Shown: one piece after another, positions 1 to 64,000 of the stretch | How positions within the stretch are numbered: position 1 is the first letter of the stretch | Layout: every line of letters begins with the position of its first letter | Assembly: GCA_021849595.1 (NCBI GenBank) | Contig: JAJZSR010000001.1 | Coordinates: 6,004 to 70,003 of the forward strand | Reading direction: 5' to 3' | DNA from: Pseudomonadota bacterium | GTDB lineage: Bacteria > Pseudomonadota > Gammaproteobacteria > Burkholderiales > Thiobacillaceae | DNA length: 64,000 nucleotides | The notes under the pieces: model-generated | The model's database searches: none | Told to the model about the DNA's origin: nothing | Seen by the model: only the letters and a program-made list of their open reading frames with translations | Translations under genes and position numbers: made by a program

Positions 1-271
1 ACAGGCGCAGCAGCGTGGTGAGCAGAAGCGCCGTGGGAAAAGCGGCGAAATCCAGCGGCTTGGTCAGGTATAGCGTAACCAGCAAAATGACCAGCGCCAG
101 GGTGATGTTGAACGTGAACAGGATGTCCAGCACGAAGGTGGGCAGCGGCACCACCAGCATCATGAGAATCATGATGACCAGTAGCGGCGTGGCCAGGTTG
201 CGCCAGTCCAGGCGCTGCCACATGCGCACGGGAGCCGTGGCCTGGCCGGAGGCGGGAGTCGTGCCGTTCAT
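1..271 (-). CDS. flhA: Flagellar export apparatus protein FlhA, N-terminal fragment; the gene continues beyond the window edge
   Basis: Reverse translation from the ATG at 271..269 gives MNGTTPASGQATAPVRMWQRLDWRNLATPLLVIMILMMLVVPLPTFVLDILFTFNITLALVILLV...FAAFPTALLLTTLLRL, the conserved FlhA N-terminal TM region. The start overlaps the flhB stop as ATGA. Confidence 0.85.
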   Translation of the reverse strand, partial: MNGTTPASGQATAPVRMWQRLDWRNLATPLLVIMILMMLVVPLPTFVLDILFTFNITLALVILLVTLYLTKPLDFAAFPTALLLTTLLRL

Positions 272-1386
272 TGCGGGATGTCCATGTCCTCAGGAACCTG
301 CCACGCTTGCGGAGGTAGCGCCTCCGGCGCAACGCGCAACTGGTAGACGTAGGCCAGCAGTTCGGCCACGGCGCGATACAGGGCCACGGGGATTTCCCGC
401 TCCAGTTCGCTGTGGCGGTACAGGGCACGCGCCAGGGGCGGCGCTTCCACCACCGGCACGCCGTGCTCGCGGGCGGTGTCGCGAATTTTCTGCGCCAGCA
501 GGTCCATGCCCTTGGCCAGCACCACCGGAGCGCCGTGCCTGCCTTCCCGGTAGGCGATGGCAACGGCGTAGTGGGTCGGATTGGTGACCACGACATCGGC
601 CTTGGGCACTGCCGCCATCATGCGCTGGCGCGCACGCTCCTTCTGTAGGCTGCGGATGCGGGCCTTGAGCTGCGGGTTGCCTTCGGTTTCCCGCGCCTCG
701 TCCTGGACTTCCTGGCGCGACATCTTAAGCTTGCGGTTGAGCGAGAAGATTTGATAGGGCACGTCGAAGGCCGCCACCAGCAGCGAGGCCGCCGCCAGCC
801 ACAGAAAGGTGCGTGCGCTCAGCTCGGCCAACGCCACCGGGGCGGTGCGCGGGTCGGCCTGGATCAGGCCCAGCAGATGGCCGCGCAGCGCCCACAAAAT
901 AAGCAGGGCCGCCACGCCCACCACCAAGGCCTTGAGCAGGGCCTTGACGAGCTCCAGCGCCCCCGTCAGGGAAAACATGCGCTGCAAGCCCGTGAGCGGA
1001 TTGACACGCCCGAAATCCGGCACCAGAGCCTCGGTGCTGAACAGCCAGCCGCCCAAGGCCAGCCCGCCCGCGACGCTCGCCAGCATAGCCACCAGCAGCA
1101 CGGGCGCGAGCAGCATGGCGCCCTCGCCCAAAAGGCCGCCTGCCAGCGCGAGGGCCTGCTGCGGGTCCATGGCGGCGCCACGGTCGATCGCCAAACCACC
1201 GGTCAACAGCCGCTGCGCCGCACCGTATATGGCGCCGCCGCCCATGTAGAGCAGCCCCGCCACTCCCAGCAGCAGCAGGCTGGTGATGAGCTCGCGCGAG
1301 CGCGCCACCTGGCCTTTTTTGCGCGCTTCCTCGCGGCGCTTGAGCGTCGCCGGTAAGGATCTTTCCTGGCCCGTTTCTTCCGCCAT
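268..1386 (-). CDS. flhB: Flagellar export switch protein FlhB
   Basis: 372 aa with an N-terminal basic region, four TM segments and the autocleavage NPTH motif (VVVTNPTHYAVAI). Confidence 0.95.
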   Translation of the reverse strand: MAEETGQERSLPATLKRREEARKKGQVARSRELITSLLLLGVAGLLYMGGGAIYGAAQRLLTGGLAIDRGAAMDPQQALALAGGLLGEGAMLLAPVLLVAMLASVAGGLALGGWLFSTEALVPDFGRVNPLTGLQRMFSLTGALELVKALLKALVVGVAALLILWALRGHLLGLIQADPRTAPVALAELSARTFLWLAAASLLVAAFDVPYQIFSLNRKLKMSRQEVQDEARETEGNPQLKARIRSLQKERARQRMMAAVPKADVVVTNPTHYAVAIAYREGRHGAPVVLAKGMDLLAQKIRDTAREHGVPVVEAPPLARALYRHSELEREIPVALYRAVAELLAYVYQLRVAPEALPPQAWQVPEDMDIPQ

Positions 1387-1395
1387 GACGCCGTC

Positions 1396-2181
1396 TCAGG
1401 CCCGTTGTCGCAGGATGGCCCCACCCAGTTCCACGCTCATTTCCACCAGATGCCTCACCACCTGTGCCAGGAAAGGCATCAGGAAGTAGAGCGCGGCAAA
1501 ACCAAGCAGGAAGAACAAGGGGAAACCCACGGCGAAGATGTTGAGCTGGGGCGCCATTTTGCTCAGCACGCCCATACCGATGTTGGCGATCAGCAGGACG
1601 CCTACCACCGGCGCCGCCAGCGCCAGGCCGAGGCTGAAAATCACGCCGCCCTCCAGCACCAGCGTGTGCCAGGCGCTGCTGGCCAAGCCCATGCCCGGGC
1701 TCACCGGCAGTAGCGCGAAACTGCGCGCCAGCACGCCCAGCAGCAGGATGTGGCCGTCGAAACCCAAAAAAAGCAGGATGGCCAGGAGGTTCAGGAAGCT
1801 CGCCAGCGTGGTGATCTGTACGCCCTGCACCGGATCGAAGAAGGAGGAAAACCCCAGGCCCATCTGCAGCCCCATGACCGTGCCGGCGAACTGCACCGTG
1901 GTGAACACCAGCAGCACGGTCATACCCAAGGCCGCGCCGATGAGGATTTGCTGCAGCAAGAGAACTACCCCGGCGCCGGAGAGAAAATCCAGCGTCGGCA
2001 TGGCCGGCAGAGCGGGCGCGAGCGCCACGGCGATGGCCAGCGCCAGACCGGCGCGCACGCGCATGGGCACCTGGGGTGCCCCAAACACGGGGGCAGTGCT
2101 CAACAGCGCCAGGATGCGCACGAAGGGCCAGAAAAAGGCCCCCATCCAGGCCGCCAACTGCTGGCTGGTGAACGTGATCAT
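1396..2181 (-). CDS. fliR: Flagellar export apparatus protein FliR
   Basis: Internal start [34 protein letters not shown] inside ORF 1396..2511. Polytopic membrane protein. Its start overlaps the fliQ stop. Confidence 0.9.
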   Translation of the reverse strand: MITFTSQQLAAWMGAFFWPFVRILALLSTAPVFGAPQVPMRVRAGLALAIAVALAPALPAMPTLDFLSGAGVVLLLQQILIGAALGMTVLLVFTTVQFAGTVMGLQMGLGFSSFFDPVQGVQITTLASFLNLLAILLFLGFDGHILLLGVLARSFALLPVSPGMGLASSAWHTLVLEGGVIFSLGLALAAPVVGVLLIANIGMGVLSKMAPQLNIFAVGFPLFFLLGFAALYFLMPFLAQVVRHLVEMSVELGGAILRQRA

Positions 2182-2450
2182 CCGTTCAGCATCCCAGGGA
2201 TTTCCTGGAACAGGCGGATGGTGAAATCCATCATCAGATGCAGCATCCAGGGTCCAGCCAGCACCGCCGCCAAGCCGATGGCGATCATTTTGGGCACGAA
2301 GCTCAGGGTCATTTCGTTCAACTGGGTGGCGGCCTGCAGCAGGCTGATGATGAGACCCACCACCAGGGCGACGCCCAGCAGAGGCAGGGAAACCAGCAGC
2401 ATGACCCACAGGGCCTGCTGTCCTAGGGAGGTGATGAGTTCTGGGCTCAT
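2178..2450 (-). CDS. fliQ: Flagellar export apparatus protein FliQ
   Basis: 90 aa, two TM segments, sequence typical of FliQ ([18 protein letters not shown]). Confidence 0.93.
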
Positions 2451-3199
2451 GGGTGGGCGAAGCTCTGCACGAGGGAGCCGATGACCAGGTCCCAGCCGTT
2501 GACCAGGACAAAAAGCATCAGCTTGAAGGGAAAAGACACCGTCACCGGCGAAAGCATCATCATGCCCATGGACATGAGGACAGCGGCCACTACCATGTCG
2601 ATGATGAGGAAGGGGATGAAGATGATGAAACCGATCTGGAACGCCGTCTTCAACTCGGAGGTAACGAAGGCCGGAATGAGCAGGGTCATGGGCGTGGCTT
2701 GCGGCGACGCCAGGGTCTTACGCCCCGAGAGCTTGACGAACAGCGCAATGTCGTCGCTGCGCGTTTGACTCAGCATGAACTGCTTAAGCGGCGCCGAGCC
2801 GGTTTCCACTGCCTGCATGAGGGACATTTGGTTGTTCAGCAGGGGCGTCAGCGCGGTGTCGTTGATCTTCTGGAACACCGGCGCCATGACGAAGAAGGTG
2901 AGGAACAGCGAGAGGCCCACGAGTATCTGGTTGGGCGGCATTTGCGCCGTCCCGAGCGCCTGGCGCAGCAGGGAAAGGACGATGACGATGCGCGTGAAGG
3001 CCGTCATCATGAGCAGCATGGCGGGCAGGAACACCAGGGCCGTCATGAACAGCAACGTCTGGATACTGAGGCTGTATTGCGTGCCGCCGCCCGCTGCGGG
3101 CGTGGCCGTGAAGGCCGGCAGGCCGGCCGCCGGAGCCAGCACCGGCAGGGCCATCAGTATCAGGCCGGCGATGCAGCCGGCCGTCGTCGTTCTGCTCAT
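2447..3199 (-). CDS. fliP: Flagellar export apparatus protein FliP
   Basis: Signal peptide, then [27 protein letters not shown] and [22 protein letters not shown] chose the start at MSRTTT, which forms an ATGA overlap with the fliO stop. The ORF track start at 3238 remains possible. Confidence 0.92.
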
Positions 3200-3552
3200 G
3201 GACTCGAACCTCTCCTTTCCATCACTTTGCGCAACCATTCCGGGAAGCCGGCCGCCTCAGGCGCGGAAAACGCCAGGGGCTCCGGCAGCACGTGCAGGGT
3301 GCGCAGCCCCTGGGGGCCTGCACCCAGCAGCAATTGCTGCCCGCCCACCTGGATAAGCAAGAGGCGTTCCCGCGGCCCCAAAGGCAGCGTGGCGAGCACG
3401 CGCAAATGCTGCGTGCCGGCCGCCGTGCCAGGCTGGGCGCGGCGCAGCAGCCAAAGCGCCGCAACCATGAGGACGATGACCAGCAGCAGCCCTGCCAATA
3501 CTTTGAGCAGTTCGAGCCAGGAAAAGGGATCAGCAGCGGAGGGAGCAACCAT
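3196..3552 (-). CDS. fliO: Flagellar protein FliO
   Basis: 118 aa, single TM segment ([22 protein letters not shown]), conserved position between fliN and fliP. Confidence 0.8.
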
Positions 3553-3649
3553 GGCAGGCGACGTTTTTTTGACGAGGAAAAAAAGCGGCGACGGTTTTTT
3601 TACGCGACGCTGACGGGCCGCGTCGCGCGGGCGCCGCGGGTACTGCGCC

Positions 3650-4093
3650 TCAGGCGAGGCGCTTGGCGCGCTCCGTGGGGCTGATGATGTCGGTCAGGCG
3701 TATGCCGAACTTGTCGTTCACCAATACCACTTCACCGCGCGCGATGAGAAAACCGTTGACCAGCACGTCCATGGGCTCCCCGGCCAAACGGTCGAGATCG
3801 ACCACCGACCCCTGGGCCAGTTGCAGCAGCTCGCGTATCTGGATCTTGGTACGCCCCAGTTCGACCGACAGGGTCACCGGGATGTCCATCACCAGTTCCA
3901 GCTTCTCCTCCACCGGCCCCGGCGGCGTTTCGGCTTTCAGTTCCTGGAAGGAAGCCGGACGCGCCACCTCGGCAGGAGAAGCGCCCGGCCCCCCCTGCTC
4001 CGCCAGAGCGGCGGCCCAGTCGTCTGCCATCGCGGCGTCCGTGGAGCCGCCATCGGCCGGCGCACCGGCGCCGGACTGTTCTGTCTCAACCAT
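3650..4093 (-). CDS. fliN: Flagellar motor switch protein FliN
   Basis: C-terminal SpoA domain (IPVTLSVELGRTKIQIRELLQLAQGSVVDLDRLAGEPMDVLVNGFLIARGEVVLVNDKFGIRLTDI). Confidence 0.95.
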   Translation of the reverse strand: MVETEQSGAGAPADGGSTDAAMADDWAAALAEQGGPGASPAEVARPASFQELKAETPPGPVEEKLELVMDIPVTLSVELGRTKIQIRELLQLAQGSVVDLDRLAGEPMDVLVNGFLIARGEVVLVNDKFGIRLTDIISPTERAKRLA

Positions 4094-5093
4094 AGAATTT
4101 CCTTTGCAGTTGTGCCGCGTCGCCCTCCAGCATGAGGTGCTGTTTGACCTTCAAGGCGTAGCGGCCGTCGCGCACCCCGTAGGCAGCCTCCAAAATGGGG
4201 ATATGGTCGACCCGGGCCACCACGCTTTCCGGCATCTCCACGGGTATGACGTCCCCTACGCGCAGGGCGAGCAGATCCTTGACCAGGACCTCGCACTGCA
4301 ACAGTTCGACTTCGATTTCCACCTCCGCCTCGCGCATCTCGCCCTGCAAGGCTCGCATCCAGCGCTGATCGACTTCGGTACGGTCCGCAGTCATGCCGGT
4401 GGTGAGCTGGTCGCGTATCGGCTCCACCATGCTGTAAGGGATGCAGACATGGAAGCTGCCGCCGCCGCCCTCGATCTCCACATTGAAGGTCGAGACGATC
4501 ACCACCTCGGTGGGCGTCGCCACGTTGACGAACTGCGGATTCACCTCCGAGCGAGTCAATTCAGGCTCCAGTTCCAATACCGGCTTCCAGGCAGTTCGAT
4601 AATCGCGGAACACCATGTCGAGCATGCGGCGGATGATGCGCTGTTCCAGGGGCGTGAAGTCGCGCCCCTCGATGCGCGCATGGAAGCGCCCGTCGCCGCC
4701 GAAAAAATTGTCCACCACCGTGAACACCAGCCGAGGGTCGAGAATGAACAGCGAAGTTCCCCGCAGCGGCTTGATCTGCACCAGATTGAGATTGCTGGGC
4801 ACCACCAGATTACGGGTGAATTCGCCGTATTTCATGACGCGCACGCCGGACACGGAAATCTCAGCGGCGCGGCGCAGGAAGTTGAACAAACTCACCCGCC
4901 AGAGCCGCGCGAAGCGCTCGTTGATGACCTCCAGGGTCGGCATGCGCCCGCGCACGATGCGATCCTGGTTGGCCAAGTCATAAGGGCGCACTCCGCCCTC
5001 CTGAGACTGTTCCTCATGGGCCTGCTCGTCCTCGCCCTGCATCCCCTGGAACAGGGCATCGACCTCTTCCTGGGAGAGAACTTCCTTGACCAT
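4086..5093 (-). CDS. fliM: Flagellar motor switch protein FliM
   Basis: 335 aa with the N-terminal CheY-P binding motif (VLSQEEVDALF), a middle domain and a C-terminal SpoA-like domain. Confidence 0.95.
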   Translation of the reverse strand: MVKEVLSQEEVDALFQGMQGEDEQAHEEQSQEGGVRPYDLANQDRIVRGRMPTLEVINERFARLWRVSLFNFLRRAAEISVSGVRVMKYGEFTRNLVVPSNLNLVQIKPLRGTSLFILDPRLVFTVVDNFFGGDGRFHARIEGRDFTPLEQRIIRRMLDMVFRDYRTAWKPVLELEPELTRSEVNPQFVNVATPTEVVIVSTFNVEIEGGGGSFHVCIPYSMVEPIRDQLTTGMTADRTEVDQRWMRALQGEMREAEVEIEVELLQCEVLVKDLLALRVGDVIPVEMPESVVARVDHIPILEAAYGVRDGRYALKVKQHLMLEGDAAQLQRKFYG

Positions 5094-5617
5094 TACTGCA
5101 CCACGAATGCGGTGAAATAGACGCCCGCGATGGGCGGGGACTTGGCGGTCTTGGGATGGGAGAGAATGCCGCCGCGCGTTTCCAGCAATTCGTTCACCTC
5201 ATCCAGGATCTGCCGCCGCAACGCCTCACGGCCCGCGACCGTCCCGACCTGATTGGCCGCCTGGCCCGCCAGTATCTTGAGGATGGCATTGCGGATCTCC
5301 GGCATCATGGCATTCACTTGCTCGTCGGCCTTGGGATCAAAAGTCTTCAAATCGATCTTCACCTGCAAATAATGCGCGCTCCCGTCCTGGCTGGCCAGAT
5401 TCGTGACGAACGGCTCCAGGGAGATGAAGTGCATATGTTTTTCCTTTTCCGCAGCCAGCGCCTCCGGGCTGGGTGCCATCTGCGGGCGCAGCAGAAACCA
5501 CCACGCCGCACCGCCGCCCGTGGCGATCAGGAGCAGAAGAACCAGCAGAATGAATTTTTTCTTCCCGCCGCCCTTTTTCTCGACCACTTCTTCTTCAACC
5601 GCGACTTCTTCTTCCAT
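5093..5617 (-). CDS. fliL: Flagellar basal-body-associated protein FliL
   Basis: 174 aa, single N-terminal TM segment, FISLEPFVTNLA...YLQVKIDL motif, located upstream of fliM. Confidence 0.9.
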   Translation of the reverse strand: MEEEVAVEEEVVEKKGGGKKKFILLVLLLLIATGGGAAWWFLLRPQMAPSPEALAAEKEKHMHFISLEPFVTNLASQDGSAHYLQVKIDLKTFDPKADEQVNAMMPEIRNAILKILAGQAANQVGTVAGREALRRQILDEVNELLETRGGILSHPKTAKSPPIAGVYFTAFVVQ

Positions 5618-5666
5618 GCTCCTCTCCGCGGGCGCCGCTCAGGCAAGCACGCCTGGCCAGCGCCGC

Positions 5667-6869
5667 TCAGACATAGGTGTTGACGAACCCCGCCTGCCAA
5701 TAGGTGAAACTAGGGACATTTTCCTCCTCCCCGACCGGCAGCGCCGCGGCGGTGCGCCCGCCGTACTGGGGACGGTCGCGGCGCGCGCCGCCGCCGTCGG
5801 CGCTTACCTGCGTCTGCAAAAGTGCCATGCCGGCCTCGGCAAAAATATCCCTCAACTGCGGCATTGCGCCTTCCAGGGCCTGGCGTACCGCCAGGTGCGG
5901 CGAGACGAACAGCGCGCTGGCCTGGCCGTCGTTTACCTGCAGATGGACCTGCAGCGGTCCCAACTGAGGCGGATTAACGTGCAAGGTGAGCGTCTGGGCA
6001 TTGCCCTGTATGCCGATAAGCAGTTGTTGCCCGAGATCCTGCCCCCAGTGCGGCGAGGCCAGCGGCGTCGCCACCGCGCCCTGTTGGGCCGGAGCCTGCG
6101 CAGCAACCGCCGGTGGCAGCCAGGGAAGCTGGGCTGCACCCGGGGTCGGCAGCGCGCCCGGCGCGGCGTCCGCGCGCAAAGGCGCCGCAGCACCGTGCAC
6201 TCCACTGGACGGTGTCAGCGTTTGCTGCGCGGCGGGTTCCAGCGCTTGGCGCAACGCGACCGAAACAGGCGTGGGAACCAAGGGTTCACCGGCGCGGAAG
6301 GCCGGCGCCGGCATCTGCGGCAAGCCCGTGCCGACAGCCTCGGACCCGCTCTTACGGGTTGCACCCACTGCTTCCGACGCGGCCGGCAGCAGCACCTCCC
6401 CCAGGGGCTGCGGACGGACAGGCGGCTGCCCACTCCCAACAACCTGGGGCGGCGCCGTAGCGGCAGCTTGCGCGGTTACATCCACTTTTTGCAGGGGAAC
6501 GGAAAGAATCAGCGGGACGGCAAGAGGCGGCAAGCCGTTGCCGCTCTGCCCCGTCGGCACCGCCTTGTCCTTTTCCGGCGGACGGCCGTGGCCTGGCGCT
6601 TTGGCGAGACCCGACGGCGGGACAGCCTCGGGCAGCATGGCTGTCAGCAACGCTTCCAGCGGCGCCATGTTTTGCCCCGACCCCTCCTGCGGCTTGGCCG
6701 CGGCCGGGTCCGCAGCCTGCGCCTTCGCGGCGGAATTGCCTGTCCCCGCCGCCGCAGCCTTGGCCAGCACCTGGGCAAACGGGGCAGCCCCGGCCTCTTC
6801 CGGTATCGCGCCGGAGGCGGGGCCCGGTGAAGCTTCACCAGGAGTAGTTGGCACAGGGGTGACAGACAT
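5667..6869 (-). CDS. fliK: Flagellar hook-length control protein FliK
   Basis: 400 aa, Pro/Ala-rich. C-terminal FliK domain (LTLHVNPPQLGPLQVHLQVNDGQASALFVSPHLAVRQALEGAMPQLRDIF). Located between fliJ and fliL. Confidence 0.88.
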   Translation of the reverse strand: MSVTPVPTTPGEASPGPASGAIPEEAGAAPFAQVLAKAAAAGTGNSAAKAQAADPAAAKPQEGSGQNMAPLEALLTAMLPEAVPPSGLAKAPGHGRPPEKDKAVPTGQSGNGLPPLAVPLILSVPLQKVDVTAQAAATAPPQVVGSGQPPVRPQPLGEVLLPAASEAVGATRKSGSEAVGTGLPQMPAPAFRAGEPLVPTPVSVALRQALEPAAQQTLTPSSGVHGAAAPLRADAAPGALPTPGAAQLPWLPPAVAAQAPAQQGAVATPLASPHWGQDLGQQLLIGIQGNAQTLTLHVNPPQLGPLQVHLQVNDGQASALFVSPHLAVRQALEGAMPQLRDIFAEAGMALLQTQVSADGGGARRDRPQYGGRTAAALPVGEEENVPSFTYWQAGFVNTYV

Positions 6870-6913
6870 GATTGCCCTCGTCGCTATAGCTCACGCCCCT
6901 TGGTAAGCAAGAC

Positions 6914-7366
6914 TCAAGCCAGACTCGATGCAGCCGCCTGCGCGCGCAAGGTCCAGTCCTCGATTTCCTTCTGCAGGCGACGCGCCGCCTGCAACCTCGC
7001 TTCCATTTCGTGGCGGCCGGCCAACAACCCCAGCGCTTTTTCCCGTTGGTGCGCGTGCCGCCATTGAGCCACCAGGCCATTGCCGCTGCACTGCAAATTC
7101 CTCAGTTCGTTTTCCTGTACCGCAATGGTTTCGTCTATGCGCGCGATGAAAGCGCGCAAGTCATGGGCGCGGCGCCACTCCGTGCCGCCGCTTTCGGCGC
7201 GCCGCAGTTGCTCGCGGTATTGGTCGGCATAATCGCGCAACATCTTCAGCTTGCCCTCGGCTTCGGCCAGTTGGCGCTTAAGGCGCGCCAGCGCTTGGGC
7301 CAGCACGTGGCCCTCCTCGCCGGCCCGGCGCTGCAACTCTTTGATGACGGTCAAGCGATTCTTCAT
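6914..7366 (-). CDS. fliJ: Flagellar export chaperone/stalk protein FliJ
   Basis: 150 aa predicted coiled coil immediately downstream of fliI. Confidence 0.85.
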   Translation of the reverse strand: MKNRLTVIKELQRRAGEEGHVLAQALARLKRQLAEAEGKLKMLRDYADQYREQLRRAESGGTEWRRAHDLRAFIARIDETIAVQENELRNLQCSGNGLVAQWRHAHQREKALGLLAGRHEMEARLQAARRLQKEIEDWTLRAQAAASSLA

Positions 7367-7424
7367 GTTTTCAAGTCCTTACCAGTCCCCACCGCGCAGA
7401 TACCCGATCAACCGCCCCCTCGTT

Positions 7425-8804
7425 TCACCCCGGCTGTCCCTCGGCGAGATAAGGGTCGATCAGTTCGGCCAATAGTTTTTCGCTGTCGGGCAACGTCACA
7501 ACTTCGTGCATGTCCTGGCGCAGAAAGGCGCGGATGGCGGGATGAGCCTTCACGGCCAGATCCAGATTGGGATCTGCGCCGGGGTTGTACGCTCCCACCG
7601 CAATCAAATCCTGGTGGCTGCTGTAACGGCCTTCCAGTTCCTTGAGTTTATGCATGCGCCGCAAATGGGCCGGGGCGACCAGGTTCTGCATGACCCGGCT
7701 CACCGAGGCTTCCAGATCAATGGCCGGATAATGTCCCTGTTCGGCAAGACGCCGGCTGAGCACGATGTGGCCATCGAGGATGGCGCGCGTGTTGTCGGCG
7801 ATGGGATCCTGCTGATCGTCCCCTTCCATTAGGATGGTGTAGAAGGCCGTGATGCTGCCGGCGCCGTCGTGGCCGTTGCCGGCGCGCTCGACCAGTGCCG
7901 GGAGTCTGGCGAACACGGAAGGAGGAAAGCCGCGCGCGGCCGGCGGCTCGCCTACGGCCAGGGCCACTTCCCGCAGGGCCAAGGCATAGCGCGTGAGCGA
8001 GTCCATGAGCAGCAGCACATGGCGACCCTGATCGCGGAAATGTTCCGCGATCGCGGTCGCCACCTGGGCGCCGCGGATACGCGTCAGCGCGGAGGCATCG
8101 GCCGGCGCCGCCACCACCACGGCCCGGCGCAGCCCCTCCGGGCCCAGGATGTCTTCAATGAATTCGCGCACTTCGCGGCCGCGCTCGCCGATCAGCCCGA
8201 CGACGATGACGTCCGCTTCGGTGTTGCGCGCCATCATACCCAGCAGCACGCTCTTGCCCACGCCGCTGCCGGCGAACAAACCCATGCGCGCGCCGCGCCC
8301 CACGGCGAACAAAGCATTGATGGTGCGCACGCCGACGTCGAGCGGCTTGCGTATCAAGGCTCTTTGCAAGGGATTGATGGGGTGGGTGGCGAGCGACACA
8401 TAACTGCTGGGCAACAATGGGCCCAGCCCGTCGAGCGGTTTGCCGCTGCCGTCCAACACCCGCCCGAGCAAGCTGTCGCCCGCGGGTACGCGTATGTCCG
8501 CCGGCAACGGAGTGACCCGCGCGCCCGGCGCCAGGCCCTGGATGTCCCCGGCCGCCATGAGCTGCAGCAGATCGCCGTGAAAACCCACCACCTCCGCCTC
8601 GATGCCCCGTTGGTTGGGCATGTTGACGCGGCAGCGCGCACCGATGCTGGCGTCCAGACCGCGCGCTTCCAGGATCAGGCCGCGCATGCGTACCAGGCTG
8701 CCGCTCGGCGCCATGCTCACCGTGTCGCCATCCAGGCGCCGCCGGAGCGAATCCAGGCGGCACGCCCAATCCGGGGTGGCAGTTTCCGGCACGGCCGCGG
8801 TCAT
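7425..8804 (-). CDS. fliI: Flagellum-specific ATPase FliI
   Basis: Walker A GSGVGKS and F1/T3SS ATPase core. I chose the start at [13 protein letters not shown], which forms an ATGA overlap with the fliH stop. The ORF track extension to 8927 looks spurious. Confidence 0.95.
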
Positions 8805-9478
8805 GCTTCCGTACCTTCGAAAAGTTGGGCGATGATCTGGCGCCAGCGCTCTTCCAGCCGCAGATCGAGCCGGGTTTCGCCCTCTGGATGGCCGCGGCCG
8901 CGCCAGCGGCGATCCGGCCTGGCCCATTTTTCCTCGCTGTCGGCGGCCAGGATCAGATCGCCCCGCTCCAAGGTATCGTCGGCCAGCAGGCTGACGCCCG
9001 CGGCTTCGATCTCGGGGGCGAGCGCCCGCACCAGCGCGACATCTTCCGGATGCAGGCGCACCCAGGGCGTTCCACCGCGCAACGGGAAAGCGCCCAGCGC
9101 CTGGCGCAATACCGCCAGGATATGTTCCGGATGGATCCTGATCTCGTGGCGCAGCGCCTGGCGCGCAATCTCCAGCGCAAGCGCGGTGAGCGACTCTTCG
9201 GTCGCCTGATCGAGCCGATGCAGGCTGGCTGCCAAGGGAGTCAGCAGCGCGCGCAATTCATTCGCCTCGCACGCGGCCTGCGCCCGCCCGGCGGCCAGGC
9301 CTTCGGCATAACCCAGCTGATAGCCTTGAGCGCGACCTTCCGCCTCCGCCCGCGCGCGGGCCTGGCCGGCATCCTCCTCGGGCCGCGCGCCGGCTGCTTC
9401 CGGCCGCGCGCCTTGCACGGTCGGCGCGGGCCAGGGCGCGACGCCGGAGAGCTCTTCACGCCGCAGGATGGTAGTCAT
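8801..9478 (-). CDS. fliH: Flagellar assembly protein FliH
   Basis: 225 aa, Ala/Glu-rich helical N-terminus, located between fliG and fliI. Confidence 0.85.
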
Positions 9479-10488
9479 TCAACCAGCGCCTCCGCACCGC
9501 CGCCGCCAAGCTGTATCTGCCCGGCCGCCTCCAGGCGGGTGGCGATCTGCAGGATTTCCTTGTGCGCCGCTTCGACGTCGCTGAGCTTGACCGGGCCCTT
9601 GGCCTCCAGATCGTCGCGCAGCATTTCGGCGGCACGCTTGGACATGTTGCTGAAGAATTTTTCCTTGAGGCTGGGATTGACCCCCTTGAGGGCCAACAGC
9701 AGAGTCTCGGAAGACACTTCCCGCAGCAGCGTCTGGATGCTGCGGTCGTCGACGTTGATGAGATCCTCGAACACAAACATCTGATCCTGGATCTTGGCGG
9801 CGATTTCCTCGTCCTGGCCGCGCAAATCTTCCAGTATGGTATTGGCTTGGCCGGTTTCCATGCGGTTGAGGATGTTGGCCGCGGTCTTGGGCCCGCCCAC
9901 CGAGGACACCTGAATGCTGTGCGAATCGCCGGCCAGTTGCTCTTCCAGCATCTCGTTGAGCTCCTTGAGCGCGGAGGGCTGCAGGCTGTCCAGGTTGGCT
10001 AGGCGCAGCACCGCCTCCGAGGCCGTGCGCTGTGGCAAAAACTGCAGCACTTCGCTGGCCTGTTCGGCGTCGATATAGGCCAGAATGAGAGCGATGACCT
10101 GCGGATGCTCCAGCTTGATGAGGTCGGCCACCGCACGCGGCTCCATCCATTTCAGGTTCTCCAGGCCGCTCGATTCGCCCCCGTGCAGAATGCGCTCGAT
10201 GAGGGAAGTGGCGCGCTCGTGGCCGAGCGCCTTGGTCAGCGCGGCGCGCACGAACTGATCGGCACCCAGCCCAAGCACGGTCTGATGCTCCAAGCGCTGG
10301 CGGAAATCCTTCAGCACGGCATGGGCCTGATCGGCGCTCACCCGGCTCATGCGCGCCATGGCGGCCCCCAGCTTCTGCACCTCCCGGGGCGAGAGGTGCT
10401 GCATGACGGCGGCGGCCTGATCCTCCCCCAGGCTCAAGAGCAGGATGGCACCGCGCTCCAGGCCGGTGATGTCGCCTTCATTGGCCAT
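9475..10488 (-). CDS. fliG: Flagellar motor switch protein FliG
   Basis: 337 aa with the typical FliG N-terminus (GLERGAILLLSLGEDQAAAVMQHL), MFVFEDL motif and the C-terminal torque helix region. Confidence 0.96.
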   Translation of the reverse strand: MANEGDITGLERGAILLLSLGEDQAAAVMQHLSPREVQKLGAAMARMSRVSADQAHAVLKDFRQRLEHQTVLGLGADQFVRAALTKALGHERATSLIERILHGGESSGLENLKWMEPRAVADLIKLEHPQVIALILAYIDAEQASEVLQFLPQRTASEAVLRLANLDSLQPSALKELNEMLEEQLAGDSHSIQVSSVGGPKTAANILNRMETGQANTILEDLRGQDEEIAAKIQDQMFVFEDLINVDDRSIQTLLREVSSETLLLALKGVNPSLKEKFFSNMSKRAAEMLRDDLEAKGPVKLSDVEAAHKEILQIATRLEAAGQIQLGGGGAEALVE

Positions 10489-12142
10489 CGGTTAACCATT
10501 CCTTGACCACCTGGGCAGCGCGCCGCGGGTCCTGCTTGACCAGCTCGCGCGAGGCGGCGGCATCCTCGTCCAGGGAGCGCGCGCCGGCCTTCTGCTCGGG
10601 TGCCGCGACCTCGGCCTGAGGGGCACGCGGCGCGCCGGCCGCCGCAGCGGCCGCCTGGCGCGCGCCGGGGGCGGGACGCTTGGCACCGCTGCGCTTGACC
10701 GCACGGTAGATCATGAAACCAAGGATCAGCACCACGACATAGGGCACGGTGTTCCTGAGCAGATCGAAGAACCACTCGGAGCGCCACCACGGCGTGGCTT
10801 CGGCAGCCGCTTTCTGCGCCGCCGCGGTGAACGGCATGTTGACTACCGTCACAGTGTCGCCCCGCTGAGCGTTGAAGCCGATGGCATCCTTGGTCAACTG
10901 GGTGATCTGGGCGAGCTGCTGGGCATTAAGGGCCTGCATCTTCACGGCGCCGTTCTTGCCCGCAATCGCCTGGTTGTTGACCAGCACCGCGACGGACAGG
11001 CGCTTGACCACGCCCACCGGCTGCTCGGTGTGGCTGACCGTCTTGTCCAGATCGTAATTGGTGGTCTGCTCCGTGCTGCTGCTGCCCGGCGCCAGGGATT
11101 TGAGCGTCGGCGCAAGCTTGGTCAACTGCGCAGGCGTGAGGGGTGCCGAGAGCGGTACGCTCCCGGAAGAAACATTGTAGGGCGCGGACACGCCGCCGGG
11201 CGGCTGATTGCTGAGTGCCCCCGGCACCCCGGCGGCGGCGCCGGCATTGCCCTGGCTGGTGCTGCTGTTGGACTGCTGGCTCAGCATGTGGCTGTTGCCG
11301 TACTGCACCGAGCTGGACTCGGTCTTGGCGAAATCGACGTCGGCCGACACGGCCACGCGCACGCCTTCCGTGCCGACCAGGGGCGCCAGGATGGATTCGA
11401 TCTGGTGCCGGTATTGCTGTTCCACCGCGTTGCGGTAGGCTAACTGCGAAGGCCCGCCGTTGGATGGCTGGGATTGCGCCCCGGTCAGCAGGTTGCCGTC
11501 CTGATCGACGATGGTCACGTCCTTTTCGTTCAGGCCCGGAATGCTGGAAGCCACCAAATGGACGATACCGGCCACCTGGGCCGCGCTCAGCACGCGCCCC
11601 GGATAGAGCTTGAGCAGCACCGACGCGGAGGGCTTTTCCTCCTCGCTCACGAATACCGACGGCTTGGGAATGGCCAGGTGCACAGTGGCGGATTCCACCG
11701 CCGAGAGCGACTCCACCGTGTGGGCCAGCGAGCCTTCCAGCGCACGCTGGTAATTGACGCGCTCGACGAACTGGCTGGTGCCCAGGGGTTCGTGGTCCAG
11801 CAGTTCGAAACCCACCCCGGCGCCCTTGGGCAGGCCGTTGGCGGCGAGCTTCATGCGCGTGTCATAGACTTGGTTGCCGGGCACCTGGATCACCGCGCCG
11901 CCGTCGGTGATGCGATAAGGCACGTTGAGTTTTTGCAGTTGCGCGATGACCAGACCGCCGTCACGCTCGGACAGATTGGTGTAGAGCACCTGGTAGTTGG
12001 GCTGGCGCAGCCACATGAGCGTGACGAGGGCCAGGGTGATGAGCCCCGCCACGCCCAGCACCAGTCCCAACCGCTGGTTGGGGCCGAGGCTGCGGAACGC
12101 GCCCATGGGGTCGGACAACATCGCTGCGGGATTGGCGGCCAT
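10478..12142 (-). CDS. fliF: Flagellar MS-ring protein FliF
   Basis: 554 aa with N- and C-terminal TM segments and YscJ/FliF-type ring-building domains. Confidence 0.95.
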   Translation of the reverse strand: MAANPAAMLSDPMGAFRSLGPNQRLGLVLGVAGLITLALVTLMWLRQPNYQVLYTNLSERDGGLVIAQLQKLNVPYRITDGGAVIQVPGNQVYDTRMKLAANGLPKGAGVGFELLDHEPLGTSQFVERVNYQRALEGSLAHTVESLSAVESATVHLAIPKPSVFVSEEEKPSASVLLKLYPGRVLSAAQVAGIVHLVASSIPGLNEKDVTIVDQDGNLLTGAQSQPSNGGPSQLAYRNAVEQQYRHQIESILAPLVGTEGVRVAVSADVDFAKTESSSVQYGNSHMLSQQSNSSTSQGNAGAAAGVPGALSNQPPGGVSAPYNVSSGSVPLSAPLTPAQLTKLAPTLKSLAPGSSSTEQTTNYDLDKTVSHTEQPVGVVKRLSVAVLVNNQAIAGKNGAVKMQALNAQQLAQITQLTKDAIGFNAQRGDTVTVVNMPFTAAAQKAAAEATPWWRSEWFFDLLRNTVPYVVVLILGFMIYRAVKRSGAKRPAPGARQAAAAAAGAPRAPQAEVAAPEQKAGARSLDEDAAASRELVKQDPRRAAQVVKEWLTDGQ

Positions 12143-12246
12143 GGCTTTATCTGCTGCGGGCAGGCGTCAAGCGGAAGCGGACGGACGGGCGTAGCGGCAA
12201 GAGCATCCTGCCTGCGGCAACATCATGCCCCCTCGCCCCCGTCATC

Positions 12247-12567
12247 TCAGACCTGCAGGTTCATGATGTCCTGGTAGGCGCTGACCAGCTTGTTGCGCAC
12301 CTGCAGCATGGTTTGAAAGGACAAATTGGCTTTTTGCGCCGCCAGCATAACGTCGCTCAGGCTCATGTTGCCGGTGCCGGCGGAGAATTGCTGCTCCATG
12401 ACCGAGGCCTGATGCTGGCTCTGGTTCACGCCGTCGATGGCAGCCTTGAGCGCGCTGGCAAAATCCGCGGCCTGCCCCGCGCCGCCTGGCGCCGGGGGCT
12501 TGCTGCCGGCCTCTGCGGCCAGGGCGCGCATCTGCCCGATGAGGGCCTCCATTGCATCGATTTTCAT
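12247..12567 (-). CDS. fliE: Flagellar hook-basal body protein FliE
   Basis: 106 aa ending in the conserved FliE C-terminus (LSDVMLAAQKANLSFQTMLQVRNKLVSAYQDIMNLQV). Confidence 0.93.
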   Translation of the reverse strand: MKIDAMEALIGQMRALAAEAGSKPPAPGGAGQAADFASALKAAIDGVNQSQHQASVMEQQFSAGTGNMSLSDVMLAAQKANLSFQTMLQVRNKLVSAYQDIMNLQV

Positions 12568-12607
12568 GGCCTATCTCACTCCTTGCTGTACGCTCGGCCG
12601 AAACCCA

Positions 12608-12623
12608 AGCAATAGACATACCA
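12608..12623 (-). promoter_or_regulatory. Sigma54 (-24/-12) promoter upstream of fliE
   Basis: The minus strand reads TGGTATGTCTATTGCT against the consensus TGGCACG-N4-TTGCW, with correct GG-N10-GC spacing. It lies about 40 nt upstream of the fliE ATG. Confidence 0.7.
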
Positions 12624-12628
12624 GATAT

Positions 12629-13975
12629 TCATGCCCATTGGACCGCCATCCCCGCCTCGCGCAGGCGCTGCAGCTTGTGACGCAGCGTGCGTGGGCTGAT
12701 GCCCAGGCGTTCGGCAGCCCGTTTCTTGGAACCCTGGCTGTCCTTGAGGGCATCGGCGATCAGGCGCCGTTCGTTTTCCGCCTGAGCGCCCTCCAGGCCG
12801 CTGTCACCCTCGGGCTCGCCGGGCGGCAACTCCAGCCGGGCACCGTCTTCCAGCATCAGGTCATCGATGCCTATGTCCCGTCCGTCGCACAAGATCACCA
12901 TGCGCTGCACGACGTTTTCCAGTTCCCGGACGTTGCCCGGCCAGCGCCACTCCAGCATGGCGCGGCGCGCGCGCGCGTCCAGTTGCGGCGCGCGCCCTGA
13001 ACCATGGGTGGCAGCATAGCGTTGCAGGAACAGTTCGGTCAGCGGCAGGATGTCTTCCCTGCGCTCGCGCAAGGCGGGGATGCGGATGGGAAAGACATTC
13101 AGGCGATAGTACAAATCCTCGCGCAACACGCCTTGCGCCACCGCCTGGCGCAGGTCGCGGTTGCTCGTGGCGATCACGCGCAAATCCAGCGCCACGCGGC
13201 GCCGGCCGCCCACGCGCTCGACTTCGCGCTCCTGCAGCACGCGCAGAAGTTTGGCCTGCAGGCCGGGCGCCATTTCCGTGACCTCGTCCAGCAACAGGGT
13301 GCCGCCCTGAGCCTGCTCGAATTTTCCCGGACTGGCCTGGCTCGCGCCCGTGTATGCGCCCTTTTCGTGGCCGAACAAGGTCGCCTCCAGGAGCGTCTCC
13401 GGAATGGCTGCGCAATTCACCGCGACGAAAGGCCCCTGGGCGCGCGGCGATTTGGAATGGATGTAGCGCGCCATGACCTCCTTGCCCACGCCGCTTTCCC
13501 CCAGCAGCATGATACCCACGTCGGTCTGCGCCGCGCGCCGCGCAACCTGCAGCGCCGCGCCCATGGTCGGCGCGCGCGCCACCAGGCCGTCTTCGCTCTG
13601 GCGCTGCGGGGCGCGCAAATGGCGCTTGACCTTGTCCAGCAGCAGGGCGGCGTCGAAAGGCTTGACCAGATAATCCACTGCCCCCACCTGCAGCGCGGCC
13701 ACGGCGTCCTGGATGGTGCCCCAGGCCGTCATCAGCAGGATGGGCAATTCGGGATAGCCTTGGCGTGCCCGGCGCAGCAGGGTGTAGCCGTCCATGGGCG
13801 CCATCTTGACATCGCTCACCATGAGATGGAAGGTTTCGCCGGCCAGCAGTTGCAAGGCCTCTTCGCCATCGTGCGCGCGCACCGTCACATAGTCGGCGAG
13901 GTCCAAGGCATCCTGCAGCGCCTCCGCCAACGCCTCATCGTCCTCAACCAGCAGTATCCGCGCGGCATCCGTCAC
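12629..13975 (-). CDS. fleR: Sigma54-dependent two-component response regulator (FleR/FlrC type)
   Basis: REC domain (ILLVEDDEAL...DVKMAPMDG), AAA+ domain (GESGVGKE, GAYTGA loop) and a C-terminal Fis-type HTH. Located between fleS and fliE, as in Pseudomonas. Confidence 0.9.
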   Translation of the reverse strand: MTDAARILLVEDDEALAEALQDALDLADYVTVRAHDGEEALQLLAGETFHLMVSDVKMAPMDGYTLLRRARQGYPELPILLMTAWGTIQDAVAALQVGAVDYLVKPFDAALLLDKVKRHLRAPQRQSEDGLVARAPTMGAALQVARRAAQTDVGIMLLGESGVGKEVMARYIHSKSPRAQGPFVAVNCAAIPETLLEATLFGHEKGAYTGASQASPGKFEQAQGGTLLLDEVTEMAPGLQAKLLRVLQEREVERVGGRRRVALDLRVIATSNRDLRQAVAQGVLREDLYYRLNVFPIRIPALRERREDILPLTELFLQRYAATHGSGRAPQLDARARRAMLEWRWPGNVRELENVVQRMVILCDGRDIGIDDLMLEDGARLELPPGEPEGDSGLEGAQAENERRLIADALKDSQGSKKRAAERLGISPRTLRHKLQRLREAGMAVQWA

Positions 13976-15197
13976 GATTTTCTCCTTTTGCCTGTTCGTC
14001 CGGGTTTCTCAAAGGCCCGCTTTCCAGCGCCTGGGCGCCCTGCCACAAAGGCACGCTCAGCGCGATGCAGGCACCTGGGAGCGCTGCGGGCTCGGCCCAG
14101 CAGCGCCCGCCCATGCTGTTCACGAAATCGCGCACGATGGCCAGGCCCAGGCCCGTGCCCCCGCTGCGCGTGCTGTAAAACGGCGTGAACACCCGCTCGC
14201 AATCCTGGAGAGCAATTCCGGGGCCAGCATCGCGTATGCGCAAGAGTAGCGCCTGGCCGTCGCGTTGCGCGGCCACGAGGATCGCGCTGCCGGCGGGGCT
14301 GAATTGCAGGGCATTGTGCAAAATGTTGCCGATCACGCTGACCCAGGCGGGGCCGCCGCCGGGGAGGATGACCCCGGGCGGGAGTTCTCCGATCTGCAAG
14401 GCGACGTTTTTTTGACGCAACAAATCATCAAATTCCTGACGCAAATCCCATAGCACTTTTTCCAACGGCACCGTGCCGTCGCCGCCTTCGCCGCGCAGGA
14501 AGCGCAGCATTTCGTTGATCGAGCGCTCCAAGCTGCGCAACCGTTCGATGCCGCGGTCGCGCAGGCGGGCGAAACGCGCGGGTTCCGTCTGAGGCGTGAG
14601 CTGGGAGATGGACAAGAGAGCCGTGGCCAGCGGAGTGCGCAACTGATGGGCCAGCCCGGCCATGGTTTCGCCCAGGGCCGCCAAGCGCTCGCGGCGCTGG
14701 AAGGCCTCCTCGCGCTGGCGCGCCTCGGTGACGTCCTGCATCAGCAGTAGCCGCCCCTGACCGTCGGGAAGCTGATTGACGGACAGCGTCAAGCGCAGTT
14801 CGGCGTCCTCGCCGCGCCGCAAGCGCCAGTCGCTGCCGGCGCCGGAGAGCGATTCCTCCGCCACTGCCGCCCAAGGCCGGCCCACGGCTTGGAGTCCGAA
14901 CAGGCGCGCGGCTTCCGGGTTCATTTCCTGGATCGTCCCCTGCGGATCCAGACTCACCACCGCGCCGGGCAGGGCCTGCAGCAGCAAGGCCAGGCGCCGA
15001 TGCAGGCGCTCCTTTTCCAAAAGTTCGTCGCGCAGCTTGGCGTTGGTGCGGGCCAGTTCGTCGTTCAGGCGCGCTATCTCCACCTGCAGGGTGGCATAGG
15101 CCTCCGAGAGCGTGCGGGACGTTTCGTTGAAGACGGCAAAGGCCTGCGCCAGGCGCGCGGCCTCGGCCGAGTCGGCTTCAGGCTTCATGTACCGCAC
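13944..15197 (-). CDS. fleS: Cytoplasmic PAS sensor histidine kinase (FleS/FlrB type)
   Basis: No TM segment. N-terminal coiled coil, PAS region, H-box LAHQLRTPLA and HATPase motifs (GLGLAIV). Confidence 0.88.
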   Translation of the reverse strand: MRYMKPEADSAEAARLAQAFAVFNETSRTLSEAYATLQVEIARLNDELARTNAKLRDELLEKERLHRRLALLLQALPGAVVSLDPQGTIQEMNPEAARLFGLQAVGRPWAAVAEESLSGAGSDWRLRRGEDAELRLTLSVNQLPDGQGRLLLMQDVTEARQREEAFQRRERLAALGETMAGLAHQLRTPLATALLSISQLTPQTEPARFARLRDRGIERLRSLERSINEMLRFLRGEGGDGTVPLEKVLWDLRQEFDDLLRQKNVALQIGELPPGVILPGGGPAWVSVIGNILHNALQFSPAGSAILVAAQRDGQALLLRIRDAGPGIALQDCERVFTPFYSTRSGGTGLGLAIVRDFVNSMGGRCWAEPAALPGACIALSVPLWQGAQALESGPLRNPDEQAKGENRDGCRADTAG

Positions 15198-16281
15198 CGG
15201 CTGCGCGCATGACGCTGATGCCCAGTTTACGGATCTTCTCCACCAGGGTCGTCCGCCTCAGCCCCAGCCGGTTGGCGGCATGGGCGATCACGTAATCGTG
15301 CGCCGCCAGCGCCTGTTCGATGAGCGAGCGCTCGATGCCTTCGAGATAGGCTTTGAGATCTATGCCTTCGGGCGGTAGTGCCGGGCCGGGGTCCGCCACC
15401 AGGCGCATGAGTTCGTTCAGGCCGTCATCGGGCTCCGCCGGCGCCGGCATGCTGGGCAGTCCGGCGCACATCTTGGCCGGAAGGTCATCCAGGCCCACAG
15501 TGCCGCCGGCATGCAAGATGACCAGACGCTCGACCAGATTCTGCAACTCGCGCACATTGCCGGGCCAGGCATATTCCAGCAGCGCGTGACGCACCGCGGG
15601 GTCGAGCCGGATGCCGCCCATGCCGGCATCGCTCAGGCGCTTCAGAGTCTGCTCGGCCAGCAACAGGATGTCCTCGCCCCGTTCGCGCAAAGGCGGCACG
15701 CGGATGGGGAAAACATTGAGGCGATAGTAGAGGTCTTCGCGAAAGCTGCCCTGCTCCACATGCCGCTCCAAATCACGGTGCGTGGCCGCGACGATGCGCG
15801 CCTCGGCGCGCACGGCACTGCTGCTGCCCACCCGCTCGAAACTGCGCTCCTGCAGCACACGCAGCAGCTTGACCTGCAGCGCCGGACTCATTTCGGCGAT
15901 TTCGTCGAGGAACAAAGTACCCCTGCCGGCCAGCTCGAAGCGCCCCTTGCGCGCCGCGGTGGCGCCGGTGAAAGCGCCGCGTTCGTGGCCGAACAACTCG
16001 CTTTCCATGAGTTCTCCGGGAATGGCGCCGCAATTGATGGCCACATAAGGCTGGCCCCCTCGTGGCGACCAGGCGTGCAGGGTGCGCGCCACCAGTTCCT
16101 TGCCGGTGCCCGATTCGCCCAGGACCAGCACCGTGCTGTCGGTCGCCGCGACGCGGGCGATCATATTGCGCAAATCGCGCATGGCCGTACTGTCTCCGAG
16201 CAACGGGCAGTCGGCTTCGTTGTTTTTCTCCGCCATGGCGCGATTGTATTTTTGCCCGAGAGAGCTGTCCATCGGGCTCAT
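15178..16281 (-). CDS. Sigma54-dependent transcriptional activator (FleQ-position gene) with no N-terminal receiver/FleQ domain
   Basis: The AAA+ domain starts about 10 to 25 residues after any plausible start (LLGDSTAMRDLRNMIARVA, GESGTGKE, GAFTGA), followed by a C-terminal HTH. The start is uncertain: 16281, 16272 or 16236. The longer ORF to 16545 overlaps the real SPOR gene. Confidence 0.8.
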   Translation of the reverse strand: MSPMDSSLGQKYNRAMAEKNNEADCPLLGDSTAMRDLRNMIARVAATDSTVLVLGESGTGKELVARTLHAWSPRGGQPYVAINCGAIPGELMESELFGHERGAFTGATAARKGRFELAGRGTLFLDEIAEMSPALQVKLLRVLQERSFERVGSSSAVRAEARIVAATHRDLERHVEQGSFREDLYYRLNVFPIRVPPLRERGEDILLLAEQTLKRLSDAGMGGIRLDPAVRHALLEYAWPGNVRELQNLVERLVILHAGGTVGLDDLPAKMCAGLPSMPAPAEPDDGLNELMRLVADPGPALPPEGIDLKAYLEGIERSLIEQALAAHDYVIAHAANRLGLRRTTLVEKIRKLGISVMRAAGAVHEA

Positions 16282-16324
16282 CGAAGCCGTAGCAGCGTCG
16301 AGATATGCAGCCGCTGGGGGCATG

Positions 16325-17008
16325 TCAGTCGCGGCCTCCATCCTTGCGCAGGAAACCCCGGATGCCCACCGTCTGCTTGAGCCGATCGCGCGCGCGCAGG
16401 GCCTCCCGCCCATCGTGGTAAGGTCCCGCCAGCACCAGCGTGAGCCCGCGCGCGTCCGAGGTGCAGACAGGGAAGCCGTGCCCCCGGCCTTGCGCCACGA
16501 GATCGCGGACATGCGCCGCTCCGCGCAGCGCGCCCAACTGGACATACCAACCCCTGGCCGGGCAGGGCTGCGCCAACGAAAGCACGGCCGGACGTGCCGG
16601 CTCGGCAGGGGACGTGCTGGCCGCCGCCCGCGCAGGTGCGGCCTGCGCCGCAGTGCCGGTATCCGCCCTCCCCTGCACCACGGCTGGCTCGCCGGGAGCC
16701 GCCGTCTGGGGAACCGTTACCGGTGCCGCACTTTTGCCTGCAGTCGTCGGCTGGCCACCGGCTGGCGCGGTCAAAATAGTTTGCGGGCGCACCACCACCG
16801 GCTTGGGCGAAACTGTCGACGCAGGCAGACGTTCTTGCGCCACCGGCCGGCCGCCTTGCGACGTCACGGTTCGGCCAGCCTGCCCGGCCAAGTAAGCGAA
16901 AACCGCCAAGCCCAACGCCGCGGCCATGCTGGCCAGAATGGCGAGATTCAGGCCGGCGAAGCGCCGCCCCAGGCGCCCGAATTCGTCCGCTCTCACCCCT
17001 GCCGCCAT
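16325..17008 (-). CDS. SPOR-domain (peptidoglycan-binding) membrane-anchored protein
   Basis: One TM segment (LNLAILASMAAALGLAVFAYLAG), a Pro/Ala linker and a C-terminal SPOR-like module (GWYVQLGALRGAAHVRDLVAQ...LVLAGPYHDGREALRARDRL). Confidence 0.75.
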   Translation of the reverse strand: MAAGVRADEFGRLGRRFAGLNLAILASMAAALGLAVFAYLAGQAGRTVTSQGGRPVAQERLPASTVSPKPVVVRPQTILTAPAGGQPTTAGKSAAPVTVPQTAAPGEPAVVQGRADTGTAAQAAPARAAASTSPAEPARPAVLSLAQPCPARGWYVQLGALRGAAHVRDLVAQGRGHGFPVCTSDARGLTLVLAGPYHDGREALRARDRLKQTVGIRGFLRKDGGRD

Positions 17009-17010
17009 GA

Positions 17011-17847
17011 TCAGCCCCGCTCCTGGATGCCGCCGGACATCAAAGGGGTGTTCCCCACCTGCGTCGGATGCTGCGGGGCCACCACCACGATGGACACGCG
17101 GCGGTTCTTGGCCTGCCCCTGCGGATTGCCGTTGGAGGCGATGGGATGGTATTGGCCGTAGCCGGCCGCCACCAGTTGTTCGGGCGCCACGCCCTGGTCT
17201 ATGAAGATTTCCACCACAGTGACGGCGCGCTGCGCCGACAGCGCCCAGTTGGACTGGAATTGGGGCGTGTGGATAGGCACGTTGTCGGTAAAACCGTTCA
17301 CCTGGATCTGATAGGGAATGCTGCGTATGACATGCGCCACCCGGGTCAGCACGGCGTCAGCGCCGGGCGCGAGGCTAGCCTGGCCGGAAGCAAAAAGCAC
17401 CTTGGCGTTGATTTCGATCACCACGCCCAGTGGGGTGAGATTGATATTTACGTCACCCTTGTCGATCAGCGGCTTGAGCAGAGTTTTGATCTGCAAGGCG
17501 ATTTTTTCCAGCGCCTGCGAGGCATCCTTGGGCTCGGGCGTGGGGCGCTCGATGATGCTGACATGAGGAACCGGCTGGAGCGAGGTGGGTTGCGGAAGGG
17601 GGGGAAGCTTGACCGTCGAGGCGACGGTGTTGAACGGCTCGCCCTGCTGGATAGGCGCCGGCATTTTGGGCTGGCCGGTGAAAGCGGCGAACAGGGTGTC
17701 GGAAAGGACTTTGTATTTGCCCTCGTTGACCGAGGAGATCGAGTACATCACCACGAAAAAGGCAAACAGCAGGGTGATGAAATCGGCATAGGAAACCAGC
17801 CAGCGCTCGTGGTTTTCATGCTCTTCGTGGACAGGTTTGCGCGCCAT
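17011..17847 (-). CDS. motD: MotB/MotD-type flagellar stator B subunit (OmpA-like C-terminus). No adjacent MotA/MotC gene
   Basis: N-terminus HENHERWLVSYADFITLLFAFFVVMYSISSVNEGKYKVLSD, with the conserved Asp in the TM helix. C-terminal OmpA-like peptidoglycan-binding domain (NGFTDNVPI...SNWALSAQRA...NRRVSIVV). Confidence 0.85.
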   Translation of the reverse strand: MARKPVHEEHENHERWLVSYADFITLLFAFFVVMYSISSVNEGKYKVLSDTLFAAFTGQPKMPAPIQQGEPFNTVASTVKLPPLPQPTSLQPVPHVSIIERPTPEPKDASQALEKIALQIKTLLKPLIDKGDVNINLTPLGVVIEINAKVLFASGQASLAPGADAVLTRVAHVIRSIPYQIQVNGFTDNVPIHTPQFQSNWALSAQRAVTVVEIFIDQGVAPEQLVAAGYGQYHPIASNGNPQGQAKNRRVSIVVVAPQHPTQVGNTPLMSGGIQERG

Positions 17848-17871
17848 GCAGTAAGTTATTTATGGTCCGTT

Positions 17872-17898
17872 GGGTTGGCGGGGGCGGCCCCCCAACCC
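17872..17898 (-). other. GC-rich hairpin between the unknown gene and motD
   Basis: GGGTTGGCGGGGGC/GCCCCCCAACCC imperfect palindrome with no T-tract. It could be an attenuator or a REP-like structure. Confidence 0.35.
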
Positions 17899-17922
17899 AT
17901 TAACGGCAGGCGCGGCCGGGAT

Positions 17923-18489
17923 TTAAGGGGTGGTGCGCTGGCGCGCCACGTCGCGGCGGTGGTGGCGGAAAATCAGCCGCTCCAGGCCCCGCTGCACGGC
18001 GGGTTCCAGACCTCTGAATTCGAGGGTTCGGCAATATCCATGAGCCTGCAGGGCGTGTTCTTCCACCACGACGCCCGGCAAGACGAGCGGCATGACCACA
18101 CGCTGGCGCAGATAAACGCGCGTCCAGAAATGCTGGCCTACCCCGAGGGCCTCTGGGCTGGCCCAGCGCAGCGTATGCGCAGTGAGGATACAGGGAAACG
18201 GCGGCGGCACCTTCCCCATCCCGCGCAACGCGGCGCTGGCCATGAGCAACAACAAATCGACCCGACGTTCCAGCGACTGGATGCCGCTGTCCCGCGCGTG
18301 CTCCGTTTCGGCGGCGCCGGCCGCCTCATCCATGGCCAGCAGGGCGCGCAATAGGACGTGGTTGTCGGCCATGACATCCGAAAGCGCCGCAGGGTCTTCC
18401 GGTGGAGCCCCCCAGGCCAAGGGCAATTGGCCTTCCAGCCTGACGGCATCGCCGCCGGCCAGGCTGTTAAGTTCGTGGTAAGCAGTCAT
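17923..18489 (-). CDS. Hypothetical protein (about 188 aa), possibly a PilZ-like or other flagellar accessory protein
   Basis: GC3-rich ORF in operon position between fliS and motD, with a C-terminal RRDVAR (RRxxxR-like) motif. I recognise no family with certainty. I chose the start at MTAYHELNS. Confidence 0.55.
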   Translation of the reverse strand: MTAYHELNSLAGGDAVRLEGQLPLAWGAPPEDPAALSDVMADNHVLLRALLAMDEAAGAAETEHARDSGIQSLERRVDLLLLMASAALRGMGKVPPPFPCILTAHTLRWASPEALGVGQHFWTRVYLRQRVVMPLVLPGVVVEEHALQAHGYCRTLEFRGLEPAVQRGLERLIFRHHRRDVARQRTTP

Positions 18490-18637
18490 CGCAGGCTCCC
18501 AAAGCTCCAACTCGGCGCGACTTGGGCCGCGCTTCGGCTCCAATAGTATAGGAATTGCGCCGAAGAACTTTCAGCCGGGTTCGCCGGCGCTCAGCCCGTC
18601 CACCTTGCGGGAACCAACCGGCCTGGAGCCAGCGCCG

Positions 18638-19018
18638 CTACTCGCCGACGGCCAACCAGGCTTCCTTCAGACTGCCTACGGCGGCGCGGCACTGCGCCAG
18701 GGCATCGAGATCGTTGAAAATATTGGCTTGGGCAAGCTGCGCGAGCAAGGTGGTATATACCCGTTCGAGCCCGGTACTCAGGTTCGTTGTGTTCTGCACC
18801 GCCTCTGCGGGCAAGATGGCCAGCAAGTGCTCGACGATGCGGTAGGCCTTGTCCAGCGGAATCACCTTTTTGGCATTATCGGCGGCCTTGATGGCCTCCT
18901 CCGCGCGCTGCAGATATTCGAGGATGCCGTCCAGCCCCTGGAGGTAGAGCTGCTCCCCCGACACGCCCTGGTGTTCGATTTGGCGATAAGCGCGCAATGC
19001 TTGCTGAGCGGTGTACAT
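18638..19018 (-). CDS. fliS: Flagellin chaperone FliS
   Basis: 126 aa four-helix-type sequence (AYRQIEHQGVSGEQLYLQGLDGILEYLQRA...KAYRIVEHL) downstream of fliD. Confidence 0.9.
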   Translation of the reverse strand: MYTAQQALRAYRQIEHQGVSGEQLYLQGLDGILEYLQRAEEAIKAADNAKKVIPLDKAYRIVEHLLAILPAEAVQNTTNLSTGLERVYTTLLAQLAQANIFNDLDALAQCRAAVGSLKEAWLAVGE

Positions 19019-19026
19019 GGACGATC

Positions 19027-20964
19027 CTAACCCGAAGTGGTCGACGAATTCGATGAGGTAGTGCTGAAGAAGGCGTTGAGGTAATTGCCCACGGATTGCA
19101 ACTGGGCGAGCTGCGCCTGCATGGCCTGGAACTGCTGTGTAAGCAGGGCCGTCTGCGCCTGCGCCGACTGCTGCAACTGGGTGATCTGGTTATTGATGCC
19201 GTTGATGGTCTGGTTCAGGCCGTCCGCCGCCGCGGCAATGAAGCCGGTCTGGCTGTTGAGGGCGGAAGACAGGATGCTGGTCATCTGCTGGTACAGTCCC
19301 TGGCTGACCGTCACCGTCCCCAGGTTTCCGGTGACCTGCCCGGTGATCGTCAACTGCAGGCCCAGGGCATTGCCCGGCCCTGTGACCGTCAACTGCTGGC
19401 CGGAGCCGCTGCCCGCCTGGCCGTTGACGGTGCCGACGACATCGGTGCCCGTGCCCGTCAGCGTGGTCGTGCCTATACCCGTGCTGCCGCTGCCGGCCGC
19501 CACGTTGGACACCACGCTGAAGCTCTGCGCACTGCCGTAGCCGCTGGTCTGCAATTCCAAGCTACCGTTGTTGTCGAGCGCCGAAATGCCGCTCAAACCC
19601 TGCTGCGCCAAAGCGCTGTTGATGGTTGAAACGATGGCGCTGATGGTGCTGCCGGAGGTCAGATTGACGGCCACGCTGGTGCTGCCAGAGGTGATGGTCA
19701 GCGTCTCGTTGCTGGTAATTCCGCCGCTGGCGACGGGATTGGAGGCCGTGACGCTGGCTTGGGTCGCGGCGCTGGTGACGCCGACGGCATAGGTGCCTGC
19801 CTGGGTGGCGCTTCCGGCCGCGACATACTGCACGTTGCTGTTGGTAGTCGTGCCCACCTGGCCGAACAGGCCGGCCACCGCGTTGTAATTGCTCGACAAG
19901 GCCTGGTTGAGCGTGCCGGTGTCGAGCACCAGCGTGCCATCCTGGTTGAGGTTGACCCCTACACCTCCCAGCGAGGCATAAGGACTGTTGGGCACCGTGC
20001 CTATTCCTTGGCCGCTGATCAAATTGAGCAACTGGGTGCGCAGCGACGTCAGCGCGGCATTGCCGATGAGCGGCCCGCTCTGCCCGGAGGGTCCGCCGTA
20101 GGCGGTCAGTTGGTTCATGGTGCCCATGGCACTGTTGAAGGCGCTCACGAAACTCTGCACAGCGCTCACGAAAGCGCTGCTGTCGGTGCCCACGGTCAGC
20201 GTCGTCGAACCGGAGGCGGCAAGCAAGTTCAGGCTCACCCCAGGGATCGCCCCGCTCACCGAATTAGTCGCGCTGCTGATATTGAGCCCGTTGACCGTAA
20301 AGGACGCGTTTTGCGCCGCCTGCGACAGCGTCATGCCACTGCTGGTGCCGCTACTGTAGCTCAGACTGGACAGCGAGCCGGTGGCGCCGCTGGTGCTGAC
20401 CGTGAAGGCGCTGCCCGAGCCGGTGTTGGCCCCCGTGAGCGTCAAACGATAGCCGGCGCCGTCATAGATGACCGCGGCATCGACGCCCGCGTTGGCGCTG
20501 TTGATCGCGGCGGCAATACCGTTCAGGGTATTGTTGCTGCTGTCTATGGTAACGTTGGCCACCGTCCCGCTGCCGACCTGAATCTGCAAGGTACCGGTGC
20601 CGACCGCCGTATTGCTGGCCGAGCTGAAATCCTGCGAATAAACGCTCTGCGCCTGTGCCAGCACGATGTTGCTCAGGCTGTAGCTGCCCAAGGGCGCATT
20701 GGCTTGTACGGTGGCGGACGCGGCGCTCGAGTTGCTGAGCGTGACGGAGCGGTTGTTCAGGCTGCCGACGTTCTGCAGCCCCGCGAGTGCCGACTGTAGG
20801 CTGGACAGGCTGCCCTGCATCTGGCCCCAGGCGCTCAGCGTGGTCTGGTAAGACTGCCCCTGGGACTGCAATAAAGTGATGGGCTGCTGATAGGCGGCGC
20901 TGATGGTCGAGATCAACTGATTGATGTTGACCCCGCTCACCAGCCCGGACAAGGATACCGACAT
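19027..20964 (-). CDS. fliD: Flagellar filament cap protein FliD
   Basis: 645 aa with conserved N-terminal (SGLVSGVNINQLISTI) and C-terminal coiled-coil regions and a Ser/Thr/Gly-rich centre. Confidence 0.93.
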   Translation of the reverse strand: MSVSLSGLVSGVNINQLISTISAAYQQPITLLQSQGQSYQTTLSAWGQMQGSLSSLQSALAGLQNVGSLNNRSVTLSNSSAASATVQANAPLGSYSLSNIVLAQAQSVYSQDFSSASNTAVGTGTLQIQVGSGTVANVTIDSSNNTLNGIAAAINSANAGVDAAVIYDGAGYRLTLTGANTGSGSAFTVSTSGATGSLSSLSYSSGTSSGMTLSQAAQNASFTVNGLNISSATNSVSGAIPGVSLNLLAASGSTTLTVGTDSSAFVSAVQSFVSAFNSAMGTMNQLTAYGGPSGQSGPLIGNAALTSLRTQLLNLISGQGIGTVPNSPYASLGGVGVNLNQDGTLVLDTGTLNQALSSNYNAVAGLFGQVGTTTNSNVQYVAAGSATQAGTYAVGVTSAATQASVTASNPVASGGITSNETLTITSGSTSVAVNLTSGSTISAIVSTINSALAQQGLSGISALDNNGSLELQTSGYGSAQSFSVVSNVAAGSGSTGIGTTTLTGTGTDVVGTVNGQAGSGSGQQLTVTGPGNALGLQLTITGQVTGNLGTVTVSQGLYQQMTSILSSALNSQTGFIAAAADGLNQTINGINNQITQLQQSAQAQTALLTQQFQAMQAQLAQLQSVGNYLNAFFSTTSSNSSTTSG

Positions 20965-20990
20965 CGCGCCCCCGTAATCCTATAAAAACA

Positions 20991-21368
20991 CTATGCCTTG
21001 CCGCTCAGCAGGCTGCCCGGCGCAAGCCGGTCGGCGTTCTTGGCCGCCTGCAATGCCTGATCGGCAGGAATGTAATATTGATAAAACACTTGCTGCGTGG
21101 CTTTGTCCATCAGTTCAACCAAGACTTGGCCAGGATGGTCGCCGTTGGGATTCAGCCCGGCGCGCAAAGTGATGGAAGACGAATTTTGCGCCACCCGCTC
21201 CTGCAAATGCTGAAGCGCCTGCGCCAGATCCTGCGACGGCACCGAGGACACTCCGCTCCCTTGGGATGAACCCGGCGTTGCTGCGGATACCTTCGCATTG
21301 GGCTGGGTAGGCGTCCCCGAGGGCACGGTCTGCTGGGCTGCCAAACTGGAACTGGGATTTATCTCCAT
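20991..21368 (-). CDS. flaG: FlaG-family flagellar protein
   Basis: 125 aa with the C-terminal motif VLVELMDKATQQVFYQYYIP, located between fliC and fliD. Confidence 0.85.
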   Translation of the reverse strand: MEINPSSSLAAQQTVPSGTPTQPNAKVSAATPGSSQGSGVSSVPSQDLAQALQHLQERVAQNSSSITLRAGLNPNGDHPGQVLVELMDKATQQVFYQYYIPADQALQAAKNADRLAPGSLLSGKA

Positions 21369-21388
21369 GACTTATATCCCCCCGCAGA

Positions 21389-21410
21389 CCCCCCGGATCG
21401 CTCCGGGGGG
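21389..21410 (-). terminator. Strong GC hairpin immediately after the fliC stop (terminator or attenuator)
   Basis: CCCCCCGGA-tcgc-TCCGGGGGG: 9-bp perfect stem with a 4-nt loop, 13 nt downstream of the fliC stop. The U-tract is weak. Confidence 0.6.
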
Positions 21411-21422
21411 TTGCCCTTTGGA

Positions 21423-22898
21423 TTACGGCAACAGCTTGAGGTAGCTCTGCTGCAGGGCGTTGGCTTGCGCCAGGGTGGAGATGCCGGCCTGCTGCAGGAT
21501 CTGGTACTTGGTCAGTTGCGAGGTCGCCTCGGCGATGTTCGCATCCTGCACCACGGAGCGCGCGGACTGCAGATTGGTCGCGGTGGTCTGCAAGTTCTGC
21601 ACCGATGCCTGTACCCGATTCTGGATCGCGCCGAGCGCGCCGCCTTGCTGGTTCAAGGCATTGATGGCGTTGTCGATGATCGAGATGGCCTGGTTGGCGC
21701 CCTGCACCGTGGACACGCTGACCGTTGACGCGGCATTGAGCGAGCTGATGTTGGACAGCCCGATGTTGGTGCCATTGCTCAGCGAGTAGCCTTGCGTCGA
21801 TTGCAATTGGACGTAGCCCTGGACCAGCGCCGTGCCCGCCGCGCTCGTAATTGCGGAAGCACTGCCTGCCTGCAACGTTCCGCTGCCGCCGAAGCCGGAA
21901 ATCAGGACGTTGTGGCCCTGATTCTGCGTCAGCACCAGTTGGTTGCTGGAGTTGACGCTGGCCGCCACGCCGGTCTGCGCCGTGCTGTTGTTGATCGCCG
22001 CGACCAGGCCGCTCAAGCCGGTGGGATCGACGCTAGTGACGTTGGCCGAGATGTTGACCGTGTTGGTCGGGCTGCCCGAGGTTCCGTTGGAGATGGAGAA
22101 GGAAAACGAGCCGCTCGTCACGGAAAACGCCACGCTGGTGTTGGCCGTTGCGCTTACCCCGGTCTGCTGCGTAATGGCGTTGAACGACGCCGCAATGTTG
22201 GCCGCCGATTCGCTCGCAGTCACCGCTACACCGCTGGCGCCGGCGGAGCCGGATACGTTTACCGTGCCGGCCGTGAAATTGCCCGCGCCGGTGCTGATGG
22301 TATAGGCGGAACCGTAGCCGTTGGAGGTGACTGAACCGCTGCCGGCAGCGTAGACACTGCCGCTGGTGGCGACGGTATTCACGCCGATGGCATTGGCCTG
22401 CGCATTGGAGATGGAGACGTTGATAACCTGGTTGGCGTTCGCGCCCACCTGGAACTGCTGGCCGGAAAAGCTGCCGTCCAGGATGTTCTGGCCGTTGAAC
22501 TGGGTCTGGGTGGCAACGGTTTGCACCTGGGCCAGCAGTTGTGACACGACTCCCTGCAGGGAAGCCCGGTCGGCCGAGGTGTTGGAGCCGTTGGCTGCCT
22601 GCACGGCGATGGTGCGGATCTGCTGCAGCAGATTGGTTTCGTTCTGCAGCGCGCCCGTGGCCGTCTGCACCAAGGACACCGCCTGGTTGCCGTTGGACAC
22701 CGCCTGGTTCAAGCCATTGATCTGCGTGGTGAAGCGCTGGGCGATGGCGTAACCGGCAGGGTTGTCCGCCGGGCTGTTGATCGCCTTGCCCGTGGAAAGC
22801 TGCTGGATATAGGTAGAAAGATTGCTGGAAGTATCGTTGAGCGCGTTGAGCGTGCTCAGGGAATTGATGTTGGTGTTGATGATCCCTGTAATTGCCAT
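21423..22898 (-). CDS. fliC: Flagellin
   Basis: 491 aa with conserved D0/D1 N-terminus (INTNINSLSTLNALN...LSTGKAINSPADNPAGYAIAQRF) and C-terminus (QILQQAGISTLAQANALQQSYLKLLP). The Ser/Thr-rich central domain carries two flagellin-IN-like motifs. Confidence 0.97.
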   Translation of the reverse strand: MAITGIINTNINSLSTLNALNDTSSNLSTYIQQLSTGKAINSPADNPAGYAIAQRFTTQINGLNQAVSNGNQAVSLVQTATGALQNETNLLQQIRTIAVQAANGSNTSADRASLQGVVSQLLAQVQTVATQTQFNGQNILDGSFSGQQFQVGANANQVINVSISNAQANAIGVNTVATSGSVYAAGSGSVTSNGYGSAYTISTGAGNFTAGTVNVSGSAGASGVAVTASESAANIAASFNAITQQTGVSATANTSVAFSVTSGSFSFSISNGTSGSPTNTVNISANVTSVDPTGLSGLVAAINNSTAQTGVAASVNSSNQLVLTQNQGHNVLISGFGGSGTLQAGSASAITSAAGTALVQGYVQLQSTQGYSLSNGTNIGLSNISSLNAASTVSVSTVQGANQAISIIDNAINALNQQGGALGAIQNRVQASVQNLQTTATNLQSARSVVQDANIAEATSQLTKYQILQQAGISTLAQANALQQSYLKLLP

Positions 22899-22904
22899 GT
22901 TGAA

Positions 22905-22939
22905 GCTCCTTTCATAAGCCTAGTTCGGCATCCTTGCCG
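22905..22939 (-). promoter_or_regulatory. fliC 5' leader with two GGA motifs: one in a hairpin loop and one in the Shine-Dalgarno sequence (putative CsrA sites)
   Basis: The minus strand reads CGGCA-AGGA-TGCCG (22939..22926), a 5-bp stem presenting AGGA in the loop, and AAAGGAGC (SD, about 22912..22905) 7 nt before the ATG. Confidence 0.55.
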
Positions 22940-22951
22940 TCTTGCGGGCTT

Positions 22952-24457
22952 TCAGCCTGCAACAGGCTTATCGTCACGTCCCCTGAAAACTTTAGCGTGC
23001 ATATTCTGTGGCGACGCTGGGTGTTGATGCGGCTCTTCGCGCAAAGCCTGCAGGCGCCGATGCAACTCCCCGATTTTGGCAACGAGTTCATCGACACGCG
23101 GGGCAGCACCTGCGGGCGCCGGGGCATTTGCCGCGCCCGGGGCGCATAACCGGCCGCAGAACGCCGCAATGGTCTGAGCGGCCTGCGCTTGGCGCGCCAG
23201 CCCCTCGCGCAAGCTGGCCAGGGCTGGCCGCACATCGGCCCGTAGTGCCTCTACCGGCTCCGCGTCGGCCGCAGCCTCCCCAGCCTGCAGCGCTAGGCCG
23301 GCTTGCGCGATGTCGCGCGCCAAATCCATGCCTTCGGCGCACAGGGGGTCGAGCTGTTCGCCCAAAGCGGCGAGCTGGGCGGGTTCGGCTTGGCCCTGCA
23401 GTAGGGCCAGACGCAGATTCAGGCATAGCAGTAGCAGCTGCTCGACTTTTTCCCCCGCTGCTTGCAGAGCCGGGGCCAGGCCATCGGGCTGCGCGTGGCC
23501 GCGCCTGCGCTCGGGCAGCTCCCGCGCCAACGCGTCCTGGATTTCCTGCGCCCGCTCGCTGCCCGAGCGCAAGCCGGCGGCGAGCCCCTGCAGGCCGCGC
23601 AGCAATTTATCGAAATGCTCGGCCCCCGCAAGCTGTGGACCGGTCTGGACCGCGGCGCAGACCTTGGCCAGTTGACCGGCCAGTGTCTCCAACTCTGCCG
23701 CCGCTTGTTCCGCCTGCGCCAGCTTGCCCACGGCGGCTTCCCGCATGTTGGCGCTGCGGCCCTCCAGTTCCTCCAGGTCTGCCGCCAGCGCGCGCAAGCC
23801 GCGCCCGACGGGCAAGGCTGCCACCGACAAACCGGCCGCCATGGCCCGTAACCGATCGCGCAGGGCAGCGTGCTGGCGGCGCCAGCCCCAGGCCAGATAG
23901 GCGGCCGCCAGCCCCAGCAGCGTGACGCTGCCCAGGGCGAACAGCGCCAGGTTGTGCTCCACCATGACGCGCAGTCGGGCGCTGCGCGCGGCCTGCGCCA
24001 GTCCCTGGCGCCCCAGGCGGGCAGCATATCGGCCCAGCGCCTGCTGCAGCCGCGCCAGTTGCGCCGTCGAAGCGGCGGTAAGCACCGCACCGCTGGCGAG
24101 CGGGTGGCTCAACTCCACCAGTGCGGCCAACGCTTGCCGGTCGGCCCCGTCGAAGGGCAGCGCAGCCGCCTGGCCGTAGAGACCCTGCAAGACCCCATCG
24201 GCAAACTGCATGCGGTTGCCGGCGACCGCCGCCGCGCCGTTGGTCCCCGATGCGGCCTGGTTCGCCAGTTGGCGCGCCGCCGCCACCTCGTTCTGCACCA
24301 CTTGCAGTTGCATGGTCATCCGGCCCAGCCGCGCCCGCGCTTCCATGCCCTGCTCGACGCCCCGCAACTGCCAATAGGCCCAGGCCGCCCCGCCAGCCAG
24401 CAAAGCGGCGGCGACCAGGGCCAGAAAGAGTAACGCGTAGCCGGGGGTAAGCTTCAC
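22952..24457 (-). CDS. MCP-like membrane protein: TM1, periplasmic region, TM2 and a long Ala/Leu-rich coiled coil, without a canonical MCP signalling tip
   Basis: 501 aa with TM segments at the N-terminus and around residues 170-195, followed by about 300 aa of heptad-like Ala/Leu/Gln sequence. There is only a weak tip-like stretch (EQLLLLCLNLRLALLQG). Its start overlaps the upstream cheW-like stop. Confidence 0.6.
   Translation of the reverse strand: MKLTPGYALLFLALVAAALLAGGAAWAYWQLRGVEQGMEARARLGRMTMQLQVVQNEVAAARQLANQAASGTNGAAAVAGNRMQFADGVLQGLYGQAAALPFDGADRQALAALVELSHPLASGAVLTAASTAQLARLQQALGRYAARLGRQGLAQAARSARLRVMVEHNLALFALGSVTLLGLAAAYLAWGWRRQHAALRDRLRAMAAGLSVAALPVGRGLRALAADLEELEGRSANMREAAVGKLAQAEQAAAELETLAGQLAKVCAAVQTGPQLAGAEHFDKLLRGLQGLAAGLRSGSERAQEIQDALARELPERRRGHAQPDGLAPALQAAGEKVEQLLLLCLNLRLALLQGQAEPAQLAALGEQLDPLCAEGMDLARDIAQAGLALQAGEAAADAEPVEALRADVRPALASLREGLARQAQAAQTIAAFCGRLCAPGAANAPAPAGAAPRVDELVAKIGELHRRLQALREEPHQHPASPQNMHAKVFRGRDDKPVAG
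22968..22994 (-). promoter_or_regulatory. Sigma28 (FliA) promoter of fliC
   Basis: The minus strand reads TAAAGTTT-N11-GACGATAA against the consensus TAAAGTTT-N11-GCCGATAA (one mismatch), about 70 nt upstream of the fliC ATG. Confidence 0.85.
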
Positions 24458-24897
24458 GGCGCCGCCCCGCCCCCCGCAGCCAACAGCACGGCGGGTTCCA
24501 GGATGGGATCGATGTCATCGCCTTGGCGCACCAGCCCGGCGATGGCATTCCACGGCGGCGGCAGCACAGCCTGCAATGGCAGCACGGCAGAAGGCGGCAA
24601 GCGCCGCAGACCCAGCACGGCGTCCACCCGCAAACCCAGCGCCTGGCCATCCCGTGCCCAGATCACCAAGCGCTCCTGCTGAGCCTCCCGTACCGTCCCC
24701 TGCGCCAGCCAAAGGGCGGCATCCAGCACCGTGACCGGACGCCCCTGCCAGGCGATGACGCCCAGGCAGGACGGGCAGGCGCCGGGCACGCAGGCCAAGG
24801 GCGGCATGCGCATCACCTGGCGCACGCCGCCGGCCGCCAAAGCCCAGCGCTGCTCTCCAAGACGGAATACCAGCCAGTCTGTCGCGGTGCCGTTCAC
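24454..24897 (-). CDS. CheW-like coupling protein
   Basis: 147 aa with the typical CheW pattern (WLVFRLGEQRWALAAGGVRQVMRMPPLACVPGACPSCLGVIAWQGRPVTVLDAALWL...LGLRVDAVLGL). Confidence 0.8.
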   Translation of the reverse strand: MNGTATDWLVFRLGEQRWALAAGGVRQVMRMPPLACVPGACPSCLGVIAWQGRPVTVLDAALWLAQGTVREAQQERLVIWARDGQALGLRVDAVLGLRRLPPSAVLPLQAVLPPPWNAIAGLVRQGDDIDPILEPAVLLAAGGGAAP

Positions 24898-26093
24898 GCT
24901 GCATTCTCCGGCGTGACAATGACTTCCGGCCGCAACAACAGCACCACCTCGCCTTGCGCGCTCACTGCCGCACCGCCTAACTCAGCGGGATATAGGGCGG
25001 CTGGAAGCAACGGCTGGATGCGCAGGCTTTCCGTGCCGTGCACCCGATCGGCCCAGAGCCCGATGCGATGCCGTCCGCTCTCGACCAGGACGATGCGGGC
25101 ATCCACCGGGCGCTCTCCGAGCTTCCAACGCCCGCGCACATCCAGCACCGGCACTGCCGCGCCGTTGACGGCCGCCAGGGCTTTCTCGCCGGACAGGGCC
25201 CTGACGTCGCGTGTGGGTTCCACAAAACCGAGAACATTGGCCGCCGGCAGCCCGAACAGGGCGGGCCCTATGGCCAGCTTAAGCACGGCCATCGTTTCCG
25301 CCTCGGGAAATTCGGCAGGAAGTGGCGGCCGAAGCCGCGGTGGCGTGGCAGCAGTGTGCCCGCCGGCATCGAGCGCCGCCGGCTCCGGTAGGCTTTCCGT
25401 CTGTAATGGGGCCGCATATTGCACCGCCGCCTCCATTTGCAGGTCGGGCGGATTGACGGGCAACTCGGGGACCACCCCCAGATAAAGGCGTTCGATCTGT
25501 TCCCGGAAAGCACGCCATTCGAGCATCCACTCCTGGAACATTTCGGCCACCGGCGCCCCTGTAACGCCAGGCGGTTCCGGGGGTGTGGGACTAGGCATGG
25601 GCTGATCCGGCGGCAGGGCATCTTGGCTCCGCGGCGGTTCCGGCGCGGCCTTGGCCACATCATCCCCTGTATCGACAGGCAAGCCCCCATCGCAAATTTC
25701 TGCGCGGACATCAGCTTGCGCCGCCGCAGTAGCCGCAACGCCCAGCACCGCCAGATGCCGGCCGATCTCCCGGCCGGCTCCCAGCAGGTTTTCTCTCGTT
25801 TCATCGGACGGCGCGCCGGCAGTCTTCGCCAGGCGAATCTCCTGTTGCCGGCAAAGCTCGGCCAGCGGTGCGATTTCCAGAAACTCGGCGCCTATCCTGA
25901 TGCCCCGCAGGGCTTCCAACGCGGCATCCACCGGCGCTTGCGCGGACGGTGCGAGCGCCTCCAGGAATTCCTCCAGATAGCGCTGCGCATCGGCCAAAAA
26001 AGCCTGCAACAAGGCGCGATTGCCGGCGAGCTGCGTCATGCCGAGCGGCTGCGGGACGGCAACGCCCCGCGGGGGGCGACGGAATTGCGCCAA
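24894..26093 (-). CDS. Pseudo-HPt / CheW-domain hybrid (CheA-like scaffold with no dimerisation or kinase domains)
   Basis: The N-terminal four-helix HPt-like segment aligns to the CheA P1 domain in this window, with Arg in place of the phospho-His (ALEALRGIRIGAEFL versus IFRAFHTLKGGAGFL). A Pro-rich linker follows, then a C-terminal CheW-like domain (AVLKLAIGPALFGLPAANVLGFVEP...IGLWADRVHG). An alternative start lies at 26039. Confidence 0.7.
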   Translation of the reverse strand: MAQFRRPPRGVAVPQPLGMTQLAGNRALLQAFLADAQRYLEEFLEALAPSAQAPVDAALEALRGIRIGAEFLEIAPLAELCRQQEIRLAKTAGAPSDETRENLLGAGREIGRHLAVLGVAATAAAQADVRAEICDGGLPVDTGDDVAKAAPEPPRSQDALPPDQPMPSPTPPEPPGVTGAPVAEMFQEWMLEWRAFREQIERLYLGVVPELPVNPPDLQMEAAVQYAAPLQTESLPEPAALDAGGHTAATPPRLRPPLPAEFPEAETMAVLKLAIGPALFGLPAANVLGFVEPTRDVRALSGEKALAAVNGAAVPVLDVRGRWKLGERPVDARIVLVESGRHRIGLWADRVHGTESLRIQPLLPAALYPAELGGAAVSAQGEVVLLLRPEVIVTPENAA

Positions 26094-26111
26094 CGGCGGC
26101 CCGACATGGTT

Positions 26112-27080
26112 TTATCCCGCCGGCTGCTCGGATTGCGCCGCGGCAGCCGCAAGATAGACCCGGTTGCGCCCCTCCGCCTTGGCCCGATAAAGCGCGCCGT
26201 CGGCGAACTCCAGGGTCTGCGTGGGCGAGGCAGCGGCCGCCAGTTCGGCCACTCCGGCAGAGAAGCTTATGCGCAGCGGTTTGCCTGTAGCCGTAGCGAA
26301 GGCGGCGCGGCCCGCCGCCTCCCGTATGCGGTCGACCAGGCGCTTGGCCACGGGTGCATGGACGCCCGGCAGGCACAACACGAACTCCTCGCCGCCGTAG
26401 CGGAAAACGCCGTCATAAGAGCGCAGATTCGCCCGCAACAGGGCGGCGAAACGTGTCAGCACCTGGTCGCCGCTCAAATGGCCGTGCCGGTCGTTGATTT
26501 CCTTGAAGCGGTCGATGTCCAGCAGTGCCACGGCGCAGGGTCGGCCTTCCCGCTGCATGCGCGACCACTCTTGCTGCAGGCAATCCTCCAGGGCACGCCG
26601 CCCCCCCAGGCCGGTGAGTGGGTCGAGCGCGGCCATGAGCGCTGCGCGCTCCGCCTCCAGGGCGCTGAAAAGCGACAGGATTTCGAGCGCCGCGTCCACC
26701 ACGCGGTTGCGCAAGTCGCCAAACGCCGCGCTTGGCCGGCGCCTTGTGCCCGCGAGGGCGTCCAGCCGCGCCAAATGATAGGCAAGTTCGCCATACAGCG
26801 GACGCGCCTCGATGCCGGCGGCGCCAAACTGGCTGCCAGCCAACTCGGCCTCGATGGCCGCACGCGGAAAATCCAGGCCGCCGGCACCCCACGCCCCGTC
26901 GCCCGCCAGCCGCAGGGTGTTGCGCAGCCAGGATTCGAATGCACTGCGCGCCCGGCGCAAGGCATCCCCGGCCGTGGGCCGCGATGATTCCGCGCGGCGG
27001 GCGCCCAGCCCTTTTTCGGCTTGGGCAAGTCTGGAGTTTTTCGGCCGTTCGGCCAGCGGCAGCGCTATCACCAGGGACAT
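26112..27080 (-). CDS. GGDEF diguanylate cyclase with an uncharacterised N-terminal domain of about 150 aa
   Basis: Intact active site RYGGEEF with an upstream I-site (RSYD), DPLTGLGGRRAL and LLDIDRFKEINDRHGH motifs. The N-terminus contains neither a REC nor a PAS signature. Confidence 0.85.
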   Translation of the reverse strand: MSLVIALPLAERPKNSRLAQAEKGLGARRAESSRPTAGDALRRARSAFESWLRNTLRLAGDGAWGAGGLDFPRAAIEAELAGSQFGAAGIEARPLYGELAYHLARLDALAGTRRRPSAAFGDLRNRVVDAALEILSLFSALEAERAALMAALDPLTGLGGRRALEDCLQQEWSRMQREGRPCAVALLDIDRFKEINDRHGHLSGDQVLTRFAALLRANLRSYDGVFRYGGEEFVLCLPGVHAPVAKRLVDRIREAAGRAAFATATGKPLRISFSAGVAELAAAASPTQTLEFADGALYRAKAEGRNRVYLAAAAAQSEQPAG

Positions 27081-27117
27081 GCCAGTTTCCTCGACAAAAA
27101 GTCACTGGCAAGCCTCT

Positions 27118-27133
27118 AGCAAACCTGATGCCA
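27118..27133 (-). promoter_or_regulatory. Sigma54 (-24/-12) promoter of the GGDEF/CheW-like operon
   Basis: The minus strand reads TGGCATCAGGTTTGCT against TGGCAC-N5-TTGCW, with exact GG-N10-GC spacing, about 40 nt upstream of the ATG at 27080. Confidence 0.7.
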
Positions 27134-27161
27134 ACCAAAAACGCCAATAATGTATTTTATT

Positions 27162-27174
27162 TATCAATAGGTTG
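27162..27174 (+). promoter_or_regulatory. IHF-like site upstream of the sigma54 promoter
   Basis: TATCAATAGGTTG matches WATCAANNNNTTR. It sits in an AT-rich tract about 30 to 55 nt upstream of the -24 element. Confidence 0.45.
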
Positions 27175-27256
27175 TCTGATTTCCTGGCGGCAACCGCGAG
27201 GGGCGGCTTGCCGCCGGCCCGGACGCGTCAATATTTTGGCTGGCGCTAAGGCCTTA

Positions 27257-27961
27257 TCAATTGAACGGCACGACGACTTCGCCGGCGGCATCTACCAGAC
27301 CTCGCACCACCTTGCCCGACTGGACGTTGCGCACTAGGATGTTTTGCCCCGTGCGGCCATTTTCCATGGCAGAACCCAGGGCCGTGAGCCGCACGCCCCG
27401 GCCTTCGGCCACCAGCGTGACCGCTTGGCCGTAACGGATGACTTCCGGCTGCAGCAGCATGTTCTCCAAGATGGGTTGGCCAGCGGCGACGTTGTAGCGC
27501 AACACCTTACCCAGAATGCCATCGGGGGACAGTACGGCATTCGCGGCCATCTGCCCGGTGTTGCGCCTGACCATAGCCAAGTCCTCGGCCGTCAACATCC
27601 TGCCGGCCTCCAGCGGACGCGCCGCCACCACCACGCGCTGCTCCACGATCACTCGCGCCGGCAGATACACACTCCAGGCCTGCGGCGCGGCGCAGCGTAC
27701 AAGAACGGTCAAGCTGCCGAAAGGATTGGCCTCGCCAAAAAACGCCGCCTGCATATCGGCGCAACGCGGGAAGCGGATTTCCTCCGCCGGCGCCTGCACT
27801 TCGATACGCGCCGCCTGCGCCGCCAGCGGCTCATGCGCGCGGATGTAAGCCTCGGCCGCCGCGCGTATGCGGGCAGGCGATTCCCAGGGCTGCGCGCTGG
27901 CCCAAGCCCAAGCGGGCAGCAACAGCAGGACCAGGGCTGTCCACCCATAGGGGTGACGCAT
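27257..27961 (-). CDS. flgA: Flagellar P-ring chaperone FlgA
   Basis: 234 aa with a signal peptide (WTALVLLLLPAWAWASA) and a C-terminal SAF/FlgA domain (GQPILENMLLQPEVIRYGQAVTLVAEG...GRTGQNILVRN). An alternative start lies at 28018. The 450-aa ORF track entry is over-extended. Confidence 0.88.
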   Translation of the reverse strand: MRHPYGWTALVLLLLPAWAWASAQPWESPARIRAAAEAYIRAHEPLAAQAARIEVQAPAEEIRFPRCADMQAAFFGEANPFGSLTVLVRCAAPQAWSVYLPARVIVEQRVVVAARPLEAGRMLTAEDLAMVRRNTGQMAANAVLSPDGILGKVLRYNVAAGQPILENMLLQPEVIRYGQAVTLVAEGRGVRLTALGSAMENGRTGQNILVRNVQSGKVVRGLVDAAGEVVVPFN

Positions 27962-28222
27962 CCCTGTCGCCCGACCGCGCCGAGAGAGGGATGTTGCGCG
28001 AAATTTGGGTGCAGCCATGGAGAGCCTCCTGCGGAGATACCGCGGGTGCCACATGCAATAGGCGTGCCTTGGCACGGCCCGGCACCGTACCATGCTCGCG
28101 TCGCACCCGACTCGCGCGCGCTTGCCGCGTGCGGCAAGACATTGCCGCCCAGCCCGTTTATGGACTTGCGCATTCGGGGGCGGTACCCGCATCAAGGCGG
28201 CCTTACGGGCGCCGCCGACTTC

Positions 28223-28238
28223 TGGCACAGCTTCTGCT
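28223..28238 (+). promoter_or_regulatory. Sigma54 (-24/-12) promoter of flgB
   Basis: TGGCACAGCTTCTGCT against TGGCAC-N5-TTGCW, with correct GG-N10-GC spacing, 33 nt upstream of the flgB ATG. Confidence 0.75.
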
Positions 28239-28270
28239 TCAAGCTGGGCAGACATAAACCGGAGATCGGA

Positions 28271-28678
28271 ATGGCCAATGCCCTGGACAGCTATCTTGCG
28301 CCCCTGCAGCGCGCCATGGATTTGCATGCCTATCGCCAGCAGCTCCTGGCCGCCAATATCGCCAACGCCGACACGCCCAACTATCACGCCGTCGATCTCA
28401 ATTTCGCCAAGGCCTATAAAGCGGCCATGGAAGGCGCCGCCGGAAATCTGACGCTGCACCGCAACGACCCGCGCCAACTGTCCCCCGCGGGCAACGCGAC
28501 AGGGCTGGCCGCCTATGTGGCCTATCAGGCCGGCAACCAGGTGGGGCTGAACGGCAACAGCGTGAACATGGACCGGGAGCAATCCGCCTTCCTCAAGAAC
28601 AGCGTGCACTACGAGGCGGATCTGACCTTTCTCACCGGCAAGATCAAGACCATGCTGTCGGCCATCACCGGCAGTTGA
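28271..28678 (+). CDS. flgB: Flagellar proximal rod protein FlgB
   Basis: 135 aa ([26 protein letters not shown]...) with a GGAG ribosome-binding site at 28261. Confidence 0.93.
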
Positions 28679-28692
28679 AACAGGAGTACGCG

Positions 28693-29109
28693 ATGTCCCT
28701 CTTCTCCGCTCTCGACGTAGCCAGCTCGGCGCTCAACGCGCAAAGCTACCGGCTCAACGTCGTCGCCAGCAACCTGGCCAACGCCAATTCCGCCACCAGC
28801 TCCGACGGCCAGCCCTATCAGGCACGCGAAGTGGTCTTTGCCGCGCAGCCCCTGCAAGGCCCCGGGGCGCCGGTGGGCGTCAACGGCGTGCGCGTGGCCG
28901 CGGTGGTGCAAAGCGATGCACCAGCCAAAAAAGTCTACGAGCCGGGCAACCCTCTGGCCGACAAGGAAGGTTATGTCACGATGCCCAACGTCAATCCGGT
29001 GGATGAAATGGTGAACATGATCTCTGCCTCGCGTGCTTACCAGGCCAACGTCAACGTCATGAACACCACCAAGAACCTGCTGCTCAAGACCCTTACCTTG
29101 GGTCAATAA
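28693..29109 (+). CDS. flgC: Flagellar proximal rod protein FlgC
   Basis: Starts [33 protein letters not shown], preceded by an AGGAG ribosome-binding site. Conserved C-terminus [24 protein letters not shown]. Confidence 0.94.
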
Positions 29110-29124
29110 GCCGAGGAATATCAC

Positions 29125-29814
29125 ATGAGCACATCGCCTGTTTCCGCCAATGCCTTCCTGGCCTCCCTGCAAGGCAGCACCGGTTCGTCGAGCAGTTCGG
29201 GGGCCAGCGGCCTGGCCGGCATCGGCAGCGTGGATACTTTCTATAAGCTGCTGGTGACCCAGTTGACCAACCAGGATCCGCTCAACCCCCTGAGCAACCA
29301 GGATCTGTCCGCGCAGATGGCGCAGTTCAGCATCGCCTCGGGCGTGCAGCAGATGCAGTCCTCCATGAGTTCCATGCTGCAGCAACTGGCACAGACCCAG
29401 GGGCTGCAAGCGGCCTCGCTGGTGGGCAAGAACGTCGCCCTCACCGGCAACCAACTCACCCTGAACAACGGCGCGGCCAGCGGCGGCTTCACCCTCGCGG
29501 CGCCTGCACAGGATGTGCAGGTGCTGGTGCAGGACAGCTCGGGCCAAGCCGTGGCAGGCATGGATCTCGGGCCCATGAATTCCGGCACTCAGACCTTTTC
29601 CTGGAACGGCCAGGATGTGCAGGGCCAGGCGCTGCCGCCGGGCAATTATCAGTTTTCCGTGCAGGCCGTCGACAGCAGCGGCCAGCCGGTCGCTGCCATT
29701 CCCTTCAGCATCGGCCAGGTGAGCGCCGTCAATCTGGGCAGCGGCGGCCCCACTCTGCAAATTCAAGGCAATCCTGCCAGCGTGCCGCTGAGCGCCGTAC
29801 AAGCCCTTATCTAA
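29125..29814 (+). CDS. flgD: Flagellar hook cap/scaffold protein FlgD
   Basis: 229 aa with the [18 protein letters not shown] motif and a C-terminal FlgD Ig-like region. Confidence 0.92.
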
Positions 29815-29824
29815 CGAGGAAACC

Positions 29825-31063
29825 ATGGCTACTTTCGACACCGCCCTGAGCGGCCTGCAAGCCGCCTCCACCAGCCTCCAGGTGCTGGGCAACAACATCT
29901 CCAACGCCAATACCGTGGGCTTCAAGAGCTCGAACGCGCAGTTCGCCGACGCCTATGCCTCGGCCCTGGCCAATACTGCGACCACCACCGGCCAGATCGG
30001 CATCGGCGTTCAGGTTCAGCAGATCGCCCAGCAGTTCATCCAAGGCAACATCCAGACGACGAGCAATCCGCTGGACGTGGCGATCAACGGCAACGGCTTC
30101 TTCAAACTGGACTACAACGGCTCCCTGGTCTACAGCCGCAACGGCCAGTTCAACATCGACGCCAACGGCTATGTGGTGGACGGCGCCGGCGGCCAGGTGC
30201 AGGGCACGCTGGCCTCCAACGGCGTGCTGACCGGCGCTCAAGGCGCGTTGCAGATCAGCCAGGCCAGCCTGCCGCCCCAGGCTACTTCCGGCCTGGGCCT
30301 GAGCCTCAACCTGTCGTCCGCGAGCACGCCCCCCAGCGGCGCGTTCAATATGAACGACGCCACCTCCTACAACTACTCCACCAGCACCACTGTTTATGAC
30401 AGCCTGGGCTCGCCGCATCTGCTGACCACCTACTACCAGCTCGCCAGCGGCACGCCCGGCAATCCGGAAACCTGGAACGTCTATTTTTCCGCCAACGGCA
30501 CCACGGGGTCAGGGGGCATCACTTCGGGCAGTCTGGTCACCCTCAATTTCACGTCAACCGGCATCATCAGCGGCTCCGCAGCGGGCAATACCTCCAGCCT
30601 GACCTGGGCCGACGGGGCAAGCCCCAGCACCATCAACGTCAATTACGCCGGTTCCACCAACTACGACGCGCCCTCGGCCGTGACCAGCGCCACCAACAAC
30701 GGCTACGGCCCCGGCCAGTTGAGCAATTTGTCCATCGACCCCAGCGGCATCATCTTCGGGCGCTACAGCAACGGCCAGTCGCAGATCCTGGGCCAGATCA
30801 CGCTCACCAGCTTCCCGGACAACCAGGGTCTGCAGCGCATCGGCAACAACTATTTCGTCGAAACCTACAAGTCTGGTTCCGCGCTGACCGGCTCGCCGGG
30901 CAGCTCCGACCTAGGCGTGCTGCAATCCGGTGCCGTCGAGCAATCCAACGTCGATCTGTCATCGCAACTGGTCAACCTCATCGTCGCGCAGCAGGCCTAC
31001 CAGGCCAACGCCCAGACCATCAAGACCGAGAACCAGGTCGTGCAGACCCTGCTCACCCTGTAA
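29825..31063 (+). CDS. flgE: Flagellar hook protein FlgE
   Basis: 412 aa with N-terminal FDTALSGLQAASTSLQVLGNNISNANTVGFK and C-terminal LVNLIVAQQAYQANAQTIKTENQVVQTLL. Confidence 0.95.
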   Translation: MATFDTALSGLQAASTSLQVLGNNISNANTVGFKSSNAQFADAYASALANTATTTGQIGIGVQVQQIAQQFIQGNIQTTSNPLDVAINGNGFFKLDYNGSLVYSRNGQFNIDANGYVVDGAGGQVQGTLASNGVLTGAQGALQISQASLPPQATSGLGLSLNLSSASTPPSGAFNMNDATSYNYSTSTTVYDSLGSPHLLTTYYQLASGTPGNPETWNVYFSANGTTGSGGITSGSLVTLNFTSTGIISGSAAGNTSSLTWADGASPSTINVNYAGSTNYDAPSAVTSATNNGYGPGQLSNLSIDPSGIIFGRYSNGQSQILGQITLTSFPDNQGLQRIGNNYFVETYKSGSALTGSPGSSDLGVLQSGAVEQSNVDLSSQLVNLIVAQQAYQANAQTIKTENQVVQTLLTL

Positions 31064-31072
31064 GGAAGCGGC

Positions 31073-31810
31073 ATGGATACCTTATGGATTGCCGCGACCG
31101 GCGCCCGCGCCATCCTGCACCGGCAGGCGGTCACGGCCAATAACCTGGCCAACGTCAACACCACCGGCTACCGTGCGGAGGAGGCCAACTTCCGTGCCCT
31201 GCCGGTGTACGGCGAGTCCCTGCCCAGCAATGTCTACACGACCGGCCAGGGCAACTCGGCCGACCTGCGCGAAGGCCCCATCGTCCATACCGGGCGCAAT
31301 CTGGACGTCGCCATCCAGGGCCCGGGCTGGATCGCCGTGCAAGGCGCCGACGGCAAGCCCGCCTACACGCGCAACGGCGACCTGGTGGTCAATGGCTCGG
31401 GCATCCTCACCACAGCCGACGGCCATCCCGTGCTGGGCAGCAGCGGCACGCCCATCTCCCTACCCCAGCTCGAATCCGTGATGATAGGCGCCGACGGCAC
31501 CATCTCCGGCGTGCCGGCCGGCAGCCAGCCCAACGCGCTGGTGGCCGTCAACCGCATCATGCTGGTCAACCCGCCGCCGCAGGATTTGCAGCGCGGAGCG
31601 GACGGCCTGTTCCGCAGCACCCAGGGCATCCCGGCGCCGGACGGCAACGTCCAACTGGCAAGCGGCGCGCTGGAAGGCAGCAACGTCAATCCCGTGGCGG
31701 CCATGATCCGCATGCTGGAGGATTCGCGCATGTTCGAAATGCAGACCAAGCTCGTGCAGACGGTCAGCCAGAACCAACAGGCCGCCAGCCAACTGCTCAA
31801 CGTGAGCTGA
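31073..31810 (+). CDS. flgF: Flagellar rod protein FlgF
   Basis: 245 aa with rod-family N-terminal ([13 protein letters not shown]) and C-terminal motifs. Confidence 0.92.
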
Positions 31811-31856
31811 TGCAGACACTGCCTCACGCCAACAAATCCACTCGACGGAGACCCTC

Positions 31857-32642
31857 ATGATCCGCTCCCTCTACATCGCACAGACCGGCTTGGAAGCGCA
31901 GCAGACGCAAATGGACGTCATCGCCAACAACCTGGCCAACGTCAACACCACGGGCTTCAAGAAGTCCCGCGCCGTCTTCCAGGATCTGCTCTACCAGAAC
32001 CTGCGCCAGCCGGGCGCGCAGTCGTCGCAGAACACCCAATATCCCTCCGGATTGCAGTTGGGCACCGGGGTGCGCCCGGTGGCAACCGAGCGCATCATGA
32101 CCCAGGGCAACCTGACCCAGACCGGCAACTCGCTGGACGTCGCCATCAACGGCCAGGGCTTCTTCCAGATACTGAAACCCGACGGTACCATCGCCTACAC
32201 GCGCGACGGCACTTTCCAGCTCAACAACCAGGGCCAGTTGGTAACCTCCAGCGGCTATGTGCTGCAGCCCCCCGTCACCATCCCGCCGGGCGCGCAGACC
32301 ATCACCATAGGCAACGACGGCACGGTATCCGTCACTCTGGCCGGGCAATCCGCCCCCCAGCAGGTAGGCAGCATCCAGCTCGCCAACTTCCTCAACCCCA
32401 CGGGTTTGCAAAGCATAGGCGACAACCTCTATCTGCAAACCGCGTCTTCCGGCGCCCCCACCACCGGGCAGCCCACCTTCAACGGCCTGGGCTCGCTGCA
32501 GCAGGGCTATCTGGAAACCTCCAACGTCAACGTCGTCGCGGAACTGGTGAACATGATCTCCACCCAGCGCGCCTACGAAATCAACAGCAAGGCCGTGCAG
32601 ACCTCCGACCAGATGCTGCAATACGTCAACAACAATCTGTGA
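31857..32642 (+). CDS. flgG: Flagellar distal rod protein FlgG
   Basis: 261 aa ([47 protein letters not shown] ... [26 protein letters not shown]). Confidence 0.96.
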
Positions 32643-32673
32643 TCGTCGCGGCGGGCTGCATGAGCATCAAGGC

Positions 32674-32880
32674 AATTATTGATCCGGCATTATTGAACCT
32701 GAAAATATACGGCGGCACGAAAGCCTACGTGTCTCGATTTTTGGCAAGGGAATGCCGGATCAATAACATTCAACCTCGGCTGTTTATTGAGGCGGCCCAG
32801 CGGCCGTATTCAACGCTTCTGCCGCACTGGGGTCGTTTCACGTTTCAAGTTTATAGGTGCCGCCTCAATAATCGGATCCC
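32674..32880 (+). repeat. AT-rich double-hairpin intergenic repeat, copy A (between flgG and flgH)
   Basis: Perfect inverted repeats TTATTGATCCGGCATT (32676-32691) / AATGCCGGATCAATAA (32751-32766) and TTATTGAGGCGGC (32784-32796) / GCCGCCTCAATAA (32859-32871). It shares conserved blocks with copy B at 61794-61950. Confidence 0.8.
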
Positions 32881-32899
32881 TCGGCGCGGCCTGCGCCTA

Positions 32900-33574
32900 A
32901 TGCTCGCCCTGTTCCCGGTGTTGCTGCTGGCCGCTTGCGCCGGCAGCGCGCCGCCCAAGGGCCCGCTCGCCACCCTGCCCATCCCGGCCGAACCGGCCAA
33001 CGTGGACGCCCACGCCGCCAACGGCGCCATCTGGCAACCGGACACCAACGTCGCTTTATTCGAGGACAGCCGCGCCCACCGCGTAGGCGATCTCATCACC
33101 ATCCTGATTCAGGAAAACGCCAACGCGACGAAATCCACCAACACCACCATCAACAAGTCCGACTCCATCAACGCCGGCATCACCAGCCTGTTCGGCATCG
33201 CGCCGACTTTCGGCCTGCATAACGGCACACCCTTCAGCCCCAGCCTGGACGCCAGCTCGGCGCAGAAATTCGGCGGCAACGGCGCCACCGCGCAGAGCAA
33301 CACCTTCACCACCACCTTGCAGGCCACGGTCGTGCGCGTGATGAGCAACGGCAACCTGGAAATCTCCGGGCAGAAGGAAGTGATGCTCAACGGCGGACAC
33401 GAATACATCCGTGTCGCCGGCGTGGTGCGCGCCGCCGACATCAGCCCGCAAAACACCGTGTCGTCCACCCAGATCGCCGATGCGCGCGTCGAGTACAGCG
33501 GCAATGGCAGCGTTTACGACGCCGCGCGGGTGCCCTGGCTGGCGCGCTTCTTCCTTTCCCTGTGGCCATTCTGA
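32900..33574 (+). CDS. flgH: Flagellar L-ring lipoprotein FlgH
   Basis: Lipobox LLLAAC after the start MLALFPV, then conserved HRVGDLITILIQENANATKS and a C-terminus ending GNGSVYDAARVPWLARFF. Confidence 0.93.
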   Translation: MLALFPVLLLAACAGSAPPKGPLATLPIPAEPANVDAHAANGAIWQPDTNVALFEDSRAHRVGDLITILIQENANATKSTNTTINKSDSINAGITSLFGIAPTFGLHNGTPFSPSLDASSAQKFGGNGATAQSNTFTTTLQATVVRVMSNGNLEISGQKEVMLNGGHEYIRVAGVVRAADISPQNTVSSTQIADARVEYSGNGSVYDAARVPWLARFFLSLWPF

Positions 33575-33587
33575 CTCGCGGCTCGCC

Positions 33588-34733
33588 ATGATTACCCCCC
33601 TGCGTCATCTCCCCCGCCCGGCCCGCTTGCGTTACGCTGCCCTCGCGCTGCTGCTCGCGCTTTGCGCTCTGGCGCTGCCGGCGCGCGCCGCCGCGGTGCG
33701 CGATCTCACCACGGTCCAGGGTGTGCGCAGCAACCAGTTGGTGGGCTACGGCCTGGTAGTAGGCCTGAACGGTACCGGCGACCAAGCCACCCAGGTGCCC
33801 TTCACCACCCAGTCGCTCATCAACATGTTCCAGCGCCTGGGCATCAATCTGCCCCCCAGCGTGGCCACCAACCTGCAGCCCAAGGATGTCGCCGCCGTCA
33901 TGGTGACCGCCCAACTGCCGGCATTCGCCCAACCCGGCCAGACCATCAACGTCACCGTTTCCGCCGCCGGCAATGCTTCCAGCCTAGCCGGCGGCACCCT
34001 GCTGATGACCCCGCTCAAGGGCGCCGACGGCCAGACCTACGCAGTGGCGCAGGGCAACATCGTGGTAAGCGGCTACGGCGCCAGCGCGGGTGCCAGCAGC
34101 ACGCAGACCAATTTCCTCACCGCCGGCACCATCGCCAACGGCGCCAGCGTCGAGCGTGCGGTGGCGAGCAACTTCGACAACGGCGGCCCGCTGCTGCTGG
34201 CCCTCAACACGCCCAGCTTCAGCACCGCCAGCCGCGTGGCGGAGCAAATCAACCGCCATTTCGGCGCCGGCACGGCGGTGGCGCTCAACGCCGGGGCCGT
34301 ACAGGTACAGGCCCCGGCCAATCCCGGTGCCCGTACTACTTTCCTGGGCGACGTGGAAAGCCTGGAGGTGACGCCGCAAACGCCCGTCGCCAAGGTGGTG
34401 ATCGACGCCCGCAGCGGCACCGTGGTGCTGGGCCAGAACGTCACTCTGGGGCCCTGCGCGGTGGCGCACGGTAATCTCTCGGTGACCATCAGCACCCAGT
34501 ATCTGGTAAGCCAGCCCAACCCTCTGGGCGCCGGACAGACCGCCGTGGTGCCGCAAACCGAAGTGCAGGCGGCCCAGCAAAAGGCCAACCTGCTGATGTT
34601 CCAGCCCGGGGTCACGCTCGAAGCCGTGGTGCGCGCGCTCAACGCTGTCGGCGCCACCCCCAACGATCTCATCGCCATCCTGCAGGCCATGAAGGCCGCC
34701 GGCGCCCTGCACGCGCAGATGGAAGTGATATGA
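33588..34733 (+). CDS. flgI: Flagellar P-ring protein FlgI
   Basis: Signal peptide, then VRDLTTVQGVRSNQLVGYGLVVGLNGTGDQ, ending in LIAILQAMKAAGALHAQMEVI. Confidence 0.96.
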   Translation: MITPLRHLPRPARLRYAALALLLALCALALPARAAAVRDLTTVQGVRSNQLVGYGLVVGLNGTGDQATQVPFTTQSLINMFQRLGINLPPSVATNLQPKDVAAVMVTAQLPAFAQPGQTINVTVSAAGNASSLAGGTLLMTPLKGADGQTYAVAQGNIVVSGYGASAGASSTQTNFLTAGTIANGASVERAVASNFDNGGPLLLALNTPSFSTASRVAEQINRHFGAGTAVALNAGAVQVQAPANPGARTTFLGDVESLEVTPQTPVAKVVIDARSGTVVLGQNVTLGPCAVAHGNLSVTISTQYLVSQPNPLGAGQTAVVPQTEVQAAQQKANLLMFQPGVTLEAVVRALNAVGATPNDLIAILQAMKAAGALHAQMEVI

Positions 34734-35704
34734 ACGCGCCCTCCGCCGCAACTGCCTCTGCCGCCGCGGCAGACAGCCTGAGCTTCCAGGGGCTGGCCCA
34801 GCTCAAGGCTGCCGCGCAGGCCAACGATCCCAAGGCGGTCATGGCGGTGGCACGCCAGTTCGAGGCCATGCTACTGCAGCAGATGCTCTCGGTAATGGAC
34901 GCCACTTCTTTCGGGCCCGACCTCATGGGCCAGAATTCCGGGGCGTTGTATCGCTCGCTGTTCAACCAGCAGATCGCCACCACTGTCAGTCAGGGCCGGG
35001 GTATCGGTCTGGCGAGCTTTCTGGCGCGCGAGCTTTCCGGGCGTTATGGGCTGCAAGCGCCCAAGCCTCCTACACCGGGCACCTCCGCCTCCTCTGCTGC
35101 CCCCGCTCCAGCGGCCGCTACCATGGCTGCACCCCGCGCCCTGTCCGCCGCAGTACCAAGCACGGGGCTTACCACCCCCCCCGAGACGGGACATGCCGCG
35201 CCGGCCAATGCGGGGCTTGCCGCCACCCTGGAACAAGCCCGCCGCTTCGCCGCGGTCATCCTGCCCAGCATCCGCGCCGCCGCCGCGCGCTTGGGCGTCG
35301 CCCCGCGCGCGCTCCTGGCCCAGGCCGCCCTGGAAACCGGTTGGGGGCGCCACATGCCCGGCAACAACCTGTTCGGCATCAAGGCCCAGACCGTGGCACA
35401 GGGCAGCTTCACCGCCCTGACCCAGGAATTCCGCCACGGCGTCGCCCGCGCGGAAACCGCCGTGTTTCGCGCCTATGACCGCGTGAGCGCCAGCGTGCAC
35501 GACTATGCCAATTTGCTCCTGGGCGACGGCCGCTACCGCGGCGTGCGTGGACTGGGCAACGATATCCCTGCCTTCGCCCAAGCTCTGCAGCACGCCGGCT
35601 ACGCCACCGATCCGCAGTACGCCAGCAAGCTGGTCGCGGTGGCCAACAGCCCGGAGATGCGCGCCGCCCTGGCCGGCAACAACTCAAGTTTTCCGCAGAC
35701 GTGA
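34730..35704 (+). CDS. flgJ: Flagellar rod assembly protein / peptidoglycan hydrolase FlgJ
   Basis: N-terminal rod-binding domain (AVARQFEAMLLQQMLSVM) and C-terminal glucosaminidase domain (LLAQAALETGWGRHMPGNNLFGIKA...YATDPQYASKL). Confidence 0.93.
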   Translation: MNAPSAATASAAAADSLSFQGLAQLKAAAQANDPKAVMAVARQFEAMLLQQMLSVMDATSFGPDLMGQNSGALYRSLFNQQIATTVSQGRGIGLASFLARELSGRYGLQAPKPPTPGTSASSAAPAPAAATMAAPRALSAAVPSTGLTTPPETGHAAPANAGLAATLEQARRFAAVILPSIRAAAARLGVAPRALLAQAALETGWGRHMPGNNLFGIKAQTVAQGSFTALTQEFRHGVARAETAVFRAYDRVSASVHDYANLLLGDGRYRGVRGLGNDIPAFAQALQHAGYATDPQYASKLVAVANSPEMRAALAGNNSSFPQT

Positions 35705-35771
35705 CGTTTTGTAATCAGCCTCCCGCGGCCCGAGCACGGCCGGCACTATCCACCCGCAAAGGCCGCACGCC

Positions 35772-36143
35772 ATGTCCCGAACCGCTCCCCTGCAAGATGA
35801 AAAGCAAGTCGTAGCGGCCCTGGCGCGGCTGCTGCGCGAGGAAAAAGAACGCCTGGGCCAAGGCGGACAGCCGCGCACCGAAAGCCCGGCAGAATGGCAA
35901 ACCCTGCTGGAGGATTTGCGCCTGTACGCAGCGCAGCGCCGGACAATATCCAACGGCCAGGGCAACTCAGCCGAGCTGGCCGAATCGGTCCTCGGCCTGC
36001 AGCAGGAATATCAGGAATTGCAGCATGTGCTGATGGTATGGAGCGCGGCGTTGAAACAAGCCCTCGACCGCCTGAACGAAAACAAAGCCGCCCTGACCTA
36101 CGGGCCTGCCAAGTCGCGCGGCCGCACCTTGGGGAGGGTCTGA
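35772..36143 (+). CDS. Hypothetical 123-aa helical protein, translationally coupled to flgK (possible FlgN-like chaperone)
   Basis: GC3-rich ORF whose stop lies 1 nt before the flgK ATG. Predicted coiled coil (LARLLREEKERL..., LGLQQEYQELQHVLMVW). I recognise no family. Confidence 0.55.
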   Translation: MSRTAPLQDEKQVVAALARLLREEKERLGQGGQPRTESPAEWQTLLEDLRLYAAQRRTISNGQGNSAELAESVLGLQQEYQELQHVLMVWSAALKQALDRLNENKAALTYGPAKSRGRTLGRV

Positions 36144-36144
36144 G

Positions 36145-38163
36145 ATGTCCGGCATCAGCGGCCTCATCAACAATGCCTTAAGCGGCCTGCAGGTCAGCCA
36201 GGTGGCGCTGCAAACCACGGGCAACAACATCGCCAACGTCAATACGCCCGGCTACAGCCGGCAGACGGCAGTGCCCACCACCCTGCCGCCCAGCTACATC
36301 GGCGGTCAGTACCTGGGCAACGGCGCGCAAATCCAGACCATCACGCGCGCCTATGACAGCTATCTGCAGAACCAGGTCTGGAGCAGCACGGCGACCACCA
36401 GTGCCTCCAGCGCTCTCAACACCCAGTTGCAGCAGATCTCCAATCTCATCGCCAGCCCGCAGGGGGGACTGACATCGCAACTCAACCAGTTCTTCTCCGG
36501 CGTGGCCCAGGTGGCGGCCAATCCGGCCGACCTGCCCTCGCGCCAGAGCATGATTTCCCAGGCGCAAAGCCTGGCGCAGACCTTCCAGAGCCTAGGCGGA
36601 CAGTTGCAGACGCTGTCCGACGGCGTAAACCAGCAGATCGGCCAGAGCGTCACCAGCATCAACGCGCTGACCCAGCAGATCGCCGACCTCAACCGGCAGA
36701 TCAACGCCCTGGGCGGTGCCGGCAACGGCAACCCAAACGACCTCCTGGATCAGCGCGACCAGCTCATCACCCAGCTCAATGCCCAGGTTGGTGTCTCGGT
36801 GCTGCCGCAGTCCAACGGGCAGGTGAACGTGTTCACCGGCAACGGCCAAGTGCTGGTCGCCGGCACCCAGGCCTATGCCCTGAAAACCGCCCCCGGCACC
36901 TACGACCCCAGCCAACTGGAAGTGGCCTATGCCAGCAATGGCGCCATCATTTCCCAGGGCCTGAGCGGCGGCACGCTGGGCGGCCTGCTGCAGTTTCGCG
37001 CCACCTCGCTGGCGCCGGCGCAGAACGCGCTGGGCCAGATCGCCGACGGCATCGCGGCGGAATTCAACCTGCAGCAATCCAAAGGCATCGACCTCAACGG
37101 CAACTTCGGCCAGCCGCTGTTCCAGGGCGGGCCTGTGCAAGTGCTGGCGAGCCAGTACAACACCGGCAGCGGTACCATCAGCGGCAGTATCACCGACGTC
37201 ACCCAACTGACCACGGCCGACTACAAGCTGCAGAACAACAGCGGCACCTGGTCGGTCACCAACCTGTCCACCGGCCAGGCCTTGTCGGGCAGCGCCTTGA
37301 GCGTGTCCACCTCGGGCGGCGTCACCACCCTCGCCTTCGACGGCGTGCAGGTCAACGTGAGCGGCGCCGCCAGCGGCGACAGCTTCATGGTCGAACCCAC
37401 GCGCCTGGGTGCCTCTGCCTTTCAATCCGTGCTCAGCGATCCGCGCGCCATTGCCGCGGCCGCGCCTTATGCATCCAGCGCGGGCGTGCTGCAGAGCAAC
37501 GGCAGCATCATCAACAATAACCTGGGCAATCTGGTGCTTTCCGCAGGCAGTTGGAGCGCGACCAGCGGCGGCGCTACCCTGGTCAGCGGCGCCACAGTCA
37601 ACACACCCCTCACATCCCTGCAAGTCACGTTGACCAGCGGCGGTAGCAGCGGCCAGAGCGTAGGCTTTCAGATTACCGCGGCCGGCTCCGCCACCGTTCT
37701 GGCGAGCGGCAGCGTGCCGCTGGGCAGCAGCGGCACGACGCTGGCCATACCCTATGCCAACAATCCGCCTGGAGGGTATTGGGAGGCCACCTTGAGCGGC
37801 AGCCTGGCCGCCTCCGGCGATGCCTTCGCCCTCACTGCCGCCGGCCCGGGCAACAATGCCAACGGCCAGGCCTTGAGCGCGCTGCAGACGGGCAAATTTC
37901 TCAACAACGGCACGGCCTCCTTCCAGGACGGCTACGCCCAGTTGGTAAGCCAGGTCGCCACCGCGGCCAACCAATCGCAAACGTCGCTGGCCGCCAACCA
38001 GGCCGTGGCGCAGCAGGCCACGGCCGCGCAGCAATCGGTGTCCGGCGTCAACCTCGACCAGGAAGCGGCCAACCTGGTGCAATACCAGCAGGCCTACCAG
38101 GCCGCGGCCAAGGCCATTTCAGTCGGCGCGAGCCTGTTCCAGTCGCTGCTGCAAGCCTTGTAA
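36145..38163 (+). CDS. flgK: Hook-filament junction protein FlgK
   Basis: 672 aa with N-terminal LINNALSGLQVSQVALQTTGNNIANVNTPGYSRQ and C-terminal VNLDQEAANLVQYQQAYQAAAKAI. Confidence 0.95.
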   Translation: MSGISGLINNALSGLQVSQVALQTTGNNIANVNTPGYSRQTAVPTTLPPSYIGGQYLGNGAQIQTITRAYDSYLQNQVWSSTATTSASSALNTQLQQISNLIASPQGGLTSQLNQFFSGVAQVAANPADLPSRQSMISQAQSLAQTFQSLGGQLQTLSDGVNQQIGQSVTSINALTQQIADLNRQINALGGAGNGNPNDLLDQRDQLITQLNAQVGVSVLPQSNGQVNVFTGNGQVLVAGTQAYALKTAPGTYDPSQLEVAYASNGAIISQGLSGGTLGGLLQFRATSLAPAQNALGQIADGIAAEFNLQQSKGIDLNGNFGQPLFQGGPVQVLASQYNTGSGTISGSITDVTQLTTADYKLQNNSGTWSVTNLSTGQALSGSALSVSTSGGVTTLAFDGVQVNVSGAASGDSFMVEPTRLGASAFQSVLSDPRAIAAAAPYASSAGVLQSNGSIINNNLGNLVLSAGSWSATSGGATLVSGATVNTPLTSLQVTLTSGGSSGQSVGFQITAAGSATVLASGSVPLGSSGTTLAIPYANNPPGGYWEATLSGSLAASGDAFALTAAGPGNNANGQALSALQTGKFLNNGTASFQDGYAQLVSQVATAANQSQTSLAANQAVAQQATAAQQSVSGVNLDQEAANLVQYQQAYQAAAKAISVGASLFQSLLQAL

Positions 38164-38172
38164 GGAAACACC

Positions 38173-39441
38173 ATGCGCATCAGCACGCCGCAGTTCTACA
38201 CCGCCAGCCTCGCAGGCATGCTCAACCAGCAAGCCACCATCGGCAATCTGAGCCAGCAGCTTTCCACCGGTAACCGCCTCACCAATCCGGCCGATTATCC
38301 GGTGGATTCCGCCCAGGTGGTCGGCCTTGCCGGCCAGCTCAACCGCCTGGCGAGCTACCAGCAAAACGGCCAAAACGCCCAGAACTCGCTGCAACTGGAA
38401 TCCTCCACGCTGCAAAGCGCCGGCACCCTGCTCAACCAGGTTCGCAGCCTGGCTCTGCAGATGAACAACGCCACCGTAAGCAGCCAGGATCTCAACAACG
38501 CCGCCAGCGCCATGGGCGGCTATCTGCAGCAATTGCTGCAATACGCCAACACCCAGGACGGCCAGGGCAACTATCTGTTCGCCGGCAGCAAGAACCAGAC
38601 CCAGCCCTTCTCCTTGCTGCCCAACGGCCAAGTGCAATATTCCGGCGACGGCGCGCAGAACCAGCTGTCCATCGGTTCTTCACTGCAGACTGCAGTAAGC
38701 GACCCGGGCAATGCGATCTTCATGGACATCCCTGCCGGCAACGGCAGCTTTACCGTCGCGGCTTCCGGCAGCAACTCCGGTGGCGCGGTGGCAGGTCCCG
38801 GCAGCGTCGCCAACACCTCGCTTGCCCAGCAGCTGCTCGTAGTCAACCAGACCGAATACCAGATCAGCTTCAGCGGCAGCACGGCCAGCGGCGGAACGCA
38901 GACCTACACGGTCACCAGCGGCACGGGCAGCGGCATGAGCGCCTCGGGCGTGGTCGCCTCGGGCACCTTCACACCCGGCATGAGCATCAGCATTCCCTCC
39001 AGCGGGGGTACCACCGTACTGAACGTGCCCGTGCAGGGCACCCCTGCCTCGGGCGACACTTTCACCATCGCCGCCGCAGGCCATCAAAGCCTGTTCACGA
39101 TATTCCAGAATCTGCAGCAGGCCTTTTCCATGAGCGCCTCCGCGCCCGGCGCCAACGCCCAGCGCGCCCAGGCCATAGGCAACGCCATCGCCGGACTGGA
39201 TCAGGCGCAGACAACGCTCTTGAACACCCAGGCAGCGATCGGCACGCGCCTGCAACAGGTGCAGGCGGTGCAGAACATGAATTCCAACCTCACCCTGCAA
39301 CTGCAGACCCAGCAGTCGCAGCTCACCGACATCAACTATCCGCAGGTAATCACCGCTTACCAGCAGGGCCTTACCGCCTTGCAGGCATCGGAGGCGGCTT
39401 ATGCTAAGGTGCAGGGGCTGAGCTTATTCAACTATCTCTGA
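38173..39441 (+). CDS. flgL: Hook-filament junction protein FlgL
   Basis: 422 aa with flagellin-like termini (MRISTPQFYTASLAGMLNQQ ... DINYPQVITAYQQGLTALQASEAAYAKVQGLSLFNYL). Confidence 0.93.
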   Translation: MRISTPQFYTASLAGMLNQQATIGNLSQQLSTGNRLTNPADYPVDSAQVVGLAGQLNRLASYQQNGQNAQNSLQLESSTLQSAGTLLNQVRSLALQMNNATVSSQDLNNAASAMGGYLQQLLQYANTQDGQGNYLFAGSKNQTQPFSLLPNGQVQYSGDGAQNQLSIGSSLQTAVSDPGNAIFMDIPAGNGSFTVAASGSNSGGAVAGPGSVANTSLAQQLLVVNQTEYQISFSGSTASGGTQTYTVTSGTGSGMSASGVVASGTFTPGMSISIPSSGGTTVLNVPVQGTPASGDTFTIAAAGHQSLFTIFQNLQQAFSMSASAPGANAQRAQAIGNAIAGLDQAQTTLLNTQAAIGTRLQQVQAVQNMNSNLTLQLQTQQSQLTDINYPQVITAYQQGLTALQASEAAYAKVQGLSLFNYL

Positions 39442-39496
39442 ACCCCCACAGGGTAATACCAGAGATGACCTCCAATCTTTGTGACCAGAAAACAAG

Positions 39497-40783
39497 ATGC
39501 GTCATTCTCGTGAAAAGGAGTGGCTAAAAAATTCCGGCCTCTTCGATGCGGCATGGTATCTCCAACATAACCCTGATGTCGCCGCATCAACGTTCGATCC
39601 ACTCGACCACTGGTGCGATTTCGGACACAAAGAAGGTCGTGACCCAAATGCCGGTTTCTCCGTCAACGAGTACCGCCGCGCGCATCCGGATTGCTTCATC
39701 GGCCAGAATCCTTTGTTCCACGCCGCAAGAGCTCAAGCACATCGTGGTATCGCGGATCACCGTCTGCGTGTGCAAAGCCTACGTGGGCGGCCATTGCCAG
39801 CCGTAAGCCCAAGTGGCGCCCGACTCGTCGCCTCGGAAATTATTGAAGCCGACTCGGTGCGCAGGATCGCAGTCATAAAACTCGACCATATCGGTGATGT
39901 GTATCTTTCCTTGTCGGCGCTTGAGCGATTACAGCAGAAATTCCCTAACGCCGAATTCACTATCTTTTGTGCATCTTTCACCCGTGAAATTTTTGAGAGC
40001 GCTGGATTTGGACATTGTGTAACACTGGATGTCTTCCCTTATGGCGGCGTCGGCCATAATGGGGTCCGCCCGCGTGTCGCGTTACCCGCCAGCCAATTCG
40101 ATCTCGCAATCGATTTCCGGGTCGAACGCGACGCGCGCGAAATTATGTTCGCAGTTGGCGGCTTCTTAACCGTCGCTTACGATCCGATGGCAGACTATCG
40201 CTTGCCATATCCTGGCGCCGACATTCCCCATGAAAAGCAGCTACACCTGCTTGTGGAAAGAATTTCCAGTACCGGGCGCGCGACCGTGCCCGTACCTTTG
40301 TCCCGCCCGCTACGCGTGGTCCTTTGCCCTAGCGGATCGGTACAGGCCAAGCAATGGCCGAAGGCGAATTGGATCGAACTCGCCCGTCTGCTCAGACAGG
40401 CAGGCCATACGCCAATCTTTCTGGGCGCCCCCGCCGATCTCGAAGAGACCCAACGGCTGGCACGTGAGGCCGGCTCTGCACTGCAATCTCCCCTTGCATT
40501 GCAGCACTACCCGACTTGGGTAAGCGAGTCTTCCGACGTTTATGTTGGTTGCGATACCGGCCCCACCCATGCAGTGGCCTTGCAGGGGCATCGGGTCGTC
40601 GAGATTATCGGCGGCTACACCAATGTCGAGGAATGGATTGCGCCCGGGCCCAATGTCCTTGGCCTACATCGGCCCACACCTTGCTCTCCTTGCTTTTCGC
40701 CCCGATACTGCCCTAGCGCTTGGTATTGCCTGTCGATCCCCGCCAGCGACGTGTTTTGGGCTATTGAGCTGCTGTCCACGTAA
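39497..40783 (+). CDS. Glycosyltransferase family 9 (heptosyltransferase-like) with an N-terminal DxxWYLxxNPDV/EGRxPN motif
   Basis: RIAVIKLDHIGDVYLSLSALERL, VVLCPSGSVQAKQWPKANWIELARLL and YVGCDTGPTHAVAL are GT9 hallmarks. The gene sits in a lower-GC stretch directly after flgL. Confidence 0.75.
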   Translation: MRHSREKEWLKNSGLFDAAWYLQHNPDVAASTFDPLDHWCDFGHKEGRDPNAGFSVNEYRRAHPDCFIGQNPLFHAARAQAHRGIADHRLRVQSLRGRPLPAVSPSGARLVASEIIEADSVRRIAVIKLDHIGDVYLSLSALERLQQKFPNAEFTIFCASFTREIFESAGFGHCVTLDVFPYGGVGHNGVRPRVALPASQFDLAIDFRVERDAREIMFAVGGFLTVAYDPMADYRLPYPGADIPHEKQLHLLVERISSTGRATVPVPLSRPLRVVLCPSGSVQAKQWPKANWIELARLLRQAGHTPIFLGAPADLEETQRLAREAGSALQSPLALQHYPTWVSESSDVYVGCDTGPTHAVALQGHRVVEIIGGYTNVEEWIAPGPNVLGLHRPTPCSPCFSPRYCPSAWYCLSIPASDVFWAIELLST

Positions 40784-40799
40784 GCCAAACGTCAAAATC

Positions 40800-43700
40800 A
40801 TGAACGCTAATGCCGCTAATCCCTCCTCGGTGTCGCAATGGACTATTTGCACCCCCACGCGCTCCGGGAATCTGCGTGTTTTTAGAAACGATATCGGTGC
40901 TGCTACTCGCTCATTATTGGAATACGGCGAGTGGGCTTGGAACGAGATTACCTTTATGTTCCAGTTCGCCGATCAAGGCTCGACCATAATCGATGTTGGC
41001 GCCTACGTCGGAACCCACACTTTGGCTTTTGCCGGCCATGTCGGGCCAAGCGGCCATGTGTATTCGATAGAAGCCCAGCCCGCCTCCGTAAGTGTTCTGA
41101 AGCACAACGTTGCAGAAAGCGGGTTTGCGCACGTCGATGTAATCCATGCCGCCGCATCAGCCTCGCCTGGAATCATTCAACTTAGCGCAATCGACATTAC
41201 CGCGGCGCACAGTTTTGGCAGCGCAGCAATCGAGGAGCAACGATATATCGAAACTGGCCAGGTAGATGGAGCGATCATCCAGGTCCCAGCGATCACCCTC
41301 GATAGCCTGCGGCTCGCCGGTGCGCCAGCGCTTATCAAGATCGATGTCGAAGGGATGGAAAGCACGGTGCTTCAGGGAGCAAGAGAGCTCTTGTTTAAGT
41401 ACCGACCAGTGATCTATGCCGAATGTAATTCCATAGACGCCGGCGCGCAGACGCTCAATCGCCTGCACGAGTTCGGTTATGCGGCGTTTGCTCATGTCGT
41501 CGATGCCTTCAATCCCGACAATTGGAGAAAGGCCACACACAATATGTTCGGTGCCGCCCGTGAGGTAGCCATCGTCGGTATCCCTCTTGAGCGCCGAGCC
41601 AACGCTCTGCAGATTACGCAACGCCCTGTTGAGGATTTCTTCGAACTGCGCTCTCTCGACGATTTGTGCGGCGCCCTGCTGCTTAAGCCACAATATCCGT
41701 CCGAGGTGCTCCAGCACACTACCGCCGCAGCTAGTTCACGTTTTCAGCAACTACTGGGACGACTGACTCTCGGCCCGACAGCCCCCAAGGCTGATCCGCC
41801 GGTAGAGTTGAGGATACTGCACGGAGGCCGCATCACTGGCGCAGAAGTTGCTGTCTTGCTGCATTTGCACTACCCGGATCTCTGGCAAGAATTTGCAGAG
41901 CTTATCCGCCAAATTGAGACTGAATGCGATCTCTATATTTCGCTGACCGACAACAGCATACAAGTGCTGCCGGCAATAATCGAGGTCTTTCCGCACGCAT
42001 ACGTTGTTCTGGCGGGAAACCGTGGTCGAGACATTGCGCCACGACTCGCCCTCCTGCGTCAGATACGACGGCATTCATATGAACGCATTCTCTTTCTCCA
42101 TGGAAAAAAATCTCCCCATTTAAGGAATATCGAGCGTATCGACATCCCCTTTCTTCAACACCGCGATGGCGATCGCTGGCGCCGAGAACTGCTTCAGGGA
42201 CTTACTACAGATATGCCCCGTGTCGTCGAGGTATTTAAACGTAATCCCAAGCTCGGATTGCTGGGACCGCAAGGATTCTGGCTGAGCCTGAATCGCGACT
42301 CCAATCTCTCCCGGGTTGCTGCGCTCGGCAACCGAATGGGCGTTGCAGTGGATCCTAACCGTCATGGCTACTTCGGCGGTTCCATGTTTTGGTGTCGCCC
42401 GCAGGCGCTCGACCCATTGCTTGCGCTCGGCCTTGGCACGACGGATTTTGAGAACGAATCCGGCCAAACCGACGGTACGCTGGCCCACGCGGTGGAACGA
42501 CTGTTCACTCTCAGTACGGAAAAAGCAGGATTGCAGGTGGCAGACACCGCCGGCAACACTCTTGGCGAACCGCCACACCCCCTTCTTCCCTGGCTCCCCG
42601 AACACCGTTGGTCCCTGGCAGAAAAATCCTGGGCGGAAGAAGTGCTGGCCAAGTGGCCGCAGCCGCCGCGCTTCCGCATCGCCATCGTCCCATCGTCGCA
42701 GAGCCTGCCGCCGCAACCCACTCTCACCAGCGTCCAGGGCCAATGGCTGGCCTGCGAAACCAGGGAAATCGAAGCCGCCCAAGGGGGCGATCTGCTCGGC
42801 AATATCAACAGTGCTCTGCTGGCATCCACCACAGATTGGGTTGCCATAATGGACGCCGGCGACCAGCTCGCCCCCGACGCCCTTTTCCGAGTAGCCCTGG
42901 CGATCAAACAGCATCCCGAATGGCAAGTCATCTACACGGACGAGGACAGCCTCACCGCCGACGGCCAGCATGTCAATCCGCACTGCAAACCCGATTTCAA
43001 TCCGGACTATTTGAGAAGCTTGCCCTACACGGGCGGGCTGCTGCTCATCCGGCGCGATCTGTTCGCGGATTTGGGTGGCTTCGACCCAGAGTGCGAGGGT
43101 GCCGAGGATTACGACCTGGTGCTGCGCGCCTGGGAGCAGGCGGGCGATGCCGCCATCGGCCATGTGCCCGAGGTGCTGTATCACCGCCTGCAGGGTTCCG
43201 GCCACAGCTGTAAATCGGTACCAGAAATCCTTGCTGCCGGCCAGGCGACGCTGGAAGCACATCTGCGTCGCTGCAACATCGATGCGGAAGTTCAGCCCGG
43301 CCCCTTCCCGCCCTCGTTCCGCGTGCGCTATCGCACTGTTCAGCAGCCGCTGGTATCCATCCTCATTCCCACGCGCGACCAACTGCCCATGCTGCAGCGC
43401 TGCGTGGAATCGATCATCGAGAAGACGAAATATCCGGCCTACGAAATCCTCGTCATCGACAATGACAGCCAAAGCGAGGAGGCGCGCAACTATCTCGCCG
43501 CGATAGAAAGCAAGGAAGCCGAACTCGGCGGCCGCCTGCGCGTGATTCGCCAGCCCGGCCCGTTCAATTTCTCCGCCATGAACAATACCGCGGCGCGCGC
43601 GGCGCGGGGCGAGTTTCTGCTGCTGCTCAACAACGACACTGCTGCATTGCACGACGACTGGCTGGACGAGATGATGTCCCACGCCTTGCGCCCGGAGGTG

Positions 43701-45209
43701 GGCATCGTCGGCGCCAAGCTGCTTTATCCGGACGGACGCATCCAGCATGCGGGCGTCATCCTGGGCATGAAAGGCCCGGCCGAACATCCCTTCATCACGC
43801 GCCCGCCGGAGGATCGCGGCTATTTCGGGCGCCTGCAGCTCACGCAGAATTATTCAGCGGTAACGGGCGCCTGCCTGCTAATCCGCAAATCGCTGTATGA
43901 GGAAGTCGGCGGACTGGACGAGCAGGCCTTCGCGGTTTCCTACAACGACATCGACTTGTGCCTGAAAGTCGGCGCGACGGGAAAACACATCGTCTGGACG
44001 CCTTATACCATCCTCATGCACGAAGGGTCCGCCAGCCAGAAGGGACAGGTGGAGGCCAAGCCGGACGAAGCCAAGCTCAAGCGCTTCGCCGCCGAGAAGG
44101 ATGCCATGTACACGCGCTGGCTCCCCAAGATGGCCTACGACCCTGCTTATAACCGCCATCTGAGCCTCGCTACCACCGACTTCCTGCTCGACGACCAGGC
44201 AGCGCTGGCCTGGGATCCGGACTGGCGCCCGCGCCCACGCATCCTCGTGCACGCCGCCGACCGCGAAGGCTGCGGCGAGTACCGCATCATCGCGCCCATG
44301 CGCGCCCTCAATCGCGCCGGGCACACTCAGGGCTGGGAATCCATGCGCATCTTCGAGCCGGCGGAAATGGAGCGCATGAACCCGGACAGCCTGGTGGTGC
44401 AGCGCCAGATGGAATGGCCGCAGATCGAGGCGCTGGAACGCCACAAGAAATACAGCAAGGCCTTTCGCGTGTTCGAGATCGACGACCTCATCACCAACCT
44501 GCCGCTCAAGAGCACGCACCGCTCCGGCATCCACAAGGACATTTACAAGCGCTTCCGCCGCTCGGCCGGACTGTGCCAGCGCCTGGTGGTGGCCACCCAG
44601 CCGCTGGCGCAAGCCTACCGCGACCTGAGCGACGAGGTCGTCGTGGTGCCCAATTACCTCGAAACGCACCGCTGGGGCAGCCTGACCCCACAGCGCCGTG
44701 AGGGCGCCAAACCGCGCGTGGGCTGGGCAGGCGGCATCGGCCATCAGGGCGATCTGGAAATGATTGCAGACGTGGTGCGCGATCTGGCGGAAGAAGTCGA
44801 TTGGGTGTTTTTCGGCATGTGCCCGGATGCCCTGCGGCCTTATATCAAAGAGTTCTATCCCGGCGTGCCGCTCGATCAATATGCGCCAAAACTCGCCAGT
44901 CTCGACTTGGATCTGGCCGTCGCGCCGCTGGAGGACAACCCTTTCAACGAGGCCAAAAGCCACCTGCGCCTGCTGGAGTACGGCATCCTGGGCTACCCGG
45001 TGGTGTGCTCCGACTTGGCGCCCTATCAAGGCGATTTCCCCGTCTGGCGCGTTCCCAACAAATATGCCGCCTGGATGAAGGCCATTCGCGAAGCGCTCAG
45101 CGACCGAGAGGCGCTGGCGGCACGTGGGGACGAACTGCGCCAACACATCCGCCGGCATTGGATGCTGGAAGACCATCTGGATGTCTGGCTCAAGGCCTGG
45201 CTGCACTGA
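40800..45209 (+). CDS. 1469-aa multidomain fusion: FkbM methyltransferase, RgpF-like (rhamnan synthesis F) domain, degenerate GT2, GT2 and a GT1/GT4-like C-terminal domain
   Basis: FkbM domain at about 40932-41444 (IIDVGAYVGTHT...LIKIDVEGMES). RgpF-like domain at about 41832-42524 (AVLLHLHYPDLW...GNRGRDIAP...GGSMFWCRPQAL). Degenerate GT2 at about 42672-43199 (WVAIMDAGDQL...IYTDED). GT2 at about 43353-44024 (VSILIPTRD...ILVIDNDS...LNNDT...GACLLIRK). GT-B-like C-terminal domain at about 44238-45206. I chose the start at MNANAANP (40800). The upstream part of the ORF track entry overlaps the GT9 gene. Confidence 0.8.
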   Translation: MNANAANPSSVSQWTICTPTRSGNLRVFRNDIGAATRSLLEYGEWAWNEITFMFQFADQGSTIIDVGAYVGTHTLAFAGHVGPSGHVYSIEAQPASVSVLKHNVAESGFAHVDVIHAAASASPGIIQLSAIDITAAHSFGSAAIEEQRYIETGQVDGAIIQVPAITLDSLRLAGAPALIKIDVEGMESTVLQGARELLFKYRPVIYAECNSIDAGAQTLNRLHEFGYAAFAHVVDAFNPDNWRKATHNMFGAAREVAIVGIPLERRANALQITQRPVEDFFELRSLDDLCGALLLKPQYPSEVLQHTTAAASSRFQQLLGRLTLGPTAPKADPPVELRILHGGRITGAEVAVLLHLHYPDLWQEFAELIRQIETECDLYISLTDNSIQVLPAIIEVFPHAYVVLAGNRGRDIAPRLALLRQIRRHSYERILFLHGKKSPHLRNIERIDIPFLQHRDGDRWRRELLQGLTTDMPRVVEVFKRNPKLGLLGPQGFWLSLNRDSNLSRVAALGNRMGVAVDPNRHGYFGGSMFWCRPQALDPLLALGLGTTDFENESGQTDGTLAHAVERLFTLSTEKAGLQVADTAGNTLGEPPHPLLPWLPEHRWSLAEKSWAEEVLAKWPQPPRFRIAIVPSSQSLPPQPTLTSVQGQWLACETREIEAAQGGDLLGNINSALLASTTDWVAIMDAGDQLAPDALFRVALAIKQHPEWQVIYTDEDSLTADGQHVNPHCKPDFNPDYLRSLPYTGGLLLIRRDLFADLGGFDPECEGAEDYDLVLRAWEQAGDAAIGHVPEVLYHRLQGSGHSCKSVPEILAAGQATLEAHLRRCNIDAEVQPGPFPPSFRVRYRTVQQPLVSILIPTRDQLPMLQRCVESIIEKTKYPAYEILVIDNDSQSEEARNYLAAIESKEAELGGRLRVIRQPGPFNFSAMNNTAARAARGEFLLLLNNDTAALHDDWLDEMMSHALRPEVGIVGAKLLYPDGRIQHAGVILGMKGPAEHPFITRPPEDRGYFGRLQLTQNYSAVTGACLLIRKSLYEEVGGLDEQAFAVSYNDIDLCLKVGATGKHIVWTPYTILMHEGSASQKGQVEAKPDEAKLKRFAAEKDAMYTRWLPKMAYDPAYNRHLSLATTDFLLDDQAALAWDPDWRPRPRILVHAADREGCGEYRIIAPMRALNRAGHTQGWESMRIFEPAEMERMNPDSLVVQRQMEWPQIEALERHKKYSKAFRVFEIDDLITNLPLKSTHRSGIHKDIYKRFRRSAGLCQRLVVATQPLAQAYRDLSDEVVVVPNYLETHRWGSLTPQRREGAKPRVGWAGGIGHQGDLEMIADVVRDLAEEVDWVFFGMCPDALRPYIKEFYPGVPLDQYAPKLASLDLDLAVAPLEDNPFNEAKSHLRLLEYGILGYPVVCSDLAPYQGDFPVWRVPNKYAAWMKAIREALSDREALAARGDELRQHIRRHWMLEDHLDVWLKAWLH

Positions 45210-45277
45210 GCCGTAAACATGATCGAGGCCCTGCAATCCTGCGGGTGCCCGGCTTTTTGGCATCCAAGGTTTACCGC

Positions 45278-46558
45278 ATGCAGCCCACCCAACCCGCCGA
45301 CCCCACCCAAAACCCCGAAACGACCGAGAGCGCCTCCGGCCAGTCGGTCTACATCGCCCGCCAGCCCATCCTGGACCGCAAACAAAACATTTTCGGCTAT
45401 GAATTGCTGGCGCGTGCCGATGCCACCAGCCAGTCGGCCCCCGCCAGGCATACGATCGAGTCGGATACCGCATTTCTCTTCAATGCCCTGTCGAACTTCG
45501 CCACCGAGCAGTTGTTCGGCGACAAGCTGGCCTTCGTCAACTGCATACTGGAAGACCTCAGCGGCGAACATCTGGAAATCGTGTTTCCCGAGCGCATCGC
45601 CCTGGAAGTGCCGCGCGTGCCCGAGGACGACCCGGCCGCCATCGGCGCCGTCGCCGAGAAGCTGGCGTGCCTGCGCGGGCGCGGCTTCCGCATTGCCGCA
45701 GGGGCTTTCGTCGCCACCGGGCCGTATGCGCCCTGGCTGCCGCACGTCAGTTTCGTCAAATTCGACGTTCAGTCCGGCAATCCGGCCCTGGCCCAGTTTC
45801 TCGCAAAAAAAGCGCAGCGCCAGTTTCAGTTGGTCGCCGAAAAAGTGGAAATGCCCGACCAGTTCAAAACCCACTTCGATCTGGGTTTCGATTATTTCCA
45901 GGGCTATTACTTTGCCAAGCCCCAGACCGTGACCGCCAAGGTGGTCAACCCGGCCTTCTCCAACGTTCTGCAGCTCATCAACCTGGTCGCCAAGGAGGCC
46001 GAGCTGCGCGAAATCGACGAGGTCATCAAGCGCGATCCGGCGCTGTCGTTCAAGCTTTTGCGCTACATCAATTCGTCCGGCTTCGGCCTCATGTCGGAAG
46101 TGACTTCCTTCCGCCATGCCGTCACTCTGCTGGGTTATCGCAAGCTTTTCCGCTGGCTCACGCTGCTGCTCGCCACCATCGACAAATCCGGCATGCCACC
46201 TGCGGTGTTCCGCACGGCGGTGACCCGGGGGCGCATGATGGAACTGCTGGCCGGCAATCTCATGTCGCCGGAGGAATGCGACAACGCCTTCGTGACCGGG
46301 GTGTTCTCCCTGCTAGACACCATGCTGGGGGTCCCCATGGATAAAGCGCTCGCCAGCATCACGCTGCCGGAGGCCGTGGGCGATGCGCTGCTGCACCACC
46401 AGGGTACCTACGGGCCCTTCCTGAAGATCGTCGAGGCCTGCGAAAAAGGGGCATTCGCCGACATCGAACTGGAGGCGATGCTGTTGAATCTGGATGCGGC
46501 CAAAGTGTCTTCCGCCCATCTCCAGGCGCTGGCCTGGACCGAAAGCTTCGGCCTCTGA
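45278..46558 (+). CDS. Degenerate EAL domain + HDOD domain signalling protein
   Basis: N-terminal YIARQPILDRKQNIFGYELLAR (ELL in place of EAL), with DDFG replaced by AGAF and FQGYYFAKP retained. C-terminal HDOD domain (DPALSFKLLRYINSSGFGL...AVTLLGYRKL). Confidence 0.8.
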   Translation: MQPTQPADPTQNPETTESASGQSVYIARQPILDRKQNIFGYELLARADATSQSAPARHTIESDTAFLFNALSNFATEQLFGDKLAFVNCILEDLSGEHLEIVFPERIALEVPRVPEDDPAAIGAVAEKLACLRGRGFRIAAGAFVATGPYAPWLPHVSFVKFDVQSGNPALAQFLAKKAQRQFQLVAEKVEMPDQFKTHFDLGFDYFQGYYFAKPQTVTAKVVNPAFSNVLQLINLVAKEAELREIDEVIKRDPALSFKLLRYINSSGFGLMSEVTSFRHAVTLLGYRKLFRWLTLLLATIDKSGMPPAVFRTAVTRGRMMELLAGNLMSPEECDNAFVTGVFSLLDTMLGVPMDKALASITLPEAVGDALLHHQGTYGPFLKIVEACEKGAFADIELEAMLLNLDAAKVSSAHLQALAWTESFGL

Positions 46559-46597
46559 GCCCCGGCTGGTACGCTCCCGGGACGCGCCGGGTCTTCG

Positions 46598-47632
46598 CTA
46601 TGCCGCGCCCAGCGCCTGCAGCCGCTGCGCGATCTCGGGGAGTGCGGCGGTCGCGCCCGCTATGCCGTGCCGGATGGGCTGCACCGCTTCGAGCGCCCCG
46701 GCTGCGCCCTGCACCTGCGCCTCGGCGATGTCGCGCACTTTCTGCAGGGTTCCGCTGGTCGCGCCGAGAAATTCGCAGGCCTCGCCGACCAGGTTGTCCA
46801 CGCGGCCGATGTGTTCCACGGCGCGCTGCATTTCCTCGCCCACCTGCTGCGAACCGCCGCGGATGCTGTGCGTGAGATTCTCGATCTCTTGGGTGATGGA
46901 GGCGGTGCGGCGCGCCAGATTGCGCACTTCGTCGGCCACTACGGCAAAGCCCCGGCCGTGCTCACCCGCGCGCGCCGCCTCAATGGCGGCATTGAGCGCA
47001 AGCAGATTGGTCTGCTGGGCGATCTCGCGTATGCCCGCGGTTAACCGCTCCACGGAACGAACGGAGTCCACGAATCCCACCAGCTTCTCTTCCGTACCCT
47101 GGACGAAGCCCATGACCTCGGACACCTCCCCCAGTACGGTGGCCATGGCCTCGTTGCCGGCCTGGATGGACGACTGGGTTTCGCCCAGATTGTCTTCCAG
47201 CAGGCGCAATTGCGACTGCATGCCCTCTACCCGTTCGATCGCCTGGCTCACGCCGGCGGCCCCCTCGGTCATGCGTTCCAGCAGATGATCGAGGTCATTG
47301 CTTGCCTGCCCCAAGGATTCCAGATCCAACGCGGCCACCTGCGGAACATCCGCGCGTTGGCTGAGCAGTGCCGCGCGCGCGGATGCGAGCTTCTCAGCCC
47401 AGGCCGGCTCCAGCTCGCGCAATGGCGCGTCGTCGCCCTCGGCGAGCACCGCCAGAACCGCGGCCAGGAGTTTTTCTCTATCCTCCCGCAATCTTTCCAC
47501 CAATCCGCCGGGACGCCCGCTTTCCCGGGCATCCCGCTCGCGTGCGCCTTCGTTCTGCGGCATCGCCTGCTTGTCTTCCACGGCCAACTCAGCACCCATC
47601 ACCGCCTCCGTTTTACGCTGTTTCCCAGCCAT
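46598..47632 (-). CDS. Soluble methyl-accepting chemotaxis protein (signalling domain only, no TM segments)
   Basis: Canonical tip [42 protein letters not shown] chose the start at MAGKQRK, 3 nt after the upstream stop. Confidence 0.88.
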
Positions 47633-47634
47633 CG

Positions 47635-48399
47635 TTAGTGCCCCTGTTGCCAGTTGCCGAATCCCACGGGCAGGTCCGCAAACCAGTCGATGAATCTCTC
47701 GACATTTTTCCCCGTGTAAATGGCCCCGTGCTGGGGGCATAGAAAATCGATATCCAGCTTGGATACCCGTTCGCACCAATCGCGCTTCGCCTCCATGGAG
47801 GGCATCCAGCGCCGGTGGAAATATTCCGCGTGCTGGATATGGGCATCGAAGGCGCGCGGGCTGTCATCGTCCCGTCGATCTATGAACGCATCATGGCCGG
47901 GAGGCAGCAGCGCGGCCCCGACATCCCCGGAAAAATAGACTTTGGCGGCGGGGTCATAAAGATGGAAATTGGCCGGCGAATGTAAATAGTGGGCCGGCAC
48001 CAGGGTCAGGCGCCGTCCGGCGAAATCAATGTCGCCGCCCTCATCCGGGATCTCGTGGAAATACGCCTCCAGCGCGCCGTAATGACGGATGAATCCCGCC
48101 CATAATTTCGGCACATGCCAGAGGATGCGCGGATTGCATGCATTCCAAAGCGGCAGGCTGGAAGCAATGTCGGGGTCCTGATGGCTGACCAGGGCAGCCT
48201 TCACCGAGCCGGGCGGCAGCACGCCCATGAGCGCGCCGAACACCTGATTGAAGACTTCGGCCCCGCCCGGGTCCATGAGCATGGTCTGGTCTCCTACCGC
48301 CAGCGCGTAAACGTTGGCGTCGATCACGCGCTGCTCGCCCTGATCGAAAAGCACGAACCAGTGATGCTCACCCTGGCTGTAGAAGCGCTGCCCCTTCAT
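47635..48399 (-). CDS. Metallo-beta-lactamase-fold, flavodiiron-core-like protein (ODP-like candidate sensor)
   Basis: 254 aa with MBL-type motifs VSHQDPD, AHYLHSP, YFSGD and CPQHG. There is no flavodoxin domain. The gene is coupled to the soluble MCP downstream. Confidence 0.65.
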
Positions 48400-49022
48400 C
48401 TCAGGCTCCCTTCGATCTGCTCGCGGTAGCCGCGCAGCACCTCCCGCACGCTGGAAACCGCCCGGTGCATGTCCATGGAAACCTGCGCCAGCGGCGCCGT
48501 CGAGCCGCTTTTCAGCGCCGCCTCGATACGACCGTTGACCACCACGTAATCGAGTTCGGTGACGACTTCTTCGAAACGCTCCAGCGCCTTCAACAGGCTG
48601 GACCCGATTTCGCGATACTGCCTCTCGTTGATATCGCGTTCTTCCTCCAGGCGATTGCGATACGATTCCAGGCCGCCGCAGCGCCCCGCCACCTCGCTTT
48701 GCATGCCGTCCTGTACGCGCTCCAGCGTCTCCAGTTGCAGCGCAGCGCGCAGGTCGTCCAGGCGCCCGGTCATGAACGGAGCGATGATTTCCTGGACCGC
48801 GTCCACTGCTGCCTGCATGGCACCGGCGCCTTCCCGGAAAGACTGCGCCACTACGCCGTAGCCGGACAAATCCTTGCCGTGGCGCTTGACGAGTACCTGG
48901 GCGTTCAGCGCCTTGCGGTCAATCTCACGCAGACGCCGCTTGATTTCGAGCTGAAACTGACAGGTGGCATCGGCCATGTCGATAAAGTCCTGGCGCGCCC
49001 GTTTTTCCTTTTCTGTGGTCAT
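48396..49022 (-). CDS. 208-aa helical protein with a divergent MCP hairpin-tip-like motif (mini-MCP-like)
   Basis: ALNAQVLVKRHGKDLSGYGVVAQSFREGA aligns with the MCP tip [29 protein letters not shown] at about 13 of 29 identical positions. A second weaker IEAA-like motif is present (VVNGRIEAALKSG). It occupies the position right after cheA. Confidence 0.55.
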   Translation of the reverse strand: MTTEKEKRARQDFIDMADATCQFQLEIKRRLREIDRKALNAQVLVKRHGKDLSGYGVVAQSFREGAGAMQAAVDAVQEIIAPFMTGRLDDLRAALQLETLERVQDGMQSEVAGRCGGLESYRNRLEEERDINERQYREIGSSLLKALERFEEVVTELDYVVVNGRIEAALKSGSTAPLAQVSMDMHRAVSSVREVLRGYREQIEGSLR

Positions 49023-49026
49023 GATG

Positions 49027-50946
49027 TCAAACCCTGCGCTGCGCCCTGCTCACGGAAGTGCCGTCGAGAATCAGCACGACATCCCCGCCGCCGGAAATCG
49101 TGGCGCCCTGATACCAAGTCTTTTCCATGCCGATGTCCAAGGGCTTGACCACGGAATCCTCCGTTCCCAGCGCTTCGGATACCACCAGCAGGCCATGCTC
49201 GGTCAAGATGCCCTCGCTCGCCTCGTGCGCAGTGCTGATGGGTGAGGACTGCAGCACATGGCCCAAATCGACGTAAGGAACGACGCGATCGCGGCCCACC
49301 TGGTACATCGGTTTGCCGGAAATTGTGTGCAAACAGGGTGTGTCGATCTCGATGAGATTTTCGATCGCGGCCACCGGCAGGGCATAGGTTTCGCGCCGCA
49401 GGCGGAAATAAAGCACGGGCAGCACCGCGAGGGTCAAAGGCAGTTCGAGCACGATGGTAGTGCCCTGATTGAGCCGGGTCTGCACGTCGATGCGCCCGCG
49501 CAGGCCGCGTACGGTTTCGCGCACGACGTCCATGCCGACGCCACGGCCCGACATGTCGGTGACCGCCTCTTTGGTGGAAAAGCCGGGCAAAAAAATCAGA
49601 TCCAGCATGTCGCGCTCGGACAGGCGCGCACCCTCTTCGGCGCTGACCACCCCTTTAGCGATCGCCGACTTGAGAATGGCCTGCGGGTTCATGCCGCGCC
49701 CGTCGTCGGACACCTGGATTTGCACCTTGTCGCCCAGATGCACGGCAGCGACTCTTAACACCGCCTTTTCCGGCTTGCCGAATTTCTGGCGTTCGGCCGG
49801 GCTTTCTATGCCGTGGTCCAGGGCGTTGCGCACGAGGTGGATGAGCGGCGGCGACAAGGCATCGACCACCGTCTTGTCGATTTCCACGTCCTCGCCTTCC
49901 AGCTCCAACTGCACGTTCTTGCCCAGGCTGCGCGAGGTGTCGCGCACCACGCGCGGCAGCGCCTGGAATAAGCGCTTGCAGGGCTGCATGCGCAGGCGCA
50001 TGACCGTGCCCTGTAAATCGTTCACCGCCAGGTCCGCCTCGCGTGCGATGCGGGTGAGGTTTTCGTCCTCCTGGTTCAGGTTGGCCAGCGCCGCATTGAG
50101 GCGATTGCGCAGCAGGACCAGTTCCCCCACCTGGTTCATCACCGCGTCCAGGCGGCTGGAGTCGACGCGTATGGTGCTCTCTTCCCGGCTCTCGCCGCCC
50201 ATGGCCTGCGTCTGCCCGCCGGGGCGGCCGGTCTTGAGCGCGGGCGCCGCCGCGGCGGAGCCAGCCTCGGGCTCCTTGCCAAGAGCGGCAGGCGGCGCCG
50301 CGGCGGGCGCCTCCGGGCCGCCCATGCCGGGCGCTCCGCCGGCTCCGTACATCTGGTCCAGATAGCGCTCGAACTCGTCCTGGGTAATCTCGTCACCGCC
50401 CGAACCTGCTGCCGGTGCCTCAGCCGGCGCGGCGCCCCGCTGTTCGACAAAGACGCCTTCCGTGCCTTGCTCCGTCGGCCGCCGCGACACCCAAAGCGAG
50501 TTTTCGGAAGCGGTTTGCGGCTCTTGCGCCGCCGCAGGCTCCACAGCCGATTCGGCGGTAGCCCCTGGCGTGCCGCTGGCAAGGGCATGGATCATATCCC
50601 TGAGTTCGACCGGACCGGGCTCGGGGTATTCGCCCGTGGCCATGGCATCGAGCATGGATTCGATGATGTCCGTGCCGCGCAGAATCACGTCCACCATCTG
50701 GCTGGTCACCGGGATTTCGCCGTGGCGGGCCTTGTCCAGCAAATCCTCCAGACCATGGCACCACTCCACCAAACTCTGCGCATCGAGAAACCCAGCGCCG
50801 CCCTTGAGGGTATGGAAGGCGCGAAATATGGACCCCAGAATTTCGGCGTTCTCGGGATCGTTCTCCAGCCCCAGCAAATCGGCCTGGGCCTGACTCAACA
50901 TCTCGCGGGATTCGGCGAGAAATTCCTGGAGAATATCGTTATCCAT
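49027..50946 (-). CDS. cheA: Chemotaxis histidine kinase CheA
   Basis: P1 HPt domain (FRAFHTLKGGAGFL), HATPase motifs (HLVRNALDHGIE, DDGRGM, GRGVGMDVV) and a C-terminal CheW-like P5 domain. Confidence 0.95.
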   Translation of the reverse strand: MDNDILQEFLAESREMLSQAQADLLGLENDPENAEILGSIFRAFHTLKGGAGFLDAQSLVEWCHGLEDLLDKARHGEIPVTSQMVDVILRGTDIIESMLDAMATGEYPEPGPVELRDMIHALASGTPGATAESAVEPAAAQEPQTASENSLWVSRRPTEQGTEGVFVEQRGAAPAEAPAAGSGGDEITQDEFERYLDQMYGAGGAPGMGGPEAPAAAPPAALGKEPEAGSAAAAPALKTGRPGGQTQAMGGESREESTIRVDSSRLDAVMNQVGELVLLRNRLNAALANLNQEDENLTRIAREADLAVNDLQGTVMRLRMQPCKRLFQALPRVVRDTSRSLGKNVQLELEGEDVEIDKTVVDALSPPLIHLVRNALDHGIESPAERQKFGKPEKAVLRVAAVHLGDKVQIQVSDDGRGMNPQAILKSAIAKGVVSAEEGARLSERDMLDLIFLPGFSTKEAVTDMSGRGVGMDVVRETVRGLRGRIDVQTRLNQGTTIVLELPLTLAVLPVLYFRLRRETYALPVAAIENLIEIDTPCLHTISGKPMYQVGRDRVVPYVDLGHVLQSSPISTAHEASEGILTEHGLLVVSEALGTEDSVVKPLDIGMEKTWYQGATISGGGDVVLILDGTSVSRAQRRV

Positions 50947-51434
50947 CAGATCCCCAGCTCCTTCAGCAAGGCATCGACGTCATCCTGGCCGATCGGCCCG
51001 CCGTCGTCCTCCAGCACACAAGCGCTCGCCAGGGGAAGCTCGACGTCTATACCCAGCTCGCCGAGCGCGCCGCCGATGCGATCCTCCACTGCCTGCAGCA
51101 GGCTGATGGCTTTCTTTAGGCGCTGGCCCGCCAGATCCTGGCCTTGCTGGCTCGCCAAAATCATGTGCAACTGGCTTTCCAGGACATCGAGATGGCCGTC
51201 TATGAAGCCGCCGCGCGTGGCGCGGATCGCTTCCAGTTCGACGAAGGCGCCTTCCACCGCTTCCAGTGTGGCCATGGCCTGTTTCTCCGTAAGCCTGAGG
51301 GCCTCCTCCAGCGGATGGCTGGCGGTGGGGAGATCGGACGACGCGGACATGATGCGCCTCACCCCTTCCCGCAGCATGGCCTCGGCCTCCTGCAACTGGC
51401 GCAGGGCATCCTCCTGAGTGCAAGAAAGCGTCAT
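50946..51434 (-). CDS. cheZ: CheY-P phosphatase CheZ (short form)
   Basis: 162 aa with an active-site-like [10 protein letters not shown] motif and a C-terminal CheY-binding peptide ([13 protein letters not shown]). Located between cheY and cheA. Confidence 0.8.
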
Positions 51435-51823
51435 TTGCCGTGTCCCAATCTTTCCATGATTGCGTCGAGTTTTTCTTTGAGCGTTTGTGCATTGAACGGC
51501 TTGACGATATAGCCGTTGACGCCCGCCTGAGCGGCCGCCAAGATGTTTTCCTTCTTGGCTTCCGCGGTAATGAGCAAAACCGGCAGACTGCGGATGGCCG
51601 GGTTGTCCGAAGCGCGGATATGGCGCAGCAAATCGATGCCCTGCATCTGCGGCATGTTCCAGTCGGTCACGACGAACTCTATGCCGCCGGCCTGGATCCG
51701 GCGCAGGGCTTCTTCGCCGTTCTCGGCCTCGTCGATGGTCCCGGTGACATAGCCGGTCTGCATCAGCAGGCCGCGCACGATGCGCCGCATGGTGGGGAAA
51801 TCATCGACAACCAAAAATTTCAA
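51431..51823 (-). CDS. cheY: Chemotaxis response regulator CheY
   Basis: 130 aa single REC domain ([14 protein letters not shown]...[16 protein letters not shown]...[10 protein letters not shown]...GYIVKPF). Confidence 0.95.
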
Positions 51824-51893
51824 GATGCCCTCGCTTGCTTGATGCCTGAGTTGCGGCCGGAGGCCGGATTTGTTGTTGGTCTCGCCGAAAAGC

Positions 51894-51920
51894 TATACGG
51901 CGCGGGCCGGCAAAACTTGA
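51894..51920 (-). promoter_or_regulatory. Weak sigma28-like promoter candidate upstream of cheY
   Basis: The minus strand reads TCAAGTTT-N11-GCCGTATA against TAAAGTTT-N11-GCCGATAA. The -10 element has three mismatches. Confidence 0.3.
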
Positions 51921-52056
51921 GCGGCGCGGGCCCGTCCTGCCAAGGTGATGCCGCTGCCCAACTGCCTTGCCGCAAGGCGTGGAAAATAAAGGCAACAGGC
52001 CTACAATTTCATTTACATGTGACGTTACTGCTCATGCAGCCATTAACCCCCGAGCG

Positions 52057-52380
52057 ATGGATCCTTTGAAAAGCAGTTCCCCCGTGGCCCCGACGGAACC
52101 CGTCGCGAAAAACCGCGGCCAGGCGGCCGCCGCGTCGCCGTCCTCCCCTGCGAAGGTGGCGGCGGAGTCGGCCCCGGCACGCGATAGCGTCACCTTGTCC
52201 CAGGCGGCGCGCCTGCTGGCGGCCGGCGGCGCCGCGCCGGAGGCGAGCGCCGCCCGCCTGGCCGCGCTCAAGAAAAGCATCGCCCAGGGCACTTATGGCG
52301 TCGACCAGAAGCTCATCGCCCGTTCTCTAATCCGGGACAACCTGGATCTGTTGGCAGCCACCCCACCGTCCGGCGACTGA
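52057..52380 (+). CDS. flgM: Anti-sigma28 factor FlgM
   Basis: 107 aa, disordered N-terminus, C-terminal motif LAALKKSIAQGTYGVDQKLIARSLIRDNL. I chose the start at MDPLKSS. Confidence 0.85.
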   Translation: MDPLKSSSPVAPTEPVAKNRGQAAAASPSSPAKVAAESAPARDSVTLSQAARLLAAGGAAPEASAARLAALKKSIAQGTYGVDQKLIARSLIRDNLDLLAATPPSGD

Positions 52381-52387
52381 GGCCATC

Positions 52388-52804
52388 ATGACCACTTCCG
52401 GCAAAACCACTCTGGCGCAAATCCTGGAAGAAGAAACCAGCCTATTGCAACGCTTCCTGGACATCCTGGCGCAGGAGCGCGAACAGCTCCTGGCAGGCAA
52501 GACCGAGTGCCTCGCGGCGCTGGCGGCGGCGAAGACGGATCTGGCCGCGGCCTTGGAGCGCGCCGAGGCCGACCGCCGCGCCCGTGCCACAGCAATCCCC
52601 GGCACATCCGCCGCCTGGCGGGAAATACGCGAGTTGGGCGCAAGGGCTGCGCACGCCAATCTGGAAAACGGCGTCATCCTGGCCGCCCTGACGCGCCACG
52701 TGGAAGGCGCCCTGCGCATTTTCACCGGCGCCGAGGAGCCCATCTACGGACCCGCGGGCAGCCAAGCCAGAAGCACGGGCTCGCGTCCACTGGCCAGCGC
52801 CTGA
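52388..52804 (+). CDS. flgN: Flagellar chaperone FlgN
   Basis: 138 aa with an N-terminus typical of FlgN (LAQILEEETSLLQRFLDILAQEREQLLAGK), directly after flgM. Confidence 0.8.
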   Translation: MTTSGKTTLAQILEEETSLLQRFLDILAQEREQLLAGKTECLAALAAAKTDLAAALERAEADRRARATAIPGTSAAWREIRELGARAAHANLENGVILAALTRHVEGALRIFTGAEEPIYGPAGSQARSTGSRPLASA

Positions 52805-52806
52805 GC

Positions 52807-53043
52807 ATGCTGATCCTCACGCGCCGGCCCGGAGAAGCCATCCGCATCGGCGACAAGATCCGCATCGTGGTGGTGCAGGCCGAGGCCGGCAAGATACGCA
52901 TCGGCATCGAAGGGCCGCGCGAACTGCCCATCCTCAGGGAAGAGCTTTATACCCTCATACGCGAAGGCAATCAGCAGGCCAACGCCCCCGCCGACCTGGC
53001 GCTGGAGCATTGGCTGGCGGAAGGAAAGAAGGAAAAACCATGA
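52807..53043 (+). CDS. csrA: Carbon storage regulator / translational repressor CsrA (flagellar-locus type)
   Basis: Starts MLILTRRPGEAIRIGDKIRIVVVQAEAGKIRIGIEGPRELPILREELY. 78 aa with a C-terminal extension. ATGA overlap with fliW. Confidence 0.92.
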   Translation: MLILTRRPGEAIRIGDKIRIVVVQAEAGKIRIGIEGPRELPILREELYTLIREGNQQANAPADLALEHWLAEGKKEKP

Positions 53044-53555
53044 CCATTTATGCCAGCCGTTTCGGCCCCGTCGAGGTCCCCGCCAATGGCCTCTGGCAAT
53101 GCCGGCAGCCGCTTGCCGGCTTCGAGGAACTGCGCGACTTCGCGCTCATACAAGTCGCCGGGCAGAGCCCCTTTGTCTGGCTACAGTCGCTGGAACTGCA
53201 ACCCATCGCCTTTCTCCTGGCGGAACCGCGCCATTTCGGCCTGCAGTATCCCCGCCCCGCCGACGCCGAAGTATCCGGCTTGGCCGGGGCAGCCTGTCAG
53301 TTCCTGGTCATGGTGACCATCCCCGAGAACAAGGACGAGCCGCTGCGCCCGCACCACCTCGGACCCTTGTGCCTCGACCCCGGCAGCGGGGAATTCGTGC
53401 AATGGGTGTTGGAGCCGGGCCGCGTCGCCGTCAGTGCCGGTTTTCGCCCGCAAACCGAGGATCTGGGTCTGGCCCCCGCCCTGCTCCCACGACTGGTGCG
53501 CTGGCCGGACGGCAGCGCCAGCCCCGATTCCAGATCCGCCTCCATTGCCGCATAA
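53040..53555 (+). CDS. fliW: Flagellar assembly factor FliW (CsrA antagonist)
   Basis: Starts MTIYASRFGPVEVPANGLWQCRQPLAGFEELRDFALIQ...PFVWLQSLELQPIAFLLAEP, a typical FliW beta-barrel N-terminal pattern. Confidence 0.85.
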   Translation: MTIYASRFGPVEVPANGLWQCRQPLAGFEELRDFALIQVAGQSPFVWLQSLELQPIAFLLAEPRHFGLQYPRPADAEVSGLAGAACQFLVMVTIPENKDEPLRPHHLGPLCLDPGSGEFVQWVLEPGRVAVSAGFRPQTEDLGLAPALLPRLVRWPDGSASPDSRSASIAA

Positions 53556-53725
53556 GAAAGACAACGCGTAGCGTTTCCCCGCCCCCCACGCCCTGGGGGA
53601 GAGCAGAGGCGAGGGACACGGGCAGGGCGCGCACCTTCAGGATGGGAGCGACAATTCGCCTTCTCCGGCGGCGCGGGAGCAATGCGCGAGCGGCGTGCAG
53701 CGCAAGGCACCGCGCCGCGATTCGT

Positions 53726-54457
53726 TCAGTGTTTCCGCAGCAGCTCGCGGTCGCGGCGCTGCACGTACTGAAGGATGCGTTCGCGCAGCCGGGGTGCCAG
53801 CCCGAGGAAACGCAACCCGACCTGGCGCAAGCGGCGCTGCGGGAGCCGGCCCGGCGCTTCGACGTAGCGCACCTCGGCTTCCGGCTCCATGTAAACCTCC
53901 TGGAGCGTGAAACGGGCTGCCTGCAGGCGTTCTCCGACATGCAGAGCGATACTCTCATCCAGCGGCAGAGTCACGCGCATGCCGCTGGCGCTGATGTCCA
54001 GGCAACTCGCGCGCAGCGCCGCCGCGCCATGGCGCGCGAGTTCCACGGAACTGACGTCCCCCAGCGACACCGGCACGCGAAAAAACTCGCGCCGTTGCAA
54101 ATAAAACACCGCTCGCGGAAAGGCGATGCGCAGGGCGCCGTAGCCCTGCCAGGATAGACGTTCCAGCAGTTCCCCCTGGAAAGCGGCATAAATCTTCTCG
54201 GCCCGGCCGATGGCAAAAAAAGGCAGCCCCTCTTCCAGACGTCGATTGCCCAGGTCGGGCTGAAGTTCGTCGATGATCAGCCAGCCTTCCCGGCGGTTCA
54301 CCGACAACACCAGGGAGCGGTACTCCTCGCTATGCCCGCCGGGGATCACTATCAGCGTCTCCCGGTCCCGCCGCATGCGTTGCAGGACCAGATCCGCATG
54401 GGCATCTGAACTGAGCCGGAATTCCTCTTTGAAAAGCCTGGGAGTGATCTCGCTCAT
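53726..54457 (-). CDS. ycgR: YcgR-type flagellar brake protein (PilZN + PilZ)
   Basis: 243 aa with PilZ motifs RREFFR (RxxxR) and DISASG (D/NxSxxG), plus an N-terminal YcgR-like domain. Confidence 0.85.
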   Translation of the reverse strand: MSEITPRLFKEEFRLSSDAHADLVLQRMRRDRETLIVIPGGHSEEYRSLVLSVNRREGWLIIDELQPDLGNRRLEEGLPFFAIGRAEKIYAAFQGELLERLSWQGYGALRIAFPRAVFYLQRREFFRVPVSLGDVSSVELARHGAAALRASCLDISASGMRVTLPLDESIALHVGERLQAARFTLQEVYMEPEAEVRYVEAPGRLPQRRLRQVGLRFLGLAPRLRERILQYVQRRDRELLRKH

Positions 54458-54542
54458 GCGCAGCCGGGAAGCGGTGCAAGGATTCGTTCAGGATGCGCCC
54501 CCGGAAAACGCGCCGCCGGGCAAAAGATATCGTTTTGCTCCA

Positions 54543-54992
54543 TCAACGCCAACGCCGGGCCGCTTCTTCGTCGCTTGCCCGCGCCTCCACCCAGCGCTCG
54601 CCGGCGGGCGTCTGTTCTTTTTTCCAGAAAGGCGCCCGGGTCTTGAGATAGTCCATGATGAACTCGCAGGCGGCAAAGGCGTCCCCGCGATGGACGCTGG
54701 CAACCGCCACCAGGACGATGCGCTCGCCGGGCTTGAGCGCCCCGACGCGGTGGATCACCACGGCGTCGCGCAGCACCCAGCGCGCGGCGGCCTGCGCGAC
54801 GATGTCCTCCAGGGCTTTCCGGGTCATTGCGGGATAGTGTTCGAGCGTCATGCCGGCCACCGTGCCGCCCTCGTTCTCTGCCCTGACCAGCCCCACGAAA
54901 CTGGCGATCCCGCCTACGCCCGGATCGCCGGCAGCCAGGCCGGAAATCTCATCTCCAACATCAAATTCTTGCTCTTGTACAATGATTTTCAT
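54543..54992 (-). CDS. moaE: Molybdopterin synthase catalytic subunit MoaE
   Basis: 149 aa (GGIASFVGLVR...LEHYPAMTRKALEDI...HRVGALKPGERIVLVAVASVHRGDAF). Confidence 0.9.
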   Translation of the reverse strand: MKIIVQEQEFDVGDEISGLAAGDPGVGGIASFVGLVRAENEGGTVAGMTLEHYPAMTRKALEDIVAQAAARWVLRDAVVIHRVGALKPGERIVLVAVASVHRGDAFAACEFIMDYLKTRAPFWKKEQTPAGERWVEARASDEEAARRWR

Positions 54993-54997
54993 GGAGT

Positions 54998-55255
54998 TTA
55001 TCCGCCCGTCACCGGCGGAAAAATCGCCACTTCGTCACCGTCACTCAATGGGGAAACGAGCCCGGCCAGTTGCTGGTTGACCGCCACCCGATAGGGATAA
55101 TCCGTGGCAAAAAATTCCGTCCAGGGGCCGCCGCGTCCACGCAGCACGTCTATCAGCGCCGCCACGCGGCTTTGCTCGCCGGGCAGTTCCAGAGTTTCCT
55201 CCGCCGTGCCGAAACGTTCGCGCAGGGCCGCGAAATAAAGCAGCTTCACTTTCAT
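54998..55255 (-). CDS. moaD: Molybdopterin synthase sulfur carrier MoaD
   Basis: 85 aa ubiquitin-like protein ending in VAIFPPVTGG. Confidence 0.9.
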   Translation of the reverse strand: MKVKLLYFAALRERFGTAEETLELPGEQSRVAALIDVLRGRGGPWTEFFATDYPYRVAVNQQLAGLVSPLSDGDEVAIFPPVTGG

Positions 55256-56457
55256 CCCATCACCTCGGAAAAAGGGATATATCTGAGCCAGTCGCCGCGC
55301 TCCACGGACGTGCCGGCGGGCAAATCGACCAAGCCGTCCGCCCAGACCACCGAGGTCAGCACACCGGAGCCTTGATTGGGGAAAAGCCGCACCTCGCCTT
55401 GGCCGTCACTGCCGGGCACCAAAAGGGCACGCAGGAACTCGCGCCGCGAGCCGGTCCGCGGCCAGGCGTGCGCCGCGCGCACGGGAAACGCACGGTACAG
55501 CACCCGCGACGCTCCCATGCGTTTGAGCAGGAAAGGCCGCGCGAACAGGCAGAAAGTGGCAAGAGCGGACACCGGATTGCCCGGCAGGCCCAGAAAGTCC
55601 GCGGCACCGATGGCACCATAGGCGACGGGTTTGCCAGGCTTCATGGCCACCTTCCACAAATCCAAGTGGCCAAGACTTTGCACCGCGGCCTTGACATGAT
55701 CCTCCTCGCCCACCGACACCCCGCCGGTACTGAGGATCACGTCGGCCTCGGCAGCCGCTTTTTCCAGGGCTGCCCGGGTGCCCGCCGGATCATCGGCCAG
55801 AATGCCGAGATCCCGCACTTCCACCGGCAGGCCGGCGAGCAGGGCCTTGAGCGAGACGCGGTTGGAATTGTAGATCTGGCCGGGCGCGAGCGGCCGGCCC
55901 GGCTCGACAAGCTCGTCGCCCGTGCTCAACAGCGCCACCCGCAACGGCCTCGCCACCTCGACCTCGGCGGCGCCGGCGGCCGCGGCCAGGCCCAGTTCGG
56001 CGGCCCCCAGCCGCGTGCCGGGCGCCAGAATTTCTTCCCGGGCCCGCATGTCCTCGCCCGCGCAGCGTATGTGCTGGCCCGGCCTGGGAACGGATCGCAA
56101 CAGCACGCCGCCGGCCGCGGCTTCCGTGTCCTCCTGCATGACCACGGCATCGGCCCCCGGCGGGATGGGCGCTCCGGTGAAAATGCGCGCCGCCGTGCCC
56201 GCCGGCAAAGGCTGGCCGACCTGCCCGGCGGCGATGCGCTGCACGATCTTGAGGATCACTCCGGGCGCCGCGCAATCCGCCATACGCACGGCATAACCGT
56301 CCATGGCCGAATTATCCAGGGGTGGCACGGCCACCCGGCTCACTACGCCCCGAGCCACAATCCTGCCCCGCGCCTGTTCCAAGGGGATTGTTTCGCTGTC
56401 GGCGAGCGGACGTGCCCGCGCAAGCAATTCCTGCAATAGATCAGCAGCGGTCAGCAA
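55252..56457 (-). CDS. moeA: Molybdopterin molybdenumtransferase MoeA
   Basis: 401 aa (VPPLDNSAMDGYAV...ILSTGDELV...STGGVSVGEEDH...GLPGNPVSA). Confidence 0.92.
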   Translation of the reverse strand: MLTAADLLQELLARARPLADSETIPLEQARGRIVARGVVSRVAVPPLDNSAMDGYAVRMADCAAPGVILKIVQRIAAGQVGQPLPAGTAARIFTGAPIPPGADAVVMQEDTEAAAGGVLLRSVPRPGQHIRCAGEDMRAREEILAPGTRLGAAELGLAAAAGAAEVEVARPLRVALLSTGDELVEPGRPLAPGQIYNSNRVSLKALLAGLPVEVRDLGILADDPAGTRAALEKAAAEADVILSTGGVSVGEEDHVKAAVQSLGHLDLWKVAMKPGKPVAYGAIGAADFLGLPGNPVSALATFCLFARPFLLKRMGASRVLYRAFPVRAAHAWPRTGSRREFLRALLVPGSDGQGEVRLFPNQGSGVLTSVVWADGLVDLPAGTSVERGDWLRYIPFSEVMG

Positions 56458-56954
56458 GGTATCTCCTTTGAATTTTCAATAATATAAACAGCAAGTTGTT
56501 CTACATCATTAATGTCAAATCTAGTAAAAGCTTCCGGCGGCGTCACGTCCGAGGCCACCGCAAGAATATGGCAATCTTGCGGGTAGAGCCACCCCTTTTC
56601 CAGGGCGGCGCGATGCACTTCCAGCTTGGGAATGGGTTCGCGCTTGTAGCCTTCCACCAGCACCAAGTCGCAAGGCGCCAGGCGCCCCAATATCTGATCC
56701 AGGCCGGGCGGCGCTTCGCCACTTCGGATCTCGTGCAGCAAAGCCCAGCGCCGTCCGCCGCTCAGCAGTACTTCGTGTGCGCCGGCCTCGCGCTGGCGCC
56801 AGGAATCCTTGCCGGGCCGGTCCAGTTCGAAGTCGTGATGCGTGTGCTTGATCACCGAAACGATCAGGCCGCGCGAGCGCAGTACCGGCAACAGCCGCTC
56901 GATGAGCGTGGTCTTACCGCTGCCGCTATAACCCGCAATGCCGAAAACCTTCAT
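56451..56954 (-). CDS. mobB: Molybdopterin-guanine dinucleotide biosynthesis adapter MobB
   Basis: Starts MKVFGIAGYSGSGKTTLIERLLP (P-loop). I chose the start at 56954, so the AT-rich operator region is not coding. Confidence 0.88.
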   Translation of the reverse strand: MKVFGIAGYSGSGKTTLIERLLPVLRSRGLIVSVIKHTHHDFELDRPGKDSWRQREAGAHEVLLSGGRRWALLHEIRSGEAPPGLDQILGRLAPCDLVLVEGYKREPIPKLEVHRAALEKGWLYPQDCHILAVASDVTPPEAFTRFDINDVEQLAVYIIENSKEIPC

Positions 56955-56983
56955 GAGTCCTTGCTTTGTCCTGGCGTGCACGT

Positions 56984-57006
56984 GCTATATTTTTGCATAT
57001 ATAACG
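56984..57006. promoter_or_regulatory. ModE-type operator candidate (TATAT-N7-TATAT) in the mobB/moaA divergent promoter
   Basis: GCTATAT-TTTTGCA-TATATAACG ends 11 nt upstream of the moaA ATG and is the only AT-rich patch in the local sequence. Confidence 0.45.
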
Positions 57007-57016
57007 CCTAGCGCCC

Positions 57017-58000
57017 ATGACGCCCGCTCCCCTCATCGACCGCTTCGGCCGCACCATCGAATACGTCCGCGTCTCGGTCACGGACCGCTGCGACCTGCGC
57101 TGCAGCTATTGCATGCCCAAAGGATTCACGGGTTACGAAGAGCCCGAGCACTGGCTCAGCTTCGCCGAATGGGAACGGCTTTTGGGCATCATGGCGCGGC
57201 TGGGAACGCGCCGCATCCGCCTCACCGGGGGCGAGCCGCTGCTGCGCCGCAACCTGCCGGAATTGGCCGCGCAGATCGCCCGCCTGCCGGGCGTCGAAGA
57301 CGTGTCGCTTTCGACCAATGGTACGCAACTGGCCAAACATGCCCGGGCCTTGTTCGATGCGGGCGTGCGGCGCCTGAACGTCAGCCTGGATTCCCTGCGC
57401 CCCGAACGCGTGGCCAAAATCAATGGGCGCGACGTCCTCGGGCAGGTGCTGGAAGGGCTGGCGGCGGCCGGGGCGGCGGGCTTCGCGCCGATCAAGATCA
57501 ATACCGTGGCCATGGCCGGGGTGAACGATGACGAGATCGACGACCTGGTGGCCTACTGCCTGGAGCGGGGCTATGTGCTGCGCCTGATCGAAACCATGCC
57601 CCTGGGCGACACCGGGCGCCGGGCGGGCTTTCTCGATCTTCAGCCCGTCAAGACGCGCCTACGCCAGCAGTTCGGCCTGGTGGATGCCGTCCTGCCCGGA
57701 GGCGGCCCAGCGCGCTATCTCGCTGCGCCGGACGGGCGTTTCACCGTGGGCTTCATCACCCCACTGTCGCAACACTTCTGCGCCACCTGCAACCGCGTGC
57801 GCCTGGCCGTGGACGGCACCATGTATCTGTGCCTGGGCCAGGAAGAGAAATTCGAGTTCCGTCCGTTGCTGCGCGGCGGCGCCGACGATGACGACATCGT
57901 CGCCGCCCTGCGCCTGGCCATCGAACGCAAGCCCGAGCGCCATGAATTCCGCGAGAAGCCGGAAAAGCTCATCCGCTTCATGTCCATGACCGGCGGTTGA
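57017..58000 (+). CDS. moaA: GTP 3',8-cyclase MoaA (radical SAM)
   Basis: CDLRCSYCMP radical-SAM cluster motif, a C-terminal second cluster (CATCNRVRL) and a GG tail. Confidence 0.95.
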   Translation: MTPAPLIDRFGRTIEYVRVSVTDRCDLRCSYCMPKGFTGYEEPEHWLSFAEWERLLGIMARLGTRRIRLTGGEPLLRRNLPELAAQIARLPGVEDVSLSTNGTQLAKHARALFDAGVRRLNVSLDSLRPERVAKINGRDVLGQVLEGLAAAGAAGFAPIKINTVAMAGVNDDEIDDLVAYCLERGYVLRLIETMPLGDTGRRAGFLDLQPVKTRLRQQFGLVDAVLPGGGPARYLAAPDGRFTVGFITPLSQHFCATCNRVRLAVDGTMYLCLGQEEKFEFRPLLRGGADDDDIVAALRLAIERKPERHEFREKPEKLIRFMSMTGG

Positions 58001-58024
58001 CCGCGCGATTCGGCGCTGGCTACA

Positions 58025-58295
58025 CTAGGGCCTGTTAGCGCTAATTTCACGCCTGCGACCAGGCCGATTCGGGATGCAGCCCGCGAAGCGAGGCGCGCCG
58101 CAGTGCGGGCCACTGCAAGCGGCTCGCGACAAAGGGATGCGCCCGAACCGGCCCGTCCCGAAGGGTTGCTGCGAGCAAGCGCGTCTGCGGCGTTGCGCCG
58201 CTTGGCAAGGGATCGCCCTTGCCAGCGCGCCGCGCCTTGCATCCATCGCTTGCTCGCAGCAACGCAGGTGCGAAATTAGCGCTAACAGGCCCTAG
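58025..58295. mobile_element. 271-bp non-coding element with 24-bp perfect terminal inverted repeats (MITE-like)
   Basis: CTAGGGCCTGTTAGCGCTAATTTC (58025-58048) and its exact reverse complement (58272-58295). Internally there is a 17-bp inverted repeat (58165-58181 / 58247-58263) and an 8-bp hairpin (58204-58223). There is no credible ORF. Confidence 0.7.
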
Positions 58296-58316
58296 CTCGC
58301 GCCTCACCTTTACGCC

Positions 58317-58682
58317 ATGCGCAGACACCTGATCCTTTGGCTCTTGATCCTCGCCCTGCCCGTGCAGGGCTGGGCCGCGCTCGCTCACGCCGGCTGCCAA
58401 AGCGCGCCGCAAGCGCTCGCAGCCATGGCGGCTATGCCGCATGACACCGCCGGCCATGCGCAGCCGGCCGACCACCACGCCCATGGCACCCCCGCCCAGG
58501 ATTCCTCCTGTTCCGGCGCCTGCCATGCCTGCTGCCTGGCGCCATCCATGACACCGCCCCAGGCGCGAGTACCCGGTGCGCCTGCCGCCGGACAAGTCCT
58601 CGCCGCCTGGCGTCCCTCCGCTCTCCCCGAAGCCCCTGCGGCGCGCCTGGAACGGCCGCCGCGTCCCACCCTCGCCGCCTGA
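58317..58682 (+). CDS. Secreted His/Cys-rich small protein (putative metal-binding)
   Basis: Signal peptide MRRHLILWLLILALPVQGWAALAHA, then HDTAGHAQPADHHAHG and CSGACHACC. It leads the copper cluster. Confidence 0.55.
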   Translation: MRRHLILWLLILALPVQGWAALAHAGCQSAPQALAAMAAMPHDTAGHAQPADHHAHGTPAQDSSCSGACHACCLAPSMTPPQARVPGAPAAGQVLAAWRPSALPEAPAARLERPPRPTLAA

Positions 58683-58736
58683 TCGCCCCGCGGGCCGCCG
58701 GCCATGCGGGTTTTCCGTCATGTCAGCGAGGTTGCC

Positions 58737-58985
58737 ATGCGCATCAGTTTATTCCTGGCCGTCGGCCTGGCCTTAGGCCTGCCCGCCGCGGCCGACACCC
58801 TGCCGCCCGAATTGAACCGGCTGCTGGATCCCGGCACTGCCGTGCCGGCACCGCAGTATCACTCATCGGACGCCATCACTACGCCGACCGACCCGGCCGC
58901 GCCCGCCTGGCCGGGTGCGCGCGGCCGTCCGACCACTCCGGCGCCGCCCATGCCGCGGATGGACATGAGCAGCCACCACCACTGA
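58737..58985 (+). CDS. Secreted small Pro-rich protein with a Met/His tail (putative copper-related)
   Basis: Signal peptide MRISLFLAVGLALGLPAAA and C-terminus PPMPRMDMSSHHH. Confidence 0.45.
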   Translation: MRISLFLAVGLALGLPAAADTLPPELNRLLDPGTAVPAPQYHSSDAITTPTDPAAPAWPGARGRPTTPAPPMPRMDMSSHHH

Positions 58986-58995
58986 AGGAGGAAGC

Positions 58996-60408
58996 ATGCT
59001 TACCGCCACCCGCACCCTCCTCGCCCTGAGCCTGCCTCTGGCCTTTGCAGGCTGCGCCCAACTGCAACCCGACGCCGGCCTGGGCCAGGTGCAACAGGAA
59101 ATGCAGACGCGCCTACCGGCCGCCGCCTTGCCCGCGCTCGCCTGGGACAAGGGATCGGCAACCGCCGAACAGCGCCGCGCTCAGGTTCAGGCGCTGCTCG
59201 ATGAACCGCTCACAGCCGACACGGCCGTGCGCATCGCGCTGCTCAACAACGGCGAGCTGCAGGCACGCTTTGCCGAACTGGGCCTGGCCGACGCCGATCG
59301 TGTCATCGCCTCGCGTCTGCCGAATCCCGCCCTCATCCTGGCCCGCCAGGTGCAGGGCGCCAGCGTGGAGATAGATCGCAGTTTTCTGTTCGATCTGCTT
59401 TCCCTCTTCACCCTGCCGGCACGACGCGACATCGCCACGCGCCGCTACCAGGAGAGCCAGCTCGCTACTGCGGCGGCCGTCATGGCCTTGGCCACCGAAA
59501 CCCGCAAGGCCTGGTACGACGCCGTGGCCGCAGCACAAACCAGCCGCTATCTGACGCAGGTCAAAGAAGCCGCGGATGCCGCCGCGGAGCTTGCCCGAAA
59601 CATGGCCAACGTGGGCAACATGAGCCGGCGCGACGCCCTCCAGGAGCAAGCGTTCTACGCGGAAGCCGCCGCGCAACGGGAGGAGGCACAAGCCGCCGAA
59701 ACCGCCGCGCGCGAACGCCTCATCCGCCTGATGGGCCTGTGGGGGCAACAAACCGCATTTCAGTTGCCGGAGCGCCTGCCCGACTTGCCGCGCCATCCCG
59801 AGCAGCGCTCCGAGGTAGAAGCCATCGCGATGCGAGATCGGCTGGACGTGCTCATGGCCAAGCGGGAGATCGAAGGCCTCGCCAAATCCCTGGGACTCAC
59901 GCGCGCCACGCGTTACGTCAACGTGCTGGAGGTGGGTTATCTCAATAACAGCTTCAACGACCAGCCGCGCCAGACCGGCGCCGAGGTGGGATTGTTGCTG
60001 CCCTTGTTCGACTGGGGCGAGGCCAGGAATGCCCGGGCCGAAGCGCTTTATCTGCAGGCCCTGGCGCGTACCCGCGACCTGGCCTCGCGCGCCCGTTCGC
60101 AGGCGCGCGAGGCCTATGTGCGCTACCGCACAGCCTACGACCTGGCAGAAGCCTATCGCAAGGTCATCGTACCGCTGAGAAAACAGATAGGCGAGGAAAA
60201 CCTGCTGCGCTACAACGGCATGCTAATCAGCGTGTTTGAGTTGTTGAGCGATAGCCGGGCGCAGATCCTGAGCGTCAATGCCGCCATCCAGGCGCAACGC
60301 GATTACTGGAAGGCCGACGCCGACCTGCAAAACGCTTTGGCCGGCGCCTCACCCCGTTTTGATGCCTTGTCCCTTGCCCGCCCCGCGCAGAGCGCGTCCA
60401 GCCATTGA
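58996..60408 (+). CDS. TolC/OprM-family outer-membrane efflux protein
   Basis: 470 aa with a lipoprotein-like signal (LALSLPLAFAGC) and two outer-membrane-factor repeats (LTADTAVRIALLNNGELQA...). Confidence 0.8.
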   Translation: MLTATRTLLALSLPLAFAGCAQLQPDAGLGQVQQEMQTRLPAAALPALAWDKGSATAEQRRAQVQALLDEPLTADTAVRIALLNNGELQARFAELGLADADRVIASRLPNPALILARQVQGASVEIDRSFLFDLLSLFTLPARRDIATRRYQESQLATAAAVMALATETRKAWYDAVAAAQTSRYLTQVKEAADAAAELARNMANVGNMSRRDALQEQAFYAEAAAQREEAQAAETAARERLIRLMGLWGQQTAFQLPERLPDLPRHPEQRSEVEAIAMRDRLDVLMAKREIEGLAKSLGLTRATRYVNVLEVGYLNNSFNDQPRQTGAEVGLLLPLFDWGEARNARAEALYLQALARTRDLASRARSQAREAYVRYRTAYDLAEAYRKVIVPLRKQIGEENLLRYNGMLISVFELLSDSRAQILSVNAAIQAQRDYWKADADLQNALAGASPRFDALSLARPAQSASSH

Positions 60409-60419
60409 GGAAATATCCT

Positions 60420-61787
60420 ATGAACCGCCGTCAATTTTTCACCCACTCCGGCGTGGGGCTGCTGGGGGCCGGCCTGATCTCCCGCGCCGCGGCCGCCGCT
60501 TTGCCGGAAGCGGCCAGCGCCGATTCCGCGGCTACCCAGATTCCAGTTGCGCCGCCCAACGGTCGCCCCTTCCACCCCGTGATCACCCTGAATGGCTGGA
60601 GCCTACCCTGGCGCATGAAAAATAGCGTCAAGGAGTTTCATTTGATAGCCGAACCGGTGGTGCGCGAAATCGCCCCCGGCATGGTGGCGCATCTGTGGGG
60701 CTACAACGGCCAAAGCCCGGGCCCCACCATCGAGGTGGTGGAAGGCGACCGGGTCCGCGTGTTCGTCACCAACAAACTCCCCGAGCCCACCACGATCCAC
60801 TGGCACGGCCAAATCCTGCCCAACGGCATGGATGGCGTGGGCGGCCTTACCCAGCCCCAGATTCCGCCCGGCAAGACCTATGTTTACGAGTTCATTGCCC
60901 GCCACGCGGGTACCTACATGTACCACCCCCATGCCGACGAGATGGTGCAGATGGCCATGGGCATGATGGGCTTCTGGGTCACCCATCCCAAGGACCCTAA
61001 TACTATGCGCGTGGACCGCGATTTCGTTTTTCTCACCAATGCCTACGACATCGAGCCGGGTGCATATACGCCCAAGGTCAACACCATGCTGGACTTCAAC
61101 CTGTGGACTTGGAATTCGCGCGCCTTCCCTGGCATCGATCCGCTGGTCTGCCGCCTGGGCGACAAGGTACGGATCCGCATGGGCAATCTGACCATGACCA
61201 ACCACCCCATCCATCTGCACGGCCACCGCTTCGTGGTGGCCGGGACCGACGGCGGCTGGATCGCGCCGGCCGCGCGCTGGCCGGAGGTGACCGTGGATAT
61301 CGCAGTGGGGCAGATGCGCGCCATCGAATTCACCGCCGACAATCCGGGCGACTGGGCCTTCCATTGCCACAAGGCCCACCACACCATGAACGCCATGGGC
61401 CACCAGGTGCCCACGATGATCGGCGTCGACCAGCAAAAAGTCGCGGAAAAAATTTCCCGGCTCATTCCCGGCTACATGACCATGGGTTCCACGGGCATGT
61501 CGGAAATGAGCCAGATGCAAATGCCCCTGCCGCCAAACACCCTGCCCATGATGACCGGCGAAGGTCCCTACGGGCCCATCGAAATGGGCGGCATGTTCAG
61601 CGTGGTGAAGGTGCGCCGCGACCAGAAGCCGGGCGACTATTCCGACCCTGGCTGGTATCAGCAACCGCCCGGCACCCAGGCCTACGAATGGCTAGGAGAG
61701 CTGCAACCTGCCCCGCGCGCCGCTGCGGGCCGCGCCAGGCCTGGCGACATGGAAATGAGAGTAAAGCGAAACGGCCATGCCCACTGA
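60420..61787 (+). CDS. copA: Multicopper oxidase (CopA-like) with a Tat signal
   Basis: Tat motif NRRQFF, copper sites HWHG, HPHADEM, HPIHLHGH and HCHKAHHTMNAM, and a Met-rich segment (MTMGSTGMSEMSQMQMP). Confidence 0.88.
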   Translation: MNRRQFFTHSGVGLLGAGLISRAAAAALPEAASADSAATQIPVAPPNGRPFHPVITLNGWSLPWRMKNSVKEFHLIAEPVVREIAPGMVAHLWGYNGQSPGPTIEVVEGDRVRVFVTNKLPEPTTIHWHGQILPNGMDGVGGLTQPQIPPGKTYVYEFIARHAGTYMYHPHADEMVQMAMGMMGFWVTHPKDPNTMRVDRDFVFLTNAYDIEPGAYTPKVNTMLDFNLWTWNSRAFPGIDPLVCRLGDKVRIRMGNLTMTNHPIHLHGHRFVVAGTDGGWIAPAARWPEVTVDIAVGQMRAIEFTADNPGDWAFHCHKAHHTMNAMGHQVPTMIGVDQQKVAEKISRLIPGYMTMGSTGMSEMSQMQMPLPPNTLPMMTGEGPYGPIEMGGMFSVVKVRRDQKPGDYSDPGWYQQPPGTQAYEWLGELQPAPRAAAGRARPGDMEMRVKRNGHAH

Positions 61788-61793
61788 TCCGCC

Positions 61794-61950
61794 ATTTATT
61801 GATCCGAAACTTATGAATCCGAAAAAACAGCCGTCGCCAATAAAACCGGATTGGCGGGAAAGCCGCGCCCAGTTTCGGATCAATAACAATTGAACCTCGG
61901 CGGGTTATTGAAGGGAAATTCAAGTTCTTGAATTTCCCTTCAATAACTAC
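61794..61950 (+). repeat. AT-rich double-hairpin intergenic repeat, copy B (between the multicopper oxidase and cytochrome c genes)
   Basis: Perfect inverted repeats TTATTGATCCGAAAC (61796-61810) / GTTTCGGATCAATAA (61872-61886) and GTTATTGAAGGGAAATTCAAG (61904-61924) / CTTGAATTTCCCTTCAATAAC (61927-61947). The linker block CAATAACAATTGAACCTCGGCGGGTTATTGA is shared with copy A. Confidence 0.8.
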
Positions 61951-61961
61951 GGAGAACTTCC

Positions 61962-62534
61962 ATGAGGAAATGTTTTCTTGCCCTGATCGCCCTGTTTCTT
62001 GCGCTGCTTGCGGGCAGTGCGGCGTTCGTCTATTCCGGCGTCTACAACGTGGCGGCCGACGACCCTCACTGGCGTCCCGTCTTCTGGCTCATGCAGGAAA
62101 CGCGGGCTCGCTCCATCGCTGTGCGCAGCGCGGATGTGACGCCACCCCCGCTCGACGATCCCAAGTTGGTCCTCAAAGGGGCCGGCCAATATGCCGCCAT
62201 GTGCGTGTCGTGCCATCTGGCACCGGGCCGGACCAGCTCGGAGTTGCGCCAAGGGCTCTATCCTTTGCCGCCCGATCTCACGGTCGAAAAAGTCGATCCG
62301 CGCCGCGCCTTCTGGGTCATCAAGCATGGCGTCAAGATGAGCGCCATGCCGGCCTGGGGTGCGACCCATGACGACGCCACGATCTGGAGCATGGTGGCCT
62401 TCCTGCAGACCTTGCCCAAACTCAGCCCGGAGCAATACCGGGACATGGTGAGCCAGGCGCCGCCTGATGAGGACATGGACATGGCGCCGACACCCGGGAA
62501 GCCGCCGCACCATGTTCATAGTCACCCGCACTGA
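61962..62534 (+). CDS. Membrane-anchored c-type cytochrome
   Basis: N-terminal TM segment, a single haem site CVSCH and a distal Met region (KHGVKMSAMPAWG). Confidence 0.8.
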   Translation: MRKCFLALIALFLALLAGSAAFVYSGVYNVAADDPHWRPVFWLMQETRARSIAVRSADVTPPPLDDPKLVLKGAGQYAAMCVSCHLAPGRTSSELRQGLYPLPPDLTVEKVDPRRAFWVIKHGVKMSAMPAWGATHDDATIWSMVAFLQTLPKLSPEQYRDMVSQAPPDEDMDMAPTPGKPPHHVHSHPH

Positions 62535-62542
62535 ACGCAAGC

Positions 62543-63391
62543 CTAGTGCGGTGGGCCCCGCCGGCTCCAATAGCGCCACTGGCTCACCAAGGTGGTGATG
62601 CCTATGCCAACCACCACCAGCATGAGCAGGACGAAGTCCAGGTCCAGGTGTGCCAGGTTGTGCACGTGCAGACCGGTGTCGACATGCCAGTCTTCTATGG
62701 CCGGGAACACCAGACCCAGCAAGCCGAAGACAAAAAAGGCCACACCGCCCCAACCCAGGGTACGGGCGGCGGTGACCAGCGCAATGCTGCGGACGACCTC
62801 GGGAGGAAAGCGGCGGCGCGCCATGAACCAGCCGAACAGGCCGCCGGCCAGCGCCTGCACGACGGTGGTGCCCAGGCCGAACAAGGCACCGGGCAGCCAG
62901 GCCCAGGCGGCGCTGGGCATGGCCGGCGCCAGCACGGTGTAGAGGATCATGGCGAACGCCCCCACCCCCCAGCCCGCAATGAAGCCGTGCACGGCAGGCA
63001 TCCAGGGCCGCGGGTCCTGCAGATCGGCGCCCCGGCCGTGCGCGCCCAGGTGCAGCAGCCGGCCTCGCGCCAAGTAGCGTCCGGCCAGCCACATCACCAG
63101 CCCCACCACGAGAAATATCACGTGGTTCACGGCTTCCATGGCAAACCAGCGGTACAAGGCAAAATAGGCGAGTTCCGAGGCCAGGGCCCGCTGCACGGTG
63201 AATGCCAGCGAGAACGTCAGGCCCGCCAGCAGCCCGCGGCGCGAAGAGTAGCCGCCGATGGCATAGCTGAAGGTGATGGGCCAGGTATGCTCGTCGGGGG
63301 TGGCGCCATGCACCATGCCCAGCAGAAAGGCGGTCAACAACGCCATGCCGACAGGCAGGCCGGGGCCGGGATTCCAGAGATTGATGTCCAT
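62543..63391 (-). CDS. Polytopic membrane protein of unknown function (putative metal transporter)
   Basis: 282 aa with about 6 to 7 TM segments and an HGATPDEH motif in TM1. The family is not confidently recognised. Confidence 0.55.
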   Translation of the reverse strand: MDINLWNPGPGLPVGMALLTAFLLGMVHGATPDEHTWPITFSYAIGGYSSRRGLLAGLTFSLAFTVQRALASELAYFALYRWFAMEAVNHVIFLVVGLVMWLAGRYLARGRLLHLGAHGRGADLQDPRPWMPAVHGFIAGWGVGAFAMILYTVLAPAMPSAAWAWLPGALFGLGTTVVQALAGGLFGWFMARRRFPPEVVRSIALVTAARTLGWGGVAFFVFGLLGLVFPAIEDWHVDTGLHVHNLAHLDLDFVLLMLVVVGIGITTLVSQWRYWSRRGPPH

Positions 63392-63442
63392 GAGGACGCA
63401 AGCCGTCGATCAATGGATCATCATAACAGCCTGCGAAATGCG

Positions 63443-63973
63443 TCAGGCCCTGACCGGCCGCTTGGCGAGCTTTCTTTGCAACGTCCGGCGATGCATTTTC
63501 AGCGCCCGGGCGGTGGCCGAGATGTTGCCGCCGTGTTCCGCCAACACGCGCTGGATGTGCTCCCATTCCAGTCTCGGCAAGCTCAGAGGCTGGACGGATT
63601 CTGTGGCGAGGCTCGTCAGCGCCTGGGCCTCCAGGGCACGCAGGATTTCTGCCGTGCCGGCGGGCTTGGCCAAGTAATTGGCGGCGCCGCGTTTCACCGC
63701 CTCCACCGCAGTAGCGATGCTGGCATAGCCGGTAAGCATGAGGATGCGCGAAGCCGGCGCGGCCTCGCGCAGTTTGGGAATGAGGTCGAGCCCGCTCGCG
63801 CCCGCCAGTTTCAGATCCACCACGGCATAGTCGGGACCATGCGCGCCGGCCAAGGCCAAGGCCGCTTCCGCACTGGCTGCGGTCAGTACGACGTAGCCAC
63901 GCAGGCTGAGCCCGCGAGCCAGGGCGGCCAGGAAATCCGCATCGTCGTCCACCAGCAGTATCCGTTCAGGCAT
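63443..63973 (-). CDS. regA: RegA/ActR/PrrA-type response regulator (REC + Fis-type HTH)
   Basis: ILLVDDDADF...VVDLKLAGASG...MLTGYASIATAVEAVKRGAANYLAKP and a C-terminal NISATARALKMHRRTLQRKL. Confidence 0.85.
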   Translation of the reverse strand: MPERILLVDDDADFLAALARGLSLRGYVVLTAASAEAALALAGAHGPDYAVVDLKLAGASGLDLIPKLREAAPASRILMLTGYASIATAVEAVKRGAANYLAKPAGTAEILRALEAQALTSLATESVQPLSLPRLEWEHIQRVLAEHGGNISATARALKMHRRTLQRKLAKRPVRA

Positions 63974-64000
63974 GGCGCCAATTCAAATTGTTCAAGGGCA

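Follow-up and report, generated by a model that had tools for sequence, protein, structure and literature searches.

A motD-SPOR gene pair and a tetrameric PilZ gene between fliS and fleQ in a flagellar gene cluster of a Thiobacillaceae bacterium

We identified three consecutive genes between fliS and a fleQ-like gene in a window of 64,000 nucleotides (contig JAJZSR010000001.1, positions 6,004 to 70,003) from a member of the Thiobacillaceae. The genome, here called G000, is a MAG that is 91% complete, and the congener used for comparison, G001, is 99% complete. All three open reading frames lie on the minus strand, at the places given in the preliminary description of this DNA. That description also noted that no MotA or MotC gene adjoins motD; this is borne out, as fliS and a sigma-54 activator gene flank the trio. 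Read in the direction of transcription, the features of the locus are:

18638..19018, minus strand: fliS, the upstream boundary of the locus (PF02561, E 2.4e-19; TIGR00208, 63.7 bits against a cut-off of 53.75)
18545..18574, minus strand: promoter-like site ahead of the tPilZ gene, CTGAAA-18-TATACT (consensus scan)
17923..18489, minus strand: gene for a 188-aa tetrameric PilZ (tPilZ) protein of the XCC6012 family (PF16823, 42.6 bits against a cut-off of 25)
17900..17925, minus strand: candidate sigma-28-type promoter for motD-SPOR, TAAATCCC-N10-GCCGTTAA, overlapping the tPilZ stop codon
17871..17899, minus strand: G+C-rich hairpin between the tPilZ gene and motD (fold; no T-run)
17011..17847, minus strand: motD, 278 aa (MotB_plug, E 2e-21; OmpA, E 2e-18)
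16325..17008, minus strand: gene for a 227-aa SPOR-domain protein (PF05036, E 6.5e-12, 46.1 bits against a cut-off of 21)
15178..16281, minus strand: sigma-54 activator gene in the fleQ position, the downstream boundary of the locus (Sigma54_activat, E 3.5e-71, with an HTH_8 domain)

The whole region is syntenic in the congener, and Thiomonas isolates have an identical layout of the locus. An assembly artefact is thereby ruled out.

The 188-aa length of the tPilZ protein is counted from an ATG preceded by a GGGAG Shine-Dalgarno sequence. At the promoter-like site further upstream, which is likewise weak, the block TTCGGCGCAATTCCTATA(C/T)TATTGG is kept in G001. Of the 16 consensus positions, the sigma-28-type candidate agrees at 11 here and at 12 in G001, and its spacer is one base short; the fliC site, by comparison, agrees at 15. 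From this we infer only that motD and the SPOR gene may have a sigma-28-type promoter of their own. The site is weak. In A. caldus, deletion of rpoF lowers the expression of motD and of the motA gene after fliA (PMC6543871). A scan for intrinsic terminators between the tPilZ gene and motD found none, and the 96-nt stretch that includes the hairpin has a z-score of only -1.5.

Domain matches and a match to the MotD equivalog confirm that the 278-aa protein has the MotB/MotD-type N-terminus and OmpA-like anchor first ascribed to it. Its score against the NCBIfam MotD equivalog is 301.5 bits, over the 283-bit cut-off, and it has every expected feature of a B subunit: the plug, the conserved Asp within a transmembrane helix, and an OmpA-like domain for peptidoglycan binding. 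Read directly from the sequence, the segment HERWLVSYADFITLLFAFFVVMY carries the channel Asp (the Asp in SYADF), and the peptidoglycan-binding motif NWALSAQRA is present.

MotD had been regarded as an orphan B subunit. However, a genome-wide search for motA and motC identified a single flagellar A-subunit gene, a motC located directly after fliA and 22 kb from motD on the same contig (C151:412-1194). The genome has four MotA_ExbB matches, of which the other three are TolQ or ExbB; each of their genes precedes TolR/ExbD-like and TolA/TonB-like ORFs, as read from the translations. There is one MotB_plug gene, motD itself. The congener matches G000 in having one gene for each flagellar subunit, A and B, and in the 22-kb spacing between them, and in T. 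bhubaneswarensis a lone motC is separated from a lone motD by 52 kb. We found no second stator in G000 (91% complete) or G001, and the 99% completeness of the latter largely, if not fully, removes the worry that one was overlooked. MotD is the B half of the only MotC/MotD flagellar stator of this genome, and the stator genes are split rather than orphaned. A B subunit without a neighboring A subunit thus need not be annotated as an orphan.

The separation of the cognate A-subunit gene from motD is atypical, and DUF2802 follows motC in the slot where motD would be expected. The order fliA-motC-motD is kept in 22 of the 24 MotD-bearing relatives outside the genus, which agrees with the initial impression that a motD lacking an adjoining A gene and tightly paired with a SPOR gene is unusual. 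A stator-swapping module was also proposed, in which MotD would be a spare B subunit able to join the complex of another A subunit. Two stator sets do occur in many relatives: most of the tabulated genomes in our sample of the order have two MotB_plug genes, and T. delicata and A. ferrianus carry motAB in addition to motC and motD. In G000 and in the 99%-complete G001, however, the flagellar A and B subunits are each encoded only once, so there is nothing for MotD to swap with, and we consider a stator-swapping module highly improbable.

The SPOR gene begins with an ATG 2 nt past the TGA of motD, the gap originally reported between motD and a downstream gene for a membrane-anchored SPOR protein. 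In 26 loci an ORF of 179–303 aa begins at the motD stop codon or within a few bases of it, and in most of these the two genes overlap by 4 nt. An alignment shows that the SPOR block C..GWYVQxGAF and two invariant Cys residues are common to all 26. The motD and SPOR genes are a fixed, translationally coupled pair. The pair is not a general trait of motCD operons: using a SPOR HMM specific to the family, we found no SPOR gene adjoining motD in the 24 relatives outside the genus or in Thermithiobacillus, Sedimenticola, Dyella, and Luteibacter. A convergent 427-aa gene that follows motD in one relative (G005) gave no match in a Pfam scan.

The three genes were at first thought to have been inserted together. 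This is correct for motD and the SPOR gene, an added unit that lies between the tPilZ gene and fleQ only in the Thiomonas group and in this genus. It does not apply to the tPilZ gene, which normally occupies the interval between fliS and fleQ (PMC3131395), as it does in 46 loci of Acidithiobacillia, Xanthomonadales and other groups, and which directly precedes motD in 31 loci. The Acidithiobacillaceae hold the motD-SPOR pair elsewhere. In A. ferrianus and Igneacidithiobacillus it is found beside fliW and che genes, with motC still following fliA. To judge by the locus tags, the SPOR gene of A. caldus is presumably the one that lies between motD (A5904_1452) and cheY (A5904_1450).

The 22 SPOR-paired MotD proteins sampled form one clade with a long stem and support of 100/100. 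The clade includes the MotDs of Acidithiobacillaceae and is sister to Thermithiobacillus. It is separate from the family to which this genome belongs, in which fliA-motC-motD is kept. The identity of RuvB, a single housekeeping protein, is 80–81% to genomes of the same family and 82–83% to Thiomonas. Because RuvB did not place the lineage, our claim that the flagellar set may be of foreign origin is based on the MotD phylogeny together with the MotC identities, and it names no donor.

The SPOR protein is bitopic: its N-terminus is short and cytoplasmic, a single hydrophobic helix follows, and a linker rich in Ala and Pro leads to the SPOR domain at the C-terminus. The family has its own conserved cytoplasmic motif, NRLRWLNR, as seen in the alignment. 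SPOR domains bind glycan that is free of stem peptides ("denuded"), and such glycan remains at cell poles formed by septation. Most likely the protein sits beside MotD in the periplasm, where its SPOR domain could act as a second wall anchor for MotD on denuded glycan. Such anchoring would complement that of the OmpA-like domain of MotD, which binds stem peptides. In the literature that we searched there is no paper linking SPOR domains to stators. The coupled pair suggests a candidate type of peptidoglycan anchor for which no connection to stators has yet been described, and it is relevant to the question of how stators are retained in polar motors.

The classical function of SPOR proteins is in division, which counts against a role in the stator. 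The motD-linked protein might be an ordinary protein of the DedD/FtsN type that is co-transcribed with motD by chance and has no part in the motor. It shares with DedD, FtsN and DamX the bitopic topology, a low-complexity linker and the C-terminal SPOR domain, and its best NCBIfam matches, though weak, are DedD and FtsN. The conserved Cys pair of the family recalls the disulfide reported for the SPOR domain of FtsN. Beyond the family itself, a profile search finds only housekeeping DedD-like proteins, such as one from Stenotrophomonas. The gene for that protein is immediately preceded by a gene of the Mur-ligase family and followed by a Colicin_V-family gene and an amidotransferase gene, which we take to be the folC-dedD-cvpA-purF order of E. 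coli. However, the motD-linked protein is far below the cut-offs of the equivalog models (DedD, 31 bits against 150; FtsN, 20 bits against 525) and differs from DedD and FtsN in its motD context and in the NRLRWLNR motif. Its subfamily is sharply set apart in the profile search, with members scoring at least 97 bits and all other proteins at most 73 bits. In addition, the coupling to motD is kept at two genomic sites, in Burkholderiales and in Acidithiobacillaceae, and five of the six SPOR genes in the genome are available to cover division. We therefore regard a chance association of a division protein with motD as unlikely.

The third protein was initially listed as unknown but possibly PilZ-like. 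The Pfam match and the predicted fold establish it as a tetrameric PilZ protein of the XCC6012 family. The PF16823 match spans profile positions 1–135 of 136, no other domain is found in the 188 aa, and no other copy above the cut-off occurs in G000. An identical 188-aa product is present in a public protein collection. The AlphaFold (AF2) model, with a pLDDT of 79, has a PilZ fold whose first strand is followed by an insert of two long helices (strand 18–27, helices 33–62 and 69–89, five strands, then helix 163–186). Its top PDB matches are all XCC6012 chains (TM 0.64–0.73, probability 1.0), the best being those of 3PH1 and 3RQA (TM 0.65–0.73). The interlocking motif, ERRVD at residues 74–78, aligns with DAKLD of XCC6012, and E74, R76 and D78 are invariant in an alignment of 17 sequences. 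The basic C-terminal helix FRHHRRxVARQR is also invariant. The protein probably assembles as a tetramer.

The string RRDVAR near the C-terminus was likened to the RxxxR motif of PilZ domains, and c-di-GMP control of stator engagement was suggested on this basis. The string is the only RxxxR in the protein and belongs to the invariant C-terminal helix, a position that rules it out as a c-di-GMP motif. [quoted passage not shown] Control by c-di-GMP is therefore unsupported. There is precedent for it in that the protein is in the PilZ superfamily, other members of which (YcgR, MotI and FlgZ) act on stators. Some tPilZ proteins do bind c-di-GMP, for example PA2989 (PMC11725899, 10.1101/814665), and according to one review so does XC_2249 (PMC3749722). 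However, XCC6012 has an equivalent of RRDVAR and gave no reliable binding by ITC (PMC3131395), and FlgX of Campylobacter, which also lacks the canonical motifs, is likewise non-binding (PMC11725899). Given these two cases and the missing motifs, we consider it very unlikely that c-di-GMP controls stator engagement through this protein.

The tPilZ protein could instead be an adaptor for type IV pilus control, its position beside motD being incidental. XC_2249 is reported to form a complex with RpfG and two GGDEF proteins and to contact or act on the pilus ATPases PilT and PilU (PMC3749722). Genes for both ATPases, pilT and pilU, occur in G000 and in G001, and there is a gene with a GGDEF match at the fliC-upstream end of the Thiomonas locus. 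However, in dozens of genomes from several orders the tPilZ gene is in a flagellar cluster, between fliS and fleQ, and not near pil genes. Among 201 sampled genomes of the order, all 43 that bear a tPilZ gene also have stator genes, as judged by MotB_plug, compared with 133 of the 201 overall. The one tPilZ protein whose structure has been seen in situ belongs to the stator (PMC11725899). A role in pilus control is possible, but we think it doubtful.

Immediate adjacency of tPilZ and motB genes is not widespread in the order: of the 201 genomes, G000 alone shows it, and in several others the two genes are 6–45 kb apart within flagellar regions. This rarity counts against the explanation that we favor.

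That explanation combines a split MotC/MotD stator, a SPOR protein that would anchor it to the wall and a tPilZ protein that would bind it. The locus would then be the Thiomonas-type version of a polar-flagellum gene cluster, encoding three parts of one stator system. We consider this account, mechanism included, to have a somewhat better than even chance of being correct. The tPilZ protein is a candidate FlgX-like stator partner by analogy with FlgX, a tPilZ protein that binds MotA and stabilizes the stator ring without c-di-GMP (PMC11725899). As FlgX does in Campylobacter, the tetramer probably binds the cytoplasmic face of the MotC pentamer, and it would stabilize or retain stator units without sensing c-di-GMP.

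A more speculative proposal, which we hold only tentatively and think improbable on present evidence, is that motD-SPOR and tPilZ form a module that retains stators from both sides in a polar proteobacterial motor of simple build. The periplasmic SPOR protein would pin MotD to denuded polar glycan, and the cytoplasmic tPilZ tetramer would clamp the MotC pentamer. If this is true, tPilZ would be a general stator component well beyond Campylobacterota and SPOR a new class of stator anchor. The 2024 study of FlgX raises the question of whether, outside Campylobacterota, tPilZ proteins likewise act together with the 5:2 stator (PMC11725899). The presence of tPilZ genes in flagellar clusters of several proteobacterial orders, and directly before a stator gene in the Thiomonas group, is independent evidence from gene context on that question. 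The SPOR protein and tPilZ are two testable candidate stator helpers, and culturable acid-mine bacteria are at hand for this, namely Thiomonas isolates and also A. caldus, for which knock-out mutants have been obtained (PMC6543871).

The stator described here resembles MotCD of P. aeruginosa, and the fliA-motC-motD operons of its own GTDB family, in that MotD passes the equivalog cut-off and motC follows fliA. It differs in that motC and motD are unlinked and MotD falls in a separate clade. MotX and MotY of the Vibrio T-ring, FliL, and MotE and MotK of Cereibacter (PMC10954123) are likewise additional partners of the B subunit and are periplasmic or bitopic. Unlike the motD-linked protein, none of these has a SPOR domain.

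The tPilZ protein resembles XCC6012 (XC_2249) of X. campestris in its fold, two-helix insert, ERRVD-type motif and basic C-terminal helix, and both proteins lack the canonical c-di-GMP motifs. The genes are also alike in being stand-alone and single-copy, downstream of fliC-fliD-fliS and upstream of fleQ (PMC3131395). However, sequence identity is only about 22–25%, the reported function of XC_2249 concerns pili, and in Xanthomonas a regulator gene and rpoN, instead of motD-SPOR, lie between the tPilZ gene and fleQ. FlgX of Campylobacter jejuni is confined to Campylobacterota and is without the interlocking motif, and its gene lies between ubiA and flgW (PMC11725899). Because flgX does not adjoin motAB, as the tPilZ gene here adjoins motD, gene adjacency is no part of the FlgX precedent. 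The two proteins nevertheless belong to the same structural family, lack c-di-GMP motifs and have a C-terminal helix, which is functionally important in FlgX. Both are linked to a MotA/MotB-type stator, a link demonstrated for FlgX (PMC11725899) and suggested by gene context for the protein described here.

Three genes lie between fliS and a sigma-54 activator gene in the fleQ position, and the preliminary description of this trio is borne out by the ORFs, domain matches and gene order. The minus-strand order is fliC, flaG, fliD, fliS, a 188-aa gene, motD, a SPOR gene, the sigma-54 activator, fleS, fleR, fliE, fliF and fliG, with the central genes located as follows:

18638-19018, minus strand: fliS
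17923-18489, minus strand: tPilZ (tetramer-forming PilZ), 188 aa, PF16823
17011-17847, minus strand: motD, MotB_plug and OmpA domains, NCBIfam MotD equivalog
16325-17008, minus strand: SPOR gene, PF05036
15178-16281, minus strand: sigma-54 activator, fleQ position

MotD scores 301.5 bits on the NCBIfam equivalog (cut-off 283 bits), and both the channel aspartate (SYADF) and an NxxLSxxRA motif for peptidoglycan binding are directly visible in its sequence. The SPOR gene product matches PF05036 with an E-value of 6.5e-12, and its start codon, preceded by GGAG, lies 2 nt 3' of the motD stop. The 188-aa protein scores 42.6 bits (cut-off 25) against PF16823, the "atypical" tetramer-forming PilZ domain. 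At 13944-15197 the fleS kinase gene is kept between both sigma-54 activators as in Acidithiobacillus and is absent from the Thiomonas loci, so the cluster layout is intermediate between the two.

MotD had been taken for an orphan B subunit. However, a lone motC, encoding the A subunit, lies 22 kb away on the same contig (C151). The whole-genome search for motA/motC copies that had been suggested gave four MotA_ExbB matches in the window's genome (229 contigs, 91% complete). Three are TolQ or ExbB, each followed in the translations by TolR/ExbD-like and then TolA/TonB-like ORFs. The fourth, the single flagellar motC (260 aa, C151:412-1194), comes immediately after fleN and fliA and precedes a DUF2802 gene. 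The genome contains no second MotB_plug gene besides motD. A 99% complete congener is syntenic across the whole region, and its single motC (97% identical) and single motD also lie 22 kb from each other. Since both genomes carry one of each, motC and motD encode the A and B parts of one stator. Their separation is unusual among relatives: MotD is present in 25 of 40, only the congener shares the split layout, and fliA-motC-motD is kept in 22 of the 24 other MotD-bearing relatives. In the two exceptions, from the same order, motD stands alone elsewhere: motC is absent within 1.5 kb, and no SPOR gene accompanies it. In one of them motD faces a trio of small ORFs, putatively flgA, flgM and flgN by position only, and in the other it follows a 312-aa ORF, putatively a signal-peptide peptidase. 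The DUF2802 gene (C151:89-415, some 5.6 kb ahead of the window; 108 aa, one hydrophobic helix) fills the slot directly after motC that motD occupies in relatives, as it does in the congener.

The motD and SPOR genes are a fixed pair. In the 24 Thiomonas-type loci that extend far enough downstream, the motD stop coincides with, or lies within a few bases of, the start of an ORF of 179-303 aa, and most of these ORFs overlap motD by 4 nt. In A. ferrianus and Igneacidithiobacillus copahuensis the pair occupies a different site, with fliW alongside and cheZ or cheY following, while motC stays after fliA (45 kb from the pair in A. ferrianus). All 26 SPOR proteins have in common a cytoplasmic NRLRWLNR-like motif, one hydrophobic helix, a variable Ala/Pro/Ser linker, and a SPOR domain with a C..GWYVQxGAF block and two invariant cysteines. 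With a family-specific HMM, no SPOR gene was identified near motD in 24 relatives outside the genus or in four outgroups. A profile search across 5.8 billion proteins separates the family sharply: its members reach 97 bits or more, and all else stays at 73 bits or below. The one lower-scoring match that was looked up (Stenotrophomonas) lies in a housekeeping context away from flagellar genes, with Mur-ligase-family, Colicin_V-family and amidotransferase neighbours. The window's genome contains five other SPOR genes. In Acidithiobacillaceae a divergent gene of 284-335 aa is located just upstream of motD-SPOR (Igneacidithiobacillus L147:651-1505; A. ferrianus L144:5453-6460). The Igneacidithiobacillus copy has a weak PilZ match (E 0.005, below cut-off), so motD may adjoin a different PilZ-type protein there.

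Scanning species-representative genomes with a tPilZ profile identified 80 loci, three of which end too early for a next-gene call. A fleQ-type gene follows tPilZ without an intervening motD in 46 loci, with record titles including Acidithiobacillus, Igneacidithiobacillus, Thermithiobacillus, Sedimenticola, Steroidobacteraceae, Dyella, Luteibacter and Rhodanobacter, whereas motD is directly next in 31 (Thiomonas species, allied Burkholderiales MAGs and the window's genus). On these counts tPilZ normally occupies the fliS-fleQ interval, to which motD-SPOR has been added. The proposed three-gene insertion thus holds for motD-SPOR but not for tPilZ. The position of the Xanthomonas tPilZ, after fliS and ahead of fleQ, has already been described (PMC3131395). 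We found no paper linking a SPOR domain with a stator in the literature searched, and neither the motD-SPOR pair nor its location next to tPilZ seems to have been described. A recurrent tPilZ-stator neighbourhood also occurs in one family of the order-level sample (f28; e.g. G153:C1:4580304-4587917, G105:C4, G196:C25, G051:C352), where a constant 6-7 kb separates tPilZ from a gene for a MotB-type protein of about 300-310 aa.

All 22 SPOR-paired MotDs form one group (support 100/100, stem 0.92 substitutions per site) in a maximum-likelihood tree of 50 MotDs, the other 28 being labelled "linked" (linkage verified for 26). Its sister is Thermithiobacillus, whose motC and motD are linked, and a 14-member clade from the window's own GTDB family branches separately. 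MotC identity is 74-76% with Thiomonas, 70% with Acidithiobacillus and 60-64% with the own family; MotD identity is 61% versus 45-50% for the own family, and tPilZ 53% versus 25-29%. In contrast, RuvB identity is 80-81% to the own family, 82-83% to Thiomonas and 69% to Acidithiobacillus. Together with the tree, this sequence comparison indicates lateral transfer of this type of flagellar gene set between lineages that oxidise sulfur and iron. At 19027-22898 (fliD, flaG, fliC), FliC and FliD are 90% and 79% identical to T. delicata and flanking flagellar proteins 48-74%, which suggests that the filament genes were exchanged more recently than the remainder of the cluster.

A sigma-28-like site, TAAATCCC-N10-GCCGTTAA (11-12 of 16 positions), overlaps the tPilZ stop codon in the window's genome and the congener and is a candidate promoter. 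A near-consensus sigma-28 promoter, TAAAGTTT-N11-GACGATAA (15 of 16 positions), lies upstream of fliC at 22899-23100. A G+C-rich hairpin that lacks a T-run (17871-17899) lies in the gap between the tPilZ gene and motD, and the congener has a similar sequence.

The 188-aa protein, considered unknown but perhaps PilZ, does belong to the PilZ superfamily according to PF16823 and its fold. The suggested AlphaFold2 model (17 homologues as input; mean pLDDT 79, pTM 0.74) consists of a strand, two long helices, five strands and a long C-terminal helix. Its best seven PDB matches are all chains of XCC6012, the founding tPilZ, from Xanthomonas campestris (3PH1, 3RQA; TM 0.64-0.73), and the PilZ domains of MotI and YcgR come next with much weaker scores. 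ERRVD, conserved across the homologue alignment, aligns with DAKLD of XCC6012 and fits the published tPilZ interlocking motif [DENH]x[KR]h[DEN] (10.1101/814665). The C-terminal FRHHRRxVARQR, which contains "RRDVAR", is invariant in the alignment. A basic C-terminal helix is typical of tPilZ, with an equivalent aligned in XCC6012, and the c-di-GMP RxxxR motif sits before the first strand. RRDVAR, previously likened to that motif, is part of this helix and is not the c-di-GMP motif, so the PilZ suggestion was correct but its stated basis was not. Neither RxxxR before the first strand nor [D/N]hSxxG is found in the 188-aa protein or the homologue alignment, which argues against the suggested c-di-GMP control of stator engagement. 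XCC6012 showed no reliable c-di-GMP binding by ITC (PMC3131395), and FlgX, the stator-stabilising tPilZ of Campylobacter jejuni, does not bind it (PMC11725899). Given the missing motifs and these non-binders, canonical c-di-GMP sensing is unlikely.

Beyond the genes, families, copy numbers, coupling, conservation and single clade of SPOR-paired MotDs, which are established, we infer a mechanism. MotC and MotD would form the cell's only stator. Deletion of the sigma-28 gene rpoF in A. caldus lowers both motD and the motA gene that follows fliA (PMC6543871), co-regulation that would be expected of partners. The SPOR protein would act with MotD in the periplasm; polar-flagellum genes are present (fleN, fliA context). 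SPOR domains bind glycan strands stripped of stem peptides and OmpA-like domains bind the peptide, so the pair could keep stators attached to polar wall material that septation leaves behind. The main rival for tPilZ is a role in pilus control, as reported for XC_2249 of X. campestris (PMC3749722). The genome has pilT and pilU, which fits this role, although we consider it less probable. We favor instead that tPilZ binds the cytoplasmic face of MotC, and motD-SPOR beside tPilZ offers a direct route to test tPilZ as a general stator component. This contact would resemble that in C. jejuni, where FlgX binds MotA (PMC11725899).

Follow-up and report, generated by a model that had tools for sequence, protein, structure and literature searches.

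A conserved flagellin leader as a probable CsrA operator in a CsrA-FliW-flagellin partner switch of a Thiomonas-like bacterium

Does the short leader of fliC in this bacterium tie flagellin synthesis to flagellin export through CsrA and FliW? We analyzed a 64-kb stretch of DNA (the window) that encodes both a flagellin gene and a csrA-fliW pair. The initial annotation had proposed a two-site CsrA design like that of the Bacillus subtilis hag leader and, from it, flagellin translation coupled to export through FliW and CsrA. The flagellin locus is laid out as follows.

22994-22987, minus strand: sigma-28 type -35 element, TAAAGTTT, read from the sequence
22975-22968, minus strand: sigma-28 type -10 element, GACGATAA, 11-nt spacer from the -35 element, read from the sequence
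22962-22942, minus strand: hairpin 1, UUGCAGGCUGAAAGCCCGCAA, stem-loop with which the transcript is predicted to begin
22939-22926, minus strand: hairpin 2, CGGCA-AGGA-UGCCG, loop GGA at 22933-22931, predicted high-affinity CsrA site
22921-22903, minus strand: weak hairpin 3, AGGCUU/GAGCUU, predicted fold that partly sequesters the Shine-Dalgarno sequence
22912-22905, minus strand: Shine-Dalgarno sequence AAAGGAGC, GGA at 22909-22907, predicted second CsrA site
22898-22896, minus strand: fliC start codon ATG, read from the sequence
21423-22898, minus strand: fliC, flagellin, 491 amino acids (Pfam Flagellin_N, 4.1e-35; Flagellin_C, 4.5e-20)
18638-19018, minus strand: fliS, flagellin export chaperone, downstream of fliC-ORF-fliD (Pfam FliS, 2.4e-19)

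The fliC product shares 96% identity with a flagellin from a MAG and 90% with that of Thiomonas delicata. In Escherichia coli, the sigma-28 consensus is TAAAGTTT-N11-GCCGATAA; the fliC promoter scores 15/16 against it and is the sole zero-mismatch match to a degenerate sigma-28 pattern within the window, which bears out the near-perfect sigma-28 promoter of the initial annotation. At the level of sequence, then, fliC is preceded by a promoter for the late flagellar sigma factor. Among 50 orthologous leaders, the -35 element reads TAAAGT or TCAAGTT, with a spacer of 11 to 12 nt, and the -10 element reads GCCGTTAA, GTCGTCAA, or similar. The fliC gene of Acidithiobacillus caldus is RpoF dependent (PMC6543871). 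If transcription starts ~7 nt past the -10 element, the leader is ~63 nt long, in line with the ~60 nt estimated earlier.

RNA folding of the leader, which had been suggested with the initial annotation, placed hairpin 2 in the minimum-free-energy structure (RNAfold), with a stem pairing probability of 0.87 and the loop GGA exposed (unpaired probability of 0.89). The SELEX core of CsrA ligands is CARGGAUG, and high-affinity CsrA/RsmE ligands include the full SELEX sequence RUACARGGAUGU and the hexaloop hairpins of RsmZ and hcnA (A/U-CA-NGGA-NG-U/A). The core of hairpin 2, CAAGGAUG, equals the SELEX core, so its claimed resemblance to the high-affinity motif stands at the level of sequence. As in those ligands, GGA lies in a loop of 4 to 6 nt on a short, G+C-rich stem, and CA-NGGA-NG is invariant in the orthologs; the stem differs from that of the SELEX consensus, being GGC/GCC here rather than RUA/UGU. 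The hairpin itself was correctly called, while its description as a GGA tetraloop on a 5-bp stem was not fully upheld: the closing A-U pair is missing in 20 of 46 distinct orthologs, and A-NGGA-N, a hexaloop, is therefore the more apt description of the loop. For several Thiomonas orthologs, folding predicts that hairpin 2 pairs its 3′ arm preferentially with codons 4 to 6, which lessens loop exposure; the loop GGA has a mean unpaired probability of 0.67. The second GGA was found inside the Shine-Dalgarno sequence, as annotated, and the unpaired probability of this sequence is 0.40 in the window leader. The hairpin 3 fold is restricted to the closest relatives (L001, L003, and L053 only).

Hairpin 1 (22962-22942) does not figure in the initial description of the leader. 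It is part of the minimum-free-energy fold, and a counterpart begins 5 to 7 nt past the -10 element in every ortholog, with differing sequences. Its length and register vary among orthologs, which confounds a column-wise covariation test; 26 of 27 unique segments outperform the average of their shuffled versions in folding (mean z of -2.8). It is probably an mRNA-stabilizing 5′ structure. In several leaders from Acidithiobacillus and Igneacidithiobacillus, it contains a third NGGA tetraloop.

Could these elements be a chance resemblance, a G+C-rich leader that happens to hold a small GGA hairpin and an ordinary Shine-Dalgarno sequence? Judged by the window alone, the leader motif could have arisen by chance. 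The 12-mer GGCANGGANGCC was seen once where 0.67 occurrences were expected, CANGGANG was seen 52 times against 44 expected, a loose scan returned 365 GGA-in-loop hairpins, and the whole-leader fold gave a z of -0.71. The Shine-Dalgarno GGA has no evidential weight by itself; it is generic to good Shine-Dalgarno sequences, and of 24 flagellin leaders unrelated to this one, 23 had it. Since window statistics do not exclude chance, significance rests only on conservation among orthologs. There, position, sequence, and Shine-Dalgarno spacing are kept in 49 other leaders although flagellin protein identity falls to ~60%, which effectively refutes chance.

The ortholog set comprised 50 flagellin leaders from Thiomonas, Tibeticola, Acidithiobacillus, and Igneacidithiobacillus, in two proteobacterial classes, with flagellins 59 to 96% identical. 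All share one layout: a sigma-28 promoter, a variable 5′-terminal hairpin, a GGCA-NGGA-NGCC hairpin, and a Shine-Dalgarno GGA. The GGCA-NGGA-NGCC hairpin lies ~30 to 40 nt upstream of the start codon in 50/50 leaders, with GGA in 49/50; the lone exception (L037) has lost the second G of the loop. GGCA, the loop GGA (apart from that G), and GCC are invariant, giving the core CA-NGGA-NG, and the remaining flanking leader sequence is variable. The outer stem pair covaries from C-G to U-A in 9 to 10 sequences. Any base (A, G, C, or U) may precede the loop GGA, and U, C, or A follows it, never G, so that the loop avoids a GGAG mimic of the Shine-Dalgarno sequence. The Shine-Dalgarno GGAG itself is nearly invariant, beginning 11 nt before the ATG in 48 of the 50 leaders and 10 and 12 nt before it in the other two, and the spacing between loop GGA and Shine-Dalgarno GGA is 23 to 25 nt in all 50. 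In sequence and predicted structure, this is a two-site flagellin leader throughout the 50 orthologs.

A covariance model of the leader (R1) was run over 631 kb and gave 51 strong matches, every one of them at the start of a flagellin gene, with a single match in the window (65.6 bits). Rfam covariance models, used at the gathering threshold, matched nowhere in the window, the leader included. In a Desulfobacterales MAG, two flagellin genes are preceded by a GGCA(A/U)GGAUG(C/U)C hairpin and AAGGAGG; the hairpin 2 motif was not found in the Steroidobacteraceae and other Burkholderiaceae flagellin leaders compared.

The presumed regulators are encoded in the same window, and Pfam confirmed the annotated csrA-fliW pair within 52807-53555.

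52002-52028, plus strand: candidate sigma-28 promoter of flgM-flgN-csrA-fliW, TACAATTT-N11-GACGTTAC, a weak sequence match
52057-52380, plus strand: flgM, in the same apparent operon, upstream of csrA-fliW (Pfam and NCBIfam)
52388-52804, plus strand: flgN, stop codon 2 nt before the csrA ATG (Pfam and NCBIfam)
52807-53043, plus strand: csrA, 78 amino acids (Pfam CsrA, 6.6e-21)
53040-53555, plus strand: fliW, 171 amino acids, of a divergent subfamily (Pfam FliW, 7.4e-14, 52 bits against a cutoff of 25)

The csrA stop codon overlaps the fliW start codon (ATGA at 53040-53043), an arrangement that suggests translational, stoichiometric coupling and that recurs in relatives L078-L081, whose FliW is ~33% identical. 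The order flgM-flgN-csrA-fliW is likewise kept in these distant relatives, and L081 has a comparable CTAAAGT...GCGACGTTAA ahead of flgM. In an A. caldus rpoF deletion mutant, csrA and fliW levels drop, and both genes are RpoF dependent (PMC6543871).

CsrA retains its RNA-binding residues: in alignments to PDB entries, it matches E. coli CsrA residue for residue over the N-terminal MLILTRR and the segment around R44-E45-E46. Its score of 69 falls just under the NCBIfam equivalog cutoff of 73, and its C terminus extends beyond that of the 61-amino-acid E. coli protein. N55 is needed for FliW binding in B. subtilis and is reported to be invariant wherever CsrA and FliW co-occur (bioRxiv 10.1101/2020.07.02.184341). 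The window protein has N55 in ungapped alignment with N55 of B. subtilis CsrA (1T3O); the equivalent Asn is also present in L078 and L081, and E. coli CsrA has no Asn at the aligned position.

FliW is a homolog with the PF02623 fold, by Pfam and by an AlphaFold2 model (pLDDT of 83.8, pTM of 0.80). At an E value of ≤0.001, Foldseek matched this model only to FliW structures (5DMD, 5JAK, 5DMB_A, and 2AJ7), with target-normalized TM scores of 0.68 to 0.76 and a probability of 1.00 each. Its Q121 sits in a column that is 98% Gln among 133 FliW representatives and is invariant in alignments A3 and A4; going by the reported invariance, this column would be that of B. subtilis Q124, the Gln that contacts CsrA N55. 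Two other B. subtilis contacts are absent. An Asn equivalent to N108 was not found, as the canonical T-x-N-L-x-x-P reads R-P-H-H-L-G-P in the window protein; His in this column (86% Asn) is shared by ~20 of the nearest FliW representatives. The K123-D41 salt bridge was not found either, with V120 just before the Gln in FliW and P41 in CsrA where B. subtilis has D41. In B. subtilis, N108T and N108Y are loss-of-function substitutions, and the FliW K123-CsrA D41 salt bridge is needed for inhibition (bioRxiv 10.1101/2020.07.02.184341). These are B. subtilis-specific requirements and not family-wide invariants, and their absence therefore marks a divergent FliW subfamily rather than excluding the interaction. 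By sequence, the window FliW belongs to such a subfamily, and its NCBIfam equivalog scores are far under the cutoffs.

Taken together, we give a probability of roughly three in four to the reading that the fliC leader serves in cis as an operator for CsrA in a CsrA-FliW-flagellin partner switch. Sigma-28 RNA polymerase would start ~7 nt past the -10 element, so that the fliC mRNA would begin with hairpin 1 as a protective stem-loop. A CsrA dimer would bind the GGA in the A-NGGA-N loop of hairpin 2 with one RNA-binding face and the Shine-Dalgarno GGA 24 nt downstream with the other; capture of the Shine-Dalgarno sequence would block 30S binding and repress flagellin translation. FliW would be expressed together with CsrA from one sigma-28 operon, in translational coupling, and would be bound by cytoplasmic flagellin. 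Once flagellin is exported, free FliW would bind CsrA around N55 and the mRNA would be released, so that flagellin synthesis would track secretion. Because the two-site CsrA platform is deeply conserved, such feedback matching synthesis to export is the most likely role. The CsrA-FliW design first proposed passed all its sequence-level predictions and is strengthened by the 50-leader comparison; coupling to export would follow from that design.

The closest model is the Hag-FliW-CsrA system of B. subtilis (Yakhnin 2007; Mukherjee 2011; PMC6529632, PMC7652899), where a late sigma factor (sigma-D, here predicted to be sigma-28) also drives flagellin, CsrA also has a C-terminal extension and N55, and fliW also adjoins csrA, in translational coupling that is probable here as well, with flgM and flgN in the neighborhood. 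Its hag leader presents GGA in two stem-loops, one of which lies on the Shine-Dalgarno sequence (PMC7652899, PMC13443453), and thus shares the pairing of a hairpin-loop site with a Shine-Dalgarno site. FliS, flagellin, and FliW form a heterotrimer there (PMC6070490). The systems differ in gene order (fliW then csrA in B. subtilis, csrA then fliW here), in the place of the high-affinity hairpin (first in hag, second here after a separate 5′ hairpin), and in FliW, with His at the N108 equivalent and the K123-D41 salt bridge impossible; moreover, the present host is a Gram-negative betaproteobacterium, whose switch is predicted from sequence. The flaA leader of Campylobacter jejuni offers a proteobacterial parallel: a short leader on a sigma-28 flagellin mRNA with two ANGGA stem-loops, the second covering the ribosome-binding site, in a structure backed by compensatory changes in related species (PMC4894983). 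The C. jejuni leader has each of its GGA motifs in the loop of a stem-loop, and csrA is not next to fliW there, whereas here the Shine-Dalgarno GGA is outside any conserved hairpin and the overlapping pair stands behind flgM-flgN. Nearer by is the sister flagellar system of A. caldus, whose flagellar cluster likewise includes csrA, fliW, and a PilZ gene (PMC13029372, PMC6543871), and Acidithiobacillus genomes have the same fliC leader design. The A. caldus CsrA study covered rpoS and ten neighboring leaders, with the fliC leader outside its scope, and classed Acidithiobacillus CsrA as its own group, separate from the FliW group (PMC13029372).

That study also reported longer flagella and more motility upon csrA overexpression (PMC13029372), which is not what a simple repressor model predicts. 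CsrA might bind the leader with a main effect other than repression, stabilizing or activating the mRNA or being titrated away from other flagellar mRNAs by the abundant leader as a sponge. Consistent with this, CsrA was positive on some neighboring genes in A. caldus (PMC13029372), titration of CsrA by the flaA leader is known from C. jejuni (PMC4894983), in E. coli CsrA activates flhDC by shielding its mRNA from RNase E (cited in PMC7652899), and the third NGGA tetraloop in some hairpins 1 would suit a sponge or activating role. We nevertheless consider this unlikely: the A. caldus phenotype is indirect, flagellin levels being outside that study, the Shine-Dalgarno site is held at a fixed distance of 23 to 25 nt from the hairpin site, and a hairpin paired with a Shine-Dalgarno site means repression in every characterized flagellin case. 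It is also improbable that the hairpins serve a structural purpose, mRNA stability, or ribosome standby, or bind some other factor, with GGA conserved for reasons unrelated to CsrA. Hairpin 1 does behave like a generic element kept for structure only, conservation of the invariant GGC/GCC stem goes beyond strict CsrA need, B. subtilis FliW itself weakly binds the hag leader (PMC6529632), and the leader matches no Rfam family. Against this, the invariant CA-NGGA-NG coincides with the core that CsrA/RsmE proteins recognize, G never follows the GGA, the same genome has csrA-fliW inside its flagellar cluster, and the motif recurs in Desulfobacterales flagellin leaders.

A broader reading, possible though doubtful, is that Thiomonas and the Acidithiobacillia share a flagellar regulon, in that case probably through lateral transfer, with a post-transcriptional circuit of its own, perhaps wired unlike that of B. 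subtilis. This circuit would consist of the sigma-28 flgM-flgN-csrA-fliW operon, the FliW subfamily with its divergent residues, and a flagellin leader of three elements, and the leader would be a new cis-regulatory RNA family. Its wiring may differ in that, with a FliW His in place of the contact Asn and no inhibitory salt bridge, CsrA might be a net positive factor or timer, a role at which the long flagella of A. caldus hint.

Under the preferred reading of a CsrA-repressed leader, the Thiomonas-like CsrA-FliW loop is most likely a new lineage for a known mechanism and not a new mechanism, and the current picture of CsrA biology is unchanged. FliW in betaproteobacteria had previously been noted from gene distribution (PMC4682653). 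The CsrA-FliW flagellin checkpoint would now extend, with concrete mutable RNA sites, to the acid-mine and bioleaching Thiomonas and Acidithiobacillus; CsrA is already being engineered in bioleaching bacteria, where the FliW-flagellin axis has been overlooked (PMC13029372). The ~63-nt conserved leader element, which lies outside Rfam, could be curated as a family, and the divergent FliW subfamily could reveal which FliW-CsrA contacts are truly essential.

The flagellin gene fliC was identified by Pfam (Flagellin_N, 4.1e-35; Flagellin_C, 4.5e-20), and the elements of its leader were located on the minus strand in the order promoter, hairpin 1, hairpin 2, Shine-Dalgarno sequence, and ATG.

Features of fliC and its leader
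22994-22987, minus strand: sigma-28 -35 element, TAAAGTTT
22975-22968, minus strand: sigma-28 -10 element, GACGATAA, 11-nt spacer to the -35 element
22962-22942, minus strand: hairpin 1, UUGCAGGCUGAAAGCCCGCAA, at the predicted 5′ end of the transcript
22939-22926, minus strand: hairpin 2, CGGCA-AGGA-UGCCG, the predicted high-affinity CsrA site
22912-22905, minus strand: Shine-Dalgarno sequence, AAAGGAGC
22898, minus strand: fliC ATG
21423-22898, minus strand: fliC, flagellin gene

The initial annotation had described a near-consensus sigma-28 promoter, a hairpin with GGA in its loop, and a second GGA within the Shine-Dalgarno sequence, and all three were found. The promoter agrees with the E. 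coli consensus at 15 of 16 positions and is the sole zero-mismatch match in the window to a degenerate sigma-28 pattern. RNA folding, which had been proposed as a check, placed hairpins 1 and 2 within the RNAfold minimum-free-energy structure with the GGA of hairpin 2 exposed; ensemble probabilities were 0.87 for pairing of the hairpin 2 stem and 0.89 for its GGA being unpaired. The Shine-Dalgarno sequence (unpaired probability of 0.40) was partly sequestered by a weak hairpin 3, which was kept in the closest relatives only and was dropped as a component of the mechanism.

The sequences flanking the leader and fliC were also inspected. A 501-amino-acid open reading frame (ORF) (22952-24457, minus strand) with an N-terminal membrane segment, an Ala-rich body, and no family match ends with a stop codon within hairpin 1, and its last 14 codons therefore contain the fliC promoter; a longer fliC leader would come from read-through transcription starting upstream. 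Just past the fliC stop codon, a strong G+C stem of 9 bp is capped by a GCGA loop (CCCCCCGGA-GCGA-UCCGGGGGG; 21389-21410, minus strand) and lacks a U-tract; it is followed by a 125-amino-acid ORF (20991-21368) with no Pfam or NCBIfam match and then by fliD and fliS.

Within the window, neither motif counts nor fold stability were significant, and comparison with relatives was therefore relied on. The 12-mer pattern GGCANGGANGCC occurred once against 0.67 expected, its core CANGGANG was not enriched (52 observed versus 44 expected), a loose scan returned 365 GGA-in-loop hairpins, and the whole leader folded no better than its shuffles (z = -0.71). A Shine-Dalgarno GGA is commonplace because GGA belongs to AGGAG, and it was present in 23 of 24 unrelated flagellin leaders. 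An Rfam search gave no matches anywhere in the window; the leader element is absent from that database.

Scanning one genome per GTDB species with the window's flagellin yielded 77 loci. The closest were from Thiomonas (96% identity in a MAG, 90% in T. delicata, and ~79% in T. intermedia and T. bhubaneswarensis), followed by Tibeticola sediminis (72%) and a large set from Acidithiobacillus and Igneacidithiobacillus (59 to 75%); identity fell to 53% in one Alphaproteobacteria MAG (L049) and was ≤48% in the remaining proteobacteria and other phyla. Fifty leaders, comprising that of the window and 49 orthologs, were compared, including those of the second tandem flagellin genes of L005 and L010 and the corrected start of L043; these three loci were rejected as exceptions, because the start was offset or a second, tandem flagellin gene had the canonical leader. 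Tandem flagellin pairs occur in Thiomonas bhubaneswarensis (L010) and a related MAG (L005), and the first copy in L010 (2933-3006; leader model score of 21.5 bits) has lost the hairpin 2 motif while the second (3531-3605; 77.2 bits) keeps it.

All 50 leaders shared the same layout of a sigma-28 promoter, a hairpin, a GGCA-NGGA-NGCC hairpin, and a GGAG Shine-Dalgarno sequence. Ortholog promoters read TAAAGT or TCAAGTT, 11 to 12 nt, and GNCGTNAN; the first hairpin began 5 to 7 nt past the -10 element and the loop GGA stood 23 to 25 nt from the Shine-Dalgarno GGA in 50/50 leaders, and GGAG stood 11 nt from the ATG in 48/50. In a MAFFT alignment, the only invariant leader columns were GGCA, the A and first G of the loop, GCC, and a single Shine-Dalgarno G; at least 90% of sequences kept the second G of the loop and the other Shine-Dalgarno GGAG positions. 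The sole exception among the 50 was a gammaproteobacterial MAG (L037, 2932-3006), in which GGUA replaces NGGA in an otherwise intact hairpin. Any base preceded the loop GGA (A, G, C, or U) and U, C, or A followed it, never G, so the loop avoids resemblance to a Shine-Dalgarno sequence. The outer stem pair of hairpin 2 switched from C-G to U-A in 9 to 10 sequences, and because just 26 of 46 distinct sequences had the A-U pair closing the tetraloop, a hexaloop (A-NGGA-N) is the best description of the functional loop.

A covariance model of the leader, searched against 631 kb (the window plus the loci), gave 51 strong matches of 44.7 to 83.1 bits. Each of them lay at the start of a flagellin gene, and the window had one match only (65.6 bits, E = 6e-16). 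Outside the clade, results were mixed: in a Desulfobacterales MAG, two flagellin genes have a hairpin containing GGCAAGGAUGCC or GGCAUGGAUGUC and, after it, AAGGAGG, and the flagellin leaders examined from Steroidobacteraceae and other Burkholderiaceae had no such hairpin element.

Hairpin 1 is conserved in structure, not in sequence, which is wholly different from clade to clade. Column-wise covariation (57% paired cells in MAFFT and model-fitted alignments) is affected by length and register that vary between clades; per-sequence folding against shuffles was therefore used instead, and 26 of 27 unique segments folded better than the shuffle mean (mean z = -2.8). In Igneacidithiobacillus and some Acidithiobacillus species (L019, L020, L032, L034, L045, and L048), hairpin 1 has its own NGGA tetraloop, e.g., GUGGGA-AGGA-UCUCAC, a third potential CsrA site that is missing from the window.

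The presence of csrA and fliW in the same window, also part of the initial annotation, was confirmed by Pfam, ~30 kb from fliC.

Genes of the csrA-fliW unit
52057-52380, plus strand: flgM, upstream of csrA-fliW
52388-52804, plus strand: flgN, upstream of csrA-fliW
52807-53043, plus strand: csrA, 78 amino acids
53040-53555, plus strand: fliW

The flgN stop and csrA start are 2 nt apart, the csrA stop and fliW start overlap in ATGA, and flgM is preceded by a weak sigma-28-like promoter. The flgM-flgN-csrA-fliW unit, with csrA overlapping fliW, recurs in relatives whose FliW is only ~33% identical. The last csrA codons (53020-53039, plus strand; GAAGGAAAGAAGGAAAAACC) directly precede the fliW ATG; two GGA motifs, 8 nt apart, thus cover the ribosome-binding region of fliW, whose translation might be under CsrA control. 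This GGA-rich stretch was not kept in the distant relatives L078 and L081.

CsrA shares MLILTRR and the R44-E45-E46 segment exactly with its E. coli counterpart and has a C-terminal extension of 17 residues. An ungapped alignment with B. subtilis CsrA places Asn at position 55, a residue that FliW binding requires and that reportedly does not vary among organisms encoding both proteins (bioRxiv 10.1101/2020.07.02.184341); the aligned position of E. coli CsrA, in contrast, is not Asn.

FliW belongs to a divergent subfamily. It scored 52 bits against Pfam (cut-off of 25) and far under the cut-offs of all six NCBIfam equivalogs (best, 58.7 against 165), so automatic annotation may miss the subfamily. 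A word-indexed search returned 7 to 13 homologs and an exhaustive HMMER search 510, only 25 of them below 1e-10. The AlphaFold2 model (pLDDT of 83.8, pTM of 0.80) matched FliW crystal structures only (probability of 1.00, target-normalised TM of 0.68 to 0.76). Since phmmer and profile matches between FliW and 5DMB span residues 6 to 75 only, the C-terminal half was compared by family alignment; Q121 falls in the sole C-terminal column with 98% Gln among 133 FliW representatives, and we infer that this column is that of B. subtilis Q124. The protein reads R-P-H-H-L-G-P where the canonical motif is T-x-N-L-x-x-P, and the His is common to the ~20 nearest of the 133 representatives; across the subfamily (53040-53555, plus strand; P0008-P0033), L-R-x-H-x-L-x-P replaces the canonical motif. 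The B. subtilis salt bridge between FliW K123 and CsrA D41 is impossible here, where the corresponding residues are V120 and P41.

The observed leader elements, their conservation, and the identities of the proteins are most likely to be read as the known CsrA-FliW partner switch, with binding and regulation predicted from sequence. By bridging the loop of hairpin 2 and the Shine-Dalgarno sequence, a CsrA dimer would block ribosome binding; flagellin export would free FliW, which would bind CsrA and lift the block. Hairpin 1 probably stabilises the very abundant flagellin mRNA. The 24-nt spacing falls within the range that one CsrA dimer can span, as known from work on E. coli CsrA. There are two precedents: the hag leader of B. 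subtilis folds into a pair of GGA stem-loops, one of which covers the Shine-Dalgarno sequence (PMC7652899, PMC13443453), and the flaA leader of C. jejuni into two ANGGA stem-loops, of which the second lies on the ribosome-binding site (PMC4894983). In an A. caldus rpoF deletion mutant, fliC, csrA, and fliW levels all fall (PMC6543871).

Some evidence leaves room for CsrA binding with a positive or sponge role. Overexpression of csrA in A. caldus was reported to give longer flagella and enhanced motility (PMC13029372), and the FliW subfamily is without residues needed in B. subtilis. That A. caldus study covered ten neighbouring leaders, that of fliC not among them, and placed Acidithiobacillus CsrA in a different group from FliW-type proteins (PMC13029372). 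Loop exposure is also predicted to be lowered in several Thiomonas orthologs (L005-L010, L036, and others, not the window), where hairpin 2 has a 3′ arm (GAUGCCGGA) that is perfectly complementary to codons 4 to 6 (UCCGGCAUC) and is predicted to pair with them. In these orthologs, the Shine-Dalgarno sequence and AUG are looped out of the predicted minimum-free-energy structure; this pairing may represent an alternative conformer, or it may simply result from codon choice. These contrary points do not support a reading without CsrA.

Other features of the flagellar cluster were recorded. After flgL, a stretch of lower G+C content (39497-45209, plus strand; 53 to 60% at ~39.5 to 42.5 kb versus 65% overall) spans a glycosyltransferase of family 9 and extends into the 5′ part of the ORF that follows (1,555 amino acids; FkbM methyltransferase, RgpF, and GT2 domains); it is probably a flagellin glycosylation island and possibly an acquired one. 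Three cyclic-di-GMP-related genes lie inside the cluster.

Cyclic-di-GMP-related genes
17923-18543, minus strand: atypical PilZ receptor, after fliS
44801-46558, plus strand: EAL-HDOD protein
53726-54457, minus strand: YcgR-like PilZN-PilZ brake, directly after fliW

In A. caldus, the ortholog of the YcgR-like gene is a reported CsrA target (PMC13029372). A second sigma-28-like site (17900-17926, minus strand; TTAAATCCC-N-GCCGTTAA) has 2 mismatches to the pattern and lies just upstream of a gene (17011-17847) that appears MotB-like by its N-terminal sequence.

Among flagellated bacteria, the CsrA-FliW system is considered ancestral. By gene distribution, beta-proteobacteria were already among the holders of fliW (PMC4682653). 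In the open literature, we found no paper on CsrA or FliW in Thiomonas and none analysing the fliC leader in Acidithiobacillus. Thiomonas flagellins were 59 to 75% identical to those of Acidithiobacillia and ≤41% to those of Burkholderiaceae MAGs of the same scan (L001-L054 versus L055-L074), a Thiomonas-Acidithiobacillia relationship noted earlier (PMC6543871). These flagellins are accompanied by the leader and the csrA-fliW unit, which suggests that the whole flagellar regulon was laterally transferred between acid-mine-drainage lineages. The divergent FliW subfamily would be the sole unusual feature of an otherwise known switch.

Follow-up and report, generated by a model that had tools for sequence, protein, structure and literature searches.

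A diguanylate cyclase operon with CheW-fold partners and no kinase of its own, between flgA and fliC in Thiomonas and its relatives

How might a diguanylate cyclase be coupled to chemotaxis-type adaptors and a membrane protein when the operon that encodes them holds no kinase? The question is raised by four minus-strand genes (22952-27080) within a 64,000-nucleotide stretch of DNA, here called the window, that encode in order a cyclase, a hybrid protein, a stand-alone CheW and the product of gene 4 (Table 1). A sequence-only reading had placed these genes correctly and had noted that none of the four encodes CheA, a REC domain, CheR or CheB. It had also considered the combination undescribed, and a literature search turned up no published description of such a system. 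Of the spacing that it gave, the two 4-nt GTGA overlaps (hybrid/CheW and CheW/gene 4) can be seen in the sequence itself, but the 18-nt gap between cyclase and hybrid is true for a TTG start alone and becomes 72 nt from the conserved ATG of the hybrid. To call the operon 'inserted' was misleading, as the order flgA-cyclase-hybrid-CheW-gene 4-fliC is found in all related loci that extend far enough, across 27 species of Thiomonas and relatives.

The four genes are co-conserved in these genomes and their ORFs are interrupted at contig ends alone. The cyclase comes first at every locus with that end of the operon on the contig save one, L010, a single MAG that retains the promoter, hybrid, CheW and gene 4 and has lost the cyclase, so that the remaining trio is not strictly dependent on a cyclase encoded in cis. 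Purifying selection acts on each of the four genes, with dN/dS of 0.11-0.52 (five pairs), comparable with FlgA; the value for the cyclase is 0.19-0.27, and gene 4 evolves fast.

Table 1. Features of the window that bear on the operon and its setting.
Feature	Positions	Strand	Description
fleR	12629-13975		Context gene beside the FleQ homologue
fleS	13944-15188		Context gene beside the FleQ homologue
FleQ homologue	15178-16545	-	Candidate operon activator; E 7.5e-107
tPilZ	17923-18489	-	c-di-GMP part of the supercluster
Gene 4	22952-24457	-	501 aa; TM1, periplasmic four-helix bundle (~30-170), TM2, ~300 aa helical cytoplasmic region; orphan family
fliC sigma28-type promoter	22968-22994	-	TAAAGTTT-N11-GACGATAA; within last 18 codons of gene 4; operon 3' boundary
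Stand-alone CheW	24454-24897	-	147 aa; Pfam CheW 4.4e-22, 78.6 bits
Hybrid (CheA remnant)	24894-26039	-	381 aa; His-less HPt-fold four-helix bundle 6-105, disordered linker, P5/CheW 248-375
Diguanylate cyclase	26112-27080	-	322 aa; helical N-terminal domain (~1-150) of no known family, GGDEF with GGEEF A-site and RSYD I-site
sigma54 -24/-12 element	27118-27133	-	TGGCATCAGGTTTGCT
IHF consensus	27162-27174	+	TATCAATAGGTTG
GTCA-N6-TGAC type box	27227-27240	-	GCCAAAATATTGAC; only exact match in window; likely site for a FleQ-type sigma54 activator
EAL-HDOD	45278-46558	+	c-di-GMP part of the supercluster
cheA	49027-50946	-	Complete; outside the unit
cheZ	50946-51434	-	Outside the unit
cheY	51431-51823	-	Outside the unit
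PilZN-PilZ (YcgR-type)	53726-54457	-	c-di-GMP effector; flagellar supercluster

The first gene encodes a cyclase with intact catalytic and inhibitory motifs, as had been claimed: residues 150-307 match Pfam GGDEF (1.9e-41), and across 18-24 orthologues the GG[DE]EF motif, the RxxD I-site and the residues that bind metal and GTP show no variation. Its N-terminus of ~150 aa was rightly described as unrecognisable, since no Pfam family matches it and its sole matches in the PDB are designed antiparallel coiled coils. A REC or PAS identity for this region, considered beforehand, is ruled out by the Pfam and PDB searches.

The second gene encodes a remnant of CheA. The ORF at 24894-26093 opens on an alternative TTG, while gene callers and all homologues use the ATG at 26039. 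Pfam places CheW at residues 273-393 of the ORF (4.6e-13) beside a weak Hpt match (0.032), and the C-terminal domain matches CheA P5 and CheW structures (E 5e-8). The N-terminus is predicted to form a four-helix bundle (pLDDT 76-92) whose structural neighbours are HPt domains, with R. sphaeroides CheA3 P1 ranked first and T. maritima CheA P1 next (TM 0.75, rmsd 2.3), and hhalign aligns it with residues 4-104 of the CheA encoded in the window, placing Arg45 on the phospho-His. The motif EALRGIRIGA[ED]FL is identical in 14 of 14 full-length hybrids aligned across clades, a conservation that is partly ascertainment because the loci were found with that peptide. A bundle of ~100 aa and a CheW domain of ~125 aa leave a variable, disordered linker as the remainder, with one conserved helix at residues 162-187; the central helix is absent in the T. 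intermedia clade. An intact but cryptic kinase core finds no room for P3/P4 in 381 aa, and the linker is hypervariable and repeat-rich, so none is hidden there. Structure, alignment and size agree with the sequence-only description of an HPt-like N-terminus and a CheW domain lacking dimerisation and ATPase domains. An invariant Arg at the CheA phospho-His position excludes phosphotransfer through this protein and, with P3, P4 and the phospho-His all absent from it, signalling by phosphotransfer within the operon is excluded, on firmer grounds than when it was first argued.

The stand-alone CheW is, as proposed, a good member of its family. It carries Gln at the position equivalent to E. coli CheW Arg62, a residue needed for kinase control (PMC3828127), and the Arg62 equivalent is also missing from the CheW-fold domain of the hybrid. 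Scores for the CheW domains of Thiomonas are weak (0.27 for the T. delicata hybrid). Gene 4 had been called MCP-like, and its two-TM topology and periplasmic four-helix bundle are indeed receptor-like, the bundle of the window's clade being confidently modelled as sensor type, structurally close to NarQ and QseE. The signalling domain of an MCP, however, is not detectable: comparing its profile with those of Tar, Tap and the MCP encoded in the window gave 0.2% probability, an exhaustive HMM search through 1.84 billion proteins returned its own family alone and no MCP, and no Pfam or NCBIfam family matches. A conserved motif (EQLLLLCLNLRLALL...FAA..EQLDPLCAEG) lies halfway along the cytoplasmic region, at the position expected of a hairpin tip. 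As MCP homology is undetectable and the cytoplasmic part is modelled with low confidence, CheW binding to gene 4 can be proposed by analogy only. Orthologues in Thiomonas lack the periplasmic domain, so an external stimulus is no general feature of the system.

The promoter noted ahead of the cyclase is the sole exact TGGCAY-N5-TTGCW match in 64 kb, which is weak evidence alone, as 0.21 are expected and at least one occurs in 19 of 100 shuffles. Phylogenetic footprinting bears it out: of 26 related loci, 24 have TGGCA[CT]-N5-[CT]TTGCT at a distance of 17-54 nt before the start codon that was called for the cyclase in each, far more than chance would give. In 24 of the 25 distinct promoter regions a GTCA-N6-TGAC type box precedes the -24 element by 107, 115-117 or 124-126 bp, spacings that differ by steps of about one helical turn, and the window's box agrees in half-sites and spacing with the FleQ consensus GTCaNTAAAtTGAC proposed for P. 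aeruginosa (as quoted in PMC6120874). Footprinting and box concur with the earlier assignment to the flagellar sigma54 tier. The IHF-like site between box and promoter is an exact WATCAANNNNTTR match but is clade-specific, being shared only with L003, the window's nearest relative; the remaining loci lack it, and several are AT-rich at this point instead. The operon is probably sigma54-dependent and FleQ-activated; the FleQ homologue retains two of five c-di-GMP contact residues, and by comparison with Pseudomonas-type hierarchies the candidate activator is FleQ or FleR. Judged by its sequence, fliC has a sigma28 promoter of its own, separate from the operon, and in Thiomonas TAAAG...GCCGTTAA / GTCGTCAA elements at the equivalent position overlap the gene 4 stop codon.

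We propose, tentatively, that the operon encodes a phosphorylation-independent CheW-fold scaffold that would tether or gate a cyclase of the flagellar regulon, a model in which we infer the protein-protein contacts, the direction of signal flow and the c-di-GMP targets alike. Gene 4, a two-TM helical membrane protein with a periplasmic four-helix-bundle sensor in the window's clade, would be bridged by CheW and by the P5/CheW domain of the CheA remnant. The His-less HPt-fold bundle, for which the long disordered linker would be a tether, would serve for docking and not for carrying phosphoryl groups. Its likeliest partner would be the N-terminus of the cyclase encoded in the same transcript, a helical hairpin with a stalk. 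By docking there it would keep the cyclase at the membrane complex and control cyclase dimerisation and thereby activity, with the RxxD I-site capping output. The c-di-GMP produced may then brake or re-programme the motor through the YcgR-type PilZ protein and the tPilZ of the flagellar supercluster, and the EAL-HDOD neighbour would oppose the cyclase. Precedents exist for a CheW-fold tether in ParP, which joins a CheW-like array-integrating domain to a partner-binding N-terminus, and for a c-di-GMP enzyme at chemotaxis machinery in the Pch/DipA phosphodiesterase of P. aeruginosa, which docks on CheA. The earlier hypothesis of a receptor/CheW lattice that gates a cyclase is kept here as a hypothesis.

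The first reading overlooked the cheY-cheZ-cheA set 22 kb from the operon, so 'kinase-less' fits the operon and not necessarily the pathway. A 208-aa ORF, ODP and a soluble MCP belong to the same supercluster. No cheW adjoins the set, which may therefore be served by the CheW-fold proteins of the operon, and beyond these proteins the 64 kb hold no CheW, CheR or CheB. The operon could on these grounds be an accessory of an ordinary chemotaxis array and no separate kinase-less system, an explanation that we consider rather unlikely yet worth serious weight. The stand-alone CheW, perhaps with the hybrid P5, would couple this cheA to receptors, and the hybrid would fill P5 positions in array rings and bring the cyclase to the array, tying c-di-GMP synthesis to array position or state with the kinase participating in trans. 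The Pfam score of the CheW and the make-up of the supercluster, its 208-aa ORF, ODP and soluble MCP included, are consistent with this. So is the flagellar locus of Thiomonas, which carries cheA, cheZ and cheY, the sole other cheW named in text and supplement lying on an accessory 'che islet' that is missing in strain CB1 (PMC5481541). CheA-lineage proteins without ATPase are, moreover, usually halves of split kinases (10.1101/2022.05.07.491035), CheA3/CheA4 being an example. Yet no CheA could pass a phosphoryl group to the hybrid, which has no His to accept it, neither CheW-fold domain has an Arg62 equivalent, ordinary cheW genes may exist in the MAG beyond the window, and the operon has its own membrane protein and sigma54 promoter, whereas che genes would be expected, if Pseudomonas-type hierarchies are a guide, to have sigma28 promoters like that of fliC.

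It is improbable, to a clearly greater degree, that hybrid, CheW and gene 4 form a positioning or assembly scaffold for the flagellar pole or arrays, the cyclase being merely co-transcribed and regulated through its own N-terminal domain. CheW-like domains do have non-signalling roles, as in ParP, whose CheW-like domain holds arrays at a polar anchor; the trio without cyclase in L010, the sensor-less gene 4 of Thiomonas and the tether-like disordered repeat linkers would also fit. The cyclase nevertheless heads the operon at every other locus showing that end, the modelled periplasmic bundle in the window's clade is of sensor type, and no ParC-like or landmark partner occurs among annotated genes near the operon or in three flanking stretches. 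That the three are functionless, decaying Wsp- or Che-type leftovers beside a cyclase that alone matters is very hard to credit, for although His, P3 and P4 are lost, Thiomonas CheW scores are weak and gene 4 evolves fast, the ORFs are intact in 27 species, selection resembles that on FlgA, the pseudo-HPt motif is strictly conserved and translational coupling is retained.

The proposed scaffold has partial counterparts. As in Wsp-type systems (ACF class: WspA MCP, WspB/D CheW, WspE CheA-REC, WspR REC-GGDEF, WspC/F), the output would be c-di-GMP and not motor switching, and the operon likewise joins chemotaxis-type adaptors, a receptor-like membrane protein and a GGDEF cyclase with an intact I-site, but without a kinase core, a phospho-His, a REC on the cyclase, methylation enzymes or a detectable MCP signalling domain. 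Like R. (Cereibacter) sphaeroides CheA3, the Hpt...CheW half of CheA3/CheA4, the hybrid is of CheA lineage with an N-terminal HPt fold, a C-terminal P5 and no autophosphorylation. CheA3 retains its phosphorylatable His and degenerate P2/P3/P4 and adjoins its kinase partner CheA4 (10.1101/2023.09.19.558490), whereas the hybrid has an invariant Arg for the His, no P3/P4 and no partner kinase in the operon. CheA-lineage HPt folds without the conserved His also occur in P. aeruginosa ChpA, but there they sit in a full kinase with other, functional Hpt domains, while in the hybrid the His-less domain is the sole HPt and the best-conserved portion of the protein. ParP has neither an HPt-fold domain nor a cyclase partner, and Pch is a phosphodiesterase binding a real phosphorylated CheA. 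The -24/-12 element, the GTCA-N6-TGAC box, fleQ-fleS-fleR in the cluster and a sigma28-driven fliC resemble the FleQ/sigma54 class II-III promoters of Pseudomonas type, and we know of no cyclase with CheW-fold partners as a member of such a regulon. The operon may point to a phosphate-free wiring of a membrane sensor to c-di-GMP.

The four minus-strand genes that fill the interval between flgA and fliC encode, in order, a GGDEF cyclase, a hybrid protein, a stand-alone CheW and a two-TM protein (gene 4), and are best called a chemosensory-derived c-di-GMP module without phosphotransfer. Within the hybrid, Pfam finds a CheW domain (residues 273-393, 4.6e-13) and a sub-threshold Hpt match (0.032, with 0.004 for the Thiomonas delicata hybrid, also under threshold). 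The AlphaFold model places a four-helix bundle at residues 6-105 (pLDDT 76-92), followed by about 140 disordered residues around one helix and then by CheW-type beta-barrels, bearing out the sequence-only reading that this protein has neither dimerisation nor ATPase domains. Its C-terminal domain matches CheA P5 and CheW structures (Foldseek, E 5e-8), and all top Foldseek neighbours of the bundle are HPt domains (3kyj, 1tqg, 1i5n, 7c1i; probability 1.00), the best-ranked being P1 of R. sphaeroides CheA3, followed by P1 of T. maritima and Salmonella CheA. Similarly, hhalign sets the bundle on residues 4-104 (P1) of the CheA encoded elsewhere in the window (E 5.8e-4). A functional HPt domain needs a histidine, however, and the hybrid has the four-helix-bundle fold without the phosphorylatable histidine of helix 2: an alignment of ten family members contains no conserved His anywhere in the N-terminal domain, and the phospho-histidine of the window CheA (AFHTLKGG) aligns with the invariant Arg45 of EALRGIRIG. 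This motif is identical in 14 of the 14 full-length hybrids aligned, a constancy that is partly ascertainment, since the loci were retrieved with a peptide of the same motif. In sequence and predicted structure the hybrid is a CheA remnant, made up of a pseudo-P1, a tether and a P5 domain, into which P3 and P4 would not fit. A cryptic kinase core is ruled out by length, linker variability, model and fold search. Among the related loci of Thiomonas and its relatives (numbered L003-L029) the linker is hypervariable in length and, in several Thiomonas clades, consists of simple repeats, of PE in L006, L017 and L021 and of AASQ type in L018, L025 and L029; the T. intermedia clade lacks a conserved W..R helix of the hybrid (window residues 162-187).

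Both the stand-alone CheW (147 aa, PF01584 at 4.4e-22) and the hybrid domain qualify as CheW-type coupling proteins. Neither CheW-fold protein carries the conserved Arg62 of canonical CheW: a low-identity alignment, for which the xRGxxhPVhDL motif served as anchor, shows Gln opposite E. coli Arg62 in the window CheW, His in T. delicata, and an Asn that does not vary among the hybrids. Arg62, with Glu38, couples the receptor and kinase sites in CheW and is required for proper kinase control (PMC3828127).

The GGEEF and I-site motifs seen as intact from the sequence alone are invariant in 18-24 cyclase orthologues (GG[DE]EF A-site, RxxD I-site, metal/nucleotide-binding residues), with the RxxD, including R220 and D223, five residues upstream of the A-site. 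NCBIfam gives generic cyclase matches only, from residue 129 onward, and its DgcZ-type model likewise covers stalk and GGDEF only. The N-terminal 150 residues are helical, belong to no Pfam or NCBIfam family and, as a 16-sequence profile, match only designed antiparallel coiled coils in the PDB; on these searches REC, PAS and CZB domains are rejected, and the standard REC or PAS domain that would have undone the earlier interpretation was not found. No similarity was detected among the cyclase N-terminus, the pseudo-HPt, the cytoplasmic region of gene 4 and the MCP tip. The enzyme would be intact and product-inhibited, as judged from its residues, and its activity must depend on dimerisation via the helical N-terminus. 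The first 8-10 codons of most cyclase orthologues encode a conserved hydrophobic M-x-A-[IL]-A-L-[LM]-P, separated from the helical domain by a variable stretch, and this peptide could be a docking peptide.

Gene 4 (501 aa) has no Pfam (E<=1) or NCBIfam family. A word-index search recovered 11 relatives and an exhaustive HMM search across 1.84 billion representatives three matches only, all of its own family, which is small and fast-evolving; the Thiomonas proteins at the syntenic position can be recognised at no better than E 2e-8 to about 0.1. In the predicted structure a periplasmic four-helix bundle (pLDDT 83-92) lies between the two TM helices and resembles the sensor domains of NarQ and QseE, whereas the Thiomonas orthologues have a short loop in its place. 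The cytoplasmic 300 residues are modelled as all-helical at low confidence (pLDDT below 60). The single strongly conserved segment, L-x-L-L-[CGS]-L-N-[LF]-R-L-x-L followed by ...[DE]L[DE][PA]L, falls midway along this region, where a hairpin tip would fall, and it is solely from this mid-point position that we infer a cytoplasmic hairpin. The stretch EQLLLLCLNLRL...FAAVAEQL can be aligned in register with the 30-residue MCP tip. Compared by hhalign with the window MCP, Tar and Tap, gene 4 scores a probability of 0.16-0.18%; the register that hhalign chose with a shallow alignment (0.16%) is lost with a 21-sequence alignment. A PDB profile search and the exhaustive HMM search returned no MCP, and Foldseek gave no match at E<=1e-3. 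Remote MCP homology, without statistical support in profile, fold or HMM searches, is an unproven lead. As to the description "MCP-like" in the sequence-only reading, the predicted two-TM layout and, in the window clade, the modelled periplasmic bundle may be receptor-like, but the MCP signalling domain (PF00015) is missing and homology is undetectable; the term is a statement of topology, not of homology.

The hybrid/CheW and CheW/gene 4 junctions are both GTGA, the 4-nt overlaps first noted. The 18-nt gap between cyclase and hybrid holds only with a TTG start at 26093, but ATG 26039, the hybrid start in gene callers and all homologues, gives 72 nt. When one genome per species was scanned, the hybrid N-terminal motif turned up in 27 loci, among them those of T. 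delicata, T. bhubaneswarensis, T. intermedia, strain FB-6 and many acid-mine/spring MAGs. On every contig of sufficient length the genes run flgA, cyclase, hybrid, CheW, fourth gene, fliC, fliD, a conserved neighbourhood, and the Pfam pattern of the T. delicata operon is the same as that of the window. The arrangement is common to the clade, and the operon is therefore ancestral in it and not, as "inserted" had implied, a recent insertion; its GC (0.66-0.73) is somewhat above that of the flanks (0.59-0.65). The window's metagenome-assembled genome (GCA_027321585.1; ENA contigs are near-identical) is related to Thiomonas. The system is apparently confined to a single small clade of acid-mine/hot-spring Burkholderiales. 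Over five species pairs dN/dS is 0.11-0.52 for the four genes, comparable with FlgA and, in the more distant pairs, above FliC, which argues that selection maintains all four; the higher dN/dS of the hybrid reflects its linker. In L010 (MAG SKS3.bin93, 9660-10000) the cyclase gene is lost: a FleQ-type box and a sigma54 element are followed by a 23-codon remnant in its place and then by intact hybrid, CheW and gene 4.

Features of the window that bear on the operon and its surroundings
Feature	Position	Strand	Description
FleQ homologue	15178-16545	-	
tPilZ, MotB-like (MotB_plug/OmpA) and SPOR-domain proteins	16325-18543	-	adjoining, between fliS and fleQ
fliC	21423-22898		
Gene 4	22952-24457	-	
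Extension of gene 4	22952-23005	-	18 codons, QNMHAKVFRGRDDKPVAG
Sigma28-type promoter of fliC	22968-22994		TAAAGTTT-N11-GACGATAA
Cyclase	26112-27080	-	322 aa; Pfam GGDEF residues 150-307, 1.9e-41
Conserved cyclase peptide	27050-27080	-	
Predicted sigma54 element	27118-27133		TGGCATCAGGTTTGCT
FleQ-type box	27227-27240		GCCAAAATATTGAC
flgA	27257-28018		
Glyco_transf_9 protein, three small unknown ORFs, 998-aa multi-glycosyltransferase (RgpF/Glycos_transf_2)	39497-45209	+	between flgL and che genes
208-aa ORF, ODP protein, 333-aa soluble MCP	46598-49022	-	directly after cheA
cheY, cheZ, complete cheA	49027-51823		22 kb from operon
EAL-HDOD protein, YcgR-type PilZN-PilZ protein, tPilZ protein			within window

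The -24/-12 promoter proposed earlier is the window's only exact sigma54 consensus match, which on its own is weak (0.21 expected by chance, with at least one in 19 of 100 shuffles), and its element TGGCA[CT]-N5-[CT]TTGCT is kept upstream of the cyclase in 24 of 26 loci. A second upstream footprint, GTCAAAAnnnYGAC, agrees in half-sites and spacing with GTCaNTAAAtTGAC, the FleQ consensus put forward for P. aeruginosa (as quoted in PMC6120874). The predicted promoter thus combines GG/GC elements, the right spacing, a conserved orthologous position and an upstream candidate activator site. Between the box (GTCA-N6-TGAC) and the -24 element lie 107, 115-117 or 124-126 bp and no other distance (27118-27240 in the window, equivalents in L003-L029), steps of about one DNA helical turn that suggest preserved face-of-helix phasing. 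Among the genes of the window are those for a close homologue of FleQ (E 7.5e-107 to PDB 8p53), for FleS and for FleR. Two of the five c-di-GMP-contact residues of P. aeruginosa FleQ are kept in this homologue (R185, R334) and three are changed (R144 to C, N186 to T, E330 to Q), and its N-terminal region is shorter than in the Pseudomonas counterpart; with these contacts, FleQ is not claimed as a c-di-GMP feedback target. The IHF-like site previously reported has an exact consensus but is confined to the window's clade, and is ruled out as a conserved feature. fliC has its own sigma28-type promoter, within the last 18 codons of gene 4. In Thiomonas (L024, 13215-13250; L021, 12775-12810) the TAA of the TAAAG -35 box serves as the stop codon of gene 4, while in the window clade the ORF runs through the fliC promoter for 18 extra codons, an extension found only in the three closest homologues. 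Given the conserved sigma54 element and FleQ-type box upstream and the sigma28 promoter of fliC itself, the operon is, by its predicted signals, a separate sigma54 unit ending at the fliC promoter. An Rfam scan of the window found no RNA families.

That CheA, REC, CheR and CheB are absent holds for the operon, but the sequence-only reading missed the cheY-cheZ-cheA genes of the same window; no other CheW and no CheR or CheB is encoded in the window. Of the genes directly after cheA, the 208-aa ORF has a faint match to the MCP signalling tip (Pfam E 0.01) and the ODP protein is a di-iron protein (Lactamase_B/ODP); with the soluble MCP they look like an ODP-type cytoplasmic receptor set without cheW, cheR or cheB. 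The tPilZ protein is another c-di-GMP receptor inside the flagellar cluster, and the glycosyltransferase stretch may represent an island for flagellin glycosylation. The flagellar locus of Thiomonas CB strains also contains cheA, cheZ and cheY, and the one other cheW named in the published text and supplement is part of an accessory islet that strain CB1 lacks (PMC5481541); none of the four genes between flgA and the flagellin gene appears in the tables of that paper.

As the sequence-only reading held, the operon cannot pass a phosphoryl group, because it has no kinase core, no REC receiver and, in place of the histidine, an invariant Arg. Only adaptor folds, a tethered helical bundle, a membrane protein and an intact cyclase remain, and we therefore favour, somewhat short of an even chance, a phosphorylation-independent scaffold over its main rival, with a mechanism that we infer in its entirety. 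Gene 4, CheW and the P5 domain of the hybrid would form a membrane complex, and the cyclase would be tethered or gated through docking to the pseudo-HPt, a helical bundle of docking type with a long tether. The resulting c-di-GMP would act on PilZ proteins of the same flagellar supercluster. That the kinase has been dispensed with altogether, so that sensor, CheW and CheA remnant control the cyclase by conformational or assembly coupling and the pseudo-HPt (His to invariant Arg) is a cyclase-docking module, is possible, on balance doubtful; if true, kinase-free conformational control of a cyclase would be a signalling logic undescribed for any Che-type system. The main rival, in which the CheW-fold proteins join the ordinary array built on the cheA 22 kb away and recruit the cyclase to it, is a serious alternative that we consider unlikely; it shares with the favoured scaffold a common core, a CheW-fold tether for the cyclase, and the two differ on the participation of the kinase. 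A positioning scaffold of which the cyclase is independent is supported by the L010 trio without a cyclase and by the sensor-less gene 4 of Thiomonas, and we consider it improbable. Simple decay of hybrid, CheW and gene 4 is contradicted by selection and conservation and is very improbable indeed.

The systems nearest to the proposed scaffold are Wsp, the split CheA3/CheA4 kinase and the His-less Hpt domains of ChpA. Wsp is the known Che-to-c-di-GMP route, in which the phosphoryl group goes to a REC-GGDEF protein; unlike the Che and Wsp pathways, the unit lacks their defining kinase core, MCP signalling domain, REC output and CheR/CheB. All Che-type pathways surveyed to date centre on a CheA with four core domains (10.1101/2023.09.19.558490). 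In the searchable literature, with incomplete coverage, we found no description of the operon under Thiomonas/CheW/cyclase, CheW-like domain with GGDEF, or cyclase recruitment to arrays, in agreement with the earlier note, to which no described system of this composition was known. The anatomy is surprising to a specialist; the receptor analogy for gene 4 is weak.

A conserved, selected operon thus keeps the adaptor and HPt folds with histidine, kinase and receiver gone, and with these lost its signalling, if any, must be by protein contacts. The small clade limits the general reach of the system. Cultures exist of T. delicata, T. intermedia and T. bhubaneswarensis, all three motile, which makes the case tractable: if the operon does signal, it would offer a means of approaching the role of His-less Hpt domains, of testing whether CheW/P5 lattices can signal to non-kinase targets, and of testing how a cyclase of the flagellar regulon communicates with PilZ motor brakes.
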